From: Eledone cirrhosa
Taxonomy: Eukaryota
Assembly (NCBI GenBank): GCA_964016885.1
Contig: OZ024743.1
Coordinates: 308,326,001-308,390,000 of the forward strand
Length of the DNA stretch: 64,000 bases
Direction of reading: 5' to 3'
Shown here: piece by piece, positions 1-64,000 of the stretch
Layout: each line of letters begins with the position of its first letter
How positions within the stretch are numbered: position 1 is the stretch's first letter
The notes under the pieces: model-generated
The model's database searches: none
Seen by the model: the letters and a program-made list of their open reading frames with translations, nothing else
Told to the model about the DNA's origin: nothing
Program-made: the position numbers and the translations under genes

Positions 1-208
1 CTTTTGTTAATCTAGAAAAGGCCTTAGACAGAATACCTTGACCTAATATCTGGTGATCCTTAAGAAACTGAGATGTAGAAGAATGTCTTGTGAGAGCAGT
101 GCAAGCCATGTACAGAGGAGCTGTAAGTAAAGTAAGAGTAGGAAGTGAGTTTAGGGAGAAATTCGAGGTATAAGTAGGAATCTATCAGGGTTGCTATTCA
201 TCATAGTA
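1..208 (+). mobile_element. Decayed RTE-clade LINE reverse-transcriptase fragment
   Basis: Aligns by eye with 27812-28030 (FVxLEKAxDR.P, KVRVG, xQG motifs); contains stops. Confidence 0.8.
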
Positions 209-1572
209 TTATTTTTACCTGGCAGAGCGCCCAAGTTTGGACATGGTGTCGTTTTGTATGTTTACAGTTTTACTTCCAATTGACTGTAAAACTGATGTGA
301 TTTTGCACACCCACGATGCAGGAGAGAGAACGGAGAATAGAAGAGGAGAGGTGAGAGCGTCTATGTTCGGTTAGTGAGAGAGACAGAAAGAAGATAGTTC
401 TGTGGTAGAAGGGGGTGTTTTCTGTATGCATCCAGATTTACTTCCCCCTTGACTGTAAAACTGATCTGATTTTGCACACTCGCAATTTTATTCCCGGAGA
501 GAGAACGAAAAGGTGAAATGAGGTGATAGTGTTTATGGTTGGTTGGTGAGAGAGACAGAAAGAAGGTAGTGTGGTGGTAGCAGGAGTGAGATATGACGAC
601 ACAGAGAGAGGCTGGTTAGAGGGAGAGAAATAGAGAGGAGCTGGAGAGAGAGAGAGAGAGAGAGACATTAGAAAAGGTTGTGTGAGAGAAGGGGCTGGCA
701 AAAAGAGAGAGAAAGCAGAGGATGCGTGAGAGGGGAAAGAAAGAGAGAGAGAGTGAGACAGTAAGTAAATGAAGGGGAGTGTGTTGAGAGTTACGTCGTG
801 ATTAAATGGAAGAAAACCAGACGACATATGAATTATCAAACACTATATTAAATAATACAATAATTTATATATACATACATGCATAAATATACATATGTTT
901 ACAGCTATATTTATATATACACACACACACACACACACATGAAACAATCGTCTTCCATGTAAACACGAAACCTTTTAACGGAATTTCACGAAGTTTAGGT
1001 TTTCATTTTATCTTTACTTCGTTATTTTTTTTATGAATGATTTATTATAAAGTTGTGATGTGATTATGGCGAATACAATGATGTTTTATTGTCATGTTTT
1101 ATTAATTTATTGATTTTTTTTCCAGATATTTTTACCTGGTAGAGCGCCCAAGTTTGGATTTGGTGTCGTTCAGCATGTTTACAGTTTTACTTCCAATGGA
1201 CTGTAAAACTGATCTGATTTTGCAGTGAAATGAGGTGATAGTGTTTATGGTTGGTTGGTGAGAGAGACAAAGGAGGTAGTGTGGTGGTAGCAGGAGTGAG
1301 ATATGACGACACAGAGAGAGAGGCTGGTGAGAGGGACACGAAGGGAGAGAAGTACAGAGGAGCTAGAGAGAGAGAGAGAGAGTTGCAATGAGAGGGATGT
1401 TGAGTGAATAAGAGGTAAGGCAGAGAGAGGGAAAGAAGAATAGATAAAGAGAGAGAGATGAGAAAAGGCTGTGTGAGAGAAGGGGCTGGCAAAAAGAGAG
1501 AGAAAGCAGAGGCTGTGTGAGAGGGGAAAGAAAGAGAGAGAGAGTGAGACAGTAAGTAAATGAAGGGGAGTA
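209..1572. repeat. Two diverged copies of an unclassified purine-rich repeat (~209-790 and ~1126-1572)
   Basis: Both start tatttttacctggYagagcgcccaagtttgga, carry the hairpin cagttttac..gtaaaactg and end gagtgagacagtaagtaaatgaaggggagt. Confidence 0.75.
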
Positions 1573-1656
1573 TCTTTTGCCATAAAAATGATAATCAATT
1601 CAATTAAGAAATATATATATATATATATTATTAGTAGTATTATTATTATTAAAATT

Positions 1657-1922
1657 AAATACCATTTATTCTGCGGCAGAGAGCTTCATCTTCCCAGAAT
1701 CGTAGTACTGGTCGTTATTATATGTGTGTGTTTCTGCGTATATATAGATATGTGGTGTATATACGCATTCACATATTTAGAGGTAATATCACGTGAACAC
1801 AATCACGTGACAAATCACATTATTCTTTCAAAAGGAAAAGTTTGGCGCCATTTTTCTCCAGGGAATAGCACGTCAACAAACGCAAGAGAAAAGAAGAAGC
1901 AAAAGATGAGAAAATGGTAAAT
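1657..1922. promoter_or_regulatory. Candidate, possibly bidirectional, host promoter / first exon
   Basis: TCACGTGA at 1789 and 1803; TTTGGCGCCATTTT (E2F/YY1-like) at 1841; CACGTCA at 1869; ATG|GTAAAT at 1914-1922 (+); ATG|GTATTT at 1665-1657 (-). Motif evidence only. Confidence 0.3.
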
Positions 1923-2335
1923 AATATCCGTTTCCATTTATTAATATATTGTATATATATGTATGTATGTATATAATGAGAATCTAAATTATGTTAATTT
2001 TTAAATCTAACCACCCCACTAAGATTAAAAATGCTATAGTTAGTAATATTGGAAAAAGAATATCAAACCTATCATCTAATAAAAATATCTTTGATGCTAA
2101 CGTCAATTACTATAATAATGCGCTTTCTAAAGCCGGTTATCCTGATAAAATCAAATACAGTAAAGAAACCAATGATAGAAAATCTTACAGTAAAATAATT
2201 AATTATGTTCATTCCAATAACATAAATAAAAGACCTAGATACAAAAATATAATCTGGTATAATGTTCCTTTCTCTATTTCTATTAATAATAATATTCCTA
2301 AATTATTCTTTAGTGCCTTAAATAAATGCTTCCCT

Positions 2336-5300
2336 CCCTCACATATCTATAGTAAAATATTTAACAAACATATAATAACATTTTTCTATTCCACCTCCTC
2401 CAACATCTCCAACATTATCTCTAAACACAACAATAAAATATTAAATACTAAATCACATCCTTCCAACACTGAATGTTATAATAATAGCAGTAGTACTCCC
2501 GGCGTCATTGTTAACTCTAGGCTAGTTTCTGCAAACTCAAATACGACGTCAAACGTAACTTCGTCAAATGTTCTTAATACCAATCTAAATCGGGAAACTA
2601 TTATTCCTATCGTAAATAACTTCTCCAATCCAATTCCTCCTATAGATAATACTAGGTCACTTGTTAATAACTCTGTTAATTTCTCTAATCGCAATTGTAA
2701 TTGCCCTGTTAAAAATAAATGTCCTCTCAACAACCATTGTCTTGAAAAAAACTTAGTTGTTGAAGAATATATGAAACTTAGATGTTGAAGAATATATGAA
2801 AGAACTGCTTGATTCTTCTGACTCCCAAGTACAGATATTTCTAAATCATTTATTAAAGAATGGAAGACACCTGTGATAAAACAACTTGTCACCTCTAAAC
2901 AGTCGACCAAACAAACCAGTGCCAGTAATTCTAATAATCGACAAAAAACTCAGACACTACCATCTAAACTTTCCAACAATACAGAACCTTCCAAAAATAT
3001 ACCCATCTTTCTACCTTATTTCAATATTATTTATTATACATTATATAATACTAGTTACTCAGTCTATATCATTCCTATTTATCACTTTCCTTTCTTCCTC
3101 TTTTCTTTTAATTTTTTAACCTCTAATCTGTACTTTTTCTTCTGTACTGCCCCCCCCCCCCCCCCCTCACATATCTATAGTAAAATATTCAACAAACATA
3201 TAATAACATTTTTCTATTCCACCTCCTCCAACATCTCCAACATTATCTCTAAACACAACAATAAAATATTAAATACTAAATCTCATCCTTCCAACACTGA
3301 ATGTTATAATAATAGCAGTAGTACTCCCGGCGTCATTGTTAACTCTAGGCTAGTTTCTGCAAACTCAAATACGACGTCAAACGTAACTTCGTCAAATGTT
3401 CTTAATACCAATCTAAATCAGGAAACTATTATTCCTATCGTAAATAACTTCTCCAATCCAATTCCTCCTATAGATAATACTAGGTCACTTGTTAATAACT
3501 CTGTTAATTTCTCTAATCGCAATTGTAATTGCCCTGTTAAAAATAAATGTCCTCTCAACAACCATTGTCTTGAAAAAAACTTAGTTGTTGAAGAATATAT
3601 GAAACTTAGATGTTGAAGAATATATGAAAGAACTGCTTGATTCTTCTGACTCCCAAGTACAGATATTTCTAAATCATTTATTAAAGAATGGAAGACACCT
3701 GTGATAAAACAACTTGTCACCTCTAAACAGTCGACCAAACAAACCAGTGCCAGTAATTCTAATAATCGACAAAAAACTCAGACACTACCATCTAAACTTT
3801 CCAACAATACAGAACCTTCCAAAAATATACCCATCTTTCTACCTTATTTCAATATTATTTATTATACATTATATAATACTAGTTACTCAGTCTATATCAT
3901 TCCTATTTATCACTTTCCTTTCTTCCTCTTTTCTTTTAATTTTTTAACCTCTAATCTGTACTTTTTCTTCTGTACTGCCCCCCCCCCCCCTCACATATCT
4001 ATAGTAAAATATTCAACAAACATACAATAACATTTTTCTATTCCACCTCCTCCAACATCTCCAACATTATCTCTAAACACAACAATAAAATATTAAATAC
4101 TAAATCACATCCTTCCAACACTGAATGTTATAATAATAGCAGTAGTACTCCCGGCGCCATTGTTAACTCTAGGCTAGTTTCTGCAAACTCAAATACGACG
4201 TCAAACGTAACTTCGTCAAATGTTCTTAATACCAATCTAAATCAGGAAACTATTATTCCTATCGTAAATAACTTCTCCAATCCAATTCCTCCTATAGATA
4301 ATACTAGGTCACTTGTTAATAACTCTGTTAATTTCTCTAATCGCAATTGTAATTGCCCTGTTAAAAATAAATGTCCTCTCAACAACCATTGTCTTGAAAA
4401 AAACTTAGTTGTTGAAGAATATATGAAACTTAGATGTTGAAGAATATATGAAAGAACTGCTTGATTCTTCTGACTCCCAAGTACAGATATTTCTAAATCA
4501 TTTATTAAAGAATGGAAGACACCTGTGATAAAACAACTTGTCACCTCTAAACAGTCGACCAAACAAACCAGTGCCAGTAATTCTAATAATCGACAAAAAA
4601 CTCAGACACTACCATCTAAACTTTCCAACAATACAGAACCTTCCAAAAATATACCCATCTTTCTACCTTATTTCAATATTATTTATTATACATTATATAA
4701 TACTAGTTACTCAGTCTATATCATTCCTATTTATCACTTTCCTTTCTTCCTCTTTTCTTTTAATTTTTTAACCTCTAATCTGTACTTTTTCTTCTGTACT
4801 GCCCCCCCCCCCCCTCACATATCTATAGTAAAATATTCAACAAACATACAATAACATTTTTCTATTCCACCTCCTCCAACATCTCCAACATTATCTCTAA
4901 ACACAACAATAAAATATTAAATACTAAATCACATCCTTCCAACACTGAATGTTATAATAATAGCAGTAGTACTCCCGGCGTCATTGTTAACTCTAGGCTA
5001 GTTTCTGCAAACTCAAATACGACGTCAAACGTAACTTCGTCAAATGTTCTTAATACCAATCTAAATCAGGAAACTATTATTCCTATCGTAAATAACTTCT
5101 CCAATCCAATTCCTCCTATAGATAATACTAGGTCACTTGTTAATAACTCTGTTAATTTCTCTAATCGCAATTGTAATTGCCCTGTTAAAAATAAATGTCC
5201 TCTCAACAACCATTGTCTTGAAAAAAACTTAGTTGTTGAAGAATATATGAAACTTAGATGTTGAAGAATATATGAAAGAACTGCTTGATTCTTCTGACTC

Positions 5301-6445
5301 CCAAGTACAGATATTTCTAAATCATTTACTTAAAGAATGGAAGACACCTGTGATAAAACAACTTGTCAACTCTAAACAGTCGACCAAACAAACCAGTGCC
5401 AGTAATTCTAATAATCGACAAAAAACTCAGACACTACCATCTAAACTTTCCAACAATACAGAACCTTCCAAAAATATACCCATCTTTCTACCTTATTTCA
5501 ATATTATTTATTATACATTATATAATACTAGTTACTCAGTCTATATCATTCCTATTTATCACTTTCCTTTCTTCCTCTTTTCTTTTAATTTTTTAACCTC
5601 TAATCTGTACTTTTTCTTCTGTACTGCCCCCCCCCCCCCCTCACATATCTATAGTAAAATATTCAACAAACATACAATAACATTTTTCTATTCCACCTCC
5701 TCCAACATCTCCAACATTATCTCTAAACACAACAATAAAATATTAAATACTAAATCACATCCTTCCAACACTGAATGTTATAATAATAGCAGTAGTACTC
5801 CCGGCGTCATTGTTAACTCTAGGCTAGTTTCTGCAAACTCAAATACGACGTCAAACGTAACTTCGTCAAATGTTCTTAATACCAATCTAAATCAGGAAAC
5901 TATTATTCCTATCGTAAATAACTTCTCCAATCCAATTCCTCCTATAGATAATACTAGGTCACTTGTTAATAACTCTGTTAATTTCTCTAATCGCAATTGT
6001 AATTGCCCTGTTAAAAATAAATGTCCTCTCAACAACCATTGTCTTGAAAAAAACTTAGTTGTTGAAGAATATATGAAACTTAGATGTTGAAGAATATATG
6101 AAAGAACTGCTTGATTCTTCTGACTCCCAAGTACAGATATTTCTAAATCATTTACTTAAAGAATGGAAGACACCTGTGATAAAACAACTTGTCAACTCTA
6201 AACAGTCGACCAAACAAACCAGTGCCAGTAATTCTAATAATCGACAAAAAACTCAGACACTACCATCTAAACTTTCCAACAATACAGAACCTTCCAAAAA
6301 TATACCCGTCTTTCTACCTTATTTCAATATTATTTATTATACATTATATAATACTAGTTACTCATTCTATATCATTCCTATTTATCACTTTCCTTTCTTC
6401 CTCTTTTCTTTTAATTTCTAACCTCTAATCTGTACTTTTTCTTCC
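2336..6445 (+). repeat. Tandem array of 5 x ~826-bp units (PLE linker + captured fragment + PLE 3' UTR + poly-C junction)
   Basis: ctcacatatctatagtaaaat recurs at ~2338, 3166, 3990, 4814 and 5640; matching ORFs recur at 824-828 bp spacing. Confidence 0.97.
5251..5469 (+). pseudogene. Captured host-gene-like fragment resembling the TRIP4/ASC-1 N-terminal helical region (one per repeat unit; frame intact in units 4 and 5)
   Basis: DVEEYMKELLDSSDSQVQIFLNHLLKEWK aligns ungapped with my recollection of human TRIP4 EIREYVTDLLQGNEGKKGQFIEELITKWQ; segment absent from the related PLE at 57-59 kb. Not database-verified. Confidence 0.55.
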
Positions 6446-7128
6446 TAACTACTTCTCAATTTTTATTATTACTCACCACAACAGATCCACTCTTCCATCT
6501 TTCTTCATATCATTGGCCATAAAAATTATTATTACCTTTTAAATACTTTATATACCTTTAAAAATCCTTCGTAAACATAAACATTTTTTTGACGTTAGGT
6601 TATTCCTCCTCAGTTCATTATATTTTTCTCCCTTTCATGCTCGTCTGACTTTTACATATCACACATCACAATACATAAAAACAAACTTAAACCCTAACTA
6701 ATCTCCTTTATTACATTATATTATTACCATTAGAAAATACTTCATAAATATATATATTTTGATGTTAGAGTCTTCTCTTCCTTAAACACTATTTTCTTCT
6801 TTGCTTTCTGCGCTCATTTGTAAATGAACAATAATAATTCTTAGGGGTATAAAAACCCTAGAAAATGCTATTTTCATCATTTCTAAAAATAGCAAAACAA
6901 TTGATGCTTTGAATAGGGCCAAATAGAAGTCGTTAGACATGCCCAACCAACCGTGATGCCTAAACCAATCAGCTTCAGTAATCCAGTGAAACTACACACC
7001 GATTGGTCGAAATACAGTTTGCAAAATTTAGCATTTTGTAGCCGCTTTTCACTGTATATAAGGCACAAAATTTACCCATCTCATTAAAGTTTTTACAAAA
7101 TTGTAAACTTGACTGTCACCACAGAATA

Positions 7129-7167
7129 TGAACCTGAAGATTGCGAAAGCATGAAATTATTTGTTCA
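7129..7167 (+). ncRNA. Minimal type I hammerhead ribozyme
   Basis: tgaac-CTGAAGA-t.tgc(gaaa)gca.t-GAAA-ttat-TT-gttca; lies downstream of CCAAT (6965) and TATATAA (7055), upstream of AATAAA (7239). Confidence 0.7.
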
Positions 7168-8239
7168 ATTAACACTTAACACTTAATATTCTACCATACT
7201 ATTTCATTCTAATACCATTATAATTTTAAAGGATTGTAAATAAAACGAGTAAATCAGACAAAGTTGGAATTCCTTTTATTAATATAATCTTCTATACACA
7301 ATCATACACACCCGTGTATATTTATTTATATATATATGTATATATATATATAGCTTTTAAGCTATTTTGTAGTATCTCTGTTCAGGAACACACCACTTAT
7401 ATTAAATTTATCTCCCTGGAGCTTTGTAAAAGTCTGAGAGATTGGCTACATATATGTTTTATATATATTTTTTTTTTTGTTTAGATGGAAGACAAAACAA
7501 CGAAGATGAATACAAAGATGAAGAAGAGAAAGATAAAGATGAAGAACCTCACTGCACCACACCACATAAAAACATACAACACTACACCACACTACTCCAC
7601 ACCACATAACACCACAACACAACACACCACTCCTCACTACTCCACTCCACATAAAAACACACCTCACTAAATCACACCACATAAAAACACACCACATAAC
7701 ACCACAACACAACACACCACACTACATCACACCACACTACATCACACCACATAAAAACACACCACACAACTCCACTCCACATAAAAACACACCACACTAC
7801 TCCATACCACATAACACCCAACATTTTTTCCTCATCTTTTTTTCATGTGTTATCAACTAATCTGATCTCCAAGATGTTTGTTATTGACTCTCTCTTCATG
7901 GAAAACTTAGGTGGATGCACTTCTCTCATTTAACCCCAGAGTTTTCTCTAAGATTTTTCGTATGTTATCAACGAATATGACCTCCAAACCAGTTGGAAAT
8001 GATTAGTTGTTCTAGAAAAAAGGAGGGGTAAAGCGGGTGGAAAAACCATTGTCGTTTTGTAGATATATACCCTAATGATTTTCTTCGGTCTCCTTTTGAG
8101 TGCTATCAACTAATCTGACCTTTTAGTTGCTCTGAATCAATTTTTTTTTCATGGGATTTGGAAACTAAAACTAAATTAAACATAAATTAAATCTAGCCCC
8201 AACCCTAAACTCTAAATCTAAACCAAACCAATCTAAATA

Positions 8240-8482
8240 TAAACATTACCCCAACCCTTAAACTAAACCCTAAACTATACCCCAACCATAAAACTAAACC
8301 CTAAACATTACCCCAAACCTAAAACTAAACCCTAAACTTTACCCCAAACCTAAAACTAAACCCTAAACTTTACCCCAGCCCTAAAACTAAATCCTAAACT
8401 TTACCCCAACCCTAAAACTAGACCCTAAACATTACCCCAACCCTAAAACTAAACGCTAAACTTTACCCCAACCCTAAACCCA
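8240..8482. repeat. ~30-bp minisatellite containing AACCCTAAA (telomere-like)
   Basis: About 8 copies of aaactaaaccctaaactttaccccaaacct-like units. Confidence 0.85.
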
Positions 8483-8531
8483 ACCCAGGGAAATAAGTTG
8501 ATTGGAAGCATCTAGGAGGTCAGATTAATTA

Positions 8532-8598
8532 ATAGCACAGGAAATAGCACAGGAAATAGCATAGGAAATAGCATAGGAAATAGCATAGGAAATAGCAG
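8532..8598. repeat. 12-bp minisatellite (atagcaNaggaa)n
   Basis: Direct tandem copies. Confidence 0.85.
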
Positions 8599-10489
8599 AG
8601 GAAATAGCACAGGAAATATACCGAAAGTGATTAAGTCCCACAACATGTGAGTGGGGTGTAGATCTGCAAAACTCTTCCCCCTCTCCCTCTCCTCTTTCTC
8701 CAAAGCTAGTTGTTTTTTACTGGTTTGGAAGTCATATTCACTGATAACGCATGAAAATAGAATCTAAGAAAAAATTCCGAGTAAGCAAGGGTTATCCGGG
8801 TGAAGGGAAAAACCACCTCACCCCGCCGTTTTCCTGGGGGGAAAAACTCAGTTTCAAGCATCTTGGAGATTGGATTAGTTGAGAGCACATGAAAAATAGG
8901 ATGAAAAAATTTCACATTACATCACACTACATCAAATCACTCCGCACGCCATCACATTATACCACGTCTCGTCTCGCCTCGCCTCATTTCATCACGCCAC
9001 GCCACATTTCATCACATCACATCACATTTCACCATGGCACGCCACATCACATCACATGCCATCACACCACATGCTACCAAACTACACCCCACCACACTCC
9101 ACTACACCATATCCCCCACCCTACATTGAACCACACTCCACTCCACCACACTCCACTACACCACACCACTACACTAAACCACACTCCACTACACTACACC
9201 ACACCACTGTCCACTACACTAAACCACACCACACCACTGTCTATACGACTGTTTTCTATTTCGTAGGTATCTCCAGTTACAGTAAGAGAAATAAAGTTAT
9301 TTCAAAGGATCTGAGTAAGTAAACACTTCATTGACCATCATTTTAAGCAGAATCTCAGTGTAGTTTTAAATTGACCTTTTCATATGATTACACCTCAGTC
9401 TTAACTTAATCACCTGTAGATGGATGCTACATGTAATGTTAAAATTAGTTAAACACTGTTTCCCCCTTCTCATCACATGTGGATGCTACATGTGTATTGT
9501 TAACATTAATCTAACGTTGTGACCCCCCCCCCCCCCCTCCGTCTCACCATATCATACCACACCACATCACACCATGTTGTACCACACCAGACTACATAAC
9601 ACCATGCTATACCATATATATATATATATATATGAGCTCCCCACTCGTTATATTAACTGTATCTCCTCGGTGTTTCGTGAAAGTCTGAGAGATCAGCTAT
9701 ATATTTGTTTACAATTTTTTTTTATATTTAGATGGAAAAGAAGAAAAAGACGACGAAGCAGACGACTAAAATGAAAATGACAACAAAGACAAAGAAGACA
9801 CGGGGAAACGAAGATGACGAAAAGAAGAAGAAAGTATGATCTCAGTTCAGTCTAAACCTAATGATTTATAGATATGATCTTAGTTCAGTCTTAACCTAAT
9901 GACCTGTAGATACGATCTATTTAGGTTTAACTTAAACATTCAAAGATATTTGTATATACTTTTGTTGATGTTTGACATTGTTTTTTAGTTATGAAATAGC
10001 TTATAAGCTATATTATAGGATCACAGTGCATGAGCACACTGCTCTTTAAATTAACTTTATCTCCTCAGCACTTTGTAAAGTCTGAGAGATAGGCAACATA
10101 TGTTTTACATTCTTTGTTTTTGGTATTTAGATGGCAGAGAAGAAGATAAAGGCACAGAAGAAGTCAAAGGCACAGAAGCAGAGGCACAGAAGAAGACAAA
10201 GAAAATGAACAAGAAGAACAATTATTATTACTATTATTATTGTTATTATTATTTGTATTATTATAATCAAAATAAGCCACACTACATCAACCTATACCAT
10301 ACCACACCACATTGACAAACATTATACCATACCACATTATCCAACAACACACTACGAAACACTGTACGACCTCACACCATGCTATGAAACAATATACCAT
10401 ACTACACTATACAACAATAGACAACACCACACAAGACTATGAAACACTATACTTTACCACACTATATGAGACCACTCAAGTTAGAGAGG

Positions 10490-13400
10490 ATCAACTTTTT
10501 TCCTGGAAAGTAGAAAACCTAACTTTAAGCTAAAACCGAACTTTAAAAATAACACTTACCCTAACACTTGCACTCACACATGCTCTAACAGTGAACTTAG
10601 CGCTAACATGAAAACTAACACAAACACTAACACTAAAACTGACACTAACACTAACCTGAACACCAGCACTAAAACTAACACTACCCTAAACACTAATACA
10701 AACACTACCAATGACCTGAACACTTACACTAAAACTAACATTAGCACAAACATTAGCCTGAACACTAGCACTAAAACTAACATAAACACTAACACTAACC
10801 TGAGCACTAACACTAAAAGTAACACAAACACTAATCTGAAAACTGATACTAACAAGAAAACTAAGCTAACATTAACTTCAATACTAAAACAAACACTAAC
10901 GCTAACAGAGATACTAACACAAATATTAACACAAAAACAAACACTAACACAATCTCTAACACTAACTTCAACACTAACACTAAAACTAACATTAACTTGA
11001 ACACTAACTCTAACCTGAACACTAACATAAACACTAATGCTAACATTAACACAAAAACAAAGACTAACGCTAACACAATCACTAACACTAATGGAAACAT
11101 CAAACACTAATGCTAACAGAGATACTAACACAAATATTAACACAAATACTAACACTAACACAATCTCTAACACTAACCTGAACACTTACACTAACACTAA
11201 CAGAGATACTAACACAAATATTAACACAAAAACAAACACAATCTCTAACACTAAAACTAACATTAACACAAAAACAAAGACTAACTCTAACACAATCACT
11301 AACACTAATGGAAACATCAATCACTAATGCTAACAGAGATACTAACACAAATATTAACACAAAAACAAACACTAACACAATCTCTAACACTAACTTCAAC
11401 ACTAACACTAAAACTAACATTAACTTGAACACTAACTCTAACCTGAACACTAACATAAACACTAATGCTAACATTAACACAAAAACAAAGACTAACGCTA
11501 ACACAATCACTAACACTAATGGAAACATCAAACACTAATGCTAACAGAGATACTAACACAAATATTAACACAAATACTAACACTAACACAATCTCTAACA
11601 CTAACCTGAACACTTACACTAACAGAGATACTAACACAAATATTAACACAAAAACAAACACAATCTCTAACACTAAAACTAACATTAACACAAAAACAAA
11701 GACTAACTCTAACACAATCACTAACACTAATGGAAACATCAATCACTAATGCTAACAGAGATACTAACACAAATATTAACACAAAAACAAACACTAACAC
11801 AATCTCTAACACTAACCTTAACACTAAAACTAACATTAACACTTACACTAAAACTAACATTAACCTAAGCACTAGCACTAAAACTAACACTAAAAAAAAA
11901 CACTAACACTACCCTGAACACTAACACTAAAACTAACACGAAAACTGATACTATCCAGAAAACTAAGCTAACATTAACCTCAACACTAAAACAAACACTA
12001 ACATTAACACAAAAACAAATACTAACACTAACACAATCTCTAACACTAACATGAACACTTACACTAAAACTAACAGTAACAGAGATATTAACACAAAAAC
12101 AAACACAATCTCTAACACTAAAACTAACATTAACACAAAAACAAAGACTAACGCTAACACAATCACTAACACTAATGGAAACATCAATCACTAATGCTAA
12201 CAGAGATACTAACACAAATATTAACACAAAAACAAATACTAACGCAATCTCTAACACTAACCTTAACACTAATGCTAACATTAACACTAACACTAACCCG
12301 AACACTTACACTAAAACTAACATTAACCTAAACACTAACACTAAAACTAACACTACCATAAACAGTAACACAAACACTAACACTGATCTGAGCACTAACA
12401 CTAAAACTAAAAAAAACACTAAAACTAACACGAAAACTGATACTAACCAGAAAACTAAGCTAACATTAACCTCAACACTAAAACAAACACTTACATTAAC
12501 AGAAAAACAAAGACTAGCACTAACACTAATGGAAACACTAACACAAACATTAACACAAAATAAAACACTAACACTAATGGAAAAATAACACTAACACTAA
12601 AACTAACACTACCGTAAACACTAACCTGAACACTAACACTAAAACTGACATTAACACGAACATTAACCTGAACACTACCACTAAAACTAACACTACCATA
12701 AACCACTAACCTGAGCACTAACACTAAAAGTAACACGAGCCCTAATCTGAAAACTAACACTAACCAGAAAACTAAGTCAACATTAACCTGAACACTAACA
12801 CAAACACTAACACTAACCTGAACACTAACACTAACAAAAATGCTAACACTAATACAAAATCAAACACGAACACTAATGGAAACACTAACACTAATGCCAA
12901 CGCTGACACTGACGAAGATGGCTCTGCTGGCACAAACGCTAGCGCAAATGTTGACACAATCGCTTACGCTGACACAAACACTAACGTGAATACTGATGCA
13001 GGTGCAAAGGCGAATGCTGACAAAAACTCTGATGCACACGCTGATGTAAATGCTACACAGACTCTAACGCTGACGTGGACACTGACATAAATGCTCACGC
13101 TGATGCAAACACTAAAGCAAATGCAGACACTAATGCAAACACAGACGCAAATGTTGATGCAGATGTTAAAGCAAACGCAAACGATGACAGCGATGCTAAT
13201 GTGAACCTTAACGCAGACGTAAACATTGACGTAGAAGCTAAAGGAAACAGTGATGCAAACACTAATGAAAATGCTGACGCAGACACTAACATACGTTAAC
13301 ACAGATGCTAACGTAAACACTTACGCAGATGCTAATATAAACACTGACGCAGACGCTAACATAAACGCTGACACAGATGCTAACACACGTTGACACAGAC

Positions 13401-15182
13401 GCTAACATAAACGATGACGCAGACGCAAATGTAAACGCTGACTCTGATGTAGATGTAAATACAGACGCTGACGTGGAAGCTACCACAAACGCTGACACAG
13501 ACACTAATGTAAGCGCTGACGTAGAAGCTAATGTAGATACTGACGTACGTAGAAGCTAACGTAAACGATGACGTAGATGTTAACGTAGACGCTGATGTAG
13601 AAGCTAACGTAGATGCTGACGTAGAAGCTAACAAAACGCTGACGTAGTTGTTACGTAGAAGCAGGCGTAGAAGTTAGCGTTTACCCTTACCGCCGAAGCT
13701 GATCTCCAAAACGCAATTGCTGATGCGGATTGCTGAAGCCAAAGCCAAGCTAACGCTGATGCAAATGTTGAGGCAGTTTTGCCGGCGCTGACGTGTATGC
13801 TGACGCTAAGGCTAACGCTAACGCTGACGCAAATGCTGAAGTTAACGCTTACATGGGATATGCAGACACTGCATTGATGCGGACGCCACAGGAAAGGTTA
13901 ATGGAAACGCCAATGCTAACGGAAAACGCTGACGTACACGTTAAGGAAACGCTGACGTAGAAGCTAACGTAAACGCTGACGTAGAAGCTAACATAAACAC
14001 TGACACAGACGCTAACGTAAACACTGACGTTAATTGAAACGCTGACACTGATGTAGATGTAAATACTGACGCTGACACAGACGTGGTCGGAAACGCTGAC
14101 GTAGATGCTAACGGAAATGCTGACGTAGAAGCTAACGTAAACACTGACATAGAAGCTAACGTAAACACTGACATAGAAGCTAACGTAAACACTGACATAG
14201 AAGCTAACGGAAACACTGACATAGAAGCTAACGGAAACACTGACATAGAAGCTAACGTAAACACTGACATAGAAGCTAACGGAAACACTGACATAGAAGC
14301 TAACGGAAACACTGACATAGAAGCTAACGGAAACACTGACATAGAAGCTAACGTAAACACTGACATAGAAGCTAACGTAAACACTGACATAGAAGCTAAC
14401 GGAAACACTGACATAGAAGCTAACGTAAACACTGACATAGAAGCTAACGTAAACACTGACATAGAAGCTAACGTAAACACTGACATAGAAGCTAACGGAA
14501 ATGCTGACGTAGAAGCTAACGGAAACACTGACACAGACGCTAACGGAAATGCTGACAAAGACGTTAAAGGAAACACTGTTGCAAACGCTAATGCTACTGT
14601 GAATGCTGATGCAGATGCTGACGCAAATGCTAACCCCTACACAAATGCAAACACTGATGCTAACACTGACTCAAACACTAATGCAAATGCTGACGTGCAC
14701 GCTGATGCAAACGCTGACACCGAGGGAAAGGCTGACACTGACACAAGTGCTGACGCGGACGCTAATGATAATGCTGACTCAGAAGCTGACGTAGACGTAG
14801 GCACTGAAACAAACACTAATGCTAACACTAATGTTGACTCAGACGCTAAGGGAAATGCTGACACAATCACTATCACCAATGCAGACGCTGACGCAAATGC
14901 TGACACTTACGCAAACACTGAGGCTAATCCAAACACTAACGCAGATGCTAACACCAGTCTACATAGACACTAACACAAAAGCTTACATAGACGCTTATGC
15001 AAATGCTAACGCTGATGCAGACAGTAATGAAAACAGTAACTGTAAGAGTAACAGTTACAGTAACACTAACTGACAGTAATGCTAACAGTAACACCGTCAC
15101 TAACAATAAACTTACCATTAACAGTAAAACTTACCCTAACACTAACCCTAAATCTAACATTAATCCAGAGAAAAAAGTCATT
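10490..15182. repeat. 4.7-kb hexamer-phased degenerate tract, (ACTAAC)n grading into (GCTRAC)n
   Basis: Continuous 6-bp periodicity; internal ~428-bp duplication (ORFs at 11037 and 11465); bounded by IR atcaacttttttcctgg / ccagagaaaaaagtca. Confidence 0.9.
14131..14490 (+). repeat. 15 x 24-bp minisatellite gctaacgKaaacactgacatagaa
   Basis: Reads AN[V/G]NTDIE x15 within ORF 14083-14973. Confidence 0.95.
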
Positions 15183-15339
15183 TGCAATTACATTTAAGGT
15201 CACTCTTTAAGATATAGAAGAAAGGCATTACATTTTAATGATTTTAATTTAAAGAGAATCACGCTATACGATGCAACACAATAACACACCACACCACACC
15301 ACACTAACCTACACTACACCAAACCAGATTATACCATAC

Positions 15340-18300
15340 CTTGGTAAATTTATAATAGGTTTCCATGTTATAACTACTCCAAACTAAACCATACCAAACC
15401 AAACCACACCATAACAAACTACACCATACTTCATCACACCATGCTATTGAACTCAGTTTGAAAAATGTTCTTCCTGCTTTTTTGTCTTTTTGTGTGTGTG
15501 TGCTTACCACCCAATCTGACATTAAAAGTGTTCGCAATTAACTATTTTTTGCACATATTATCAATGAAGACTTTGAAACCTGTTGAAAATGACTAGCTTT
15601 GTAGAAAAAAGAGGGCGGAAAGTGGGTGGAAATACCATTCACAAAGCTTGTCATTTTTGATTGCAGTGAAAGTCATATTTGTTGTTAATATGGTAATGGA
15701 GGCACATGGCTTAGTGGTTAGAGCATTGGCCTTGCAATCGAAAGGTTGTGAGTTCAATTCTCAGACCAGGTGGTGTGTTGTTTCCTTGAGCAAGACACTT
15801 TATTTCACATTGCTCCAGTTTACTCAGCTGTAGAAATGAGATGATAGGGACTGGCGTCCCTATCATTCCACTGCAAAGTGGTCGTGTAGGTGTCATGGCA
15901 AAGACCACCTAGCACTCACTGTAAATGAGGTTGGTCTTAGGAAGGGCATCCAGCTGTAGAAATCAAGCCAGAATCAGTTCCCGTCCCACCCTTGCAAGCA
16001 GGGAAAAGTGGACGTAAAATGGTGATGGTAAAAGCATAGTCGGCTGTGAGCATGTTGGAGGTTGGAAAACCATACCACATTAAACTACATCAAACTACAC
16101 CATACCAAACTACACCATACTACATCACACCATGCTATTAATCTCAGTGAGAACATTTTTCTTCCTGTTTTTTTTCTTTTCTGTGTGTGTGTGTGTGCTT
16201 ACCACCCAATCAGATATCAAAGGTGCTCTCAAATGACTATTTTTTTACACATTATCAATGTATATAACATGGAAACCTATCATTTGCAATAGGTTCCCAT
16301 GTCATAACTACAACAATCCAAACCAGACCACAACAAACAACACCATTCTACATCACACCATGCTTTTGATCCCAGTGTGGAAAATTTTCTTCCTGTTTTT
16401 TTTTTTTTTTTTTTTTTGTGTTCTTACCACCCAATCTGACATGGTGCTGCAATTGACTATTTTTCGCACATATTATCAATAATTATGACATGGAAAACTG
16501 TCGAAAATGACTAGCTTTGTAGAAAAAAGAGGGAGGATGTGGGTGGAAATACCATTTACAAAGCTAGTCATTTTTTATTGCAGCGGAAGTCATATTTTTT
16601 GTTAATATGCTAAAAGCATAGTCCACTGCGAGCATCTTGGAAGTTGATAAATGTGCTCCCAATTGACTATTTTTTTTCCACTTATCAATAATTATGACAT
16701 GGAAACCTGTCGAAAATAACTATCTTTGTAGAAACTTCACCAAACCACACCATACTACATCACACCAAGATATTGATTTTGGTGTGACAAATTTTCATCT
16801 GGCATTTTTTTTTTTTTTTCCGTGCTTACCACCCAATGTGACATGAAAGATGCTTGCAAATTATTATTTTATGCACATATTATCAATGGTTATGACATGG
16901 AAACCTGATGAAAATGACTAGCTTTGTAGAAAAAAGAGGGAGGATGTGGGTGGAAATACCATTTACAAAGCTAGTCATTTTTTATATCAGCGGAAGTCAT
17001 ATTTTTGGTTAATATGCTAAAAGCATAGTCCACTGCGAGCATCTTGGAAGTTGATAACACATGCAAAAATGAAGGAAAAATTTTTTTTCTAACATAAATC
17101 AAAGTGGAAATTTAAATCCTCACTTATAAGAAAGCACACCACAGCACATTAATCTACCCCAATCCACACCATAAATTCACCATAACCATACTTCACTATA
17201 TGGTAAATTTATTACAGAACACCTACTCTTAACATTTACATCACACCATGGTATGGAGATCAATGTGACAAATTTGCTACCTGCTTCTTATTTTTTTTTG
17301 TGGTTACCACCTCAAACTAACATCATAGGTGCTTGCAAATGACTATTTTCCCACACATTATCAATGAATATGACATGGGAATCTATCGTTTACAATTGGT
17401 TTCCATTTCATAACTTCACCAAACCAAACCACACCATACCAAGTTACACCATACTACATCGCACCAAGCTATTGATCTTGGTGTGAAACATTTTCTTCCC
17501 GTTTCCTTTTTTTTTGTCTGTGTGCTTACCACCCAATCTGACATTAAAGGTGCTCCCAATTCACTATTTTTTTCCACTTATCAATAATCATGACATGGAA
17601 ACCTGTCGAAAATTACTATCTTTGTAGAAACTTCACCAAACCACACCATACTACATCACACCAAGATATTGATTTTGGTGTGACAAATTTTCATCTGGCA
17701 TATTTCTTTTTTTTTTTTTTCTTTTTCGTGCTTACCACCCAATTTGACATAAAAGGTGCTCGCAAATTACTATTTTATGCACATATTATCAATGGTTATG
17801 ACATGGAAACCTGATGAAAATGACTAGCTTTGTAGAAAAAAGAGGGAGGATGTGGGTGGAAATACCATTTACAAAGCTAGTCATTTTTTATTGCAGCGGA
17901 AGTCATATTTTTTGTTAATATGCTAAAAGCATAGTCCACTGCGAGCATCTTGGAAGTTGATAACACATGCAAAAATGAATGAAAAATTTTTTTTCTAACA
18001 TTAATCAAAGTGGAAATTTAAATCCTCACTTATAAGAAAGCACACCACAGCACATTAATCTACCCCAATCCACACCATAAATTCACCATAACCATACTTC
18101 ACTATATGGTAAATTTATTATGGAACACCTACTCTTAACATTTACATCACACCATGGTATGGAGATCAATGTGACAAATTTGCTACCTGCTTCTTATTTT
18201 TTTTTGTGGTTACCACCTCAAACTAACATCATAGGTGCTTGCAAATGACTATTTTCCCACGCATTATCAATGAATATGACATGGGAATCTATCGTTTACA

Positions 18301-21300
18301 ATTGGTTTCCATTTCATAACTTCACCACACCATACCAAGTTACACCATACTACATTGCACCAAGCTATTGATCTTGGTATGAAACATTTTCTTCCCGTTT
18401 TCTTTTTTTTTTGTCTGTGTGCTTACCACCCAATCTGACATTAAAGGTGTTGTAATTGACTATTTTTTTCCACTTATCAATAATTATGACATGGAAACCT
18501 GTCGAAAATTACTATCTTTGTAGAAACTTCACCAAACCACACCATACTACATCACACCAAGATATTGATTTTGGTGTGACAAATTTTCATCTGACAAATT
18601 TTTTTTTTTTTTTTTCTTTTTCGTGCTTACCACCCAATTTGACATAAAAGGTGCTCGCAAATTACTATTTTATGCACATATTATCAATGGTTATGACATG
18701 GAAACCTGATGAAAATGACTAGCTTTGTAGAAAAAAGAGGGAGGATGTGGGTGGAAATACCATTTACAAAGCTAGTCATTTTTTATTGCAGCGGAAGTCA
18801 TATTTTTTGTTAATATGCTAAAAGCATAGTCCACTGCGAGCATCTTGGAAGTTGATAACACATGCAAAAATGAAGGAAAAATTTTTTTTCTAACATAAAT
18901 CAAAGTGGAAATTTAAATCCTCACTTATAAGAAAGCACACCACAGCACATTAATCTACCCCCAATCCACACCATAAATTCACCATAACCATACTTCACTA
19001 TATGGTAAATTTATTACGGAACACCTACTCTTAACATTTACATCACACCATGGTATGGAGATCAATGTGACAAATTTGCTACCTGCTTCTTATTTTTTTT
19101 TTGTGGTTACCACCTCAAACTAACATCATAGGTGCTTGCAAATGACTATTTTCCCACACATTATCAATGAATATGACATGGGAATCTATCGTTTACAATT
19201 GGTTTCCATTTCATAACTTAACCAAACCAAACCAAATCACACCATACCAAGTTACACCATACTACATCGCACCAAGCTATTGATCTTGGTGTGAAACATT
19301 TTCTTCCCGTTTCCTTTATTTTTTTTTTTTTTGAGCTCACCACCCAATTTGACATAAAAGGTGCTCGCAAATTACTATTTTATGCACATATTATCAATGG
19401 TTATGACATGGAAACCTGATGAAAATGACTAGCTTTGTAGAAAAAAGAGGGAGGATGTGGGTGGAAATACCATTTACAAAGCTAGTCATTTTTTATTGTA
19501 GTGGAAGTCATATTTTTTGTTAATATGCTAAAAGCATAGTCCACTGCGAGCATCTTGGAAGTTGATAACACATGCAAAAATGAAGGAAAAATTTTTTTTC
19601 TAACATTAATCAAAGTGGAAATTTAAATCCTCACTTATAAGAAAGCACACCACAGCACATTAATCTACCCCAATCCACACCATAAATTCACCATAACCAT
19701 ACTTCACTATATGGTAAATTTATTACGGAACACCTACTCTTAACATTTACATCACACCATGGTATGGAGATCAATGTGACAAATTTGCTACCTGCTTCTT
19801 ATTTTTTTTTGTGGTTACCACCTCAAACTAACATCATAGGTGCTTGCAAATGACTTTTTTCCCACACATTATCAATGAATATGACATGGCAATCTATCGT
19901 TTACAATTGGTTTCCATTTCATAACTTCACCAAACCAAACCACACCATACCAAGTTACACCATACTACATCGCACCAAGCTATTGATCTTGGTGTGAAAC
20001 ATTTTCTTCCCGTTTCCTTTTTTTTGTCTGTGTGCTTACCACCCAATCTGACATTAAAGGTGTTGTAATTGACTATTTTTTTCCACTTATCAATAATTAT
20101 GACATGGAAACCTGTCGAAAATTACTATCTTTGTAGAAACTTCACCAAACCACACCATACTACATCACACCAAGATATTGATTTTGGTGTGACAAATTTT
20201 CATCTGACAAATTTTTTTTTTTTTTTTTCTTTTTCGTGCTTACCACCCAATTTGACATAAAAGGTGCTCGCAAATTACTATTTTATGCACATATTATCAA
20301 TGGTTATGACATGGAAACCTGATGAAAATGACTAGCTTTGTAGAAAAAAGAGGGAGGATGTGGGTGGAAATACCATTTACAAAGCTAGTCATTTTTTATT
20401 GCAGCGGAAGTCATATTTTTTGTTAATATGCTAAAAGCATAGTCCACTGCGAGCATCTTGGAAGTTGATAACACATGCAAAAATGAAGGAAAAATTTTTT
20501 TTCTAACATAAATCAAAGTGGAAATTTAAATCCTCACTTATAAGAAAGCACACCACAGCACATTAATCTACCCCCAATCCACACCATAAATTCACCATAA
20601 CCATACTTCACTATATGGTAAATTTATTACGGAACACCTACTCTTAACATTTACATCACACCATGGTATGGAGATCAATGTGACAAATTTGCTACCTGCT
20701 TCTTATTTTTTTTTTGTGGTTACCACCTCAAACTAACATCATAGGTGCTTGCAAATGACTATTTTCCCACACATTATCAATGAATATGACATGGGAATCT
20801 ATCGTTTACAATTGGTTTCCATTTCATAACTTAACCAAACCAAACCAAATCACACCATACCAAGTTACACCATACTACATCGCACCAAGCTATTGATCTT
20901 GGTGTGAAACATTTTCTTCCCGTTTCCTTTATTTTTTTTTTTTTTGAGCTCACCACCCAATTTGACATAAAAGGTGCTCGCAAATTACTATTTTATGCAC
21001 ATATTATCAATGGTTATGACATGGAAACCTGATGAAAATGACTAGCTTTGTAGAAAAAAGAGGGAGGATGTGGGTGGAAATACCATTTACAAAGCTAGTC
21101 ATTTTTTATTGTAGTGGAAGTCATATTTTTTGTTAATATGCTAAAAGCATAGTCCACTGCGAGCATCTTGGAAGTTGATAACACATGCAAAAATGAAGGA
21201 AAAATTTTTTTTCTAACATTAATCAAAGTGGAAATTTAAATCCTCACTTATAAGAAAGCACACCACAGCACATTAATCTACCCCAATCCACACCATAAAT

Positions 21301-24300
21301 TCACCATAACCATACTTCACTATATGGTAAATTTATTACGGAACACCTACTCTTAACATTTACATCACACCATGGTATGGAGATCAATGTGACAAATTTG
21401 CTACCTGCTTCTTATTTTTTTTTGTGGTTACCACCTCAAACTAACATCATAGGTGCTTGCAAATGACTTTTTTCCCACACATTATCAATGAATATGACAT
21501 GGCAATCTATCGTTTACAATTGGTTTCCATTTCATAACTTCACCAAACCAAACCACACCATACCAAGTTACACCATACTACATCGCACCAAGCTATTGAT
21601 CTTGGTGTGAAACATTTTCTTCCCGTTTCCTTTTTTTTGTCTGTGTGCTTACCACCCAATCTGACATTAAAGGTGGTCCCAATTCACTATTTTTTTCCAC
21701 TTATCAATAATCATGACATGGAAACCTGTCGAAAATTACTATCTTTGTAGAAACTTCACCAAACCACACCATACTACATCACACCAAGATATTGATTTTG
21801 GTGTGACACATTTTCATCTGGCATATTTCTTTTTTTTTTTTTTCTTTTTCGTGCTTACCACCCAATTTGACATAAAAGGTGCTCGCAAATTACTATTTTA
21901 TGCACATATTATCAATGGTTATGACATGGAAACCTGATGAAAATGACTAGCTTTGTAGAAAAAAGAGGGAGGATGTGGGTGGAAATACCATTTACAAAGC
22001 TAGTCATTTTTTATTGCAGCGGAAGTCATATTTTTTGTTAATATGCTAAAAGCATAGTCCACTGCGAGCATCTTGGAAGTTGATAACACATGCAAAAATG
22101 AATGAAAAATTTTTTTTCTAACATTAATCAAAGTGGAAATTTAAATCCTCACTTATAAGAAAGCACACCACAGCACATTAATCTACCCCAATCCACACCA
22201 TAAATTCACAATAACCATACTTCACTATATGGTAAATTTATTATGGAATACCTACTCTTAACATTTACATCACACCATGGTATGGAGATCAATGTGACAA
22301 ATTTGCTACCTGCTTCTTATTTTTTTTTGTGGTTACCACCTCAAACTAACATCATAGGTGCTTGCAAATGACTATTTTCCCACACATTATCAATGAATAT
22401 GACATGGGAATCTATCGTTTACAATTGGTTTCCATTTCATAACTTCACCACACCATACCAAGTTACACCATACTACATTGCACCAAGCTATTGATCTTGG
22501 TGTGAAACATTTTCTTCCGTTTCCTTTTTTTTTTGTCTGTGTGCTTACCACCCAATCTGACATTAAAGGTGTTGTAATTGACTATTTTTTTTCCACTTAT
22601 CAATAATTATGACATGGAAACCTGTCGATAATTACTATCTTTGTAGAAACTTCACCAAACGACACCATACTACATCACACCAAGATATTGATTTTGGTGT
22701 GACAAATTTTCATCTGGCATATTTTTTTTTTTTTTTTATTCTTTTTCGTGCTTACCACCCAATTTGACATAAAAGGTGCTCGCAAATTACTATTTTATGC
22801 ACATATTATCAATGGTTATGACATGGAAACCTGATGAAAATGACTAGCTTTGTAGAAAAAAGAGGGAGGATGTGGGTGGAAATACCATTTACAAAGCTAG
22901 TCATTTTTTATTGCAGCGGAAGTCATATTTTTTGTTAATATGCTAAAAGCATAGTCCACTGCGAGCATCTTGGAAGTTGATAACACATGCAAAAATGAAG
23001 GAAAAATTTTTTTTCTAACATAAATCAAAGTGGAAATTTAAATCCTCACTTATAAGAAAGCACACCACAGCACATTAATCTACCCCAATCCACACCATAA
23101 ATTCACCATAACCATACTTCACTATATGGTAAATTTATTACAGAACACCTACTTTAACATTTACATCACACCATGGTATGGAGATCAATGTGACAAATTT
23201 GCTACCTGCTTCTTATTTTTTTTTGTGGTTACCACCTCAAACTAACATCATAGGTGCTTGCAAATGACTATTTTCCCACACATTATCAATGAATATGACA
23301 TGGGAATCTATCGTTTACAATTGGTTTCCATTTCATAACTTCACCAAACCAAACCACACCATACCAAGTTACACCATACTACATCGCACCAAGCTATTGA
23401 TCTTGGTGTGAAACATTTTCTTCCCGTTTCCTTTTTTTTTGTCTGTGTGCTTACCACCCAATCTGACATTAAAGGTGCTCCCAATTCACTATTTTTTTCC
23501 ACTTATCAATAATCATGACATGGAAACCTGTCGAAAATTACTATCTTTGTAGAAACTTCACCAAACCACACCATACTACATCACACCAAGATATTGATTT
23601 TGGTGTGACAAATTTTCATCTGGCATATTTCTTTTTTTTTTTTTTCTTTTTCGTGCTTACCACCCAATTTGACATAAAAGGTGCTCGCAAATTACTATTT
23701 TATGCACATATTATCAATGGTTATGACATGGAAACCTGATGAAAATGACTAGCTTTGTAGAAAAAAGAGGGAGGATGTGGGTGGAAATACCATTTACAAA
23801 GCTAGTCATTTTTTATTGCAGCGGAAGTCATATTTTTTGTTAATATGCTAAAAGCATAGTCCACTGCGAGCATCTTGGAAGTTGATAACACATGCAAAAA
23901 TGAATGAAAAATTTTTTTTCTAACATTAATCAAAGTGGAAATTTAAATCCTCACTTATAAGAAAGCACACCACAGCACATTAATCTACCCCAATCCACAC
24001 AATAAATTCACAATAACCATACTTCACTATATGGTAAATTTATTATGGAATACCTACTCTTAACATTTACATCACACCATGGTATGGAGATCAATGTGAC
24101 AAATTTGCTACCTGCTTCTTATTTTTTTTTGTGGTTACCATCTCAAACTAACATCATAGGTGCTTGCAAATGACTATTTTCCCACACATTATCAATGAAT
24201 ATGACATGGGAATCTATCGTTTACAATTGGTTTCCATTTCATAACTTCACCACACCATACCAAGTTACACCATACTACATTGCACCAAGCTATTGATCTT

Positions 24301-26830
24301 GGTGTGAAACATTTTCTTCCGTTTCCTTTTTTTTTTGTCTGTGTGCTTACCACCCAATCTGACATTAAAGGTGTTGTAATTGACTATTTTTTTTCCACTT
24401 ATCAATAATTATGACATGGAAACCTGTCGATAATTACTATCTTTGTAGAAACTTCACCAAACGACACCATACTACATCACACCAAGATATTGATTTTGGT
24501 GTGACAAATTTTCATCTGGCATATTTTTTTTTTTTTTTAATTCTTTTTCGTGCTTACCACCCAATTTGACATAAAAGGTGCTCGCAAATTACTATTTTAT
24601 GCACATATTATCAATGGTTATGACATGGAAACCTGATGAAAATGACTAGCTTTGTAGAAAAAAGAGGGAGGATGTGGGTGGAAATACCATTTACAAAGCT
24701 AGTCATTTTTTATTGCAGCGGAAGTCATATTTTTTGTTAATATGCTAAAAGCATAGTCCACTGCGAGCATCTTGGAAGTTGATAACACATGCAAAAATGA
24801 AGGAAAAATTTTTTTTCTAACATAAATCAAAGTGGAAATTTAAATCCTCACTTATAAGAAAGCACACCACAGCACATTAATCTACCCCAATCCACACCAT
24901 AAATTCACCATAACCATACTTCACTATATGGTAAATTTATTACAGAACACCTACTCTTAACATTTACATCACACCATGGTATGGAGATCAATGTGACAAA
25001 TTTGCTACCTGCTTCTTATTTTTTTTTGTGGTTACCACCTCAAACTAACATCATAGGTGCTTGCAAATGACTATTTTCCCACACATTATCAATGAATATG
25101 ACATGGGAATCTATCGTTTACAATTGGTTTCCATTTCATAACTTAACCAAACCAAACCACACCATACCAAGTTACACCATACTACATCGCACCAAGCTAT
25201 TGATCTTGGTGTGAAACATTTTCTTCCCGTTTCCTTTATTTTTTTTTTTTTTGAGCTTACCACCCAATTTGACATAAAAGGTGCTCGCAAATTACTATTT
25301 TATGCACATATTATCAATGGTTATGACATGGAAACCTGATGAAAATGACTAGCTTTGTAGAAAAAAGAGGGAGGATGTGGGTGGAAATACCATTTACAAA
25401 GCTAGTCATTTTTTATTGTAGTGGAAGTCATATTTTTTGTTAATATGCTAAAAGCATAGTCCACTGCGAGCATCTTGGAAGTTGATAACACATGCAAAAA
25501 TGAAGGAAAAATTTTTTTTCTAACATTAATCAAAGTGGAAATTTAAATCCTCACTTATAAGAAAGCACACCACAGCACATTAATCTATCCCAATCCACAC
25601 CATAAATTCACCATAACCATACTTCACTATATGGTAAATTTATTACGGAACACCTACTCTTAACATTTACATCACACCATGGTATGGAGATCAATGTGAC
25701 AAATTTGCTACCTGCTTCTTATTTTTTTTTGTGGTTACCACCTCAAACTAACATCATAGGTGCTTGCAAATGACTATTTTCCCACACATTATCAATGAAT
25801 ATGACATGGGAATCTATCGTTTACAATTGGTTTCCATTTCATAACTTCACCAAACCAAACCACACCATACCAAGTTACACCATACTACATCGCACCAAGC
25901 TATTGATCTTGGTGTGAAACATTTTCTTCCCGTTTCCTTTTTTTTTGTCTGTGTGCTTACCACCCAATCTGACATTAAAGGTGCTCCCAATTCACTATTT
26001 TTTTCCACTTATCAATAATCATGACATGGAAACCTGTCGAAAATTACTATCTTTGTAGAAACTTCACCAAACCACACCATACTACATCACACCAAGATAT
26101 TGATTTTGGTGTGACAAATTTTCATCTGGCATATTTCTTTTTTTTTTTTTTCTTTTTCGTGCTTACCACCCAATTTGACATAAAAGGTGCTCGCAAATTA
26201 CTATTTTATGCACATATTATCAATGGTTATGACATGGAAACCTGATGAAAATGACTAGCTTTGTAGAAAAAAGAGGGAGGATGTGGGTAGAAATACCATT
26301 TACAAAGCTAGTCATTTTTTATTGCAGCAGAAGTCATATTTTTTGTTAATATGCTAAAAGCATAGTCCACTGCGAGCATCTTGGAAGTTGATAGCACATG
26401 CAAAAATGAAGGAAACATTTTTTTTCTAACAAATCAAAGGGGAAATTTAAATCCTCACTTATAACAAAACACACCACAGCACATTAATCTACCCCAATCC
26501 ACACCATATACTTCACCATAACCATACTTCACCATATGGTAAATTTATTACAGAACACCTACTCCTACCATTTACATCACACCAATGCTCGTAGTTGACT
26601 ATTTTTTTCACATATTAGGAATGAATATAACTTTGAAACCTATCGTCAATGATTAGCTTTGTAGAAAAATGAAGGCAGAAAGTGGGTGGAAAAACTATTC
26701 ACAAAGCTAGTCATTTTTAATTGCAGTGGAAATCATATTTGTTGTTAATATGCTAAAAAAAAAAAAGTCAATTGCAAGCATTTTGGAGGTCGGATTAGTT
26801 GATTGGACATAAAAAAAACAAAGGAAAACA
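15340..26830. repeat. Satellite array of ~900-bp and ~710-bp monomers with higher-order structure, built from diverged ~190-200-bp subrepeats plus a ~240-bp palindrome
   Basis: Marker aaaatgactagctttgtag at 16911, 17817, 18712, 19422, 20325, 21035, 21940, 22837, 23742, 24639, 25342, 26248; diverged edge copies near 15586, 16505 and 26650. Confidence 0.97.
15698..16024 (+). mobile_element. tRNA-derived CORE-type SINE with RTE-derived tail, inserted in the satellite edge
   Basis: A box tggcttagtgg, B box gagttcaattc, CORE-like ccttgagcaagacacttt..cagtttactcagctgtagaaatgag; TSD atggtaa at 15690-15696 and 16025-16031. Confidence 0.9.
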
Positions 26831-26844
26831 AATATTGTCTATAT

Positions 26845-26945
26845 GTTCCTGTGGAAAGTCGGGGCTTCTGTATTACTGTGTGACGCCAGAGGTCATGGTC
26901 ATGTGTCATTGCCCTTGAGAGGTGCAATTGGGAAAGGTCGGCTTA
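26845..26945 (-). mobile_element. RTE LINE C-terminal fragment
   Basis: LHLSRAMTHDHDLWRHTVIQKPRL matches the RTE C-terminus at 60021-60110. Confidence 0.7.
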
Positions 26946-26966
26946 GAAATATTTACTTCTGCGTTC

Positions 26967-27055
26967 ACAGATTGATTTTTTTTTTTTTTTTTTTAGTCTC
27001 AGAAGATCCCATTAAGGGTGAAAACAGCCGATTCTTTGCTTAAACTTTAATCTGT
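26967..27055 (+). ncRNA. Type I HHR, CAGAAGA-core family copy
   Basis: acagattga..agtct-CAGAAGA-tccc(attaa)gggt-GAAA-aca..tgc-TT-aaact.ttaatctgt. Confidence 0.55.
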
Positions 27056-27346
27056 TATTTTAATAAATATTTGCTCTACGGTTCTTATATAATTGATATA
27101 TATTTATCCCTATCGAGTCCTCTTTGGATGTTAGTCTTCAAATTTATTATTATTACTATTTGGCTCCCTTGACTGAGTACTGTATTGACTTATATTCATA
27201 ATGCAGAAACATCTGAATATTTCTACAAAGAACATACCCGTACCAAGCAGGAAGAAATACCTAAAACTACGTCTCCACGAACCAAAGTATCGCCTTCCTG
27301 TCTTCCTTCGGTTGCAACGTTTTTCGAAATATTTACTTCTGCGTTC

Positions 27347-27429
27347 ACAGATTGATTTTTTTTTTTTTAGTTTCAGAAGATCCCATTAAGGGTGAAAGCA
27401 GCCGATTCTTTGCTTAAACTTTAATCTGT
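27347..27429 (+). ncRNA. Type I HHR, CAGAAGA-core family copy
   Basis: acagattga(T)n agttt-CAGAAGA-tccc(attaa)gggt-GAAA-gca..tgc-TT-aaact ttaatctgt. Confidence 0.65.
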
Positions 27430-27524
27430 TATTTTAATAAATATTTGCTCTACGGTTCTTATATAATTGATATATATTTATCCCTATCGAGCCCTCTTTG
27501 GATTTTAGTCTTCATATGTATTAT

Positions 27525-27596
<72 letters not shown>

Positions 27597-27598
<2 letters not shown>

Positions 27599-29058
27599 GA
27601 TGCTCTGGAGAGGAGCAATTATAGGGGTATAAAACTGATGGATCAGGTTATGAAAGTGGCAGAAAGGATATTAGCACAACTAATTAGAGAAAGGGTCAAA
27701 CTAGATGAGATGCAGTTTGGTTTTGTGCCTGGGAAAAGTACAACAGATGCCCTCTTCTTGGTGAGACAATTACAAGAGAGGTTCTTAGAGAAGAATAAGC
27801 CACTAGACTTAGCCTTTGTTGACCTAGAGAAGGACTTTGATAGGGTACCCCGATCTGTCATCTGGTGGTCCCTAAGGAAGCTAGGTGTTGAATGGCTTGT
27901 AAGGGCAGTGCAAACTTTGTACAGAAGTACTCTCAGTAAAGTCAGGGTAGGAATGGAGTTTAGTGAGGAATTCCAGATACAAGTAGGAGTACATCAGGGT
28001 TCGGTCCTCAGCCCGCTCTTGTTCATTATAGTCCTCCAAGCCATAACAGAGGAGTTTAAGACTGGCTGTCCATGGGAACTTCTCTATGCTGACGATCTGG
28101 TTCTTATAGCAGAATCAGTAGAGTAGCTAGAGAATAAATTCTGGCTATGGAAACAGCAGTTGGAAGCAAAAGGACTGAGAGTGAACCTAGCTAAGACAAA
28201 AGTGTTGATGAGTAGAAAAGAGGACAAAACCCTGATTCCGTCAGGTAAATGGCCATGTTCGATATGCAGAAAAGGAACTGGCATAAATTCTATAAAATGC
28301 ACACAATGCAGATCCTGGGTACACAAGAGATGTAGCGGGATAGCAGGCAAACTAACAGGTAGGGAGAAATATGTATGCAGTAGATGTACAGGGAAATTAG
28401 ACGGTAGAAGTCGCATTGATAGACACATTTTTCAGATGCAGGAGGGCGCTATAGAAGTGGTGGATAGCTTCCGTTACCTAGGAGATCAGATTAGCATGGG
28501 AGGAGGGTGTTCCGAGGCCATAGTATCTAGAATAAGGACGGGTTGGAAGAAGTTTAGGGAGCTGCTTCCTCTGTTGACGAAGAAGGTTTCTCCCTGCGTA
28601 CGAAAGGCCGGTTGTATGATGCCTGTGTGAGGAGTGCGATGCTGCATGGTAGTGAGACATGGGCAGCAACTGCAGAGGATATGCGACGGCTGGAGAGAAA
28701 TAGGGCAAGCATGCTCCTTTGGATGTGTAGTGTAAATGTGCGCGAACGACCCAGCATAAATGTGTTGAGAGAGAATGTAGTGTACGGGAGAGGAGACTGA
28801 GGTGATATGGACATGTGATGCGCATGGAGGATGACCAATGGGTGAAGAAGTGCCAGGAAATGCCAGTTGAAGGAAAACGTGGTAGAGGTAGACCACGAAA
28901 AACATGGGCGGAGGTGGTGAGAACAGACCTCAGATCATTGAAGCTCACGGTGGAGATGACGAAAGACCGTAACGAGTGGAGAGATGCTGTGCTGAATAAG
29001 ACCCGTCCCACCCTTGCAAGCAGGGAAAAGCGGACGTAAAATGATGATGATGATGATG
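27597..29058 (+). mobile_element. 5'-truncated RTE-clade LINE with a PHD-like finger inside the RT region (pseudogene)
   Basis: QFGFVPGKST, AFVDLEK.FDRV, GVHQGSVLSP, YADD, CSIC..CTQC..H..C..CSRC, FRYLG, RGRGRPRKTW; stop at 28124-28126 and frameshifts; (gat)n tail. Confidence 0.95.
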
Positions 29059-29127
29059 ATATATATATGTGTGTGTGTATATATTAGTTTATATATATGT
29101 GTGTATATATATATATATATACATATT

Positions 29128-29492
29128 GAGAGCATTGGCCTTGCAATCGAAAAGTTGTGAGTTCAATTCTCACACCGGGTGATGTGTTGTTTCCTTGAGC
29201 AAGACACTTAATTTCACATTGCTCCAGTTTACTCAGCTGTAGAAATGAGATGATAGGACTGGGGTCCCACTCATTCCACTGCAAAGTGGTCGTGGAGGTG
29301 CCACGGCAAAAAAGCACCCAGCCCACACTGTAAAGTGGATGTGGAGGTGCCACGGGAAAAAAGCACCCAGCACTCACTGTAAATGAGGTTGGTGTTAGGA
29401 AGGGTATCCAGCTGTAGAAATCAAGCCAGAATCGGTTCCCGTCCCACCCTTGCAAGCAGGGAAAAAGTGGACGTAAAATGAAATGATGATGA
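29128..29492 (+). mobile_element. CORE-type SINE (5'-clipped)
   Basis: Same family as 15698-16024. Confidence 0.9.
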
Positions 29493-29496
29493 ATGT

Positions 29497-29822
29497 TCCC
29501 AGATGTGGTCACCCCATAGTATCAAACTAACCATGGAGCTTGAAGCAATCCAATGAAGCTACACCAAGAAGGTTGCCACGAAGGAGATAAACTACTGGGA
29601 GAGTCTAAAAGAACTGAAACTCTACTCCTCGGAATGAAGACAGGAGAGATATACAATGATATACATATGGAAAATCCTGCGGGGACTAAGACCAAACTTT
29701 CGCATTGAGAGCTGGACCAATTCTCGAACAGGACGTCACTGTGGTACCAAAGGTCCCGTCTTCCACATCTAGAATCAGGAGCAGCTATTGCAATAGCCTG
29801 GGTTTCAAAGGCCCTCAACTTG
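29497..29822 (+). mobile_element. CR1-clade LINE C-terminal fragment
   Basis: WSPHSIKLTMELEAIQ..YWESLKELKLYS; homologous to 32848-33375 (-). Confidence 0.8.
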
Positions 29823-29894
29823 GATTTCAAAATTTTAATTTGTGTTTCCTATTCATCAATGCTTCAAGCAAGCTATAAAACTCTGTTATATTTC

Positions 29895-31265
29895 ATCATC
29901 ATCATTTTATGTCAGTTCTTCTACGCTAGCATGGGTTGTCCTGTGGTGGGCAGTGTCCGGTCGGCTGACCTTGTCTTGCTCATACGGGAATTGATTCTAT
30001 CTTGATTTCTACAGCTGGATGCCCTTCCTAACACCAACCTCATTTACAGTGAGTGCTGGGTGTTTTTGTTTTTTTGCCGTGGCACCTCCACGACCACTTT
30101 GCAGTGGAATGATAGGGACCTCAGTCCCTATCATCTCATTTCTACAGCTGAGTAAACTGGAGCAATGTGTAATAAAGTGTCTTGCTCAAGGAAACAACAC
30201 ATCACCCGGTGTGAGAATTAAACTCACAACCTTTCAATTGCAAGCCCAATGCTCTAACCACTGAGCCATGTGCCTTCTATTGTTGGCAATGTTAGGTCAG
30301 GTGACCATGTCTTGTTCATAAAGAACTGATTTTGGCTTGGTTTCTACAGCTGGATGCCCTTCCTAATGCCAAGCTCATTTACAGTGAGTACTGGGTGTTT
30401 TTTGTTGTGATTCCTCCACGACTACTTTACAGTGTTGACTGGGTGTTTTTTACCGTGTCACCATCATGACCACTTTACAGTGTTTCGGCCTGTTCTCATG
30501 AAAGATATATTGGCGGGTGGGATGGAGTGGTGCATACTGTATGTATGTTTCAGCCCTGGCCTGGGCCCGTGGGAAGTTGGGGTTTCTGTATTACCTCATA
30601 ACGCCAGAGATCTTGGTCCTGTGTCATTGCCTTTCAGAGGTGCAATTGGGCAAGATCGGCTTTTATCACTTCATCTCAAGTCTTTCTGAGACTTTATGTA
30701 GCTGTCATCCTTCATACGAATCACATGTCCATACCAACATAATCTCCTCTCCTGCACACAACATTTGATTCTTCTTATGCCTAGTTTCTCTTTCAGTTTG
30801 TTTATGCTTTGCTGTTCGCGTATATTACTATTACACCTCCATCGGAGCATACAAGCTTCATTCCTTTCTAATCTACGCACGTCTTCTACACACAGCGCCC
30901 AGCTCTCACTACCATGCAACATTGCCATTCATATGCACACATCATACAGTCTACCTTTTATTCTGAGGGAAAAGCCTTTTGTATCCAGCTGTGGCAGTAG
31001 CTCCCTCAACTTCTTCCATCCCGTTCTTTCAGAACCCCCCCCCTCCGCTGCTAATTCGGTATTGTTTTTACCAAGTCCTCCCAGACTTTGATGTCACTTG
31101 TTTTCAGTGATTGTTTGCTGCTTACTGTGCTGGTGCAACTGCTACATGTAAAGCCTACATTCTTAACTAAACTTCATGAGATCCCACTACATCTCTTGTG
31201 TACCCATAGTTTGCATATGGGGCAGAGGATGGAGTTTCTACCTACACCTCTCCTACATAATGAGC
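29895..31265 (-). mobile_element. RTE LINE relic (PHD-type) with long 3' UTR and a nested SINE
   Basis: ORF 30671-30928 AMLHGSESWAL..ERRLCWYGHVIRM; (cat)n tail near 29895. Confidence 0.85.
29986..30277 (-). mobile_element. CORE-type SINE
   Basis: Reverse complement of the 15698-16024 family. Confidence 0.9.
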
Positions 31266-31296
31266 ACACCCACACACTCACATATATATATATATA

Positions 31297-32286
31297 CTAG
31301 CCGAATTACCCGTGCCTTGCTGCGTTTCACTCATTTTTTTTGTAAGAAAATGATGATTGATTTTAAATCAGTGATATAATTTATGGAGAAAAACTCAATA
31401 TTACTCAATGTAAAATATAATGCATGAAAAATTGGAAAACATCATTTTTTTGTAATATATCAAATCAAAATAGCATTATTAAATCTTATTCTTATTTTGT
31501 TTCTTGTAAATAATTTTTTTCAAAATATCAATTGAAAACTTTTGTGAATAGGCATCATATCTTGTCATTTACCTATGGTTTAAGTTTCATATAAATCGAA
31601 AGGGAAAAGTTTTCAGCAGGGGTTTGTACCCCCGGGAACCCTAATAGGGGGTTTAACCACCATTAAGGTTTCTTATAGTATTGAAATTTTGTGAATAGGG
31701 ATCATATCTCTTCATTTATCTATGGTTTAAATTGCATATAAATCGAACCGAAAACATTTTCAGCGGCGATTTTGTGCCCCCTGGTGAACCCTAATAGGGG
31801 GTTTAAGCCCCATTAGGGTATTGTAATTTTATTGAAATTTGCTGAAATGATATGAATAGGCATCATATCTTGTCATTTACCTATGGTTTAAATTGCATAT
31901 AAATCGAAGGGAAAACATTTTCAGCAGGGGGTTTGTGCCACCGGTGAACCCTAATAGGGGGTTTAACCCCCATTAGGGTATTTTAAATTTATTGAAATTT
32001 GCTGAAATTTTGTGAATAGGCATCATATCTTGTCATTTACCTATGGTTTAAATTTCATATAAATCGAAGGTAAAGTTTCAGCAGCAGTTTTGTGCCCCCG
32101 ATGAACCCTTTGATTAAAATGAAATATTCTTATACAAATACCCTGGGCAATGTAGTTTCAGAATATATATGGTTATGGGGGTCTATCTCCAAAACCATAG
32201 GAGGAGTTAGTAAAATCTCGTTCCATTTATTGGCCAAACTTTTCACTATAACCCCCATTAGGGTGTCTTAATATTATTGAAATTTG
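31297..32286 (-). mobile_element. Non-autonomous Helitron-like element with internal ~150-160-bp tandem repeats
   Basis: 3' GC-rich hairpin plus CTAG at 31297-31330; inverted homolog of 47256-48013; subrepeats at 31546, 31694, 31854, 32014. Confidence 0.8.
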
Positions 32287-32703
32287 CACACACACACATA
32301 TATATATATATATAGACAAACACACACACACATATATATATATATACACAAACACACACACATATATATAAATGTATACACAAACACACACCTATATATA
32401 TATATACACAAACACACACACATATATATAAATGTATACACAAACACACACACATATATATATACACAAACACACACACACACATATATATATATACACA
32501 AACACACACACACATATTTATATCTTTTAGCAGAGCATTTTAATATTGCCACTCAATGAAAACCCTTTGTTTGTTTGGAATAAATGAATCTTGAAAATTA
32601 GGAGTGCCTGTCAGTGTGTATGTGTTTATCTACTTAGCATCAATTTACTACCCTCCCCTACCACCAGAAAATGTATAAATACCACCATATTACATTGACA
32701 GTC

Positions 32704-32755
32704 GGCTTTTCTGATGATTTCCTCCGAATGAAACAGTTCTAGTCCTGTTGAAGCC
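32704..32755 (+). ncRNA. Complete type I hammerhead ribozyme in a solo pLTR-like fragment (~32560-32770)
   Basis: ggctttt-CTGATGA-t.ttc(ctcc)gaa.t-GAAA-cag(ttctagtc)ctg-TT-gaagcc; TATAAATA ~30 nt upstream. Confidence 0.8.
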
Positions 32756-32782
32756 ATTTCTATATTAAATATATATATATAC

Positions 32783-33375
32783 TCTTTTAGCTGTTCCAGC
32801 CATCCGACTGAGACCATGATTGGGCACTGCCCTTGTTGCTACACATTCTATCTCCAGCCTGTGTTGGCTGGCCATTGATGTAAGAGGGAGTTCGTTGCTG
32901 CTGCCCTTAGGTTACCTTCGTACCGTGATGTGGGCTCATCCGGGATCCTGGATAACAGGGTGTTGAGAAGTTTCTTGAAAATATCCACGGCCACACCATG
33001 TAGATCTCTCAAATCCCTCGGCAGTTTGTTGAAGAGTTGAGGGCCTTTGAACCCCAGTCTATTGCAATATCTGCTTCTTGTTCTAGATGCGGAAGACGGG
33101 ACCTTTGTCACCACACAGTGACGTCCTGTTCGGGGGTTGGTCCCGCTTTCAATACCAAAGTTTGGCGCTAGTCCCTCCAGGATTTTCCATATGTATATCA
33201 CTGCGTATCTCTCCCGTCTTCGTTCCAAGGAGTAGAGTTTCAGTTCTTTTAGCCTCTCCCAGTAGCTCATCTCCTTCATTGTGCAATCCTCTTGGTGTAG
33301 CTTCGTTGGATTGTCTCAAGTTCCATGGTTAATTTGATACTATGGGGTGACCACAGCTGGGAGCAATAGTCCAGG
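32783..33375 (-). mobile_element. CR1-clade LINE 3' fragment
   Basis: ORF 32848-33279 SYWERLKELKLYSLERRRERY..GPQLFNKLP. Confidence 0.9.
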
Positions 33376-33649
33376 CGGCTTAGGACAAATGGCCTTCATA
33401 GTATCAACATGGTCTCCTGGTCTCTTATATAGAAAACCTCAAATAAAAAGTCAAGATTTGTTTCGATTTAACAGAGCAGAAAGAATTTGCGTCAGAATAT
33501 TCCAACCAATCCAGCCTATATCAGCTGAATAAATATGTATATGGAGATATATACACACCCACATGCACATATATATATATATATATACACACATGCACGC
33601 ACGCACACACTCAAACACACACACACATACACGCATGCATGCATACATG

Positions 33650-34275
33650 ATGGCTGCCCCCTCGTTATCGAGTATGGCCATTGCACGATATACCATTATT
33701 AATAATTATTAATTAATTCTATCGTGCAATGCCTGTGCATGAAGATATTTTTTTAAATGAGGAAAGACTGTGCACTGAGCCAATACCACTCTCTGAGCGA
33801 CAGTAGCTATAACCCGAAAAGAAGAAAATATCAACATCATCGGTAACTACTGAGCCGCAGGTTTTATATCGGAGTTATCCCAGTTTCCTGAGTTGCCTTC
33901 TCCTAGAAGAATGCCCTGACAAAGGCTAGGGGTCCTTCACTCCCAGTGGTTTAACCGCGCGATCGGGTGTCCAGCCCAATTATTTCTATGTCCCCGTGCA
34001 TGTACATACATATGCACCCATGTATATACACATATACATATACATACATATGTACATGTGTATATACATATTTACACTCTTTTGGATGGCCGTTGACTTT
34101 TAAGAGTTCTTCCGCCCTTTGTCAGGTTTTGTTTTTTGTCCTGCAGGGTGTCCAAAATCACCCTCCTCACCAAGTAAACTTGGTGGGGTTGCTGGTTTAG
34201 TCGCCGACGACCCAACCATGCGGCAGGTTGTACTCGGTTACATGTTACCAATAGCACTCAAGAGTGACCCGACAT
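33650..34275 (-). mobile_element. Non-autonomous RTE-related repeat; second copy at ~35910-36515
   Basis: 34080-34272 matches 36322-36512; the terminal motif tggctgcc..ctcgtt.tcgagta recurs at 33650, 34304 and 35911. Confidence 0.65.
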
Positions 34276-34303
34276 ACATACATACATACATACATACTAC
34301 ATG

Positions 34304-35880
34304 ATGGCTGCAAACTCGTGTTCAAGTATTGCCATCACCCGATAAAATGTTCAAAAATGTGAAGCACAAATGTGACTCTTTAAACCAGCCAAATACTTGC
34401 ACGCTCTGGCACACACATGGCAACTTTAGGCTCCCCCGAAACCTTCTATTGCTTTGTTCTGGCTGAATGTTCACATGTATCTTTTAAGACCTCCCATGCT
34501 TGTACATTTCTTACACCTTTTCAGATCATAATCTACATGTGGTCTACTGATATGACTTTGTTCATGTCTAATCAAACCAGCTTTGCTCAGGCTGACTCGA
34601 CCACAGTGCTGGCAAACCAGATGATGTTCAACAGCAGGCAGTTCAGAACAGTCTCAATCCTCACCTTCCTTTTCAGTGTTAAGTGTTCTCTCCGACGAGT
34701 TTCAAAGTGTTCACCACCTGACTTGATCAAACGTCTCCACTTCACACGCTCGTCAGCCATTTTCTCCCATTCGTCAGATGAAATTCCAGCACAAGCCAAG
34801 GTGCCCCTGATACAGTCCCGGTACCGCCTTTTTGGTTTATGTGGTGGTCGCCTTCCTTCACACAGTTCTCCATAGAGAAGTTGCTTTGGAATACGATCAT
34901 CAGACATCCGGACCACATGACTGTACCACCTCAACCGATACCGAAAGATTATGCTCTCTATAGTCACGCACCTACTCCGTTCTAGAACTTCCAAATCACT
35001 GGCGAGCATTTTCCACCACACCCTAAGTAACTTATGAAGAGATTGTTGGTGAAATCTCTCCAGATCCTTGAGGTGCTTTCTGCATGTGACCCACGTGTCA
35101 CAAACATAAAGTAAAGAGGAGACGACACAAGTCAGATGCACTTTCACCCTGGTTTCGATAGTGATACCTCGTCTGGACCATAAACGTTGATGCAGCTGTC
35201 CAAAAGCATCACTGGCTTTCTTGATTCTTAAGGATATTTCATTATCATGTGTGCATGAAGTGTTCAACGTACTACCAAGGTAAACAAACTTGTCAGCAAC
35301 TTTTAGCCTCTTTCCATACACGTACACACTTGGTACAGTGTACTCGTTTCCATCTCATATCCATCTCGTATCCATCTCATATGCTTCACTGGTTCAATAG
35401 GAATGGAACAAATGAAATCATCATCAACCTGGGATGGCTGGTTTAAGAGCTCATCAAAGTGATCTCGCTATCTGTCGAGTGTCTTTTGGGTTGCGCAGTA
35501 ATTGCTTGCCATCTTTCGATCTCAAAGGGGCCACTGGAGAGCTGAAAGGGCCATACACCTCTGTGAGTAGAAAGTGCGACAGTTTCACATTATTGCCGTC
35601 AGATGCCACTTGAACTTCATCTGCTTTGTTGCTCCACCAGGTATTTTGCATAGCCCTGAGTTTCACCTGCACTTCCTTCTTTACCTGTCTGTAACGCTCA
35701 TAATTGTCACCAACAGAGCTACCACCTTTAAGAACTGCATCAAGTGCCTTTTGTTTTCTGCCTAGCAGAGCCTTGACCTCCTGGTCATTCTCATCAAACC
35801 AGTCCTTGTTTTCTTGTGACAAAGCCAAGGACCTCTGCTGAAGCTTCATAGACCGAGCTCCTGAAGTCCTTCCAGTTGTT
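34304..35880 (-). mobile_element. RTE (BovB-like) LINE relic, internally deleted
   Basis: KFVYLGSTL..RIKKASDAFG..RLRWYSHVVRMSDDRIPKQLLYGEL and ENKDWFDEND..LRAMQNTWWS..PLRSKDG. Confidence 0.9.
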
Positions 35881-36535
35881 CTCATACACACATACATACT
35901 TACATATATAGTGGCTGCCAACTCGTTTTCGAGTACGGCCACTACTTTATATCCATTTAGGAGAACCTCTACCGATGCGCTGAACGAGTGTGACTTTTTA
36001 GTCCAGCCAGTGACTTGAAAACTCTGGTACAAACACTACTCCTGTGACAATTATTGACACATAGTGCTGGGCCCATGGTACCATGTGACGACAAGTGCAG
36101 AGAGATCTCCAGATATAAAGCAATGCCTGTGCCGTGAAGCTTTTATAGTGAGCAAAGGCATTGCACAAAGCCAGTCCCACTCTCTTAACCAAGATGATAT
36201 TTACCAAAAAGAACAAGTCAACATCATTGGATACCATCAGGGTTGCAGGTGTTATATCAGAGTTTTCCTTCTCCTAGAATTCTGCCTTGACAAAGGCTAA
36301 GGGGTCATCTTTCCCGGTGATTTTGGATGGCCATTGATTCTTAAGAGCTCCTTTGCCCTTTGACAGGTTTCGTTTTTAGTCGTGCAGGATGTCCAAAGTC
36401 ACCCTCCTCACCAAGAAACATTGGTGGGGTTGCCAGTTTAGTCGCCAACGACCCGCCCATGAGACAGGTTGTACTGGGATACATGTTACCAGTAGCATCA
36501 ACTGGTGACCTGACATATACTTACATATATACATG

Positions 36536-36759
36536 TGTAGCAAGAGTTGCCTCCCTTGTCATGACAATCTCATCACCGCTCTCTAGACAGGAAGTAGCTG
36601 GAGTTGCTTCCATTTGGGATTGACAGACTCCCTGTTGGTCACTTCCGGTCAACTCTTATAAAAGGAGCAGGTTACCACGATATCTCCCTCTTGCCTCCTG
36701 ATTTCTGAAGTGGTAACACCTGCGACCGTAGCTTGTGATGATTCCTTCTTGATCCTACA
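36536..36759 (+). mobile_element. Candidate solo LTR
   Basis: TGTAG..CTACA termini and internal TATAAAA at ~36657; no clear TSD. Confidence 0.4.
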
Positions 36760-37461
36760 TCCATACATACATACATGTATACACACATACATCCATCCAT
36801 CCATACGTGTATACATACATACAATGGTTAAAGTGTTTGACTGACGATCATAAGTTCATGGGTTCATATTTGGGACCGGGTAGTTATTGAATCAACCTGA
36901 TATCAATGTTTATTATACAGCACACCTCCTCTTTGGTATAATATGACACATAGTAATATCTAACATAGTACCTATCTAATCTGTTATAATATGATTTACC
37001 TTTCCTCTGTGAAGGCACATGCCTTAGGGGTTACGGTACTGGACTAACCATTATAAAGTCATGGGCTCGTTTCTTCGATCCTGCAGCATGTTGCATCCTT
37101 CAGTAAAATACTTTAGTTCGTGTAGCATCTTCTACCAGGACTTGCAGCAGACAGATAATATCAGTAATGGAAAAAACTTTGTTTCATTAGTATGACCTGG
37201 AAATCAGTTCCACTCTATTTATCTTCTTTATTAAAGGCAATCAAATTATTTTTTATTTTATTCTTTTTCTTATTTTTCCATGTTTGTTAAATAAATTCCA
37301 AAAAATCGAACCAAATTGAAATTTTGTAATAAAATTTCCATAAAAGTTAATGTTTACAATACAATAAAATGTATTGAAGTCGACGAAATGTGGACCTTCA
37401 TTTTTGAAAGATGGATAATGCTATAAGCAAACCTTACAATATTGTACCACAATTTTCCTTT

Positions 37462-37672
37462 GTGCAAAAGTGGGCAGCCGAATTTAGGAAAGGATAGAGG
37501 ATTCTTGAAGATGACCCAATGTCTGGACGTCCTACAACTGCCACTACCGAGGAAAACATTGATCTCAGTACTGCAACACCGATGGAAGAAGTGTGTGGAA
37601 CGCAAGGGAGACTATGTTGAAAAATAAACCTCATTTGGTCACATTCCATGAGAGTATCTTTGTCAACCCTCG
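37462..37672 (+). mobile_element. Internally deleted mariner transposon relic
   Basis: VQKWAAEFRKG*..EDDPMSGRPTTATTEENID fused to LQHRWKKCVERKGDYVEK*; ends ..ccctcg+TA. Confidence 0.85.
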
Positions 37673-38143
37673 TATCTATGCGCAATATACGTAAAGATAC
37701 AGAATTGCGGGCACTACAACGCTGTCATATTTGTTGGTGAAAAAAATTTGATTATAAAACTTAAATTTACATTGATAACCATGACTTGTTTTCTAATGAA
37801 CTTAAATTTATTGTTATACTTTGGGAGGGCCATGTTGCCAATAAGGCAACCTATATTTAAGGGCCACCTATATTTTCATTTAAGTAACTCCACTTACATC
37901 GATATGCTTTATAACCATGACTTGTTTTCTAATTTGGCCCTTTTAAGGCTTCCCTATCTCTCCTCTTCCCTCTCTCTCTAAAAAAACGCGTGAAAACTCC
38001 ATTTACGCGTGGTAGTAATACGGAAATAAACGATGTTGACGAGTGACGTCACCTTCGCCTGTTTTCCACCTGACTGACAGTTGTAGTGCCAAATAAGTTA
38101 TCGATATTTTATTTATCAAAAATCCATTGTTCGACTCGAACAC

Positions 38144-38290
38144 CTTATTGGCATTATCTATATGTGGTGCTACGATCATGCCCAAACTGAGATGATGAGA
38201 GAAACAGGACTTAGCAAGCCGACAATTATAGACTGGTGCAATTTCCTTAGAGAAATTTGTGAGCAGAGAGTTGGTGCCAACAAGTTTGGC
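38144..38290 (+). mobile_element. Merlin (ISXO2/IS1595-like) transposase fragment
   Basis: LIGIIYMWC..RETGLSKPTIIDWCNFLREIC, a motif typical of Merlin transposases. Confidence 0.7.
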
Positions 38291-38667
38291 GAGATGATCA
38301 ACTGTATTTCAGCTATTTATAGGGTGTAATAAGGATTGTCATAAGGTACGTCAATTTATATTTTATATGCAACAAACGTATGTAGTTATTTAACTATGTA
38401 GTTATTTAAAAAAAAAAAAAATGTATTTCTTTCAACACACAATGTCATTATTTAAAAAAAAATTTTCCGTACACACAATACACAAAAAAAAGAAGAAAAA
38501 AAAAATATCACGTACACGCAATACTAATTAACACCATCAACAAAATTCACTTTCACTATTGAGACCTGTTGTAAAAAAACAAACAAATTCACAATCCAAA
38601 TTGAAAATAATGACGTACGTAACTGTCAAAAATTAGTTTCACTTTTGCGACCGGCCGTTTTGACGTA

Positions 38668-38716
<49 letters not shown>

Positions 38717-38846
38717 ATACTTTGGGAGGGTCATGTTGCCAATAAGAAACACACGCACCAGTTACTTTCACTTCAATTTATTATAATAAATTTATAAATT
38801 TCCGGTTGGTTGGTTGGTTCCACAACCAGATGGTTGTTTATATATT

Positions 38847-38889
38847 GTCAAAGTTCTTTCGTCACACATTCTGTGACCTCTTCAGTGAC
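38847..38889 (-). ncRNA. Minimal type I hammerhead ribozyme in a pLTR-like fragment (~38747-39060)
   Basis: Minus strand gtca-CTGAAGA-g.gtcaca(gaatg)tgtgac-GAAA-gaac-TT-tgac, with AATAAA downstream. Confidence 0.8.
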
Positions 38890-39065
38890 TGGGGATTCTT
38901 TTCTTTGTTTTTTTGTGCCTCTCCTTTGTTCTGTCCTATCTTGTTTTTGTGTGTGTGTTGTGTGCTTAGTTTGCGCATGTGTTACATCCGGGTGTCTGTG
39001 TGTGTTTATATTCGTTTATTTACACGTTTTCAGATAAAGAATCTTGCTAAACAAATTCAGAAACG

Positions 39066-39127
<62 letters not shown>

Positions 39128-39301
39128 CAGAGAAAAATATATATGAGAGTAAAAGCAAGAGGACAGAGAATGGAATGAAAGATACACACTAACGTGTATC
39201 TGTCTTTATCTTTATAACTATTTATCTATCTATAAACACGCATGAGTAACTTGTTGTTACTAGCGGCGACGCTGTTCGGATGGGGCCACCCATGTAAACT
39301 C

Positions 39302-39389
39302 GCATATTTAAAGAGGTCTTGATTAAGAGTCGGGATCCGATCGCCTAATCAAACCGGGGCTGATCGATATCGAAACAGTTGTAATATGC
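39302..39389 (+). ncRNA. Degenerate type I HHR with long stem II
   Basis: gcatat-TTAAAGA-(ttgatta..taatcaa)-GAAA-cagttg-TA-atatgc followed by AATAAA. Confidence 0.45.
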
Positions 39390-39431
39390 AATAAAGTTGT
39401 TTCATAACAAGCTGCAAATCTGACTGTTTAT

Positions 39432-39474
<43 letters not shown>

Positions 39475-39483
<9 letters not shown>

Positions 39484-40089
39484 GAGAAGAAAGAAGAATA
39501 CTGCGTGGTTTGCACATGGGCTACATATGATAAAAATAGTCCTTTGTCAGTGATTTTCCAACCATCATTGGTATTTCATCGCATTAAAAATCAGATACCT
39601 CAGGTTGGTGCGAGCAATAACTAACAAAAGTTATTGGGACCAAAATTCGCGTAAGGCGAGGGGGTCAAGTAAACAACATAGAAGGATAAAAGCAAACCGA
39701 AGATAGGAAAATAAACAAGCAACATGGTTTTCCCGGTCAGCATAAGCTGGGTGGATTTCATGAGCGAGAGAGGTACAGACCGTGTTGATGTGTGTGAGAT
39801 GTGAGCAAGAAGAGACCCACACAAGCCAAACGGGAGGAAGTGAGAAGGGCAGAAACAGAGAGTGAGTGAGTGGAAGTGTGAGGAAGAGGTCAGTCGAGAG
39901 AAAGTGTAACTGGCAGAGGGGGCGAAAGAAGGTGAGAGAAACAGAGAGAGCGGGGAAGCAGTAAGAGAGAAACAGACAAACACAGCCGAGGTAAATATAT
40001 ATAAAAAACATGAGAAGAAAGAAGAATACTGCGTGGTTTGCACATGGGTTACATATGATAAAAATAGTCCTTCGTCAGTGATTTTCCAA

Positions 40090-40096
<7 letters not shown>
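39475..40096 (-). mobile_element. PLE-like non-coding relic with direct terminal repeat and a degenerate HHR (39558-39608)
   Basis: 39475-39568 is repeated at ~40003-40096; minus strand ccaac-CTGAGGT-atc..gat-GAAA..gttgg. Confidence 0.5.
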
Positions 40097-40134
<38 letters not shown>

Positions 40135-40269
40135 CTTTCCTACTGAGAACTAAAGCTAGGGAAAAGACCATACTATAAACCAAAGAAACAATAGAAAGAG
40201 TCCTTAAAATATGTCCAAGCTACACATGCTATCAAGTAACATTACTCGAAATACCTTTCAGAGGAACCC

Positions 40270-40460
40270 CATTTCGACCGCTTGTACTCGCGATCGTATT
40301 CTTTTGGTTATTGCCCAAGATTCATGACCATAAGTAAACGTTGGCATGAATAGCGAGTTTGGCTTTTACACCTACCTCCCATCTTCTGATTAACGAATGA
40401 AGCTAGCGCATTACTGTTAACCAAGCTTAACAACCTAGATCTATACGTTAATTTCTACCT
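40270..40460 (-). mobile_element. Decayed RTE fragment
   Basis: Minus strand reads FMPTFTYGHESWAITKRIRSRVQAVE. Confidence 0.6.
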
Positions 40461-40470
40461 ATGTTTCTAT

Positions 40471-40658
40471 CAGAGCTGCCAACCTCTAAAACCCAAACGT
40501 GAAGTACCATGAAAACAAGTTCCACTTAAACGATTTGAAATGAGGCAAAATGGGGAGATTTTACATAAAGAAAGCTATACCCATTTTCCCAAGAGAAGTC
40601 ATCTCTCACCCACCCCAAAGTGGATGGGAGATCTCCCTGGGAAGAGTTGGCGGGTCTG
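40471..40658. mobile_element. hAT-type MITE
   Basis: Imperfect TIRs cagagctgccaac / gttggcgggtctg; perfect 8-bp TSD gtttctat at 40463-40470 and 40659-40666. Confidence 0.85.
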
Positions 40659-40717
40659 GTTTCTATACAGGGGATAATGTTACATGCAAATGCAAACAAT
40701 AAGTTAATCGGAAACGG

Positions 40718-40752
<35 letters not shown>

Positions 40753-40753
<1 letters not shown>

Positions 40754-41120
40754 CGTCATCACCATTTTACGTCCGCTTTTCCCTGCTTGCAAGGGTGGGA
40801 CGGGAACTGAATCTGGCATGATTTCTACAGCTGGATTCCCTTCCTAACACCAACCTCATTTACAGTGAGTGCTGGGTGCTTTTTTTTCCGTGGCGCCTAC
40901 ACGTCCACTTTATAGTGTGGGCTGGGTGCTTTTTTGCTGCACCTCCACAACCAATTTGCAGTGGAATAATAGAGACCCCAGTCCTATCATCTCATTTCTA
41001 CAGCTGAGTAAACTGGAGCAATGTGAAATAAAGTGTCTTGCTCAAGGAAACAACACATCACCCGGTCTAAGAATTAAACTCACAACCTTTCGATTGCTCT
41101 AACCACTAAGCCATGTGCCT
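40753..41120 (-). mobile_element. CORE-type SINE
   Basis: Same family as 15698-16024. Confidence 0.9.
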
Positions 41121-41144
41121 GTATATATATAAATTTATTAAAAT

Positions 41145-41206
41145 ACAGATTAAATTTTAAGCAAAGAATCGCTGCTTTCACCCTTAACGGGATCTTCTGA
41201 AACTAA
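41145..41206 (-). ncRNA. CAGAAGA-core HHR family copy (5'-truncated)
   Basis: Reverse complement of ~27369-27429. Confidence 0.55.
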
Positions 41207-41326
41207 ATATATAACTATATATATATATATATTTAATGAAGGGTTAAAATGGAAGTTAGAAATAGTTAGATGTTGGATAAATTAACAGTTGTTATGTGAA
41301 ATAACAAGAATAATAGTAAGAATAAA

Positions 41327-42035
41327 TGTAATAACGAGAAATAGGAATATAAGAATAAATGATTTGGTTATATATAGTTTACTTCACGTGAATCAATTAA
41401 AAAGTACATATAAAACAGTTACCAAGAGTTGTTAATGTTGTTATTGCTGCTGATGTGAGGCTGTTGTAGTCTGTTGTTGTTGTTGTTGGAATTTGGAGTC
41501 CACGGTAGTAGTTGTGAGACCGTAGTTCGTAAGAGAGAGATATGGTTTGTATATCTCTGAATGGTCTGTAATTAGTTGTAGACCACTGTGGCTTGTACAT
41601 GGTCTGTAGAGTAGGGCTCAAATCTCTCTGTGTGTATCTGTGGGCCTCATGAGGTTTGTTGATAGCAGTAAATCCATACATAGTTTGTTGTATGTCGTGG
41701 TGCTCCGATGTCTCTGTGTTTCTGTAGACCTCAAAGGCCTGAAGGTAGCGGTGAATCTTTACATAGTTAGTTGTGTATCCTAGCGTTTCGATATCTCTGT
41801 GTCTGTAGACCCTTGGGTCTATTGATAGCAGTAAATCCTTACATAGCTTGTTATAGGTGTAATGCTCCGATGTATCTCCTTCAGTGGGATAATAGCACAG
41901 GCTTTATATAGCTTCCTGTTCCCCACCTTGAGGGGATTGTCAACACATCAACCTGTCTACACCAAAAAGGTGTTGACCTAGAATTTAACCTTTAGGTATC
42001 ACCCAAAGTTCAAGGCGCGGACAGATTTCGCTACA
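41327..42035 (-). mobile_element. Candidate solo LTR with internal ~82-bp repeats
   Basis: Minus strand starts TGTAGCG at 42035, TATATAAA near 41905, possible end TTACA at 41327; no TSD seen. Confidence 0.35.
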
Positions 42036-42047
42036 TATATATATATA

Positions 42048-42139
42048 CTATCTGGCCCGTCCGGCTGGCGCTCGGCTAGGTATACCTGCCCCCACCACTC
42101 CACTGCAAAGATACCACACACCCTCCCGTGTCACATTGT

Positions 42140-42207
<68 letters not shown>

Positions 42208-42386
42208 GTATATATTGAAGGGAGATACGGAAACTAAAACAGTGTTGTCATATAGAGAGTGAAGAGCGACAGAGAGATAAAGCAGTTAAATTATAGAGGG
42301 GGAATAGTCTTGCATACGTACATGCATACATACATACATACATACATACATACATACATACATACATACATACATACATACATACA

Positions 42387-42418
<32 letters not shown>

Positions 42419-43433
42419 AAGTATAGATATGTGTGTGTGTGTGTTTGTGTATATGTGTATGTGCATGTGTGTGTCTGTGTGTTTTGTTGTGATGTTATCC
42501 GGCAATTGGCGAAATCAGGTGTGAAAGTATGTGTATTTGTGTGTGTGTGTGTAAGTATATGTGTGCGTGTGTGTGTCTGTGTCTTACTTATGCAAGCGAC
42601 GACAGAAAAAGTGTGTGGGATACATACATTATTATATTTGTCTGGAGGGCGGTGGATTGGCAGTATCGGTAGAGGGTCGGACGCCATGCTTTCCAGCATA
42701 GTTACGTCCCTTTACGATCTGAGTTCCAATCCTGACTTTGCCTTTCATCCTTACGGGGTCGATAAAATAAAGTACCAGTAATGCACTGAGTAATTGCTGG
42801 CCTTGTGCCTAAAGTAGAAACAATTATTATATTTGTCTGTATTTTCGTTCTACAACCATTATATTATGATATTTGTATCCAAATTATTTTAGATGTATGT
42901 ATTACCTCCTTGCTCGTCCCTCTGTTTCTCTTTCCCTGTCTCTCCCCCCCCCTCTCTCTCTCTTTAGATGTGTGTGTGTAGTTTTCCCTAATCTGTCTCT
43001 TTTCCTAATCTCTCTCTAAGAGGGTTGCCTTTTGATGTATGTATTACCTGCTTGTGTGTTGACTGAATTTGAAGGAGGTTATGCTTTTGAAATAAACATA
43101 CATACGACGCTCATCTCTATGTTGATATATTGAAGGTAGATACGGAAAGTAAAAGAGTGTTGTCATATAGAGAGTGAAGAGAGACAGAGAGTAAAGCAGT
43201 TAAATTACAGAGAGGGTGAAAGATGGAGAGAGAGAGAGACGACGCCCAGCTTTATAATATTTGAGAGTGAAGAGCGACAGAGAGAGAGTAAAGCAGTTAA
43301 ATTATAGAGAGGGGGAATTATCTATTATAGAAAGAGGCAAGAGCGACGGAGAAAGTAAAGCTAAGAAACTATAGGGAGGTGTGTAGGATACATACATAAT
43401 ACATACACACGACACTCAGCTTTATAATATGAT
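42048..43433 (-). mobile_element. Non-autonomous Helitron-like element with nested SINE and microsatellites
   Basis: GC-rich hairpin end at 42048-42080; cagctttataatat termini at ~43250 and ~43420; internal duplication ~42213-42300 / 43128-43215. Confidence 0.55.
42648..42830 (+). mobile_element. Second SINE family (conserved central domain ctttgcctttcatcctt..gtcgataaaataaagtacc)
   Basis: Further copies at ~62265-62430 and ~62438-62622; tRNA-like head; (att)n tail. Confidence 0.8.
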
Positions 43434-43454
43434 ATTAATATATATATATATATA

Positions 43455-44286
<832 letters not shown>

Positions 44287-44291
<5 letters not shown>

Positions 44292-44776
44292 TAAACGGAA
44301 TAGAAAATGCTGACAAATTGTTCACAGTTGAAAAATGGTTTAATTAGGAATAAAAGAGTATTAGTGATTGTATGGGTTAGTATTCAGTTGTGGTTTTAAG
44401 TTTTTAAGTTTTTACCGGTTGCGCATTTCTAAATGCTTTTCAAAAATAATTTTGAGATAGAGTGTCCGTGCTGTTTGCTCTGATCTGATTAGTTTTGGGA
44501 ATTCTACCTGTTTTTATGTTAAAAAAGTGGCTCCAGCGTTATTTTTGTGTTGCAAAAATGCTTGTGGTCAAAACAATTTTGATTGGTCGGTAGAGGTCAT
44601 GTGAATGTAAAAAGTTGATTTTGCGCCAAGACTGTTTTTATGTTAAAAAAGTGGCTCCAGCAAAAATTCTTGGTCAAAACAATTTTGATTGGTCGGTAGA
44701 GGTCATGTGGATAAAAAATTGGTTTTGCGCCAAGATTGAGAAATGACTCTTTCACAACAAATATGTGTGTGTGTGT

Positions 44777-44840
<64 letters not shown>

Positions 44841-46294
44841 TAGTAGTAGTAGTAGTAAGGTGTTCGATGCTGCGACAATGGCCAGCAGCGATGTGTGTCA
44901 AATGGCTATTAAGATAAGTGTGTGCGTGTGTGTGTGTGTGTGTGTATATAGCAGAGTCATTCGAAGGTCAAAAGATATTTTTCAGCTTTTGTCTTATACG
45001 GAGAAGTGCGTGTGTGTGTGTGTGTGTGTGTGTGTAAGTCTCTTTGTATGTTGATGTACGCGTGTGTATGTGTTTGTGTATATATGTGTGGGGGGGGGGG
45101 GGGGAACCAGTATTTTTTTCCCCCTGGTAAAATGGTGTACATTATTCGATTTTTTCAGTAAAATCGGTTCTCTTAATAGAACATCAAAAATCTTAACAAT
45201 AAAAGGTGCGAAATGATATTCACTATATATATATACACACATACATATATTCACTACATATATATATATATATACATATATACATACATATATATGCACA
45301 TATATTTTTTTGTATTGCACCATAGAGCATGTGTGTTTACGTGTGTCATTGTGTTTATATGTGGGTAGAGATGTGTGCTGATGTAGGTATGTATGTTGAC
45401 GTGTGTATGTTGTGGGTTCGTCTTAGGGAGAAGTGTTTAGACGGGGTCCGTATTTGTTAATGAAGTAAGATTCCTTGCTGATGCGCTGGGCGTGGGTGGC
45501 ATTATCTTTAAATTTGTAGAGGGGAAAGATTCTGAAGTTGGGATGATTTTGGGCGGCACAGGTATCAATGTGTTCACTCAGTGGTATTTTCCTGTATTCC
45601 CGTATTTTAATTTGGGATCTATGGACAGTCATGCGTTGGCGGAGGCTGTTTTTAGTCTGGCCTATGTATTGTTCTCGACAACCTAAACAAGTTAATACAT
45701 ATATTAGATTTTCCGATGCACATGTGAAATTGTGTTTTACTATAAAACGTTGTCCATCTTTGAAATAGAATTCCGAACCCTCTATTAGGTTGATGCAAAT
45801 GCCACAGTTGGGTCTATCGCATTTTTTTACTGTGGGTTTCGTTGTTGTGGTTGGCAGTACTTTGGCATGTGTTAAGATGTTTTTCATTGACTTGGATTGT
45901 CTTTTGCTCTTTATGATATCGTGTGTTCGTAGAATTTGGTTCATTCTATGGTCCTTTTTCAATACAGGGATGTTCTGGAGGATGGTGTCAAAGGCCTCAT
46001 TGTTGAGGGGGTTGTGTGTGGAGATGTATGGAAGAGCTTTTAGTTTTGGTTGATTTACTTTAGGGTGTCTAAGGTCCTGGGTACTGAGTTTTAGGGCACG
46101 TTGGATTCCATTGTCAATTAGTGATGCAGGGTAGTCCTTGCCTATGAGTAAAACCACAACTGAATACTAACCCATACAATCACTAATACTCTTTTATTCC
46201 TAATTAAACCATTTTTCAACTGTGAACAATTTGTCAGCATTTTCTATTCCGTTTACCAATATATAATAACTTGTGTGTTACACCTCTATTCTTT

Positions 46295-46298
<4 letters not shown>
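44287..46298 (-). mobile_element. 5'-truncated Neptune-type PLE with inverted pLTR
   Basis: 46149-46262 is the reverse complement of ~44285-44398; contains a GIY-YIG ORF; degenerate HHR at 44410-44446 (-); flanked by (TA)n. Confidence 0.9.
45423..46157 (-). CDS. PLE C-terminal linker plus GIY-YIG endonuclease (truncated ORF)
   Basis: CDRPNCGIC knuckle, NLIYVLTCLGCREQYIGQT..LRQRMTVH, C-terminal E..FI..LN. Confidence 0.9.
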   Translation of the reverse strand: MVLLIGKDYPASLIDNGIQRALKLSTQDLRHPKVNQPKLKALPYISTHNPLNNEAFDTILQNIPVLKKDHRMNQILRTHDIIKSKRQSKSMKNILTHAKVLPTTTTKPTVKKCDRPNCGICINLIEGSEFYFKDGQRFIVKHNFTCASENLIYVLTCLGCREQYIGQTKNSLRQRMTVHRSQIKIREYRKIPLSEHIDTCAAQNHPNFRIFPLYKFKDNATHAQRISKESYFINKYGPRLNTSP

Positions 46299-46379
<81 letters not shown>

Positions 46380-47172
46380 TGTATTTTATTTAATCAAATA
46401 TAAATACAAATATTCTAAATAAATACGGATAAGCAAGGGAAAGGCAAGGGCGGCACAAGACAATACATATGACATCTGCTTATAGTCAGGAATTACAAAA
46501 AGGAACAAAGTTTAACCATATTCAAATTATAATAGATACTACATCAAATGTTGGATAAGCATTTTCAGTTTCTATTTTAGAAGCCATGAAATAAGTTATT
46601 GGCATTTTATTTATCAAAAGTCCATTGTTCAATCATTTCTTAATTATATATTTTAGTCTCGTGAGTTTTCATTATTTGATGAAGTTAATCTTAAAGTAAA
46701 TAACAAGAAACGAAAAATATATTTAAAAAAATAAAAAACCCTGAATCTTATTTAAAATGTCAAGAAACATAATAGATGAATTAATGTGATTTAGTTGAAT
46801 ATTTTGCAATGAATTAAAACAAAAATATTTTACCTTTAATGTTGACTTTAGATGAAAAAGTTTAGCATGTTGAAGTTGTTGGGTTGAATATTTGTCGTCT
46901 GCTTAATATAGGCGGGAAGTGATCGGAGTTTTGCGGTAAGATCCGGATAGAGAAAGGAAGAGTAAGACAGAGGGGGAGAAAAAAAGATAATAAAGAGGTA
47001 GAGAAAGGAGTAAGAGGTAGAGAAAGGAAGAAAAGGGTAATGAGAAATACAAAGGAGACAGAGAGAGAACGATAAGACGCGAGATTTAGAGAGTGACACA
47101 ATATAGAGAAGGTAAATAAAATATATAGAAAAAGGTAGAGAGTGGGAATGAGAGAATAATATAAACATACAT

Positions 47173-47254
<82 letters not shown>

Positions 47255-47255
47255 C

Positions 47256-48012
47256 TCTATACTTAAAGTTGTAGTTCCTGTCTGTTTGTTTGTTCACGAA
47301 CTCATCCTATGGTTTTGGAGATAGACCCCCATAACCATGTATATTCTGAAACTACATTGCCCAGGGTACTTGGATAAGTATATTTCATTTTAATCAAAGG
47401 GTTCCTCGGGCGCACAAACCCCCCTGAACATTTTTTCCCTTCGATTTATATGAAATTGAAACCATAGGTAAATGACTAGATATGATGCCTATTCACAAAA
47501 TTTCAGCAAATTTCAATAAAATTAAAATACCCTAATGAGGGTTAAACCCCCGACAGTAAAAATGTTGGCCAATAAATGGAACAAGATTTCACGAACTCCT
47601 CCTATGGTTTTGGAGATAGACCCCCATGACCATATATATTCCGAAAGTACATTGCCCAGAGTACTTGGATAAGTATATTTCATTTTATTCAAGGGGTTCC
47701 GCTGAAAATGTTTTCCCTACGATTTATATGAAATTTAAACCATAGGTAAATGACAAGATATGATGCCTATTCACACAAGTTTTGAATTGATCATTTGAAA
47801 AAAATTATTTACAAGAAACAAAATAAGAATAAGATTTAATAATGTAATTTTGATTTGATATATTACAAAAAATGTTTTCCAATTTTTCATGCATTACATT
47901 TTACATTGAGTTTTTCTCCATAAATTATATCACTGATTTAAAATCAATCATCATTTTCTTATAACAACAAAAAAAATGTGTGAAACGCAGCAAGGCGCGG
48001 GTAATTCGGCTA

Positions 48013-48013
<1 letters not shown>
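47256..48013 (+). mobile_element. Non-autonomous Helitron
   Basis: 5' TCTATAC; 3' gcagcaaggcgcggg..CTAG; same family as 31297-32286. Confidence 0.85.
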
Positions 48014-48089
<76 letters not shown>

Positions 48090-48090
<1 letters not shown>

Positions 48091-49132
48091 TACCAGAATG
48101 GCCCGGCGTTGCTCGGGCTTCTAAACATAGATTGCCATGTTTATCCCTCCTTTCTGAAACAGTACAGAGAAATGTACGGAATAACTCGACCTGGGGATGG
48201 TGTCTACATTTTGTGTCTTTAGGCAAATCATTTTCCATTAAGATTTTTCAAAAGCATGTAATTGCGTTCTCTCCCTTTTTTGTTGTTTTTGTTGCTGTTG
48301 GTGTGATAGCAGCCGTTGGTCGTACTACTAACACAGTCTCGTCCTTCTTCAGCCAATCGTGTATATCCCCTTCTTTCTCGCCTACCTAAACAATGATTGT
48401 AGCACCTCCTTGTACACAATGTTCCTTGTTCTTCCGTGTCGGGCATATGCAAAGAGATTTGTCTTTCTTCCCACTCTTGAGCAGCCAACGTATAGTTGCC
48501 CGTGACGAATTTATTCCTAGTTGGTGATTGGTAAAGAAAATAAAAATGTTCCGCTTAACGTCAGCGTACGTGATTTTATCATAGGTTTGGGGATATTTTG
48601 GCGGGGGTTTTCTAAAAGATCCACTATTTCTATCTAGTGGGGTTAGTGGAAATGTCTCAGGATATGTTATCAAAAAATTAGTAACTGACACTTACCGATT
48701 GAAAAATAAGCCGATCGTCGGAATGGTATTCTCAACTGTAATTGGTAACCTGGGCTGGCTTTCCTCACTTATGTACCAAGATAGATAGAAATTACCGCTT
48801 AACGCCAGCGTATGTGATTTTTAACATATGTGTGGGGATATTTTTGGGCGGGAGCTTTCTAAAAAGATCCACTATTTCTATTTATGTACATAATGGGTTA
48901 TATGGCTTGGTACTAACACCAATAATAATGTGTGCAACGGGGGTAAGTGATTATGTCTCAGAAAGTATTGCAAACAAATATTAAAGCAACTGGGGTAAGT
49001 GGGATGTCTCAGGATTGTTAGCCAAAAAATTAGTAAATGACACTTACTGATTGAAAAATAAGCCGACCGTCGGAAAGGTATTCTCAAGTGTAATTGTTAA
49101 CCTGGGCTGGCTTGTCTCGCTTATATTATATA
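48090..49132 (-). mobile_element. Non-autonomous Helitron with internal ~370-bp duplication
   Basis: 3' end is the reverse complement of 44220-44247, with CTAG changed to GTAG. Confidence 0.75.
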
Positions 49133-49395
49133 TTAAAATAACAGATTAAAGTTTAAGCAAAGAATCGCTGCATTCACCCGTAACGGGATCTGCTGAAACT
49201 AAAAAAATCAATCTGTGAACCCAGAAGTAAATATTTCGAAAAACGTTGCAACCGAAGGAAAACAGGAAGACGATACTTTGGTTCGTGAAGACGTTCCCTG
49301 GTAATGAACGGAAAATAGCGAAGGTAATACGTCAGCAATGACGTGTTTGTCATAATGTCATAATGCAGACAGCCAGACACACAGACATATTATAA
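49133..49395 (-). mobile_element. pLTR of the CAGAAGA-HHR PLE family (mutated HHR at 49141-49216)
   Basis: Matches 27270-27435 and 43685-43730 in reverse. Confidence 0.8.
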
Positions 49396-49616
49396 GGGCG
49401 CGACGGAGATCGATAACCGGCACCTAACAGCCCTTTAACAACAGAAAATTGAAAAATAAAAGCTGCAGTTAATATATTTAGACCGCAAGGAATATATAAA
49501 TGCAAGTTTGAAGTCAATCCGAGTAGAAATGTGGATTTGTATAGACTTTTCAAAATTAGGACACACACACACACACAGACAATTACAGTTTTATATATAT
49601 GTGTATATATATATAT

Positions 49617-49666
<50 letters not shown>

Positions 49667-49668
<2 letters not shown>

Positions 49669-49965
49669 ACTCTGGATGTCGGTGAGCATGTCCAGCTAAC
49701 CTCAGTCTCCTCTGTGTCACTTTTGAGCTGACTTTTGGGATCCTCCCATACAGCTCTGAGTTTTTCATCCTCAGTGTATACTGATTAATGTTCAGTACTC
49801 CTTTGGGAGCCCCTACATGGACACACTAGAAGAGGAAGACCAAGGTTAACGTATGTTGATGCCCTAAGGACAGACACTGGTCTGTTGGAGACGCAGGACA
49901 TGGCAGCGATAATGAGGGACAGAGACCGCTGGAGAGAACTCGTCCACGGGAATTTTACCCGCCTT
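49667..49965. mobile_element. Short RTE-like LINE insertion with a 5' inversion
   Basis: Minus segment NSELYGRIPKVSSKVTQRRLRLAGHAHRHPEL abuts plus segment VLLWEPLHGHTRRGRPRLTYVDAL..DRDRWR. Confidence 0.8.
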
Positions 49966-49975
49966 AGATATATAT

Positions 49976-50006
<31 letters not shown>

Positions 50007-50009
50007 GTA

Positions 50010-50264
50010 ATAATAATAAATTTGAAGACTAAAATCCCAAGCGGGTTCGATAAGGATAAATATATATCAAATATATAAGAACCGTAGAGCAAATATTTAT
50101 TAAAATAACAGATTAAAGTTTAAGCAAAGAATCGCTGCTTTCACCCTTAACGGGATCTTACGTTTTTTGAAATATCCACTTCTGCGTTTACAGATTGACT
50201 TTGTTAGTTTCAGAAGATCCTGTTAAGCAGCGATTCTTTGCTTAAACTTTAATCTGTTATTTTA

Positions 50265-50270
<6 letters not shown>
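50010..50270. mobile_element. Inverted pair of pLTR fragments of the CAGAAGA-HHR family
   Basis: 50010-50159 (-) joined directly to 50160-50270 (+). Confidence 0.8.
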
Positions 50271-50337
<67 letters not shown>

Positions 50338-50489
50338 CATACTTTTGCTCATATCTTCGTACTTACATGCACACACATTCTTTTACTCACATATACACAC
50401 ATTTCTTCTTAGCTTCGTACGGATATGTAACAAAATGCAATGTACAACAAAAACAATTGGAAGGAAAAAAAAAAAAAAAAAAATACAAT

Positions 50490-53400
50490 TCAGTTTATAT
50501 TACTGCATAGCTTACGGGGCCAATGCACCCTTCGCCCAGAATGGGTCGTAGTTCTGTGTGTTGATGGTGGGGGAGGGGAAGAAATAGGCCTGTGTGGCAA
50601 AGAAAAAGAGGGGGGCATTTGAGTTTCAAGTGTCATTGTGTCATTGTCCAGGTTTGCTCGTTTGAGACGATCAACGGAAACCGTTTCCCTGGAACCCCGA
50701 ATGTCCAGTGTGAAATGTTTGTCTGTGCGAGCAAGCACACGATAGGGTCCAGAGTACGGCCGTTGAAGAGGGGGTCTCACGGCGTCGTCTCTAACGAACA
50801 CATGGGTCCACAAGGCAATATCCCTTGGGACGGCAGTTTTTACAGTCTGCTTCCTAGTGCCCATCGGTGGTAGATCCTTGAAATAAGAGTGAAGCCGGGA
50901 CACGTAGGAAGCGGGGTCCTGCGAAGTCAGGTCAAAAGGGGCCAGCATTTGCCCCGGTAACGCCAGAGGCGTACCATAAACTAATTCGGCAGAGGAGAAC
51001 CCAAGGTCCACCTTTACCGTCGACCGAATACCCAACAATACAATGGGTAGGTACTCGCTCCAACGTGAAGAGTCCATGGAAGCCCTTAAGGAGGCTTTGA
51101 GCTGCCTGTGGAATCTTTCCACCATTCCGTTTGAGGCTGGGTGGTAAGCCGTGGTTCTTATTCGAGTAGCCCCCAGGATTTGGGTTAGCTCTCGGAAGAG
51201 GTTAGACTCGAATTGACGACCACGATCCGTTGTTATGGTGGTTGGTACACCGAAACGAGCGATCCACGAAGATACGAGGGTACGGGCTGTGGTTTCGGCG
51301 GTGATATCTGTTATAGGGACGGCTTCAGGCCAACGCGAAAAACGGTCAACAATCGTCAAAAGATACGAAAAACCACGACTAACCGGCCACGGGCCGACGA
51401 TGTCCACATCTTGCATCGGGGCAGGTGAAGGTTCCGAGAGGAGCCTTAACATGTCTATGAACTTTCGCTTGTTGGCAAGCGACACAGGAACGACACCAAG
51501 CAGCAATGTCACGTCTCATACCAGGCCAGAAAAATCTGGCTGTTATGAGTTTTACTGAGGCTGATACTCCTGGGTGAGAAATGCCATGTAAAGCGAGAAA
51601 CGCAGTTCGTCGATGTTCCACTGGGACTAGAGGTCGTGGTGAGTCCAACGAAACATCACACTCCTCGGAAGACGAAATCGATGCGATCGGCAGGCGAGAC
51701 AGCGCATCGGCCGCTGTATTCAAAGAACCCGGAATATGTTGAATGTCGTTCGTGAACTGTGAGATGAAGTCCAGATGTCTCGTTTCTCTGGGCGAGTATT
51801 TGTCTGCCTTAGTTCGAAGAGCAAACGTCAAGGGTTTATGATCAGTGAAAATGGTGAATGTTCTACCTTCAAGTACATGAGCAAAATGTTTCACTGATAA
51901 ATAAATTGCTAATAGCTCCCTTCCAAAGGTGCTATAGCGAGTTTCTGCAGGCTTTAACTTCCTCGAAAAGAACTCGAGTGGTTGCTGTACCCCATCACCC
52001 TTCTGCTGTAAGACTGCGCCCACGGCGCTGTCCGAAGCATCAACACAGAGCGATAGCTCGGCGTTGGGTACTGGGTGGGCGAGCAAAGACGCGTTCGCTA
52101 ACGCCTTTTTCACTTTTTTAAAATCATCAAGCTGCGTTTCATTTAAGGAAATGTCCATATTCTTACGCGGGCAACCCTTAAAAATCTCTGTCAACGAGAA
52201 CAGCAATTTGGAACAACCAGGTACGAATCGCCTATAAAAATTTACAAGGCCCAGGAATTGACGCAATTGACGCAGTGAACTTGGCGGAGGCAAATCCGAT
52301 ACTGCCTTAACCTTCTCAGGAAGAGGTCGAATACCATCGGCGTCAATCAGATGGCCTAAAAATGTTAGTGAAGTCGAGCCGAAAACACACTTGGAAGCAT
52401 TAATTCGAACATTATAGATCTGTAAACGACGAAATACGAGATCCAGATGCTTTGAATGCTGCTGAGGGGAAGAACTAGCAATCAACACGTCGTCGATATA
52501 CGTGTACACAAAATCCAGGCCCCGAGTAATATCATCCATAAATCGTTGGAAGGTACTTGCAGCGTTTCTAAGGCCGAAAAGCATAGTGAGGAACTCGAAC
52601 GATCCGAAAGGAGTGGCAATAGCAGTCTTTGGGATATCCTCCTCGTTAACCGGAATTTGGTTATAAGCGCGGATCAAATCAAGCTTAGAAAAGATTCTGC
52701 AACCCTGCAATGACGACGCAAAATCCTGCAAATGCGGGATTGGATAACGGTCAGGCACAGTAATCGCGTTTAAGCGTCGGTAGTCACCCGTCGGTCTCCA
52801 ATCCCCAGAAGATCTAGGTACCATATGCAGAGGCGATGCCCAAGGACTTGTGGAGCGCCAAATTATTCCCAATTCCAGCATGTGGTCGAATTCAAGACGT
52901 GCAGCTTTCAACTTCTCTGTAGACAATCTTCGAGGACGTGAGAAAACAGGTGGACCTGTAGTGGATATGAAGTGTTCAATCGCATGGTCCGGGCTAGTTA
53001 TTCGTAACTTTCCCTGCGTCAACTGAGGGAATGAATGCAGCAGGCTTTGATACTGGTTGCCCACTTCAGCCAAGAAAAAGGAAGGGCTGACGGTGGCGAC
53101 GTCCGGCTCTGAACCCTCGAAAGAAAGGCCTGTTTCAGCATCAACAAGGCGTTGTCTGCGAATGTCCACCAACAAGGAAAAATGGTGGAGAAAATCCGCT
53201 CCCAAAATGGCGTATGGCAAGTCGGCGACAGTAAACTTCCACCTCAAATCACGCCGCAAATTTTTTAACCGAAGAGGAAGCGAAATTTGCCCATACGTTC
53301 GAATGGCCGTGTGGTTGACTGCTCGTAGATTTATATCTGCTTCGGCTGGGCTTTTTTTGAGATAACTGACTGGCCAAATACTCAGCGACGCGCCAGTATC

Positions 53401-53505
53401 GACAAGGAAAAACTTTTTTGACCGCAGGTCGTATACGAGGCGCCTGTTGGCCAAATTAATGGCAGAGCCAAATGAGAGGCTCTTGTCCTGGTGCCGAAAA
53501 GGCAA
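50490..53505 (-). mobile_element. pol: Ty3/Gypsy pol relic: PR-RT-RNase H-IN, frameshifted, no gag or LTR seen
   Basis: ORF 51379-53505: LVDTGAS, YIDD, VDASD, HGISHPG..CVAC; ORF 50490-51512: [27 protein letters not shown]. Confidence 0.95.
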
Positions 53506-53509
53506 AGAG

Positions 53510-56213
53510 AGAAAGGAAGCTTAAAGTTGTTAGTTTTATAGGGCTCTGACCGGAAGTTGCAGAAAGGGTTCCACTTCCCGTCTAGATCCCAATCAAAACA
53601 AGGGAGACAACCGCTACAAACTCCTCATCCTTTCTATAAAATGGTGACCCAACTTAAAAGAATACATCCTTCTCACAAAAAAATTTCGACCCGACAATAA
53701 CGAACAATTTTTTCTTTCTTCACACATGGCATTCTTGTCCAACATGGCGTCTCACTTTCTGCTTCCTCACTGGTTGCCGCGCTTTCACTTTGGCCTACAC
53801 AAGCGCACTCTCTACTGTGACAATGACACTACGGAACTTTGAAATTTTTTTACATGTTTTGTTCACAGCTATTGCGGTGAAGTTTACGAACATCTATCTC
53901 CTGCAATGGCAAGTAATTCACTACCGGTGTTTGGCGGTGATGTGCGGATCTGGCTTGCACAGATGGAATCGTTTTTCCTCCCACATAATTTATCGTCTGA
54001 CTCTAGACAGTTCCATCTTTTGCTGAGTGCCATTCCTGCTTCCTTAATATCAACGGTTAAGGACTTAATCACCGACCCGTCCTGGAAGCTACGTATAACA
54101 GCGTAAAAAAAGAAATTCTCAACCGTACTTCTGTCTCGGCGGAAAGGAAGTTCTGTACTCTTGTGAACGATGTGCATCTAGGCGACTGTAGACTTACCCA
54201 GCTCTTACGGAGGATGAGAGAGCTTGCGGAAGACGCACGAGCTGACAGCGCCATGATCAAACAACTTTTTTTTCTCTAGGCTGCCTCCTAATGTCCAAGC
54301 AATTTTGACAGCAATGACAGAAACCAGTTCGGTGCATCAGTTGGCTTCATTCGCTGATAAAATCTTGGAGTACTCCGGCAATTCTACCACTGCTACCCCA
54401 TCACGACTTGCAACAAATTCTTCACCTTCGCCTGTCGCATCGGTTTCACCTAGCGCCATCTCGACCAACGAAGCAACACTCAAGACCATCCGTGACCTAA
54501 CGAAGGAGGTACAGCCTCGTTTATCCAGATCACGATCTCCCCGACAATCTTCACATCGTCGTTTCCAACCTTCACCATCGCGATCGTGCTGGTACCATAG
54601 CCCTTACGGGGCCTCTGCTCATAAATGTATCCAGCCTTGTTCTTTTTCACACCAGGGAAACGAAATAACGGAGAATTAAGCACGACGTTTTCTCCGCAAT
54701 CTTGTACTGAAAGTCATGCATTTTTCATCATAGATTCCTTCTCGCACGCACGCTGCCTCATCGACACGGGTGCGTCTTGCAGCATTTGGCCTTTAAAACA
54801 CTTGAGAGAGAAACCTCCTCTCTCACAGATACCACTACAAGCTATAAACCACTCTGCTATCTCTATGTTTGGACAAATCTCTCGCTCTTTGGACCTGGAT
54901 TTACGTAGAGATTTCTCATGGATTTTCACCATAGCTGATTTGCCATATCCTATTCTGGGTGCAGAATTTTTGCATCATTACGATCTTATGGTTGATATGC
55001 GGACACGTCGTTTATTGGATTGGGCGCAACTACGAATCTGTCTGCGCCTAGACGTACTTCAGTAATCCAGTCTATCTGTCCAGTCTTCTACATCGCTGCT
55101 TCGGATGACCCGTATCATGCGCTTTTGCATTCCTTTCCGGAATTAACGAACCTGAACTTTGTGGTAGATACCTCTACTCACTCTACCACGCATTTTATTG
55201 AGACCAAGGGTGTTCCAGTTTTTTCACGCCCGCGTCGCCTTTCTCCGGAAAAATTGAAAGCGGCTAAGGCAGAGTTTAATCATATGCTGCAGTTGGGTAT
55301 CATTCGCCCTTCTTCCAGTCCGTGAGCCTCGCCTTTGCACATGGTGCCGAAACGTTTGGGAGACTGGCGTCCCACTGGAGATTTTCGGCGATTAAATTCG
55401 ATCACCGTGCCAGATCGTTACCCAATTCCTCACATCCATGATTTCGCTTCTTCGCTTCACGGATCTACTATCATTTCGAAATTGGATTTGATCAGAGCAT
55501 ATAATCAAATTCCTGTGAATCCTGCGGACATTCCTAAAACACGTTTCGGTGCATTCGAGTTTTTAACAATGCCTTTTGGATTGCGCAATGCTACTAGTAC
55601 CTTCCAGCGATTTATGGATGAAGTTGTCCGCAACCTAAATGTTGTATATTGTTACATCGACGATATTCTCATCGCGAGTGCTTCACCGGAGGACCATATC
55701 TCGCACCTCCGCCAGCTGTTTGGACGATTTAGGCGGTACCAAGTTCGTATTAACCCTGTGAAGTGTATTTTCGGCGCTGCTTCACACGTCTTTTTAGGCT
55801 ACGTGATTAACTCTGAAAGAATATTCCCACTTCCTGAGAAAGTGAAGGCTCTTCAGGAACTCCTTCCGCCTACTTCCTTGCGAAAGCTGCGACAGTTCCT
55901 GGGCCTCCTAAATTATTATCGACGGTTTATCCCGCATTGCGCAGAACTCTTAGTTCCACTATCTGATCTTCTGCATAACAGAAAGAAGAACAACGAACCA
56001 ATCGCTTTGGGACCCATGCAACTCGAAGCATTCTCCAAAGCTAAACAGAATTTAGCAAACGCATCTCTGCTTGTACACCCTGTGTCTGGTGCCCAGTTTT
56101 CGCTGGTTGTGGATGCATCAAGCACAGAGGTAGGTGCAGTATTGCAACAGCATCACCAACAACAGCTTCAACCTTTTGCTTTCTTTTTAAAGCAGCTAAA
56201 GCCCGCCGAATAA
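53510..56213 (+). mobile_element. Ty3/Gypsy relic: partial LTR, tRNA-Trp-type PBS, broken gag-PR-RT-partial RNase H
   Basis: TGGTGACCC at 53642; gag WLAQMESFF and CWYH..G..A..C..PC; IDTGASCS; YIDD; VDASS; several stops and frameshifts. Confidence 0.93.
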
Positions 56214-56289
56214 TCTACAAAAGTCAGGAAAGTGAACAGTGTATGAGTCATGATACACACACACACACACGTATGTGTGTGTGCATGTG

Positions 56290-56455
56290 TATGTAGGGGG
56301 AATATCAGGTGTAGTGTTGGTGAATTTCAGGAATCATGGAAGTTTTGAAGGATGCAGTGTCCCAACAGCTAACAACTGGTGCATATAGTTTGTTCCATGC
56401 TTCAGTAACACTGAGCATGAACAAATGTTTCTGAAAGTCATATTGAATACAAAAA
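56290..56455 (-). mobile_element. CR1 LINE extreme C-terminal fragment
   Basis: Minus strand DFQKHLFMLSVTEAWNKL..VVSCWDTASFK. Confidence 0.65.
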
Positions 56456-56520
56456 TGATTTTTAAGATTAAAACAAAAGAATCATGAGCTCCTCTGCAAG
56501 ATCGGAACGTCGGCGGCCCA

Positions 56521-56671
56521 TCGGAGGAAGGAGCCCTGTGAGGTGAGGTGGCTGTTGCAGTGGGTGCCACTGGCCATTGTTCACGGGAACGCTTTTGCAG
56601 TCATGTCCGCGAGGTACAGCCCCTTTACTGCTGCACCCAAGGCCCAGAGCCCTAACATCCTCCCCCTCTAC
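56521..56671 (+). mobile_element. Possible PPT plus short LTR
   Basis: ggaggaaggagccc followed by TGTGAGG..CTACA. Confidence 0.3.
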
Positions 56672-57083
56672 ATTATTCTGTGACACTAGAGTCCTTGCCA
56701 TTCCTTTACTTTTCCAGGGGTTTTTTTCTCTTTTTTTCTTTATATTTTCCTATTCTACATTCCATTCTTCTCAATCTAAATATTTTTTTCCTTTTTCTAA
56801 TTAACTATATTTACATGATATATTCCATAAATAAAATCAAAGAAAGAATTGAGGATTGGTTGTAAATAGTTGACAGATAACAATTTGGGAGAAACTGAAG
56901 CTAAGGGGAGGCACAATACCTGCAAACAAAACATACAGAAAATAGCTAATAATACATTGTTTTGTTTTTTTAAATTAGAATTCCTTTGGGTTTACTTTCA
57001 ACAAAAGATATATTTACAAAATATAGAAAAATAAAACATGCCAAAAAAAAAAAGCCGATACCTCTAACAACTTCGACATCACA

Positions 57084-58511
57084 ATGGGAGCATCCGATTC
57101 ATCCCAATTGACTGATTTAATTGGTATCTTTATTTTGAACTCTTTGAGTCGGAAAATTCCTCAACTTCGCGGTGGAATTTATCGTGACGATGGACTCTTT
57201 ACTATCTTAAATTGCAATATAGTTAACCTTAATATTATTAAGAACAATATACGTAATCTCTTTAACCAACATAACCTAAAAATTGAATTTGATAACAGTA
57301 TCAAACTAGCTAATTTCTTGGATGTATCTCTTAATCTTGACACTGGCCTATATTACCCTTACCATAAAAACAATGAGAACCTAAATTATGTTAACTTTAA
57401 ATCTAACCATCCTACTAATATCAAGAATGCTATAGTTAGTAATATTGGAAAAAGAATATCTAACCTATCTTCTAATAAAAACATCTTTGATGCTAACGCC
57501 AATTACTATAATAACGCACTTTCTAAAGCCGGCTATCCTGATAAAATCAAATATAGTAAAGAAACAAATTCTAAAAGAACTTACAGTAGAATAATTAATC
57601 ATGATCATTCCAATAACTTTAATAAAAGACCTAGATACAAAAACATAATCTGGTATAATGCTCCTTTCTCCATCTCTATTAATAACAATATTCCTAAATT
57701 ATTCTTTAGTGCCTTAAATAAATGCTTCCCTCCCTCACATATCTATAGTAAAATATTTAACAAACACACCATAAAATTTTCTTATTCTACATCCTCCAAT
57801 ATTTCCAACATTATCTCTAAACACAACAATAAAATACTAAATACTAAATCTCTTCCTTCCAACACTGAATGTCATAATAATAGTAATAGTACTCCCGACG
57901 TCATTGTAAACCCTAGGCTAATTTCTGCAAACCCAAATACAACGTCAAACACAACTTCGCTAAATGTTCATAATCCAACTCTAAATCAAGAAACTATTAT
58001 TCCTATCGCAAACAACTTCTCCAATCCAATTCCTTCTATAGATAACACTAGGTCACTCATTAATAATCTCTCTAATTGCAATTGCAATTGCCCTATTAAA
58101 AATAAATGTCCTCTCAACAACCATTGTCTTGATAAAAACTTAATTTATGAATGTAAAGTTATAACTAACACCAATTCCTTCACCTATTTTGGCTCCACTT
58201 CCACCTCTTTTAAAGCTCGTCTCTATAATCATCATTCATCTTTTAAATACAAACTTAAAATAACCAACACGGCTCTCTCAGAACTCATATGGTCCTTGAA
58301 AGACAAAAACATTAAATATACCATCTTTTGGAAGAAGGTTTCTTCTGCGTCTTCACACTTGAACAGTTCTCTATCTAAAATCTGCAATCTCTGCCTAAAT
58401 GAAAAATTTACCATTATCTCTAATCTAGATTCTATAATAAATAGACGCACTGACTTGTTTTCTATCTGCTTGCATAAATTCCATAAAACATTTCACAAAG
58501 TATACAGCTAA
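57084..58511 (+). CDS. PLE reverse transcriptase (C-terminal half) plus GIY-YIG endonuclease, uninterrupted for 475 aa
   Basis: (FDIT)MGASDS, IYRDDGL, NFLDVSLNL, SNHP, CNC..CPL..C, NLIYEC..TYFGST..FKARLYNH, CNLCLNEK, CLH. Confidence 0.93.
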   Translation: MGASDSSQLTDLIGIFILNSLSRKIPQLRGGIYRDDGLFTILNCNIVNLNIIKNNIRNLFNQHNLKIEFDNSIKLANFLDVSLNLDTGLYYPYHKNNENLNYVNFKSNHPTNIKNAIVSNIGKRISNLSSNKNIFDANANYYNNALSKAGYPDKIKYSKETNSKRTYSRIINHDHSNNFNKRPRYKNIIWYNAPFSISINNNIPKLFFSALNKCFPPSHIYSKIFNKHTIKFSYSTSSNISNIISKHNNKILNTKSLPSNTECHNNSNSTPDVIVNPRLISANPNTTSNTTSLNVHNPTLNQETIIPIANNFSNPIPSIDNTRSLINNLSNCNCNCPIKNKCPLNNHCLDKNLIYECKVITNTNSFTYFGSTSTSFKARLYNHHSSFKYKLKITNTALSELIWSLKDKNIKYTIFWKKVSSASSHLNSSLSKICNLCLNEKFTIISNLDSIINRRTDLFSICLHKFHKTFHKVYS

Positions 58512-59525
58512 TATTCAATTCTTTATCAATTTAGAATCTTTTTCTCAAAGGCACATATACATACACCTCTTTTAAAATATACCCATCTTCCTACCTTATT
58601 TCAAAGGGTATTATACACTATAATACTTGTTTACTCATTACCCTTACTCTATATCACCTTGTAAAATCCTTCGTAAACATATACATTTGTTTTGACGCCA
58701 GACTATTCATCCTTAATTCATTATTTTTTTCTCCCTATCATCTAACTCATTCTCAATACATATTAACATTTTCTTTTTCTTCGCACATATTATCAATTCC
58801 TTCAATATACAAACCTTAACTTCACATTATTTTTCTCAAATCCTTCAATATACAAACCTTAACTTTACATTTTTTCTCTTCGTTAATTTTCAAATTTCCA
58901 TAATACTTGTAGACTCTTTCTACACCACCCATATTTATCACTTCCTTTTCCTCTCCTCTAATATCTAACCCCTAATCTGTACCTTTTCTCACTCTTGCCT
59001 AACATAGAATCAATTATTACATAATACAACACATTCTTACTCTATATCACCTTATAAAAATCCTTCGTAAACATATACATTTTTTTTTTTGACTTTAGAA
59101 TATTCATCTGCAATTCATTATTCTCTTCTCTCTATCATCAAACTCATTATTCTCAATACATATTAACTCCCTCTCCTTCTTCGCACATATTTTTCCCTTC
59201 GTTAATTTTCAAATTCTTTTAATTTATACATTATCTTCCAACGGTTTTCAACCTCTCTATGTAAAACAATATATCTTTCTCAGTTATAAAAACTATCTCT
59301 CTCTCTCTCTCTATCACCCATCTCTCCTCCTATCTCATCCTTCCTCATTATATTCCTCCCTCTCCACCTTCACTCTCATCTCCTCCTCTTTTTTCATCCT
59401 TTCCACCCCCCCCTCTAAATAAAATATTTTTCCCAATATCACACATCAATCTAAAACTACTTCTCATATGTTGATTTAAAACTGCACTATCCACAAGTGT
59501 TTTTTAGCCTTCATATCATGTCCTG

Positions 59526-59592
59526 TTTTATCTGATGAAAACACAAATATTATTGCATGATGATGTTTGTTTTTGAAATGCGCATAATAAAA
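59526..59592 (+). ncRNA. Minimal type I hammerhead ribozyme with palindromic stem III
   Basis: ttttat-CTGATGA-(acaaatatta..tgatgtttgt stem II)-GAAA-tgcgca-TA-ataaaa. Confidence 0.85.
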
Positions 59593-59640
59593 TACATGGA
59601 ACTCCTTTAACCATCTTTTGTTCTTATATATTATATATAT

Positions 59641-60817
59641 ATCATCATCATCATCATCATCAACGTTTAACGTCCGTGTTCCACGCTTGCATGGGTTTGG
59701 ACGGGGGTTTTCCCACTTGAGGCAAGAGTGATTGTCTTGCTCGCATAGGACTGTCTGGCAGGTTTTCTACAGTTGGATGCCCTTCCTAACACCAACCACA
59801 TTTACACTGTGGAACTGGGAGGTTTTTACCGTGTTGCCTACACGGCCACATTACAGCGTGGACTGTGTGTTTTTTTGTTATGACACCTACACGACCCCAT
59901 TTGTTTCGGGCTGGATGTTGTGGTACCAACATAACTTTACATTGAATGGGGTGGGGGTAGTGGGATGGGGGTGTATTTTGTTAGAGGTGCCTACTGACTG
60001 TAGTAGGTTTCACTTTGTACTTAGGTAAGGCGGGTCTTCTCTATTACTGTGTAGCGCCAAAGATCTCGGTCCAGTGACATTGTCTTGGAGAGGTGTAAGT
60101 GTGTGAGGTCGGAATTTATCAAGTCATCCCAGGTTTTTCTGGGTCTGCCTACTCCGTGGCTACCGTCTATTTTTATTGCCCTGCGCTTTTTTATACAGCT
60201 GTCGTCTTTCATGCGCATCACGTGACCATACCAACGTAGTCTTCTCTCGAGTAAACAACATCTGATCCCTCGTATTTCTAATTTCTCCCTTAGTTCGTTT
60301 ATGCTTTGCCGTTCACGTATATTACTATTACACATCCAGCGGAGCATGCAAGCTTCGTTTCTCTCCAGTCTGCGTATATCTTCTGCACACAATGCCCAGG
60401 TCTCACTGCCATGTAACATTGCTGTTCGTATGCAGGCATCATACAACCTGCCTTTCATTTTTAGAGAGAACCCTTTTGCAGCTAATAGTGGTATAAGCTT
60501 TCTGAACTTTTTCCATCCCGTTCTGACTCTAGCTACTGTACTTTCAGAGCACCCTCCCCCACTGCTGATTTTATCACCCAGGTAACGGAAGCTGTCCACT
60601 ATTTCTATAGAACCATCTGTGCAATGGAATGAGTTAGTATTTTGTGGGCACTTGCTGCTACTTATTGCACCAGAGCAACCGGCCACATATAAAATCTATA
60701 TTCTTAGTTAGCTTACCTGTGATCCCACTACATCTTTTATGTACCCATACTTTGCATTTGGGACATAAAATGGAGTTTCTACCTACTCCTTTCCTACAGA
60801 CTGAGCATGGCCATTTC
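59641..60817 (-). mobile_element. RTE LINE relic (PHD-type) with ~380-bp 3' UTR
   Basis: ORFs 60021-60686 and 60658-60867 ([14 protein letters not shown]; FRYLG; RRLRWYGHVMR); (cat)n tail at 59641. Confidence 0.92.
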
Positions 60818-61934
60818 CCATATATATACACACATATATATATATATATACACATATATATATACATATATACACATATATATATACATCATCATCATCA
60901 TTTTACGTCCACTTTTCCCTGCTTGCAAGGGTGGGACGTATATATATATATATACATATATATACATATATACACATATACATACATATACACATATACA
61001 TATATATACATATACATACATACACACATGCATATATGTATAGACATACACATGTGCGCATATATAGGAAAGCAGCAGTGGTAAAACAGAGGATCCTGTG
61101 CACATAGATGGATGCCATGAAGAGGTTAAGTGTTACAGTAAGTGTTCATACTTAGACTGACAGTTGTCCAGACCGAAGACCACTTGGAATATTATAGACA
61201 AACGGTCAAGGTGACCCAATTAGACATTCCAAGGTGGTCTAAGTGCAATCCCTAAGATAAATTATTTAGTTTTGTGGAAAACCACTATGACAGATGTTCA
61301 AACGAAAGAAGTTCAATTTAAATAAAATTAACAAAGCGTGGCAAACAATTTTTTAGTTTATATGAAGCATTCTGAAATATGTGGTTTGGAAAAGCCAATA
61401 AAATGCAAGTTTGAAATAAAAGAGTGAAAACTTGAGTCGAAAAACAAAGAAAAGCAACAGTTTAAACTTATCTCTTAAATCCTGTGATGATTTTGATCTA
61501 ACTGAAAATATCTAAAAACAGGTTTGTTAATTCAAATGTTTCTCGTATCTTTACTATTGGTTGTGTTATAGTGAACATTTTTCAGGAGAGATTTTCATTT
61601 TTAATATGATGCATTGGGCTGTTTTAAACTTTGTAAGAATATCTTGCTAATACAATTTCATGTGGCACAGGATGATAAGAGCTATATTTCATATTTTGAT
61701 ATTATGACCTTGAAATATCATGAAATATGTTCAAAGGGTAAACTGTTGTTTTGTATCGTTCTTCTTATTTCACTCTACATTAGTTTTCACGTCTGTATTT
61801 CTTATTTACATTGTTCCACCAGCTTTTCTAGAACAATCTTAACAAATTTTATATTTGTTAGAAAACAGTGATATCACTGTCCCTGGAGTTTTCAATATTA
61901 ATACATATATATATTATTATTATGATGATGTGAA

Positions 61935-62245
61935 GGAGTGTGACTTATTAGTTAGAGCATTGTGAGTTTGATTCGTGGACTGGGCGATACATTGTGTCCT
62001 TGGGCAAGACACTTTATTTCATGTTACTCCAGTTCCCTCAGCTGAAGAAATGAGTAGCGACGTCACTAGTGCCAAGCTGTATTGGCTGTGGCCTTTCCCT
62101 TGGACAATATTGGTGGCATGGAGAGGGAAGGCTGGTATGCAAGGGTGAGTGCTGGTCTTTCACAAAAGCACATTGCCTGGGCTTGTGCGTCAGATGGGAA
62201 GTTTCTAGGTGCAAATCTCATGGTCATTCATGAGCAAAGGGAGTA
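61935..62245 (+). mobile_element. Third SINE family (CORE domain, different tail)
   Basis: tgtgtccttgggcaagacactttatttc..cagttccctcagctgaagaaatgag. Confidence 0.7.
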
Positions 62246-62264
62246 TTTTTATATATTATTATTA

Positions 62265-62622
62265 GGGTTGGACGCCATGCTTTCTAGCATAGTTACGTCC
62301 CTTTACAGTCTGAGTTCAAATCCCGCCGAGGTTAACTTTGCCTTTCATCCTTACAGGGTCAATAAAATAAAGCACCAGTAATGTACTGGGTAATTGCTGG
62401 CCTTGTGCCTAAAGTAGAAAAATTATTATGTTAGAGCAGGGTGGTGGATTGGCAGTATCGGTAGAGGGTCGGACGCCATGCTTTGACGCATAGAGTTACG
62501 GCCCTTGCCTTTCTGAGTTCAAATCCCGTCGAGGTTAACTTTGCCTTTCATCCTTATGGGGGTCGACAAAATAAAGTACTGGGATAATTGATGGCCTTGT
62601 GCCAAAAGTAGAAACAATTATT
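62265..62622 (+). mobile_element. Two tandem copies of the second SINE family
   Basis: Match 42648-42830. Confidence 0.8.
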
Positions 62623-62625
62623 AGA

Positions 62626-62676
62626 GCATCTGAAGGAGTTGAATGTGTTTATGTCAACGAAACTGTTTGATAATGC
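62626..62676 (+). ncRNA. Degenerate HHR candidate
   Basis: gcat-CTGAAGG-a.gttga..tcaac-GAAA-ctgtttga-TA-atgc. Confidence 0.35.
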
Positions 62677-63099
62677 ATAGATAAGTCAAACTGTTAACAA
62701 ATATATATATGAGCTGAACAAAATATAAACTTGATAATATCCACCTCAATGACAGAGGATTGGTAATATGGAGTTTTTATACAAGACATGAACAGAAAAA
62801 AAATTCAAAAAATAATAAAAATAAAGTTAAAAAATAACTTTCTAGAATTTGCCAAAAGTAACAAATTAAAAAAATCTTATATTACAACAAAACTCAAAAA
62901 TCTATGATAATGATGTTCCGGATATTTTTTTATCTGTCACATTGAACACTAGAATCTCACAAAGAATATTTTTTTAATTTGTTGGTGACAGTGCAGGCAA
63001 TACTGTTGACGTTTCACTGCTACCATCATTACCAACGTTATTTTTCTAATTCAAGAAAGTGTTTAAATATAAGTTTGAAAGCAGAGGCAACAGAGAGGA

Positions 63100-63284
63100 A
63101 TTCAAGCTAGATCCTGTCAACAAAATCTCCATATGGTTTCAATACACAATACGTCTCTGATTTCCGAATAGCTAAATGTCAGCAGAAGGGCACCAAGGAG
63201 TCATGACCTGGATGCAGCCTGACCCCCTTAGAGTATAAGAAGTTAAGGGGTTTCTTCTCTGAAAACTTGCTGTCCAGCTCTCCA
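63100..63284 (-). other. Candidate host (terminal) exon
   Basis: Minus-strand acceptor-like tttattttgttttag at ~63300-63285 before GC-richer unique sequence; no recognisable product. Confidence 0.25.
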
Positions 63285-63608
63285 CTAAAACAAAAATAAA
63301 GGGAGAGCAAATGTGCTAAAATGAGTTTTCTGTCAGTGGTGATGCCTTCCTTTCTCTCTTTATCTGTGTCTGTGTGGGTGAGTGTGAGTATTTCTTTTCT
63401 CCTTTTTTTTTTCTTCACACTGCTTCAGTCCATTCAGCTGGCAAAAATGAGTAGTACCTGTAATTCAAAGGGCCAGCCATGCCACGCATTCTGTCATGCA
63501 GAATTTTCCTGAGAACTACGTTAAGCTCAGCCACTTAGACACTCATTTCAGAAGCAGGCAGTTCTGTTGATTGAATGACTGGAGCACTCATCCGAAATGA
63601 CAGAGATC

Positions 63609-63666
<58 letters not shown>

Positions 63667-64000
63667 AACACATACACACATATATATATTATAAAGAAGA
63701 GAAATGGTTTTAAATGTACATCCTCTATTATATAATCCTGTTGTACATTTAAATCCATTCCTCTTCTTTATAATACTGACACTCCATTTGATACCTTATT
63801 GATAATACTTTAAAGAACACAAGTCGTAGAGTGCTTTACATGTTTACACCTAAAGTCGGTAGATTATTTGATCAACCAACTTTTCTTTTCTTTACTTTAA
63901 TATATATATAAAATATATATATATAAAAAAATATATATATATATATAAAATATGTATATATAATATATATATAATATTCAAAACAGACAATTAGTTGTAG

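Follow-up and report, generated by a model that had tools for sequence, protein, structure and literature searches.

A Hydra-clade carrier and its missing endonuclease

Near the start of the window (the whole 64-kb stretch of Eledone cirrhosa DNA that was analysed) lies a 5'-truncated Penelope-like element (PLE) in which a host-gene fragment stands in place of the endonuclease, and part of this chimera is repeated in a five-unit tandem array. A second PLE copy near the other end of the window serves as the reference. The features are as follows.

1941–1976 (no strand): TA-rich microsatellite at the 5' junction, likely the insertion target (sequence)
1975–2755 (+): body of a 5'-truncated Hydra-clade PLE, with RT thumb region, N-rich linker and CxCx5C at 2696 (89% identity, motif scan)
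2332–6444 (+): five-unit tandem array of PLE linker, TRIP4 fragment and part of the 3' UTR (self-comparison)
2749–2801 (+): 25-bp tandem duplication spanning the PLE/TRIP4 junction, also at 3577, 4401, 5225 and 6051
2781–3004 (+): TRIP4 fragment of unit 1, residues 28-100, with a 1-base deletion (tblastn)
2994–3142 (+): PLE 3' UTR-like segment of unit 1, its first 11 bases overlapping the end of the TRIP4 match (alignment)
3143–3166 (+): unit junction filler, 7 bases repeating nearby upstream sequence and then a C run (alignment)
3609–3832 (+): TRIP4 fragment of unit 2, with a 1-base deletion (tblastn)
4433–4656 (+): TRIP4 fragment of unit 3, with a 1-base deletion (tblastn)
5257–5481 (+): TRIP4 fragment of unit 4, frame intact, second half of TRI4_N and linker (tblastn, profile, protein search)
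6083–6307 (+): TRIP4 fragment of unit 5, frame intact (tblastn)
6297–6638 (+): PLE 3' UTR past the unit boundary, unit 5 only (75-85% matches)
7129–7167 (+): hammerhead-like motif, possibly a decayed pLTR ribozyme of the array copy, a putative link (pattern scan)
57027–58511 (+): reference Hydra-clade PLE ORF, open and 5'-truncated, with YRDD at 57180, CxCx5C at 58083, the GIY and YIG equivalents at 58140 and 58185, CxxC at 58383 and CxH at 58467 (alignment to relatives, motif scan)
59524–59594 (+): Type I hammerhead-like motif whose loop is palindromic, at the reference PLE's 3' end and ahead of a TA tract (pattern scan)

The carrier is assigned to the Hydra clade on its motifs. The CxCx5C linker motif is present in the reference (58083-58109), in the array copy and in 23 of 31 database relatives. 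The C-terminal GIY-YIG region of the reference, whose GIY equivalent reads LIY, has one Cys between the motifs instead of the CCHH cysteine pair, and carries its CxxC and CxH around a conserved E and N; the Pfam GIY-YIG profile gave no match to this copy. Hydra-clade PLEs with a C-terminal endonuclease, as described by Craig et al. (2021, PMC8557442), agree with the reference in their CxCx5C linker, in lacking a cysteine pair between the two GIY-YIG equivalents and in their CxxC and CxH motifs around the conserved E and N; they also have a TA flank and a hammerhead motif, to which the TA tracts and hammerhead-like patterns here may correspond. In contrast to that description, the family here has an N-rich linker insert of about 65 residues, missing from eight aligned relatives, and the array copy has lost its endonuclease to the host fragment. 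The Neptune clade was rejected, as the motif scan found neither the CX2-5CxxC finger nor the CCHH motif. Both window copies are truncated downstream of the N-terminal RWK/DKT region; of the 31 relatives, whose lengths vary, 9 contain RW[KR] and 15 contain DK[TN], with some of these motifs away from the homologous site.

The initial annotation had called the reference an intact relative at 57084-58511. Its frame is indeed open, but the copy begins at about residue 297-309 of relatives that are 664-720 aa long and is thus 5'-truncated. It is 11% diverged and represents a sister subfamily of the array copy, not its parent.

Homology between the two copies runs from 1975 to about 2755-2764, aligning with 57372-58151, and stops at AAACTTA (2749-2755, reference 58136-58142), at the first residue of the GIY-equivalent motif. 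From there, the array copy has 238 bases (2756-2993) where the reference has 431 (58143-58573). The latter comprise the endonuclease core and the first part of the 3' UTR, and the GIY-YIG region is lost from the array copy. Homology to the 3' UTR restarts at 2994 (reference 58574; 81% over 69 columns). The alignment thus agrees with the earlier description of a break before the GIY motif near 2755, some 240 bp of unrelated insert and a return to the UTR near 2993. The start had been placed at 2749, which does not hold, the array beginning at 2332 and the element at 1975. The replacement of the endonuclease by host sequence itself is firmly established, with identical junctions in all five units.

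The array copy carries one 1-base indel and no stop over 252 codons aligned to the reference (dN/dS 0.26), and on these measures it is young as a dead element. Twenty-five of the 238 insert bases are a tandem duplication of the 5' junction, which shifts the frame by one, so that the PLE frame ends at 2788. Before this duplication the PLE/TRIP4 fusion was in frame; today it is out of frame, and the copy encodes neither an RT core, an endonuclease nor a PLE-TRIP4 fusion protein.

Identity of the inserted segment

The translation of 5251-5469 is as quoted in the initial annotation, which had read in it the N-terminal helices of TRIP4/ASC-1. That reading was right. In a protein search of 1.84 billion representatives, the sole match of the insert protein was TRIP4/ASC-1 of Octopus bimaculoides (E 1.1e-21), with 50 of 68 residues identical. 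The matched protein is annotated "activating signal cointegrator 1", carries TRI4_N, zf-C2HC5, TRIP4_3rd and ASCH, all four above cut-off, and matches the solved human protein 8alz_A at E 1.3e-136. According to tblastn over the 64-kb window, the captured part corresponds to its residues 28-100 of 610, comprising the TRI4_N domain's second half and the linker. TRI4_N is also the only family match for the first 35 residues of the insert (E 2.1e-05); its 24.9 bits lie below the 27.8 cut-off because the insert covers only profile positions 33-61 of 61. This homology shows the insert to derive from TRIP4/ASC-1.

Descent from a diverged PLE endonuclease or UTR was rejected, as alignments of the insert were no better than those of shuffles: against the reference endonuclease, UTR and 5' ORF and the array's own downstream DNA, 42, 177, 137 and 195 of 200 shuffles, respectively, scored as high. 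The other frames of the insert and its linker half gave no meaningful Pfam match. A word-indexed search of the insert against longer proteins (37 candidates) found no match, a false negative, as its database contains the TRIP4 match; an ESM Atlas search gave sub-threshold Med26 and V-ATPase H leads only. The PDB sequence search was set aside, its top matches being designed armadillo repeats scored by summed weak repeats, with TRIP4 not among its results.

TRIP4 acts in transcription and in ribosome quality control as a helicase cofactor, and its zinc finger is required for ASCC3 binding (PMC10076317). The captured fragment does not include the zinc finger. With only residues 28-100 in the window, the zinc finger, ASCH domain, start codon and intact frame of a functional TRIP4 gene are not found there, and tblastn detected no TRIP4 sequence outside the insert, 64 kb being a weak test of a nearby donor.

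Over 63 columns, the insert has nine private amino-acid changes and O. bimaculoides one (exact p 0.02); Argonauta also has nine. The changes in the insert are conservative, and none can be reached by one transition. Under a neutral null that mutates the insert's own codons (ancestral codons lacking), and with statistics chosen after seeing the data, a mean BLOSUM score at least as high arose in 61 of 11380, 87 of 10977 and 94 of 10628 stop-free runs; the count of conservative changes alone was not significant (719, 827 and 936 of the same runs). Neutral decay is disfavored as the source of these differences on mean BLOSUM and transitions, and we attribute the selected-looking changes to the host's own TRIP4 gene, where they would have arisen.

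Assembly and amplification of the chimera

TRIP4 and PLE sequences are both in sense orientation, the TRIP4 part is coding sequence only, and it is partial at both ends. The initial annotation had proposed capture at an AACTTA microhomology. This is not supported, because the second AACTTA belongs to the later 25-bp junction duplication and because the residues before the first captured one are NVH in O. bimaculoides and NIQ in Argonauta, not NL. Junction homologies were computed on back-translated orthologs and not on host DNA; on this basis the best-case matches of the TRIP4 orthologs to the PLE at the 5' junction are 6/12 and 8/12 (null 46% and 8%), and the best case at the 3' junction is 10/12 (null 0.33%). 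The homology that is supported thus lies at the 3' junction, where the TRIP4 frame is anchored by 13 identical residues upstream and falls on the first PLE UTR bases; this speaks for the template-switch reading given next.

We propose that the chimera arose by a double template switch, from PLE RNA to a TRIP4 transcript and back to PLE RNA, followed by amplification at the DNA level, and that it is now an inert relic; we give this complete account about an even chance. Hypothetically, cDNA synthesis would have started in the PLE 3' end at the TA microsatellite and, about 60 bases past the stop codon, moved to TRIP4 RNA at the measured near-match of about 10 bases. Some 215-225 bases further on, it would have returned to PLE RNA just after CxCx5C, at a site of little if any homology; 431 bases would have been skipped and an in-frame junction left, and synthesis would have stopped 780 bases later, giving the 5' truncation. 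The order of the later events is evident from the units: the 25-bp duplication across the 5' junction broke the fusion frame, and then a single tandem duplication of an internal 825-bp segment, presumably of a microhomology type, would have been expanded to five units by unequal exchange. Partial host sequence swapped in at the expense of element sequence is the anatomy of the LTR template-switch retrocopies described by Tan et al. (2016, PMC5131818), and a switch onto mRNA is our preferred reading, a plausible one, because the clean replacement, sense orientation, coding-only content and partial ends match that anatomy. The youth of the dead copy makes a capture near the time of insertion easy to fit. 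The anatomy also indicates that the copy is probably inert.

Several observations stand against this reading, among them the selected-looking changes in the insert and the lack of a convincing target-site duplication. About nine residues before the fragment begins, the X2 isoform and the Argonauta protein diverge; this suggests an exon boundary just outside the fragment, which may thus lie within one exon. The 5' junction has no significant homology. Finally, the 3' UTR is 75-85% like the reference and rearranged (6297-6638 matches reference 58574-58639, 58900-58989, 58645-58741 and 59038-59138), and the origin of the left and right PLE parts from one RNA is an assumption.

The strongest competing account, which we consider doubtful yet worth serious attention, is gap filling at the DNA level. 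Here a break or stalled fork in an already inserted, endonuclease-bearing PLE would have been repaired by copying a TRIP4 exon or cDNA, with 431 bases deleted; this account also covers a left and a right PLE part that derive from separate copies. The same product, a replaced internal segment with microhomology at one end only, is known for animal Pack-TIRs (PMC8277862), and the locus is repair-prone, having undergone two more duplications of a microhomology type (25 bp and 825 bp). However, the donors described for Pack-TIRs tend to lie nearby (PMC8277862), and the window holds no TRIP4 beyond the insert, a weak test at 64 kb. An RNA donor would be expected to give a sense-oriented, purely coding insert, which from a DNA donor is only possible, and the young dead copy leaves little time for a later repair event.

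Unit periods are 828, 824, 824 and 826, and the units are 99% identical, differing at 3-9 of 805 columns, with 12 variable columns. The TRIP4 frame is kept in units 4 and 5 only, the 1-base deletion being common to units 1-3, and C runs of 17, 13, 13 and 14 lie at the four unit junctions (3143, 3971, 4795 and 5620). The same capture junctions recur in every unit, so the five-fold tandem amplification proposed initially did follow the capture. Amplification at the DNA level is likely, because the 5' extension is confined to unit 1 and the 3' extension to unit 5, one filler is common to all four unit junctions, variants are shared between neighboring units, the units are free of hammerheads, and the neighborhood holds other tandem arrays.

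A retrozyme or rolling-circle origin was rejected, as pattern scan and Rfam found no hammerhead motif in 2332-6444; Rfam over the array gave nothing above chance. The non-LTR retrozymes described from PLE termini (bioRxiv 10.64898/2026.07.22.740005) also form PLE-derived tandem arrays with units <1 kb, but carry a hammerhead in every unit, and the units here come from ORF and UTR instead of the pLTR. The typical PLE partial tandem, in which an upstream truncated copy forms a pLTR, was rejected as well, since the longest 5' extension is in unit 1 and the units end mid-UTR. So was a hairpin source of double-stranded RNA, as 0 of 23 inverted pairs in 1800-7500 involve the insert.

Hammerhead patterns matched three times in the window, including 59532 and 7134 with TA tracts beyond (one at 7317-7352), against one match in 20 shuffles. 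The motifs at 7129-7167 and 59524-59594 fold no better than shuffles (z-scores of -0.6 and -0.4); Rfam found no hammerhead at the former and scored the latter below the gathering threshold. Alignment of 6640-7320 to the reference 3' end did not exceed shuffles. No convincing target-site duplication was found, the best candidate being 16/17 bases (1932-1948 against 7270-7286, E 0.049), and neither an upstream pLTR at the array copy nor an inverted copy of the unit was found in the region. CCAAT- and TATA-like words occur downstream of the array. Further tandem arrays lie in the neighborhood, including one at 16-27 kb.

It is unlikely that the array represents a mobile non-autonomous lineage, moved in trans via its pLTR, whose transcripts feed antisense piRNAs against TRIP4 mRNA and whose amplification raises the dose. 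The model for this is found in Drosophilid telomeric retrotransposons, which are described as carrying host fragments of 140-235 bp that have been amplified as many as eight times; piRNAs map to the donor gene, and the captured region evolves faster (PMC13534243). The roughly 220 bases, five copies and excess of private changes over O. bimaculoides resemble this, as do the hammerhead-like motif and promoter-like words downstream, and PLE terminal repeats are reported to be enough for mobilization in trans (PMC3846280). However, a single locus is seen in the 64-kb window, with no upstream pLTR and no inverted unit; eight of the nine Drosophilid captures described are of piRNA-pathway genes (PMC13534243), whereas TRIP4 is a helicase cofactor (PMC10076317); and excess changes are also expected of a distant host lineage, as Argonauta illustrates.

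We consider it very improbable that the copy is a decayed descendant of an endonuclease-minus Hydra subfamily with TRIP4 as an in-frame C-terminal RT extension under purifying selection. The originally in-frame junction, the conservative changes, none of them by one transition, and a mean BLOSUM rarely matched in neutral runs would fit, and EN+ clades are known to include cases of endonuclease loss (PMC8557442). But a join is in frame by chance in one case in three, only the second half of TRI4_N is present, the frame continues into pyrimidine-rich UTR with no proper end, and selection in the host's own TRIP4 is a simpler account of the same changes. That a single chimera is real and the array an assembly artefact or haplotype merge is hardly credible: although the units are nearly identical and tandem PLE structures are said to trouble assemblies (PMC8557442), every unit has its own combination of variants with blocks shared between neighbors across the 12 columns, and a 4.1-kb array is short enough for long reads, if such were used.

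Relation to known captures

The capture mechanism that we favor is already known from LTR and LINE elements. In the retrocopies of Tan et al. (2016, PMC5131818), partial host coding sequence likewise replaces part of an ORF, with element sequence on both sides and short similarity at a junction. In contrast, the carrier here is a PLE, without a virus-like particle, similarity is found at one of two junctions, and the case is defined by anatomy, whereas theirs are defined by exon-exon junctions. The tripartite LINE chimeras of Magnaporthe and mammals (Gogvadze et al. 2007, PMC2104539) involve two template jumps per RT round, as proposed here, but unite three RNAs and have a demonstrated target-site duplication; in the present case the second jump would lead the RT back to its own family, and a firm duplication was not found.

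Among PLEs, a parallel is Penelope-mediated capture in Adineta vaga (Arkhipova et al. 2013, PMC3846280), where a PLE also carries host sequence and where long N-rich inserts in the RT-EN linker, such as the family here also has, are credited to template jumps. As described, that case is a whole intron-bearing gene between pLTRs with no internal PLE sequence, whereas here the endonuclease within the ORF has given way to a short fragment, and the carrier is of the Hydra clade and not the Penelope/Poseidon clade. The Drosophilid captures (TART-nxf2, piwi, aub; PMC13534243) are similar in fragment size and local amplification, but they are described for active families, with piRNA data and piRNA-pathway donors, while the present case is one broken locus known from its sequence, with a donor not known as a piRNA gene.

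In the literature surveyed we found no PLE in which a host fragment replaces an internal segment, though supplements with Hydra family lists or octopus repeat libraries may hold one, and nothing relevant that links TRIP4 with Penelope. Host captures reported for PLEs, as far as we found, consist either of entire genes flanked by pLTRs or of N-rich inserts whose source is unclear, and the PLE replication cycle is still poorly understood. A short, identifiable fragment of a conserved gene in the ORF, showing homology that can be measured at one junction, is a fossil against which a specific question can be tested: do PLE RTs jump to cellular mRNAs and back, like LTR and LINE enzymes? Such chimeras bear on the contribution of PLEs to the shuffling of gene fragments in cephalopods. 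The present case, a single broken locus that shows no sign of function, is of moderate interest. A bolder scenario, which we regard as decidedly unlikely, is that an octopod Hydra-clade PLE lineage swapped its endonuclease for in-frame TRIP4, spread in trans, amplified the piece and makes TRIP4-targeting piRNAs, thereby speeding TRIP4 evolution. If true, it would be a PLE counterpart of the TART-nxf2 conflict outside insects, with a ribosome-quality-control cofactor as a new class of target.

A host-gene fragment within a Penelope-like element

Self-comparison of the window aligns 1975-2764 with 57372-58151 at 89% identity and resolves 2332-6444 as an internal tandem of five units, with periods by landmarks of 828, 824, 824 and 826 bases. 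In every unit of this array copy, the match to the related Penelope-like element (PLE) at 57027-58511 (hereafter the reference) breaks off at AAACTTA. The next 238 bases are unrelated to it, and 3' UTR homology restarts at 2994 (reference 58574). The initial annotation had described this break, insert and resumption correctly. Lost relative to the reference are 431 bases, 62 of them UTR and the others the endonuclease core, and no alignment of the insert with the reference endonuclease, UTR or ORF is better than those of shuffles. The left flank of the array copy is a TA-rich microsatellite. An AT-rich direct match of 16/17 bases surrounds the whole element (1932-1948 and 7270-7286; E 0.049) and is a weak candidate for a target-site duplication, lying 26 bases off the 5' junction.

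The insert derives from TRIP4/ASC-1, as had been proposed from the sequence. Its 73-residue translation (5251-5469) matches Pfam TRI4_N at E 1.7e-04, and the first 35 residues alone match it at 2.1e-05 as the sole family, with a score below the curated cut-off because the insert lacks the domain's first half. An index-free search of this translation against 1.84 billion representatives, a check the initial annotation had called for, returned one match (E 1.1e-21). This protein of 610 aa has the complete set of four TRIP4 domains and is isoform X2 of the Octopus bimaculoides activating signal cointegrator 1. Identity is 50/68 residues, low-complexity linker included, and the sole other match for that region among 212 candidates is the Argonauta hians ortholog. 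TRIP4 residues 28-100 map onto all five units; none of the rest of TRIP4 was found within the 64-kb window. An octopod is thus the most probable host.

The carrier probably belongs to the Hydra clade. Motifs of the reference (CxCx5C at 58083, CxxC at 58383, CxH at 58467, and one Cys between the GIY and YIG equivalents) match the set defined by Craig et al. (PMC8557442). Of 8000 candidates scored against its ORF (57027-58511), 31 are relatives at E 1e-20 or better (28-41% identity). The ORF aligns from residue ~297-309 of relatives of 664-720 aa; the frame previously described as intact (57084-58511) is thus open but 5'-truncated. This ORF is followed by a hammerhead-like motif with a TA tract beyond; the motif folds no better than shuffles and receives no Rfam call. 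Between thumb and CxCx5C both copies carry an N-rich linker insert of ~65 residues (57850-58060 and 2460-2680), found in 0 of 8 aligned relatives, with a dN/dS of ~0.6; it is reminiscent of the N-rich inserts in the linker of Adineta Penelopes. One O. sinensis protein is wrongly annotated as myb-like protein I: it is a fragment of PLE thumb and linker that has N-rich insertions of its own. Between array copy and reference dN/dS is 0.26 overall and 0.14 over the first 150 codons, which makes them sister subfamilies. The array copy died recently: 252 codons contain zero stops, and it has a single 1-base indel, close to the 5' end.

Junctions, frames and the order of events

Both junctions and a 25-bp duplication are present in all five units, and capture and duplication therefore predate amplification; the initial annotation had likewise placed the amplification after the capture. 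The 5' extension belongs to unit 1 only and further UTR to unit 5 only. The same 7-base filler, a repeat of nearby upstream sequence, stands at all four unit boundaries together with a C run of 13-17. Twelve columns vary among units (pairwise differences 3-9/805), and variants are common mostly to neighbouring units. We infer that an internal segment was duplicated once and that unequal exchange then multiplied it. A partial tandem of the usual PLE kind, with a truncated copy ahead of a longer one (PMC8557442), was rejected, as only unit 1 extends 5'; so was a retrozyme origin, since retrozymes have a hammerhead in every unit (bioRxiv 10.64898/2026.07.22.740005) and none was found in 2332-6444. 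Several further tandem arrays lie within the window's first 27 kb.

Junction homologies were computed on back-translated orthologs (the O. bimaculoides and A. hians proteins) rather than host DNA, and are best-case matches. At the 3' junction, 13 identical residues anchor the TRIP4 frame, and without gaps the orthologs' next residues fall on the first bases common with the PLE UTR; both reach 10/12 matches, as do 0.33% of random pairs. This comparison supports homology at the 3' end. Before the first captured residue the orthologs have NVH and NIQ, not NL, and 5' matches to the PLE are 6/12 and 8/12 (random pairs 46% and 8%). The AACTTA microhomology previously placed here belongs to the second copy of the 25-bp duplication, which includes the last PLE bases, and is therefore probably a by-product of it.

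The codon following the first AAACTTA keeps the PLE frame, the second copy being offset by 25 bases, so the original PLE/TRIP4 join was in frame, which chance would give one time in three. The present-day PLE frame ends at 2788, and units 1-3 each lack one base within the TRIP4 part. At two of the four unit junctions (5251-6090; 2822-3616) the C-run phase leaves a frame open, for 279 and 264 codons, that leads from the TRIP4 fragment across UTR to the PLE linker of the following unit; this is probably due to chance.

Origin of the chimera

Over 63 ungapped columns (5/68 gap-adjacent columns and an Argonauta repeat insert left out), private changes number nine in the insert, one in O. bimaculoides and nine in Argonauta (exact p 0.02); in the 37-column domain block they number seven, one and one (exact p 0.07). 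All nine of the insert's are conservative, and 0/9 are obtainable by a single transition. Random decay reaches the insert's mean BLOSUM in <1% of stop-free runs and its count of conservative changes in 6-9% of runs, under an approximate null and with post hoc statistics. Read most simply, these changes reflect a recent capture from a functional TRIP4 gene in an octopod lineage well separated from O. bimaculoides. Selection acting on a fusion protein may also account for them, as may the host gene's escape from piRNAs.

We hypothesize, giving it an even chance, that cDNA switched template twice during target-primed reverse transcription, presumably onto a TRIP4 RNA and by the element's reverse transcriptase, and that later amplification at the DNA level left a copy that would be inert, having no RT core, endonuclease, upstream pLTR (the PLE terminal repeat) or fusion frame. 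The sequence establishes what the parts are and how they are arranged, the order of the three events, and the frames. The earlier template-switch claim is plausible and stays unproven, its RNA donor being conjectural and its microhomology misplaced. The main rival, repair-type gap filling after PLE insertion, yields the same anatomy (PMC8277862), and we consider it possible, if distinctly less probable. That the chimera belongs to a mobile lineage and supplies piRNAs directed at TRIP4 is improbable here, although Drosophilid telomeric elements offer a striking parallel in fragment size and amplification (PMC13534243). A selected in-frame PLE-TRIP4 fusion seems very unlikely; that the number of units is an artefact of assembly is marginally less likely still. 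Any function of the chimeric array copy is unsupported.

In LTR elements across animals, part of a host transcript is known to take the place of sequence inside the ORF, with similarity at the junctions (PMC5131818); here the carrier is a PLE. Double jumps are established for LINEs (PMC2104539), as is host capture between pLTRs for PLEs (PMC3846280, PMC6431247), whereas the present capture is internal; recently active Penelope-like insertions occur in O. vulgaris (PMC13282606). Searches of an open-access library brought up no PLE with an internal host-fragment replacement and no PLE that carries TRIP4.

Other features of the window

Additional features
8165-8480: tandem array, 31-bp unit of degenerate CCCTAA-like words, holding 10/29 plus-strand CCCTAA of the window
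10500-15160: long array, 6/12/18/24-base periodicity, N-, T-, D- and A-rich open frames, the longest of 311 codons
16600-26600: second tandem array of ~0.9-kb units with higher-order structure (156-base probe: 9 copies, 94-100%)
27509-28630, plus: non-LTR retrotransposon ORF fragment, RT match
30211-30268, minus: partial tRNA match in a dispersed repeat
32848-35354 and 60021-60695, minus: non-LTR retrotransposon ORF fragments
38838-38889, minus: third hammerhead-like motif, near TA tracts, no PLE ORF noticed adjoining
45423-46166, minus: second, unrelated PLE, 3' fragment, canonical GIY-YIG (Pfam E 6.9e-07), two Cys between motifs
50490-53520, minus: LTR-retrotransposon pol remnant, Ty3/gypsy domain order (RT, RNase H, integrase)
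54600-56213, plus: LTR-retrotransposon pol remnant, Ty3/gypsy domain order (RT, part of RNase H)

The hexamer of the 8165-8480 array, which we take to be telomere-like, hints at a subtelomeric or satellite-rich setting. The array at 10500-15160, whose longest open frame has no Pfam match, may be satellite or a repetitive coding exon. The third hammerhead-like motif is possibly a solo pLTR, and the tRNA match is likely a SINE head. The two pol remnants are ~66% alike in opposite orientations, and that at 54600-56213 lies directly upstream of the reference PLE.
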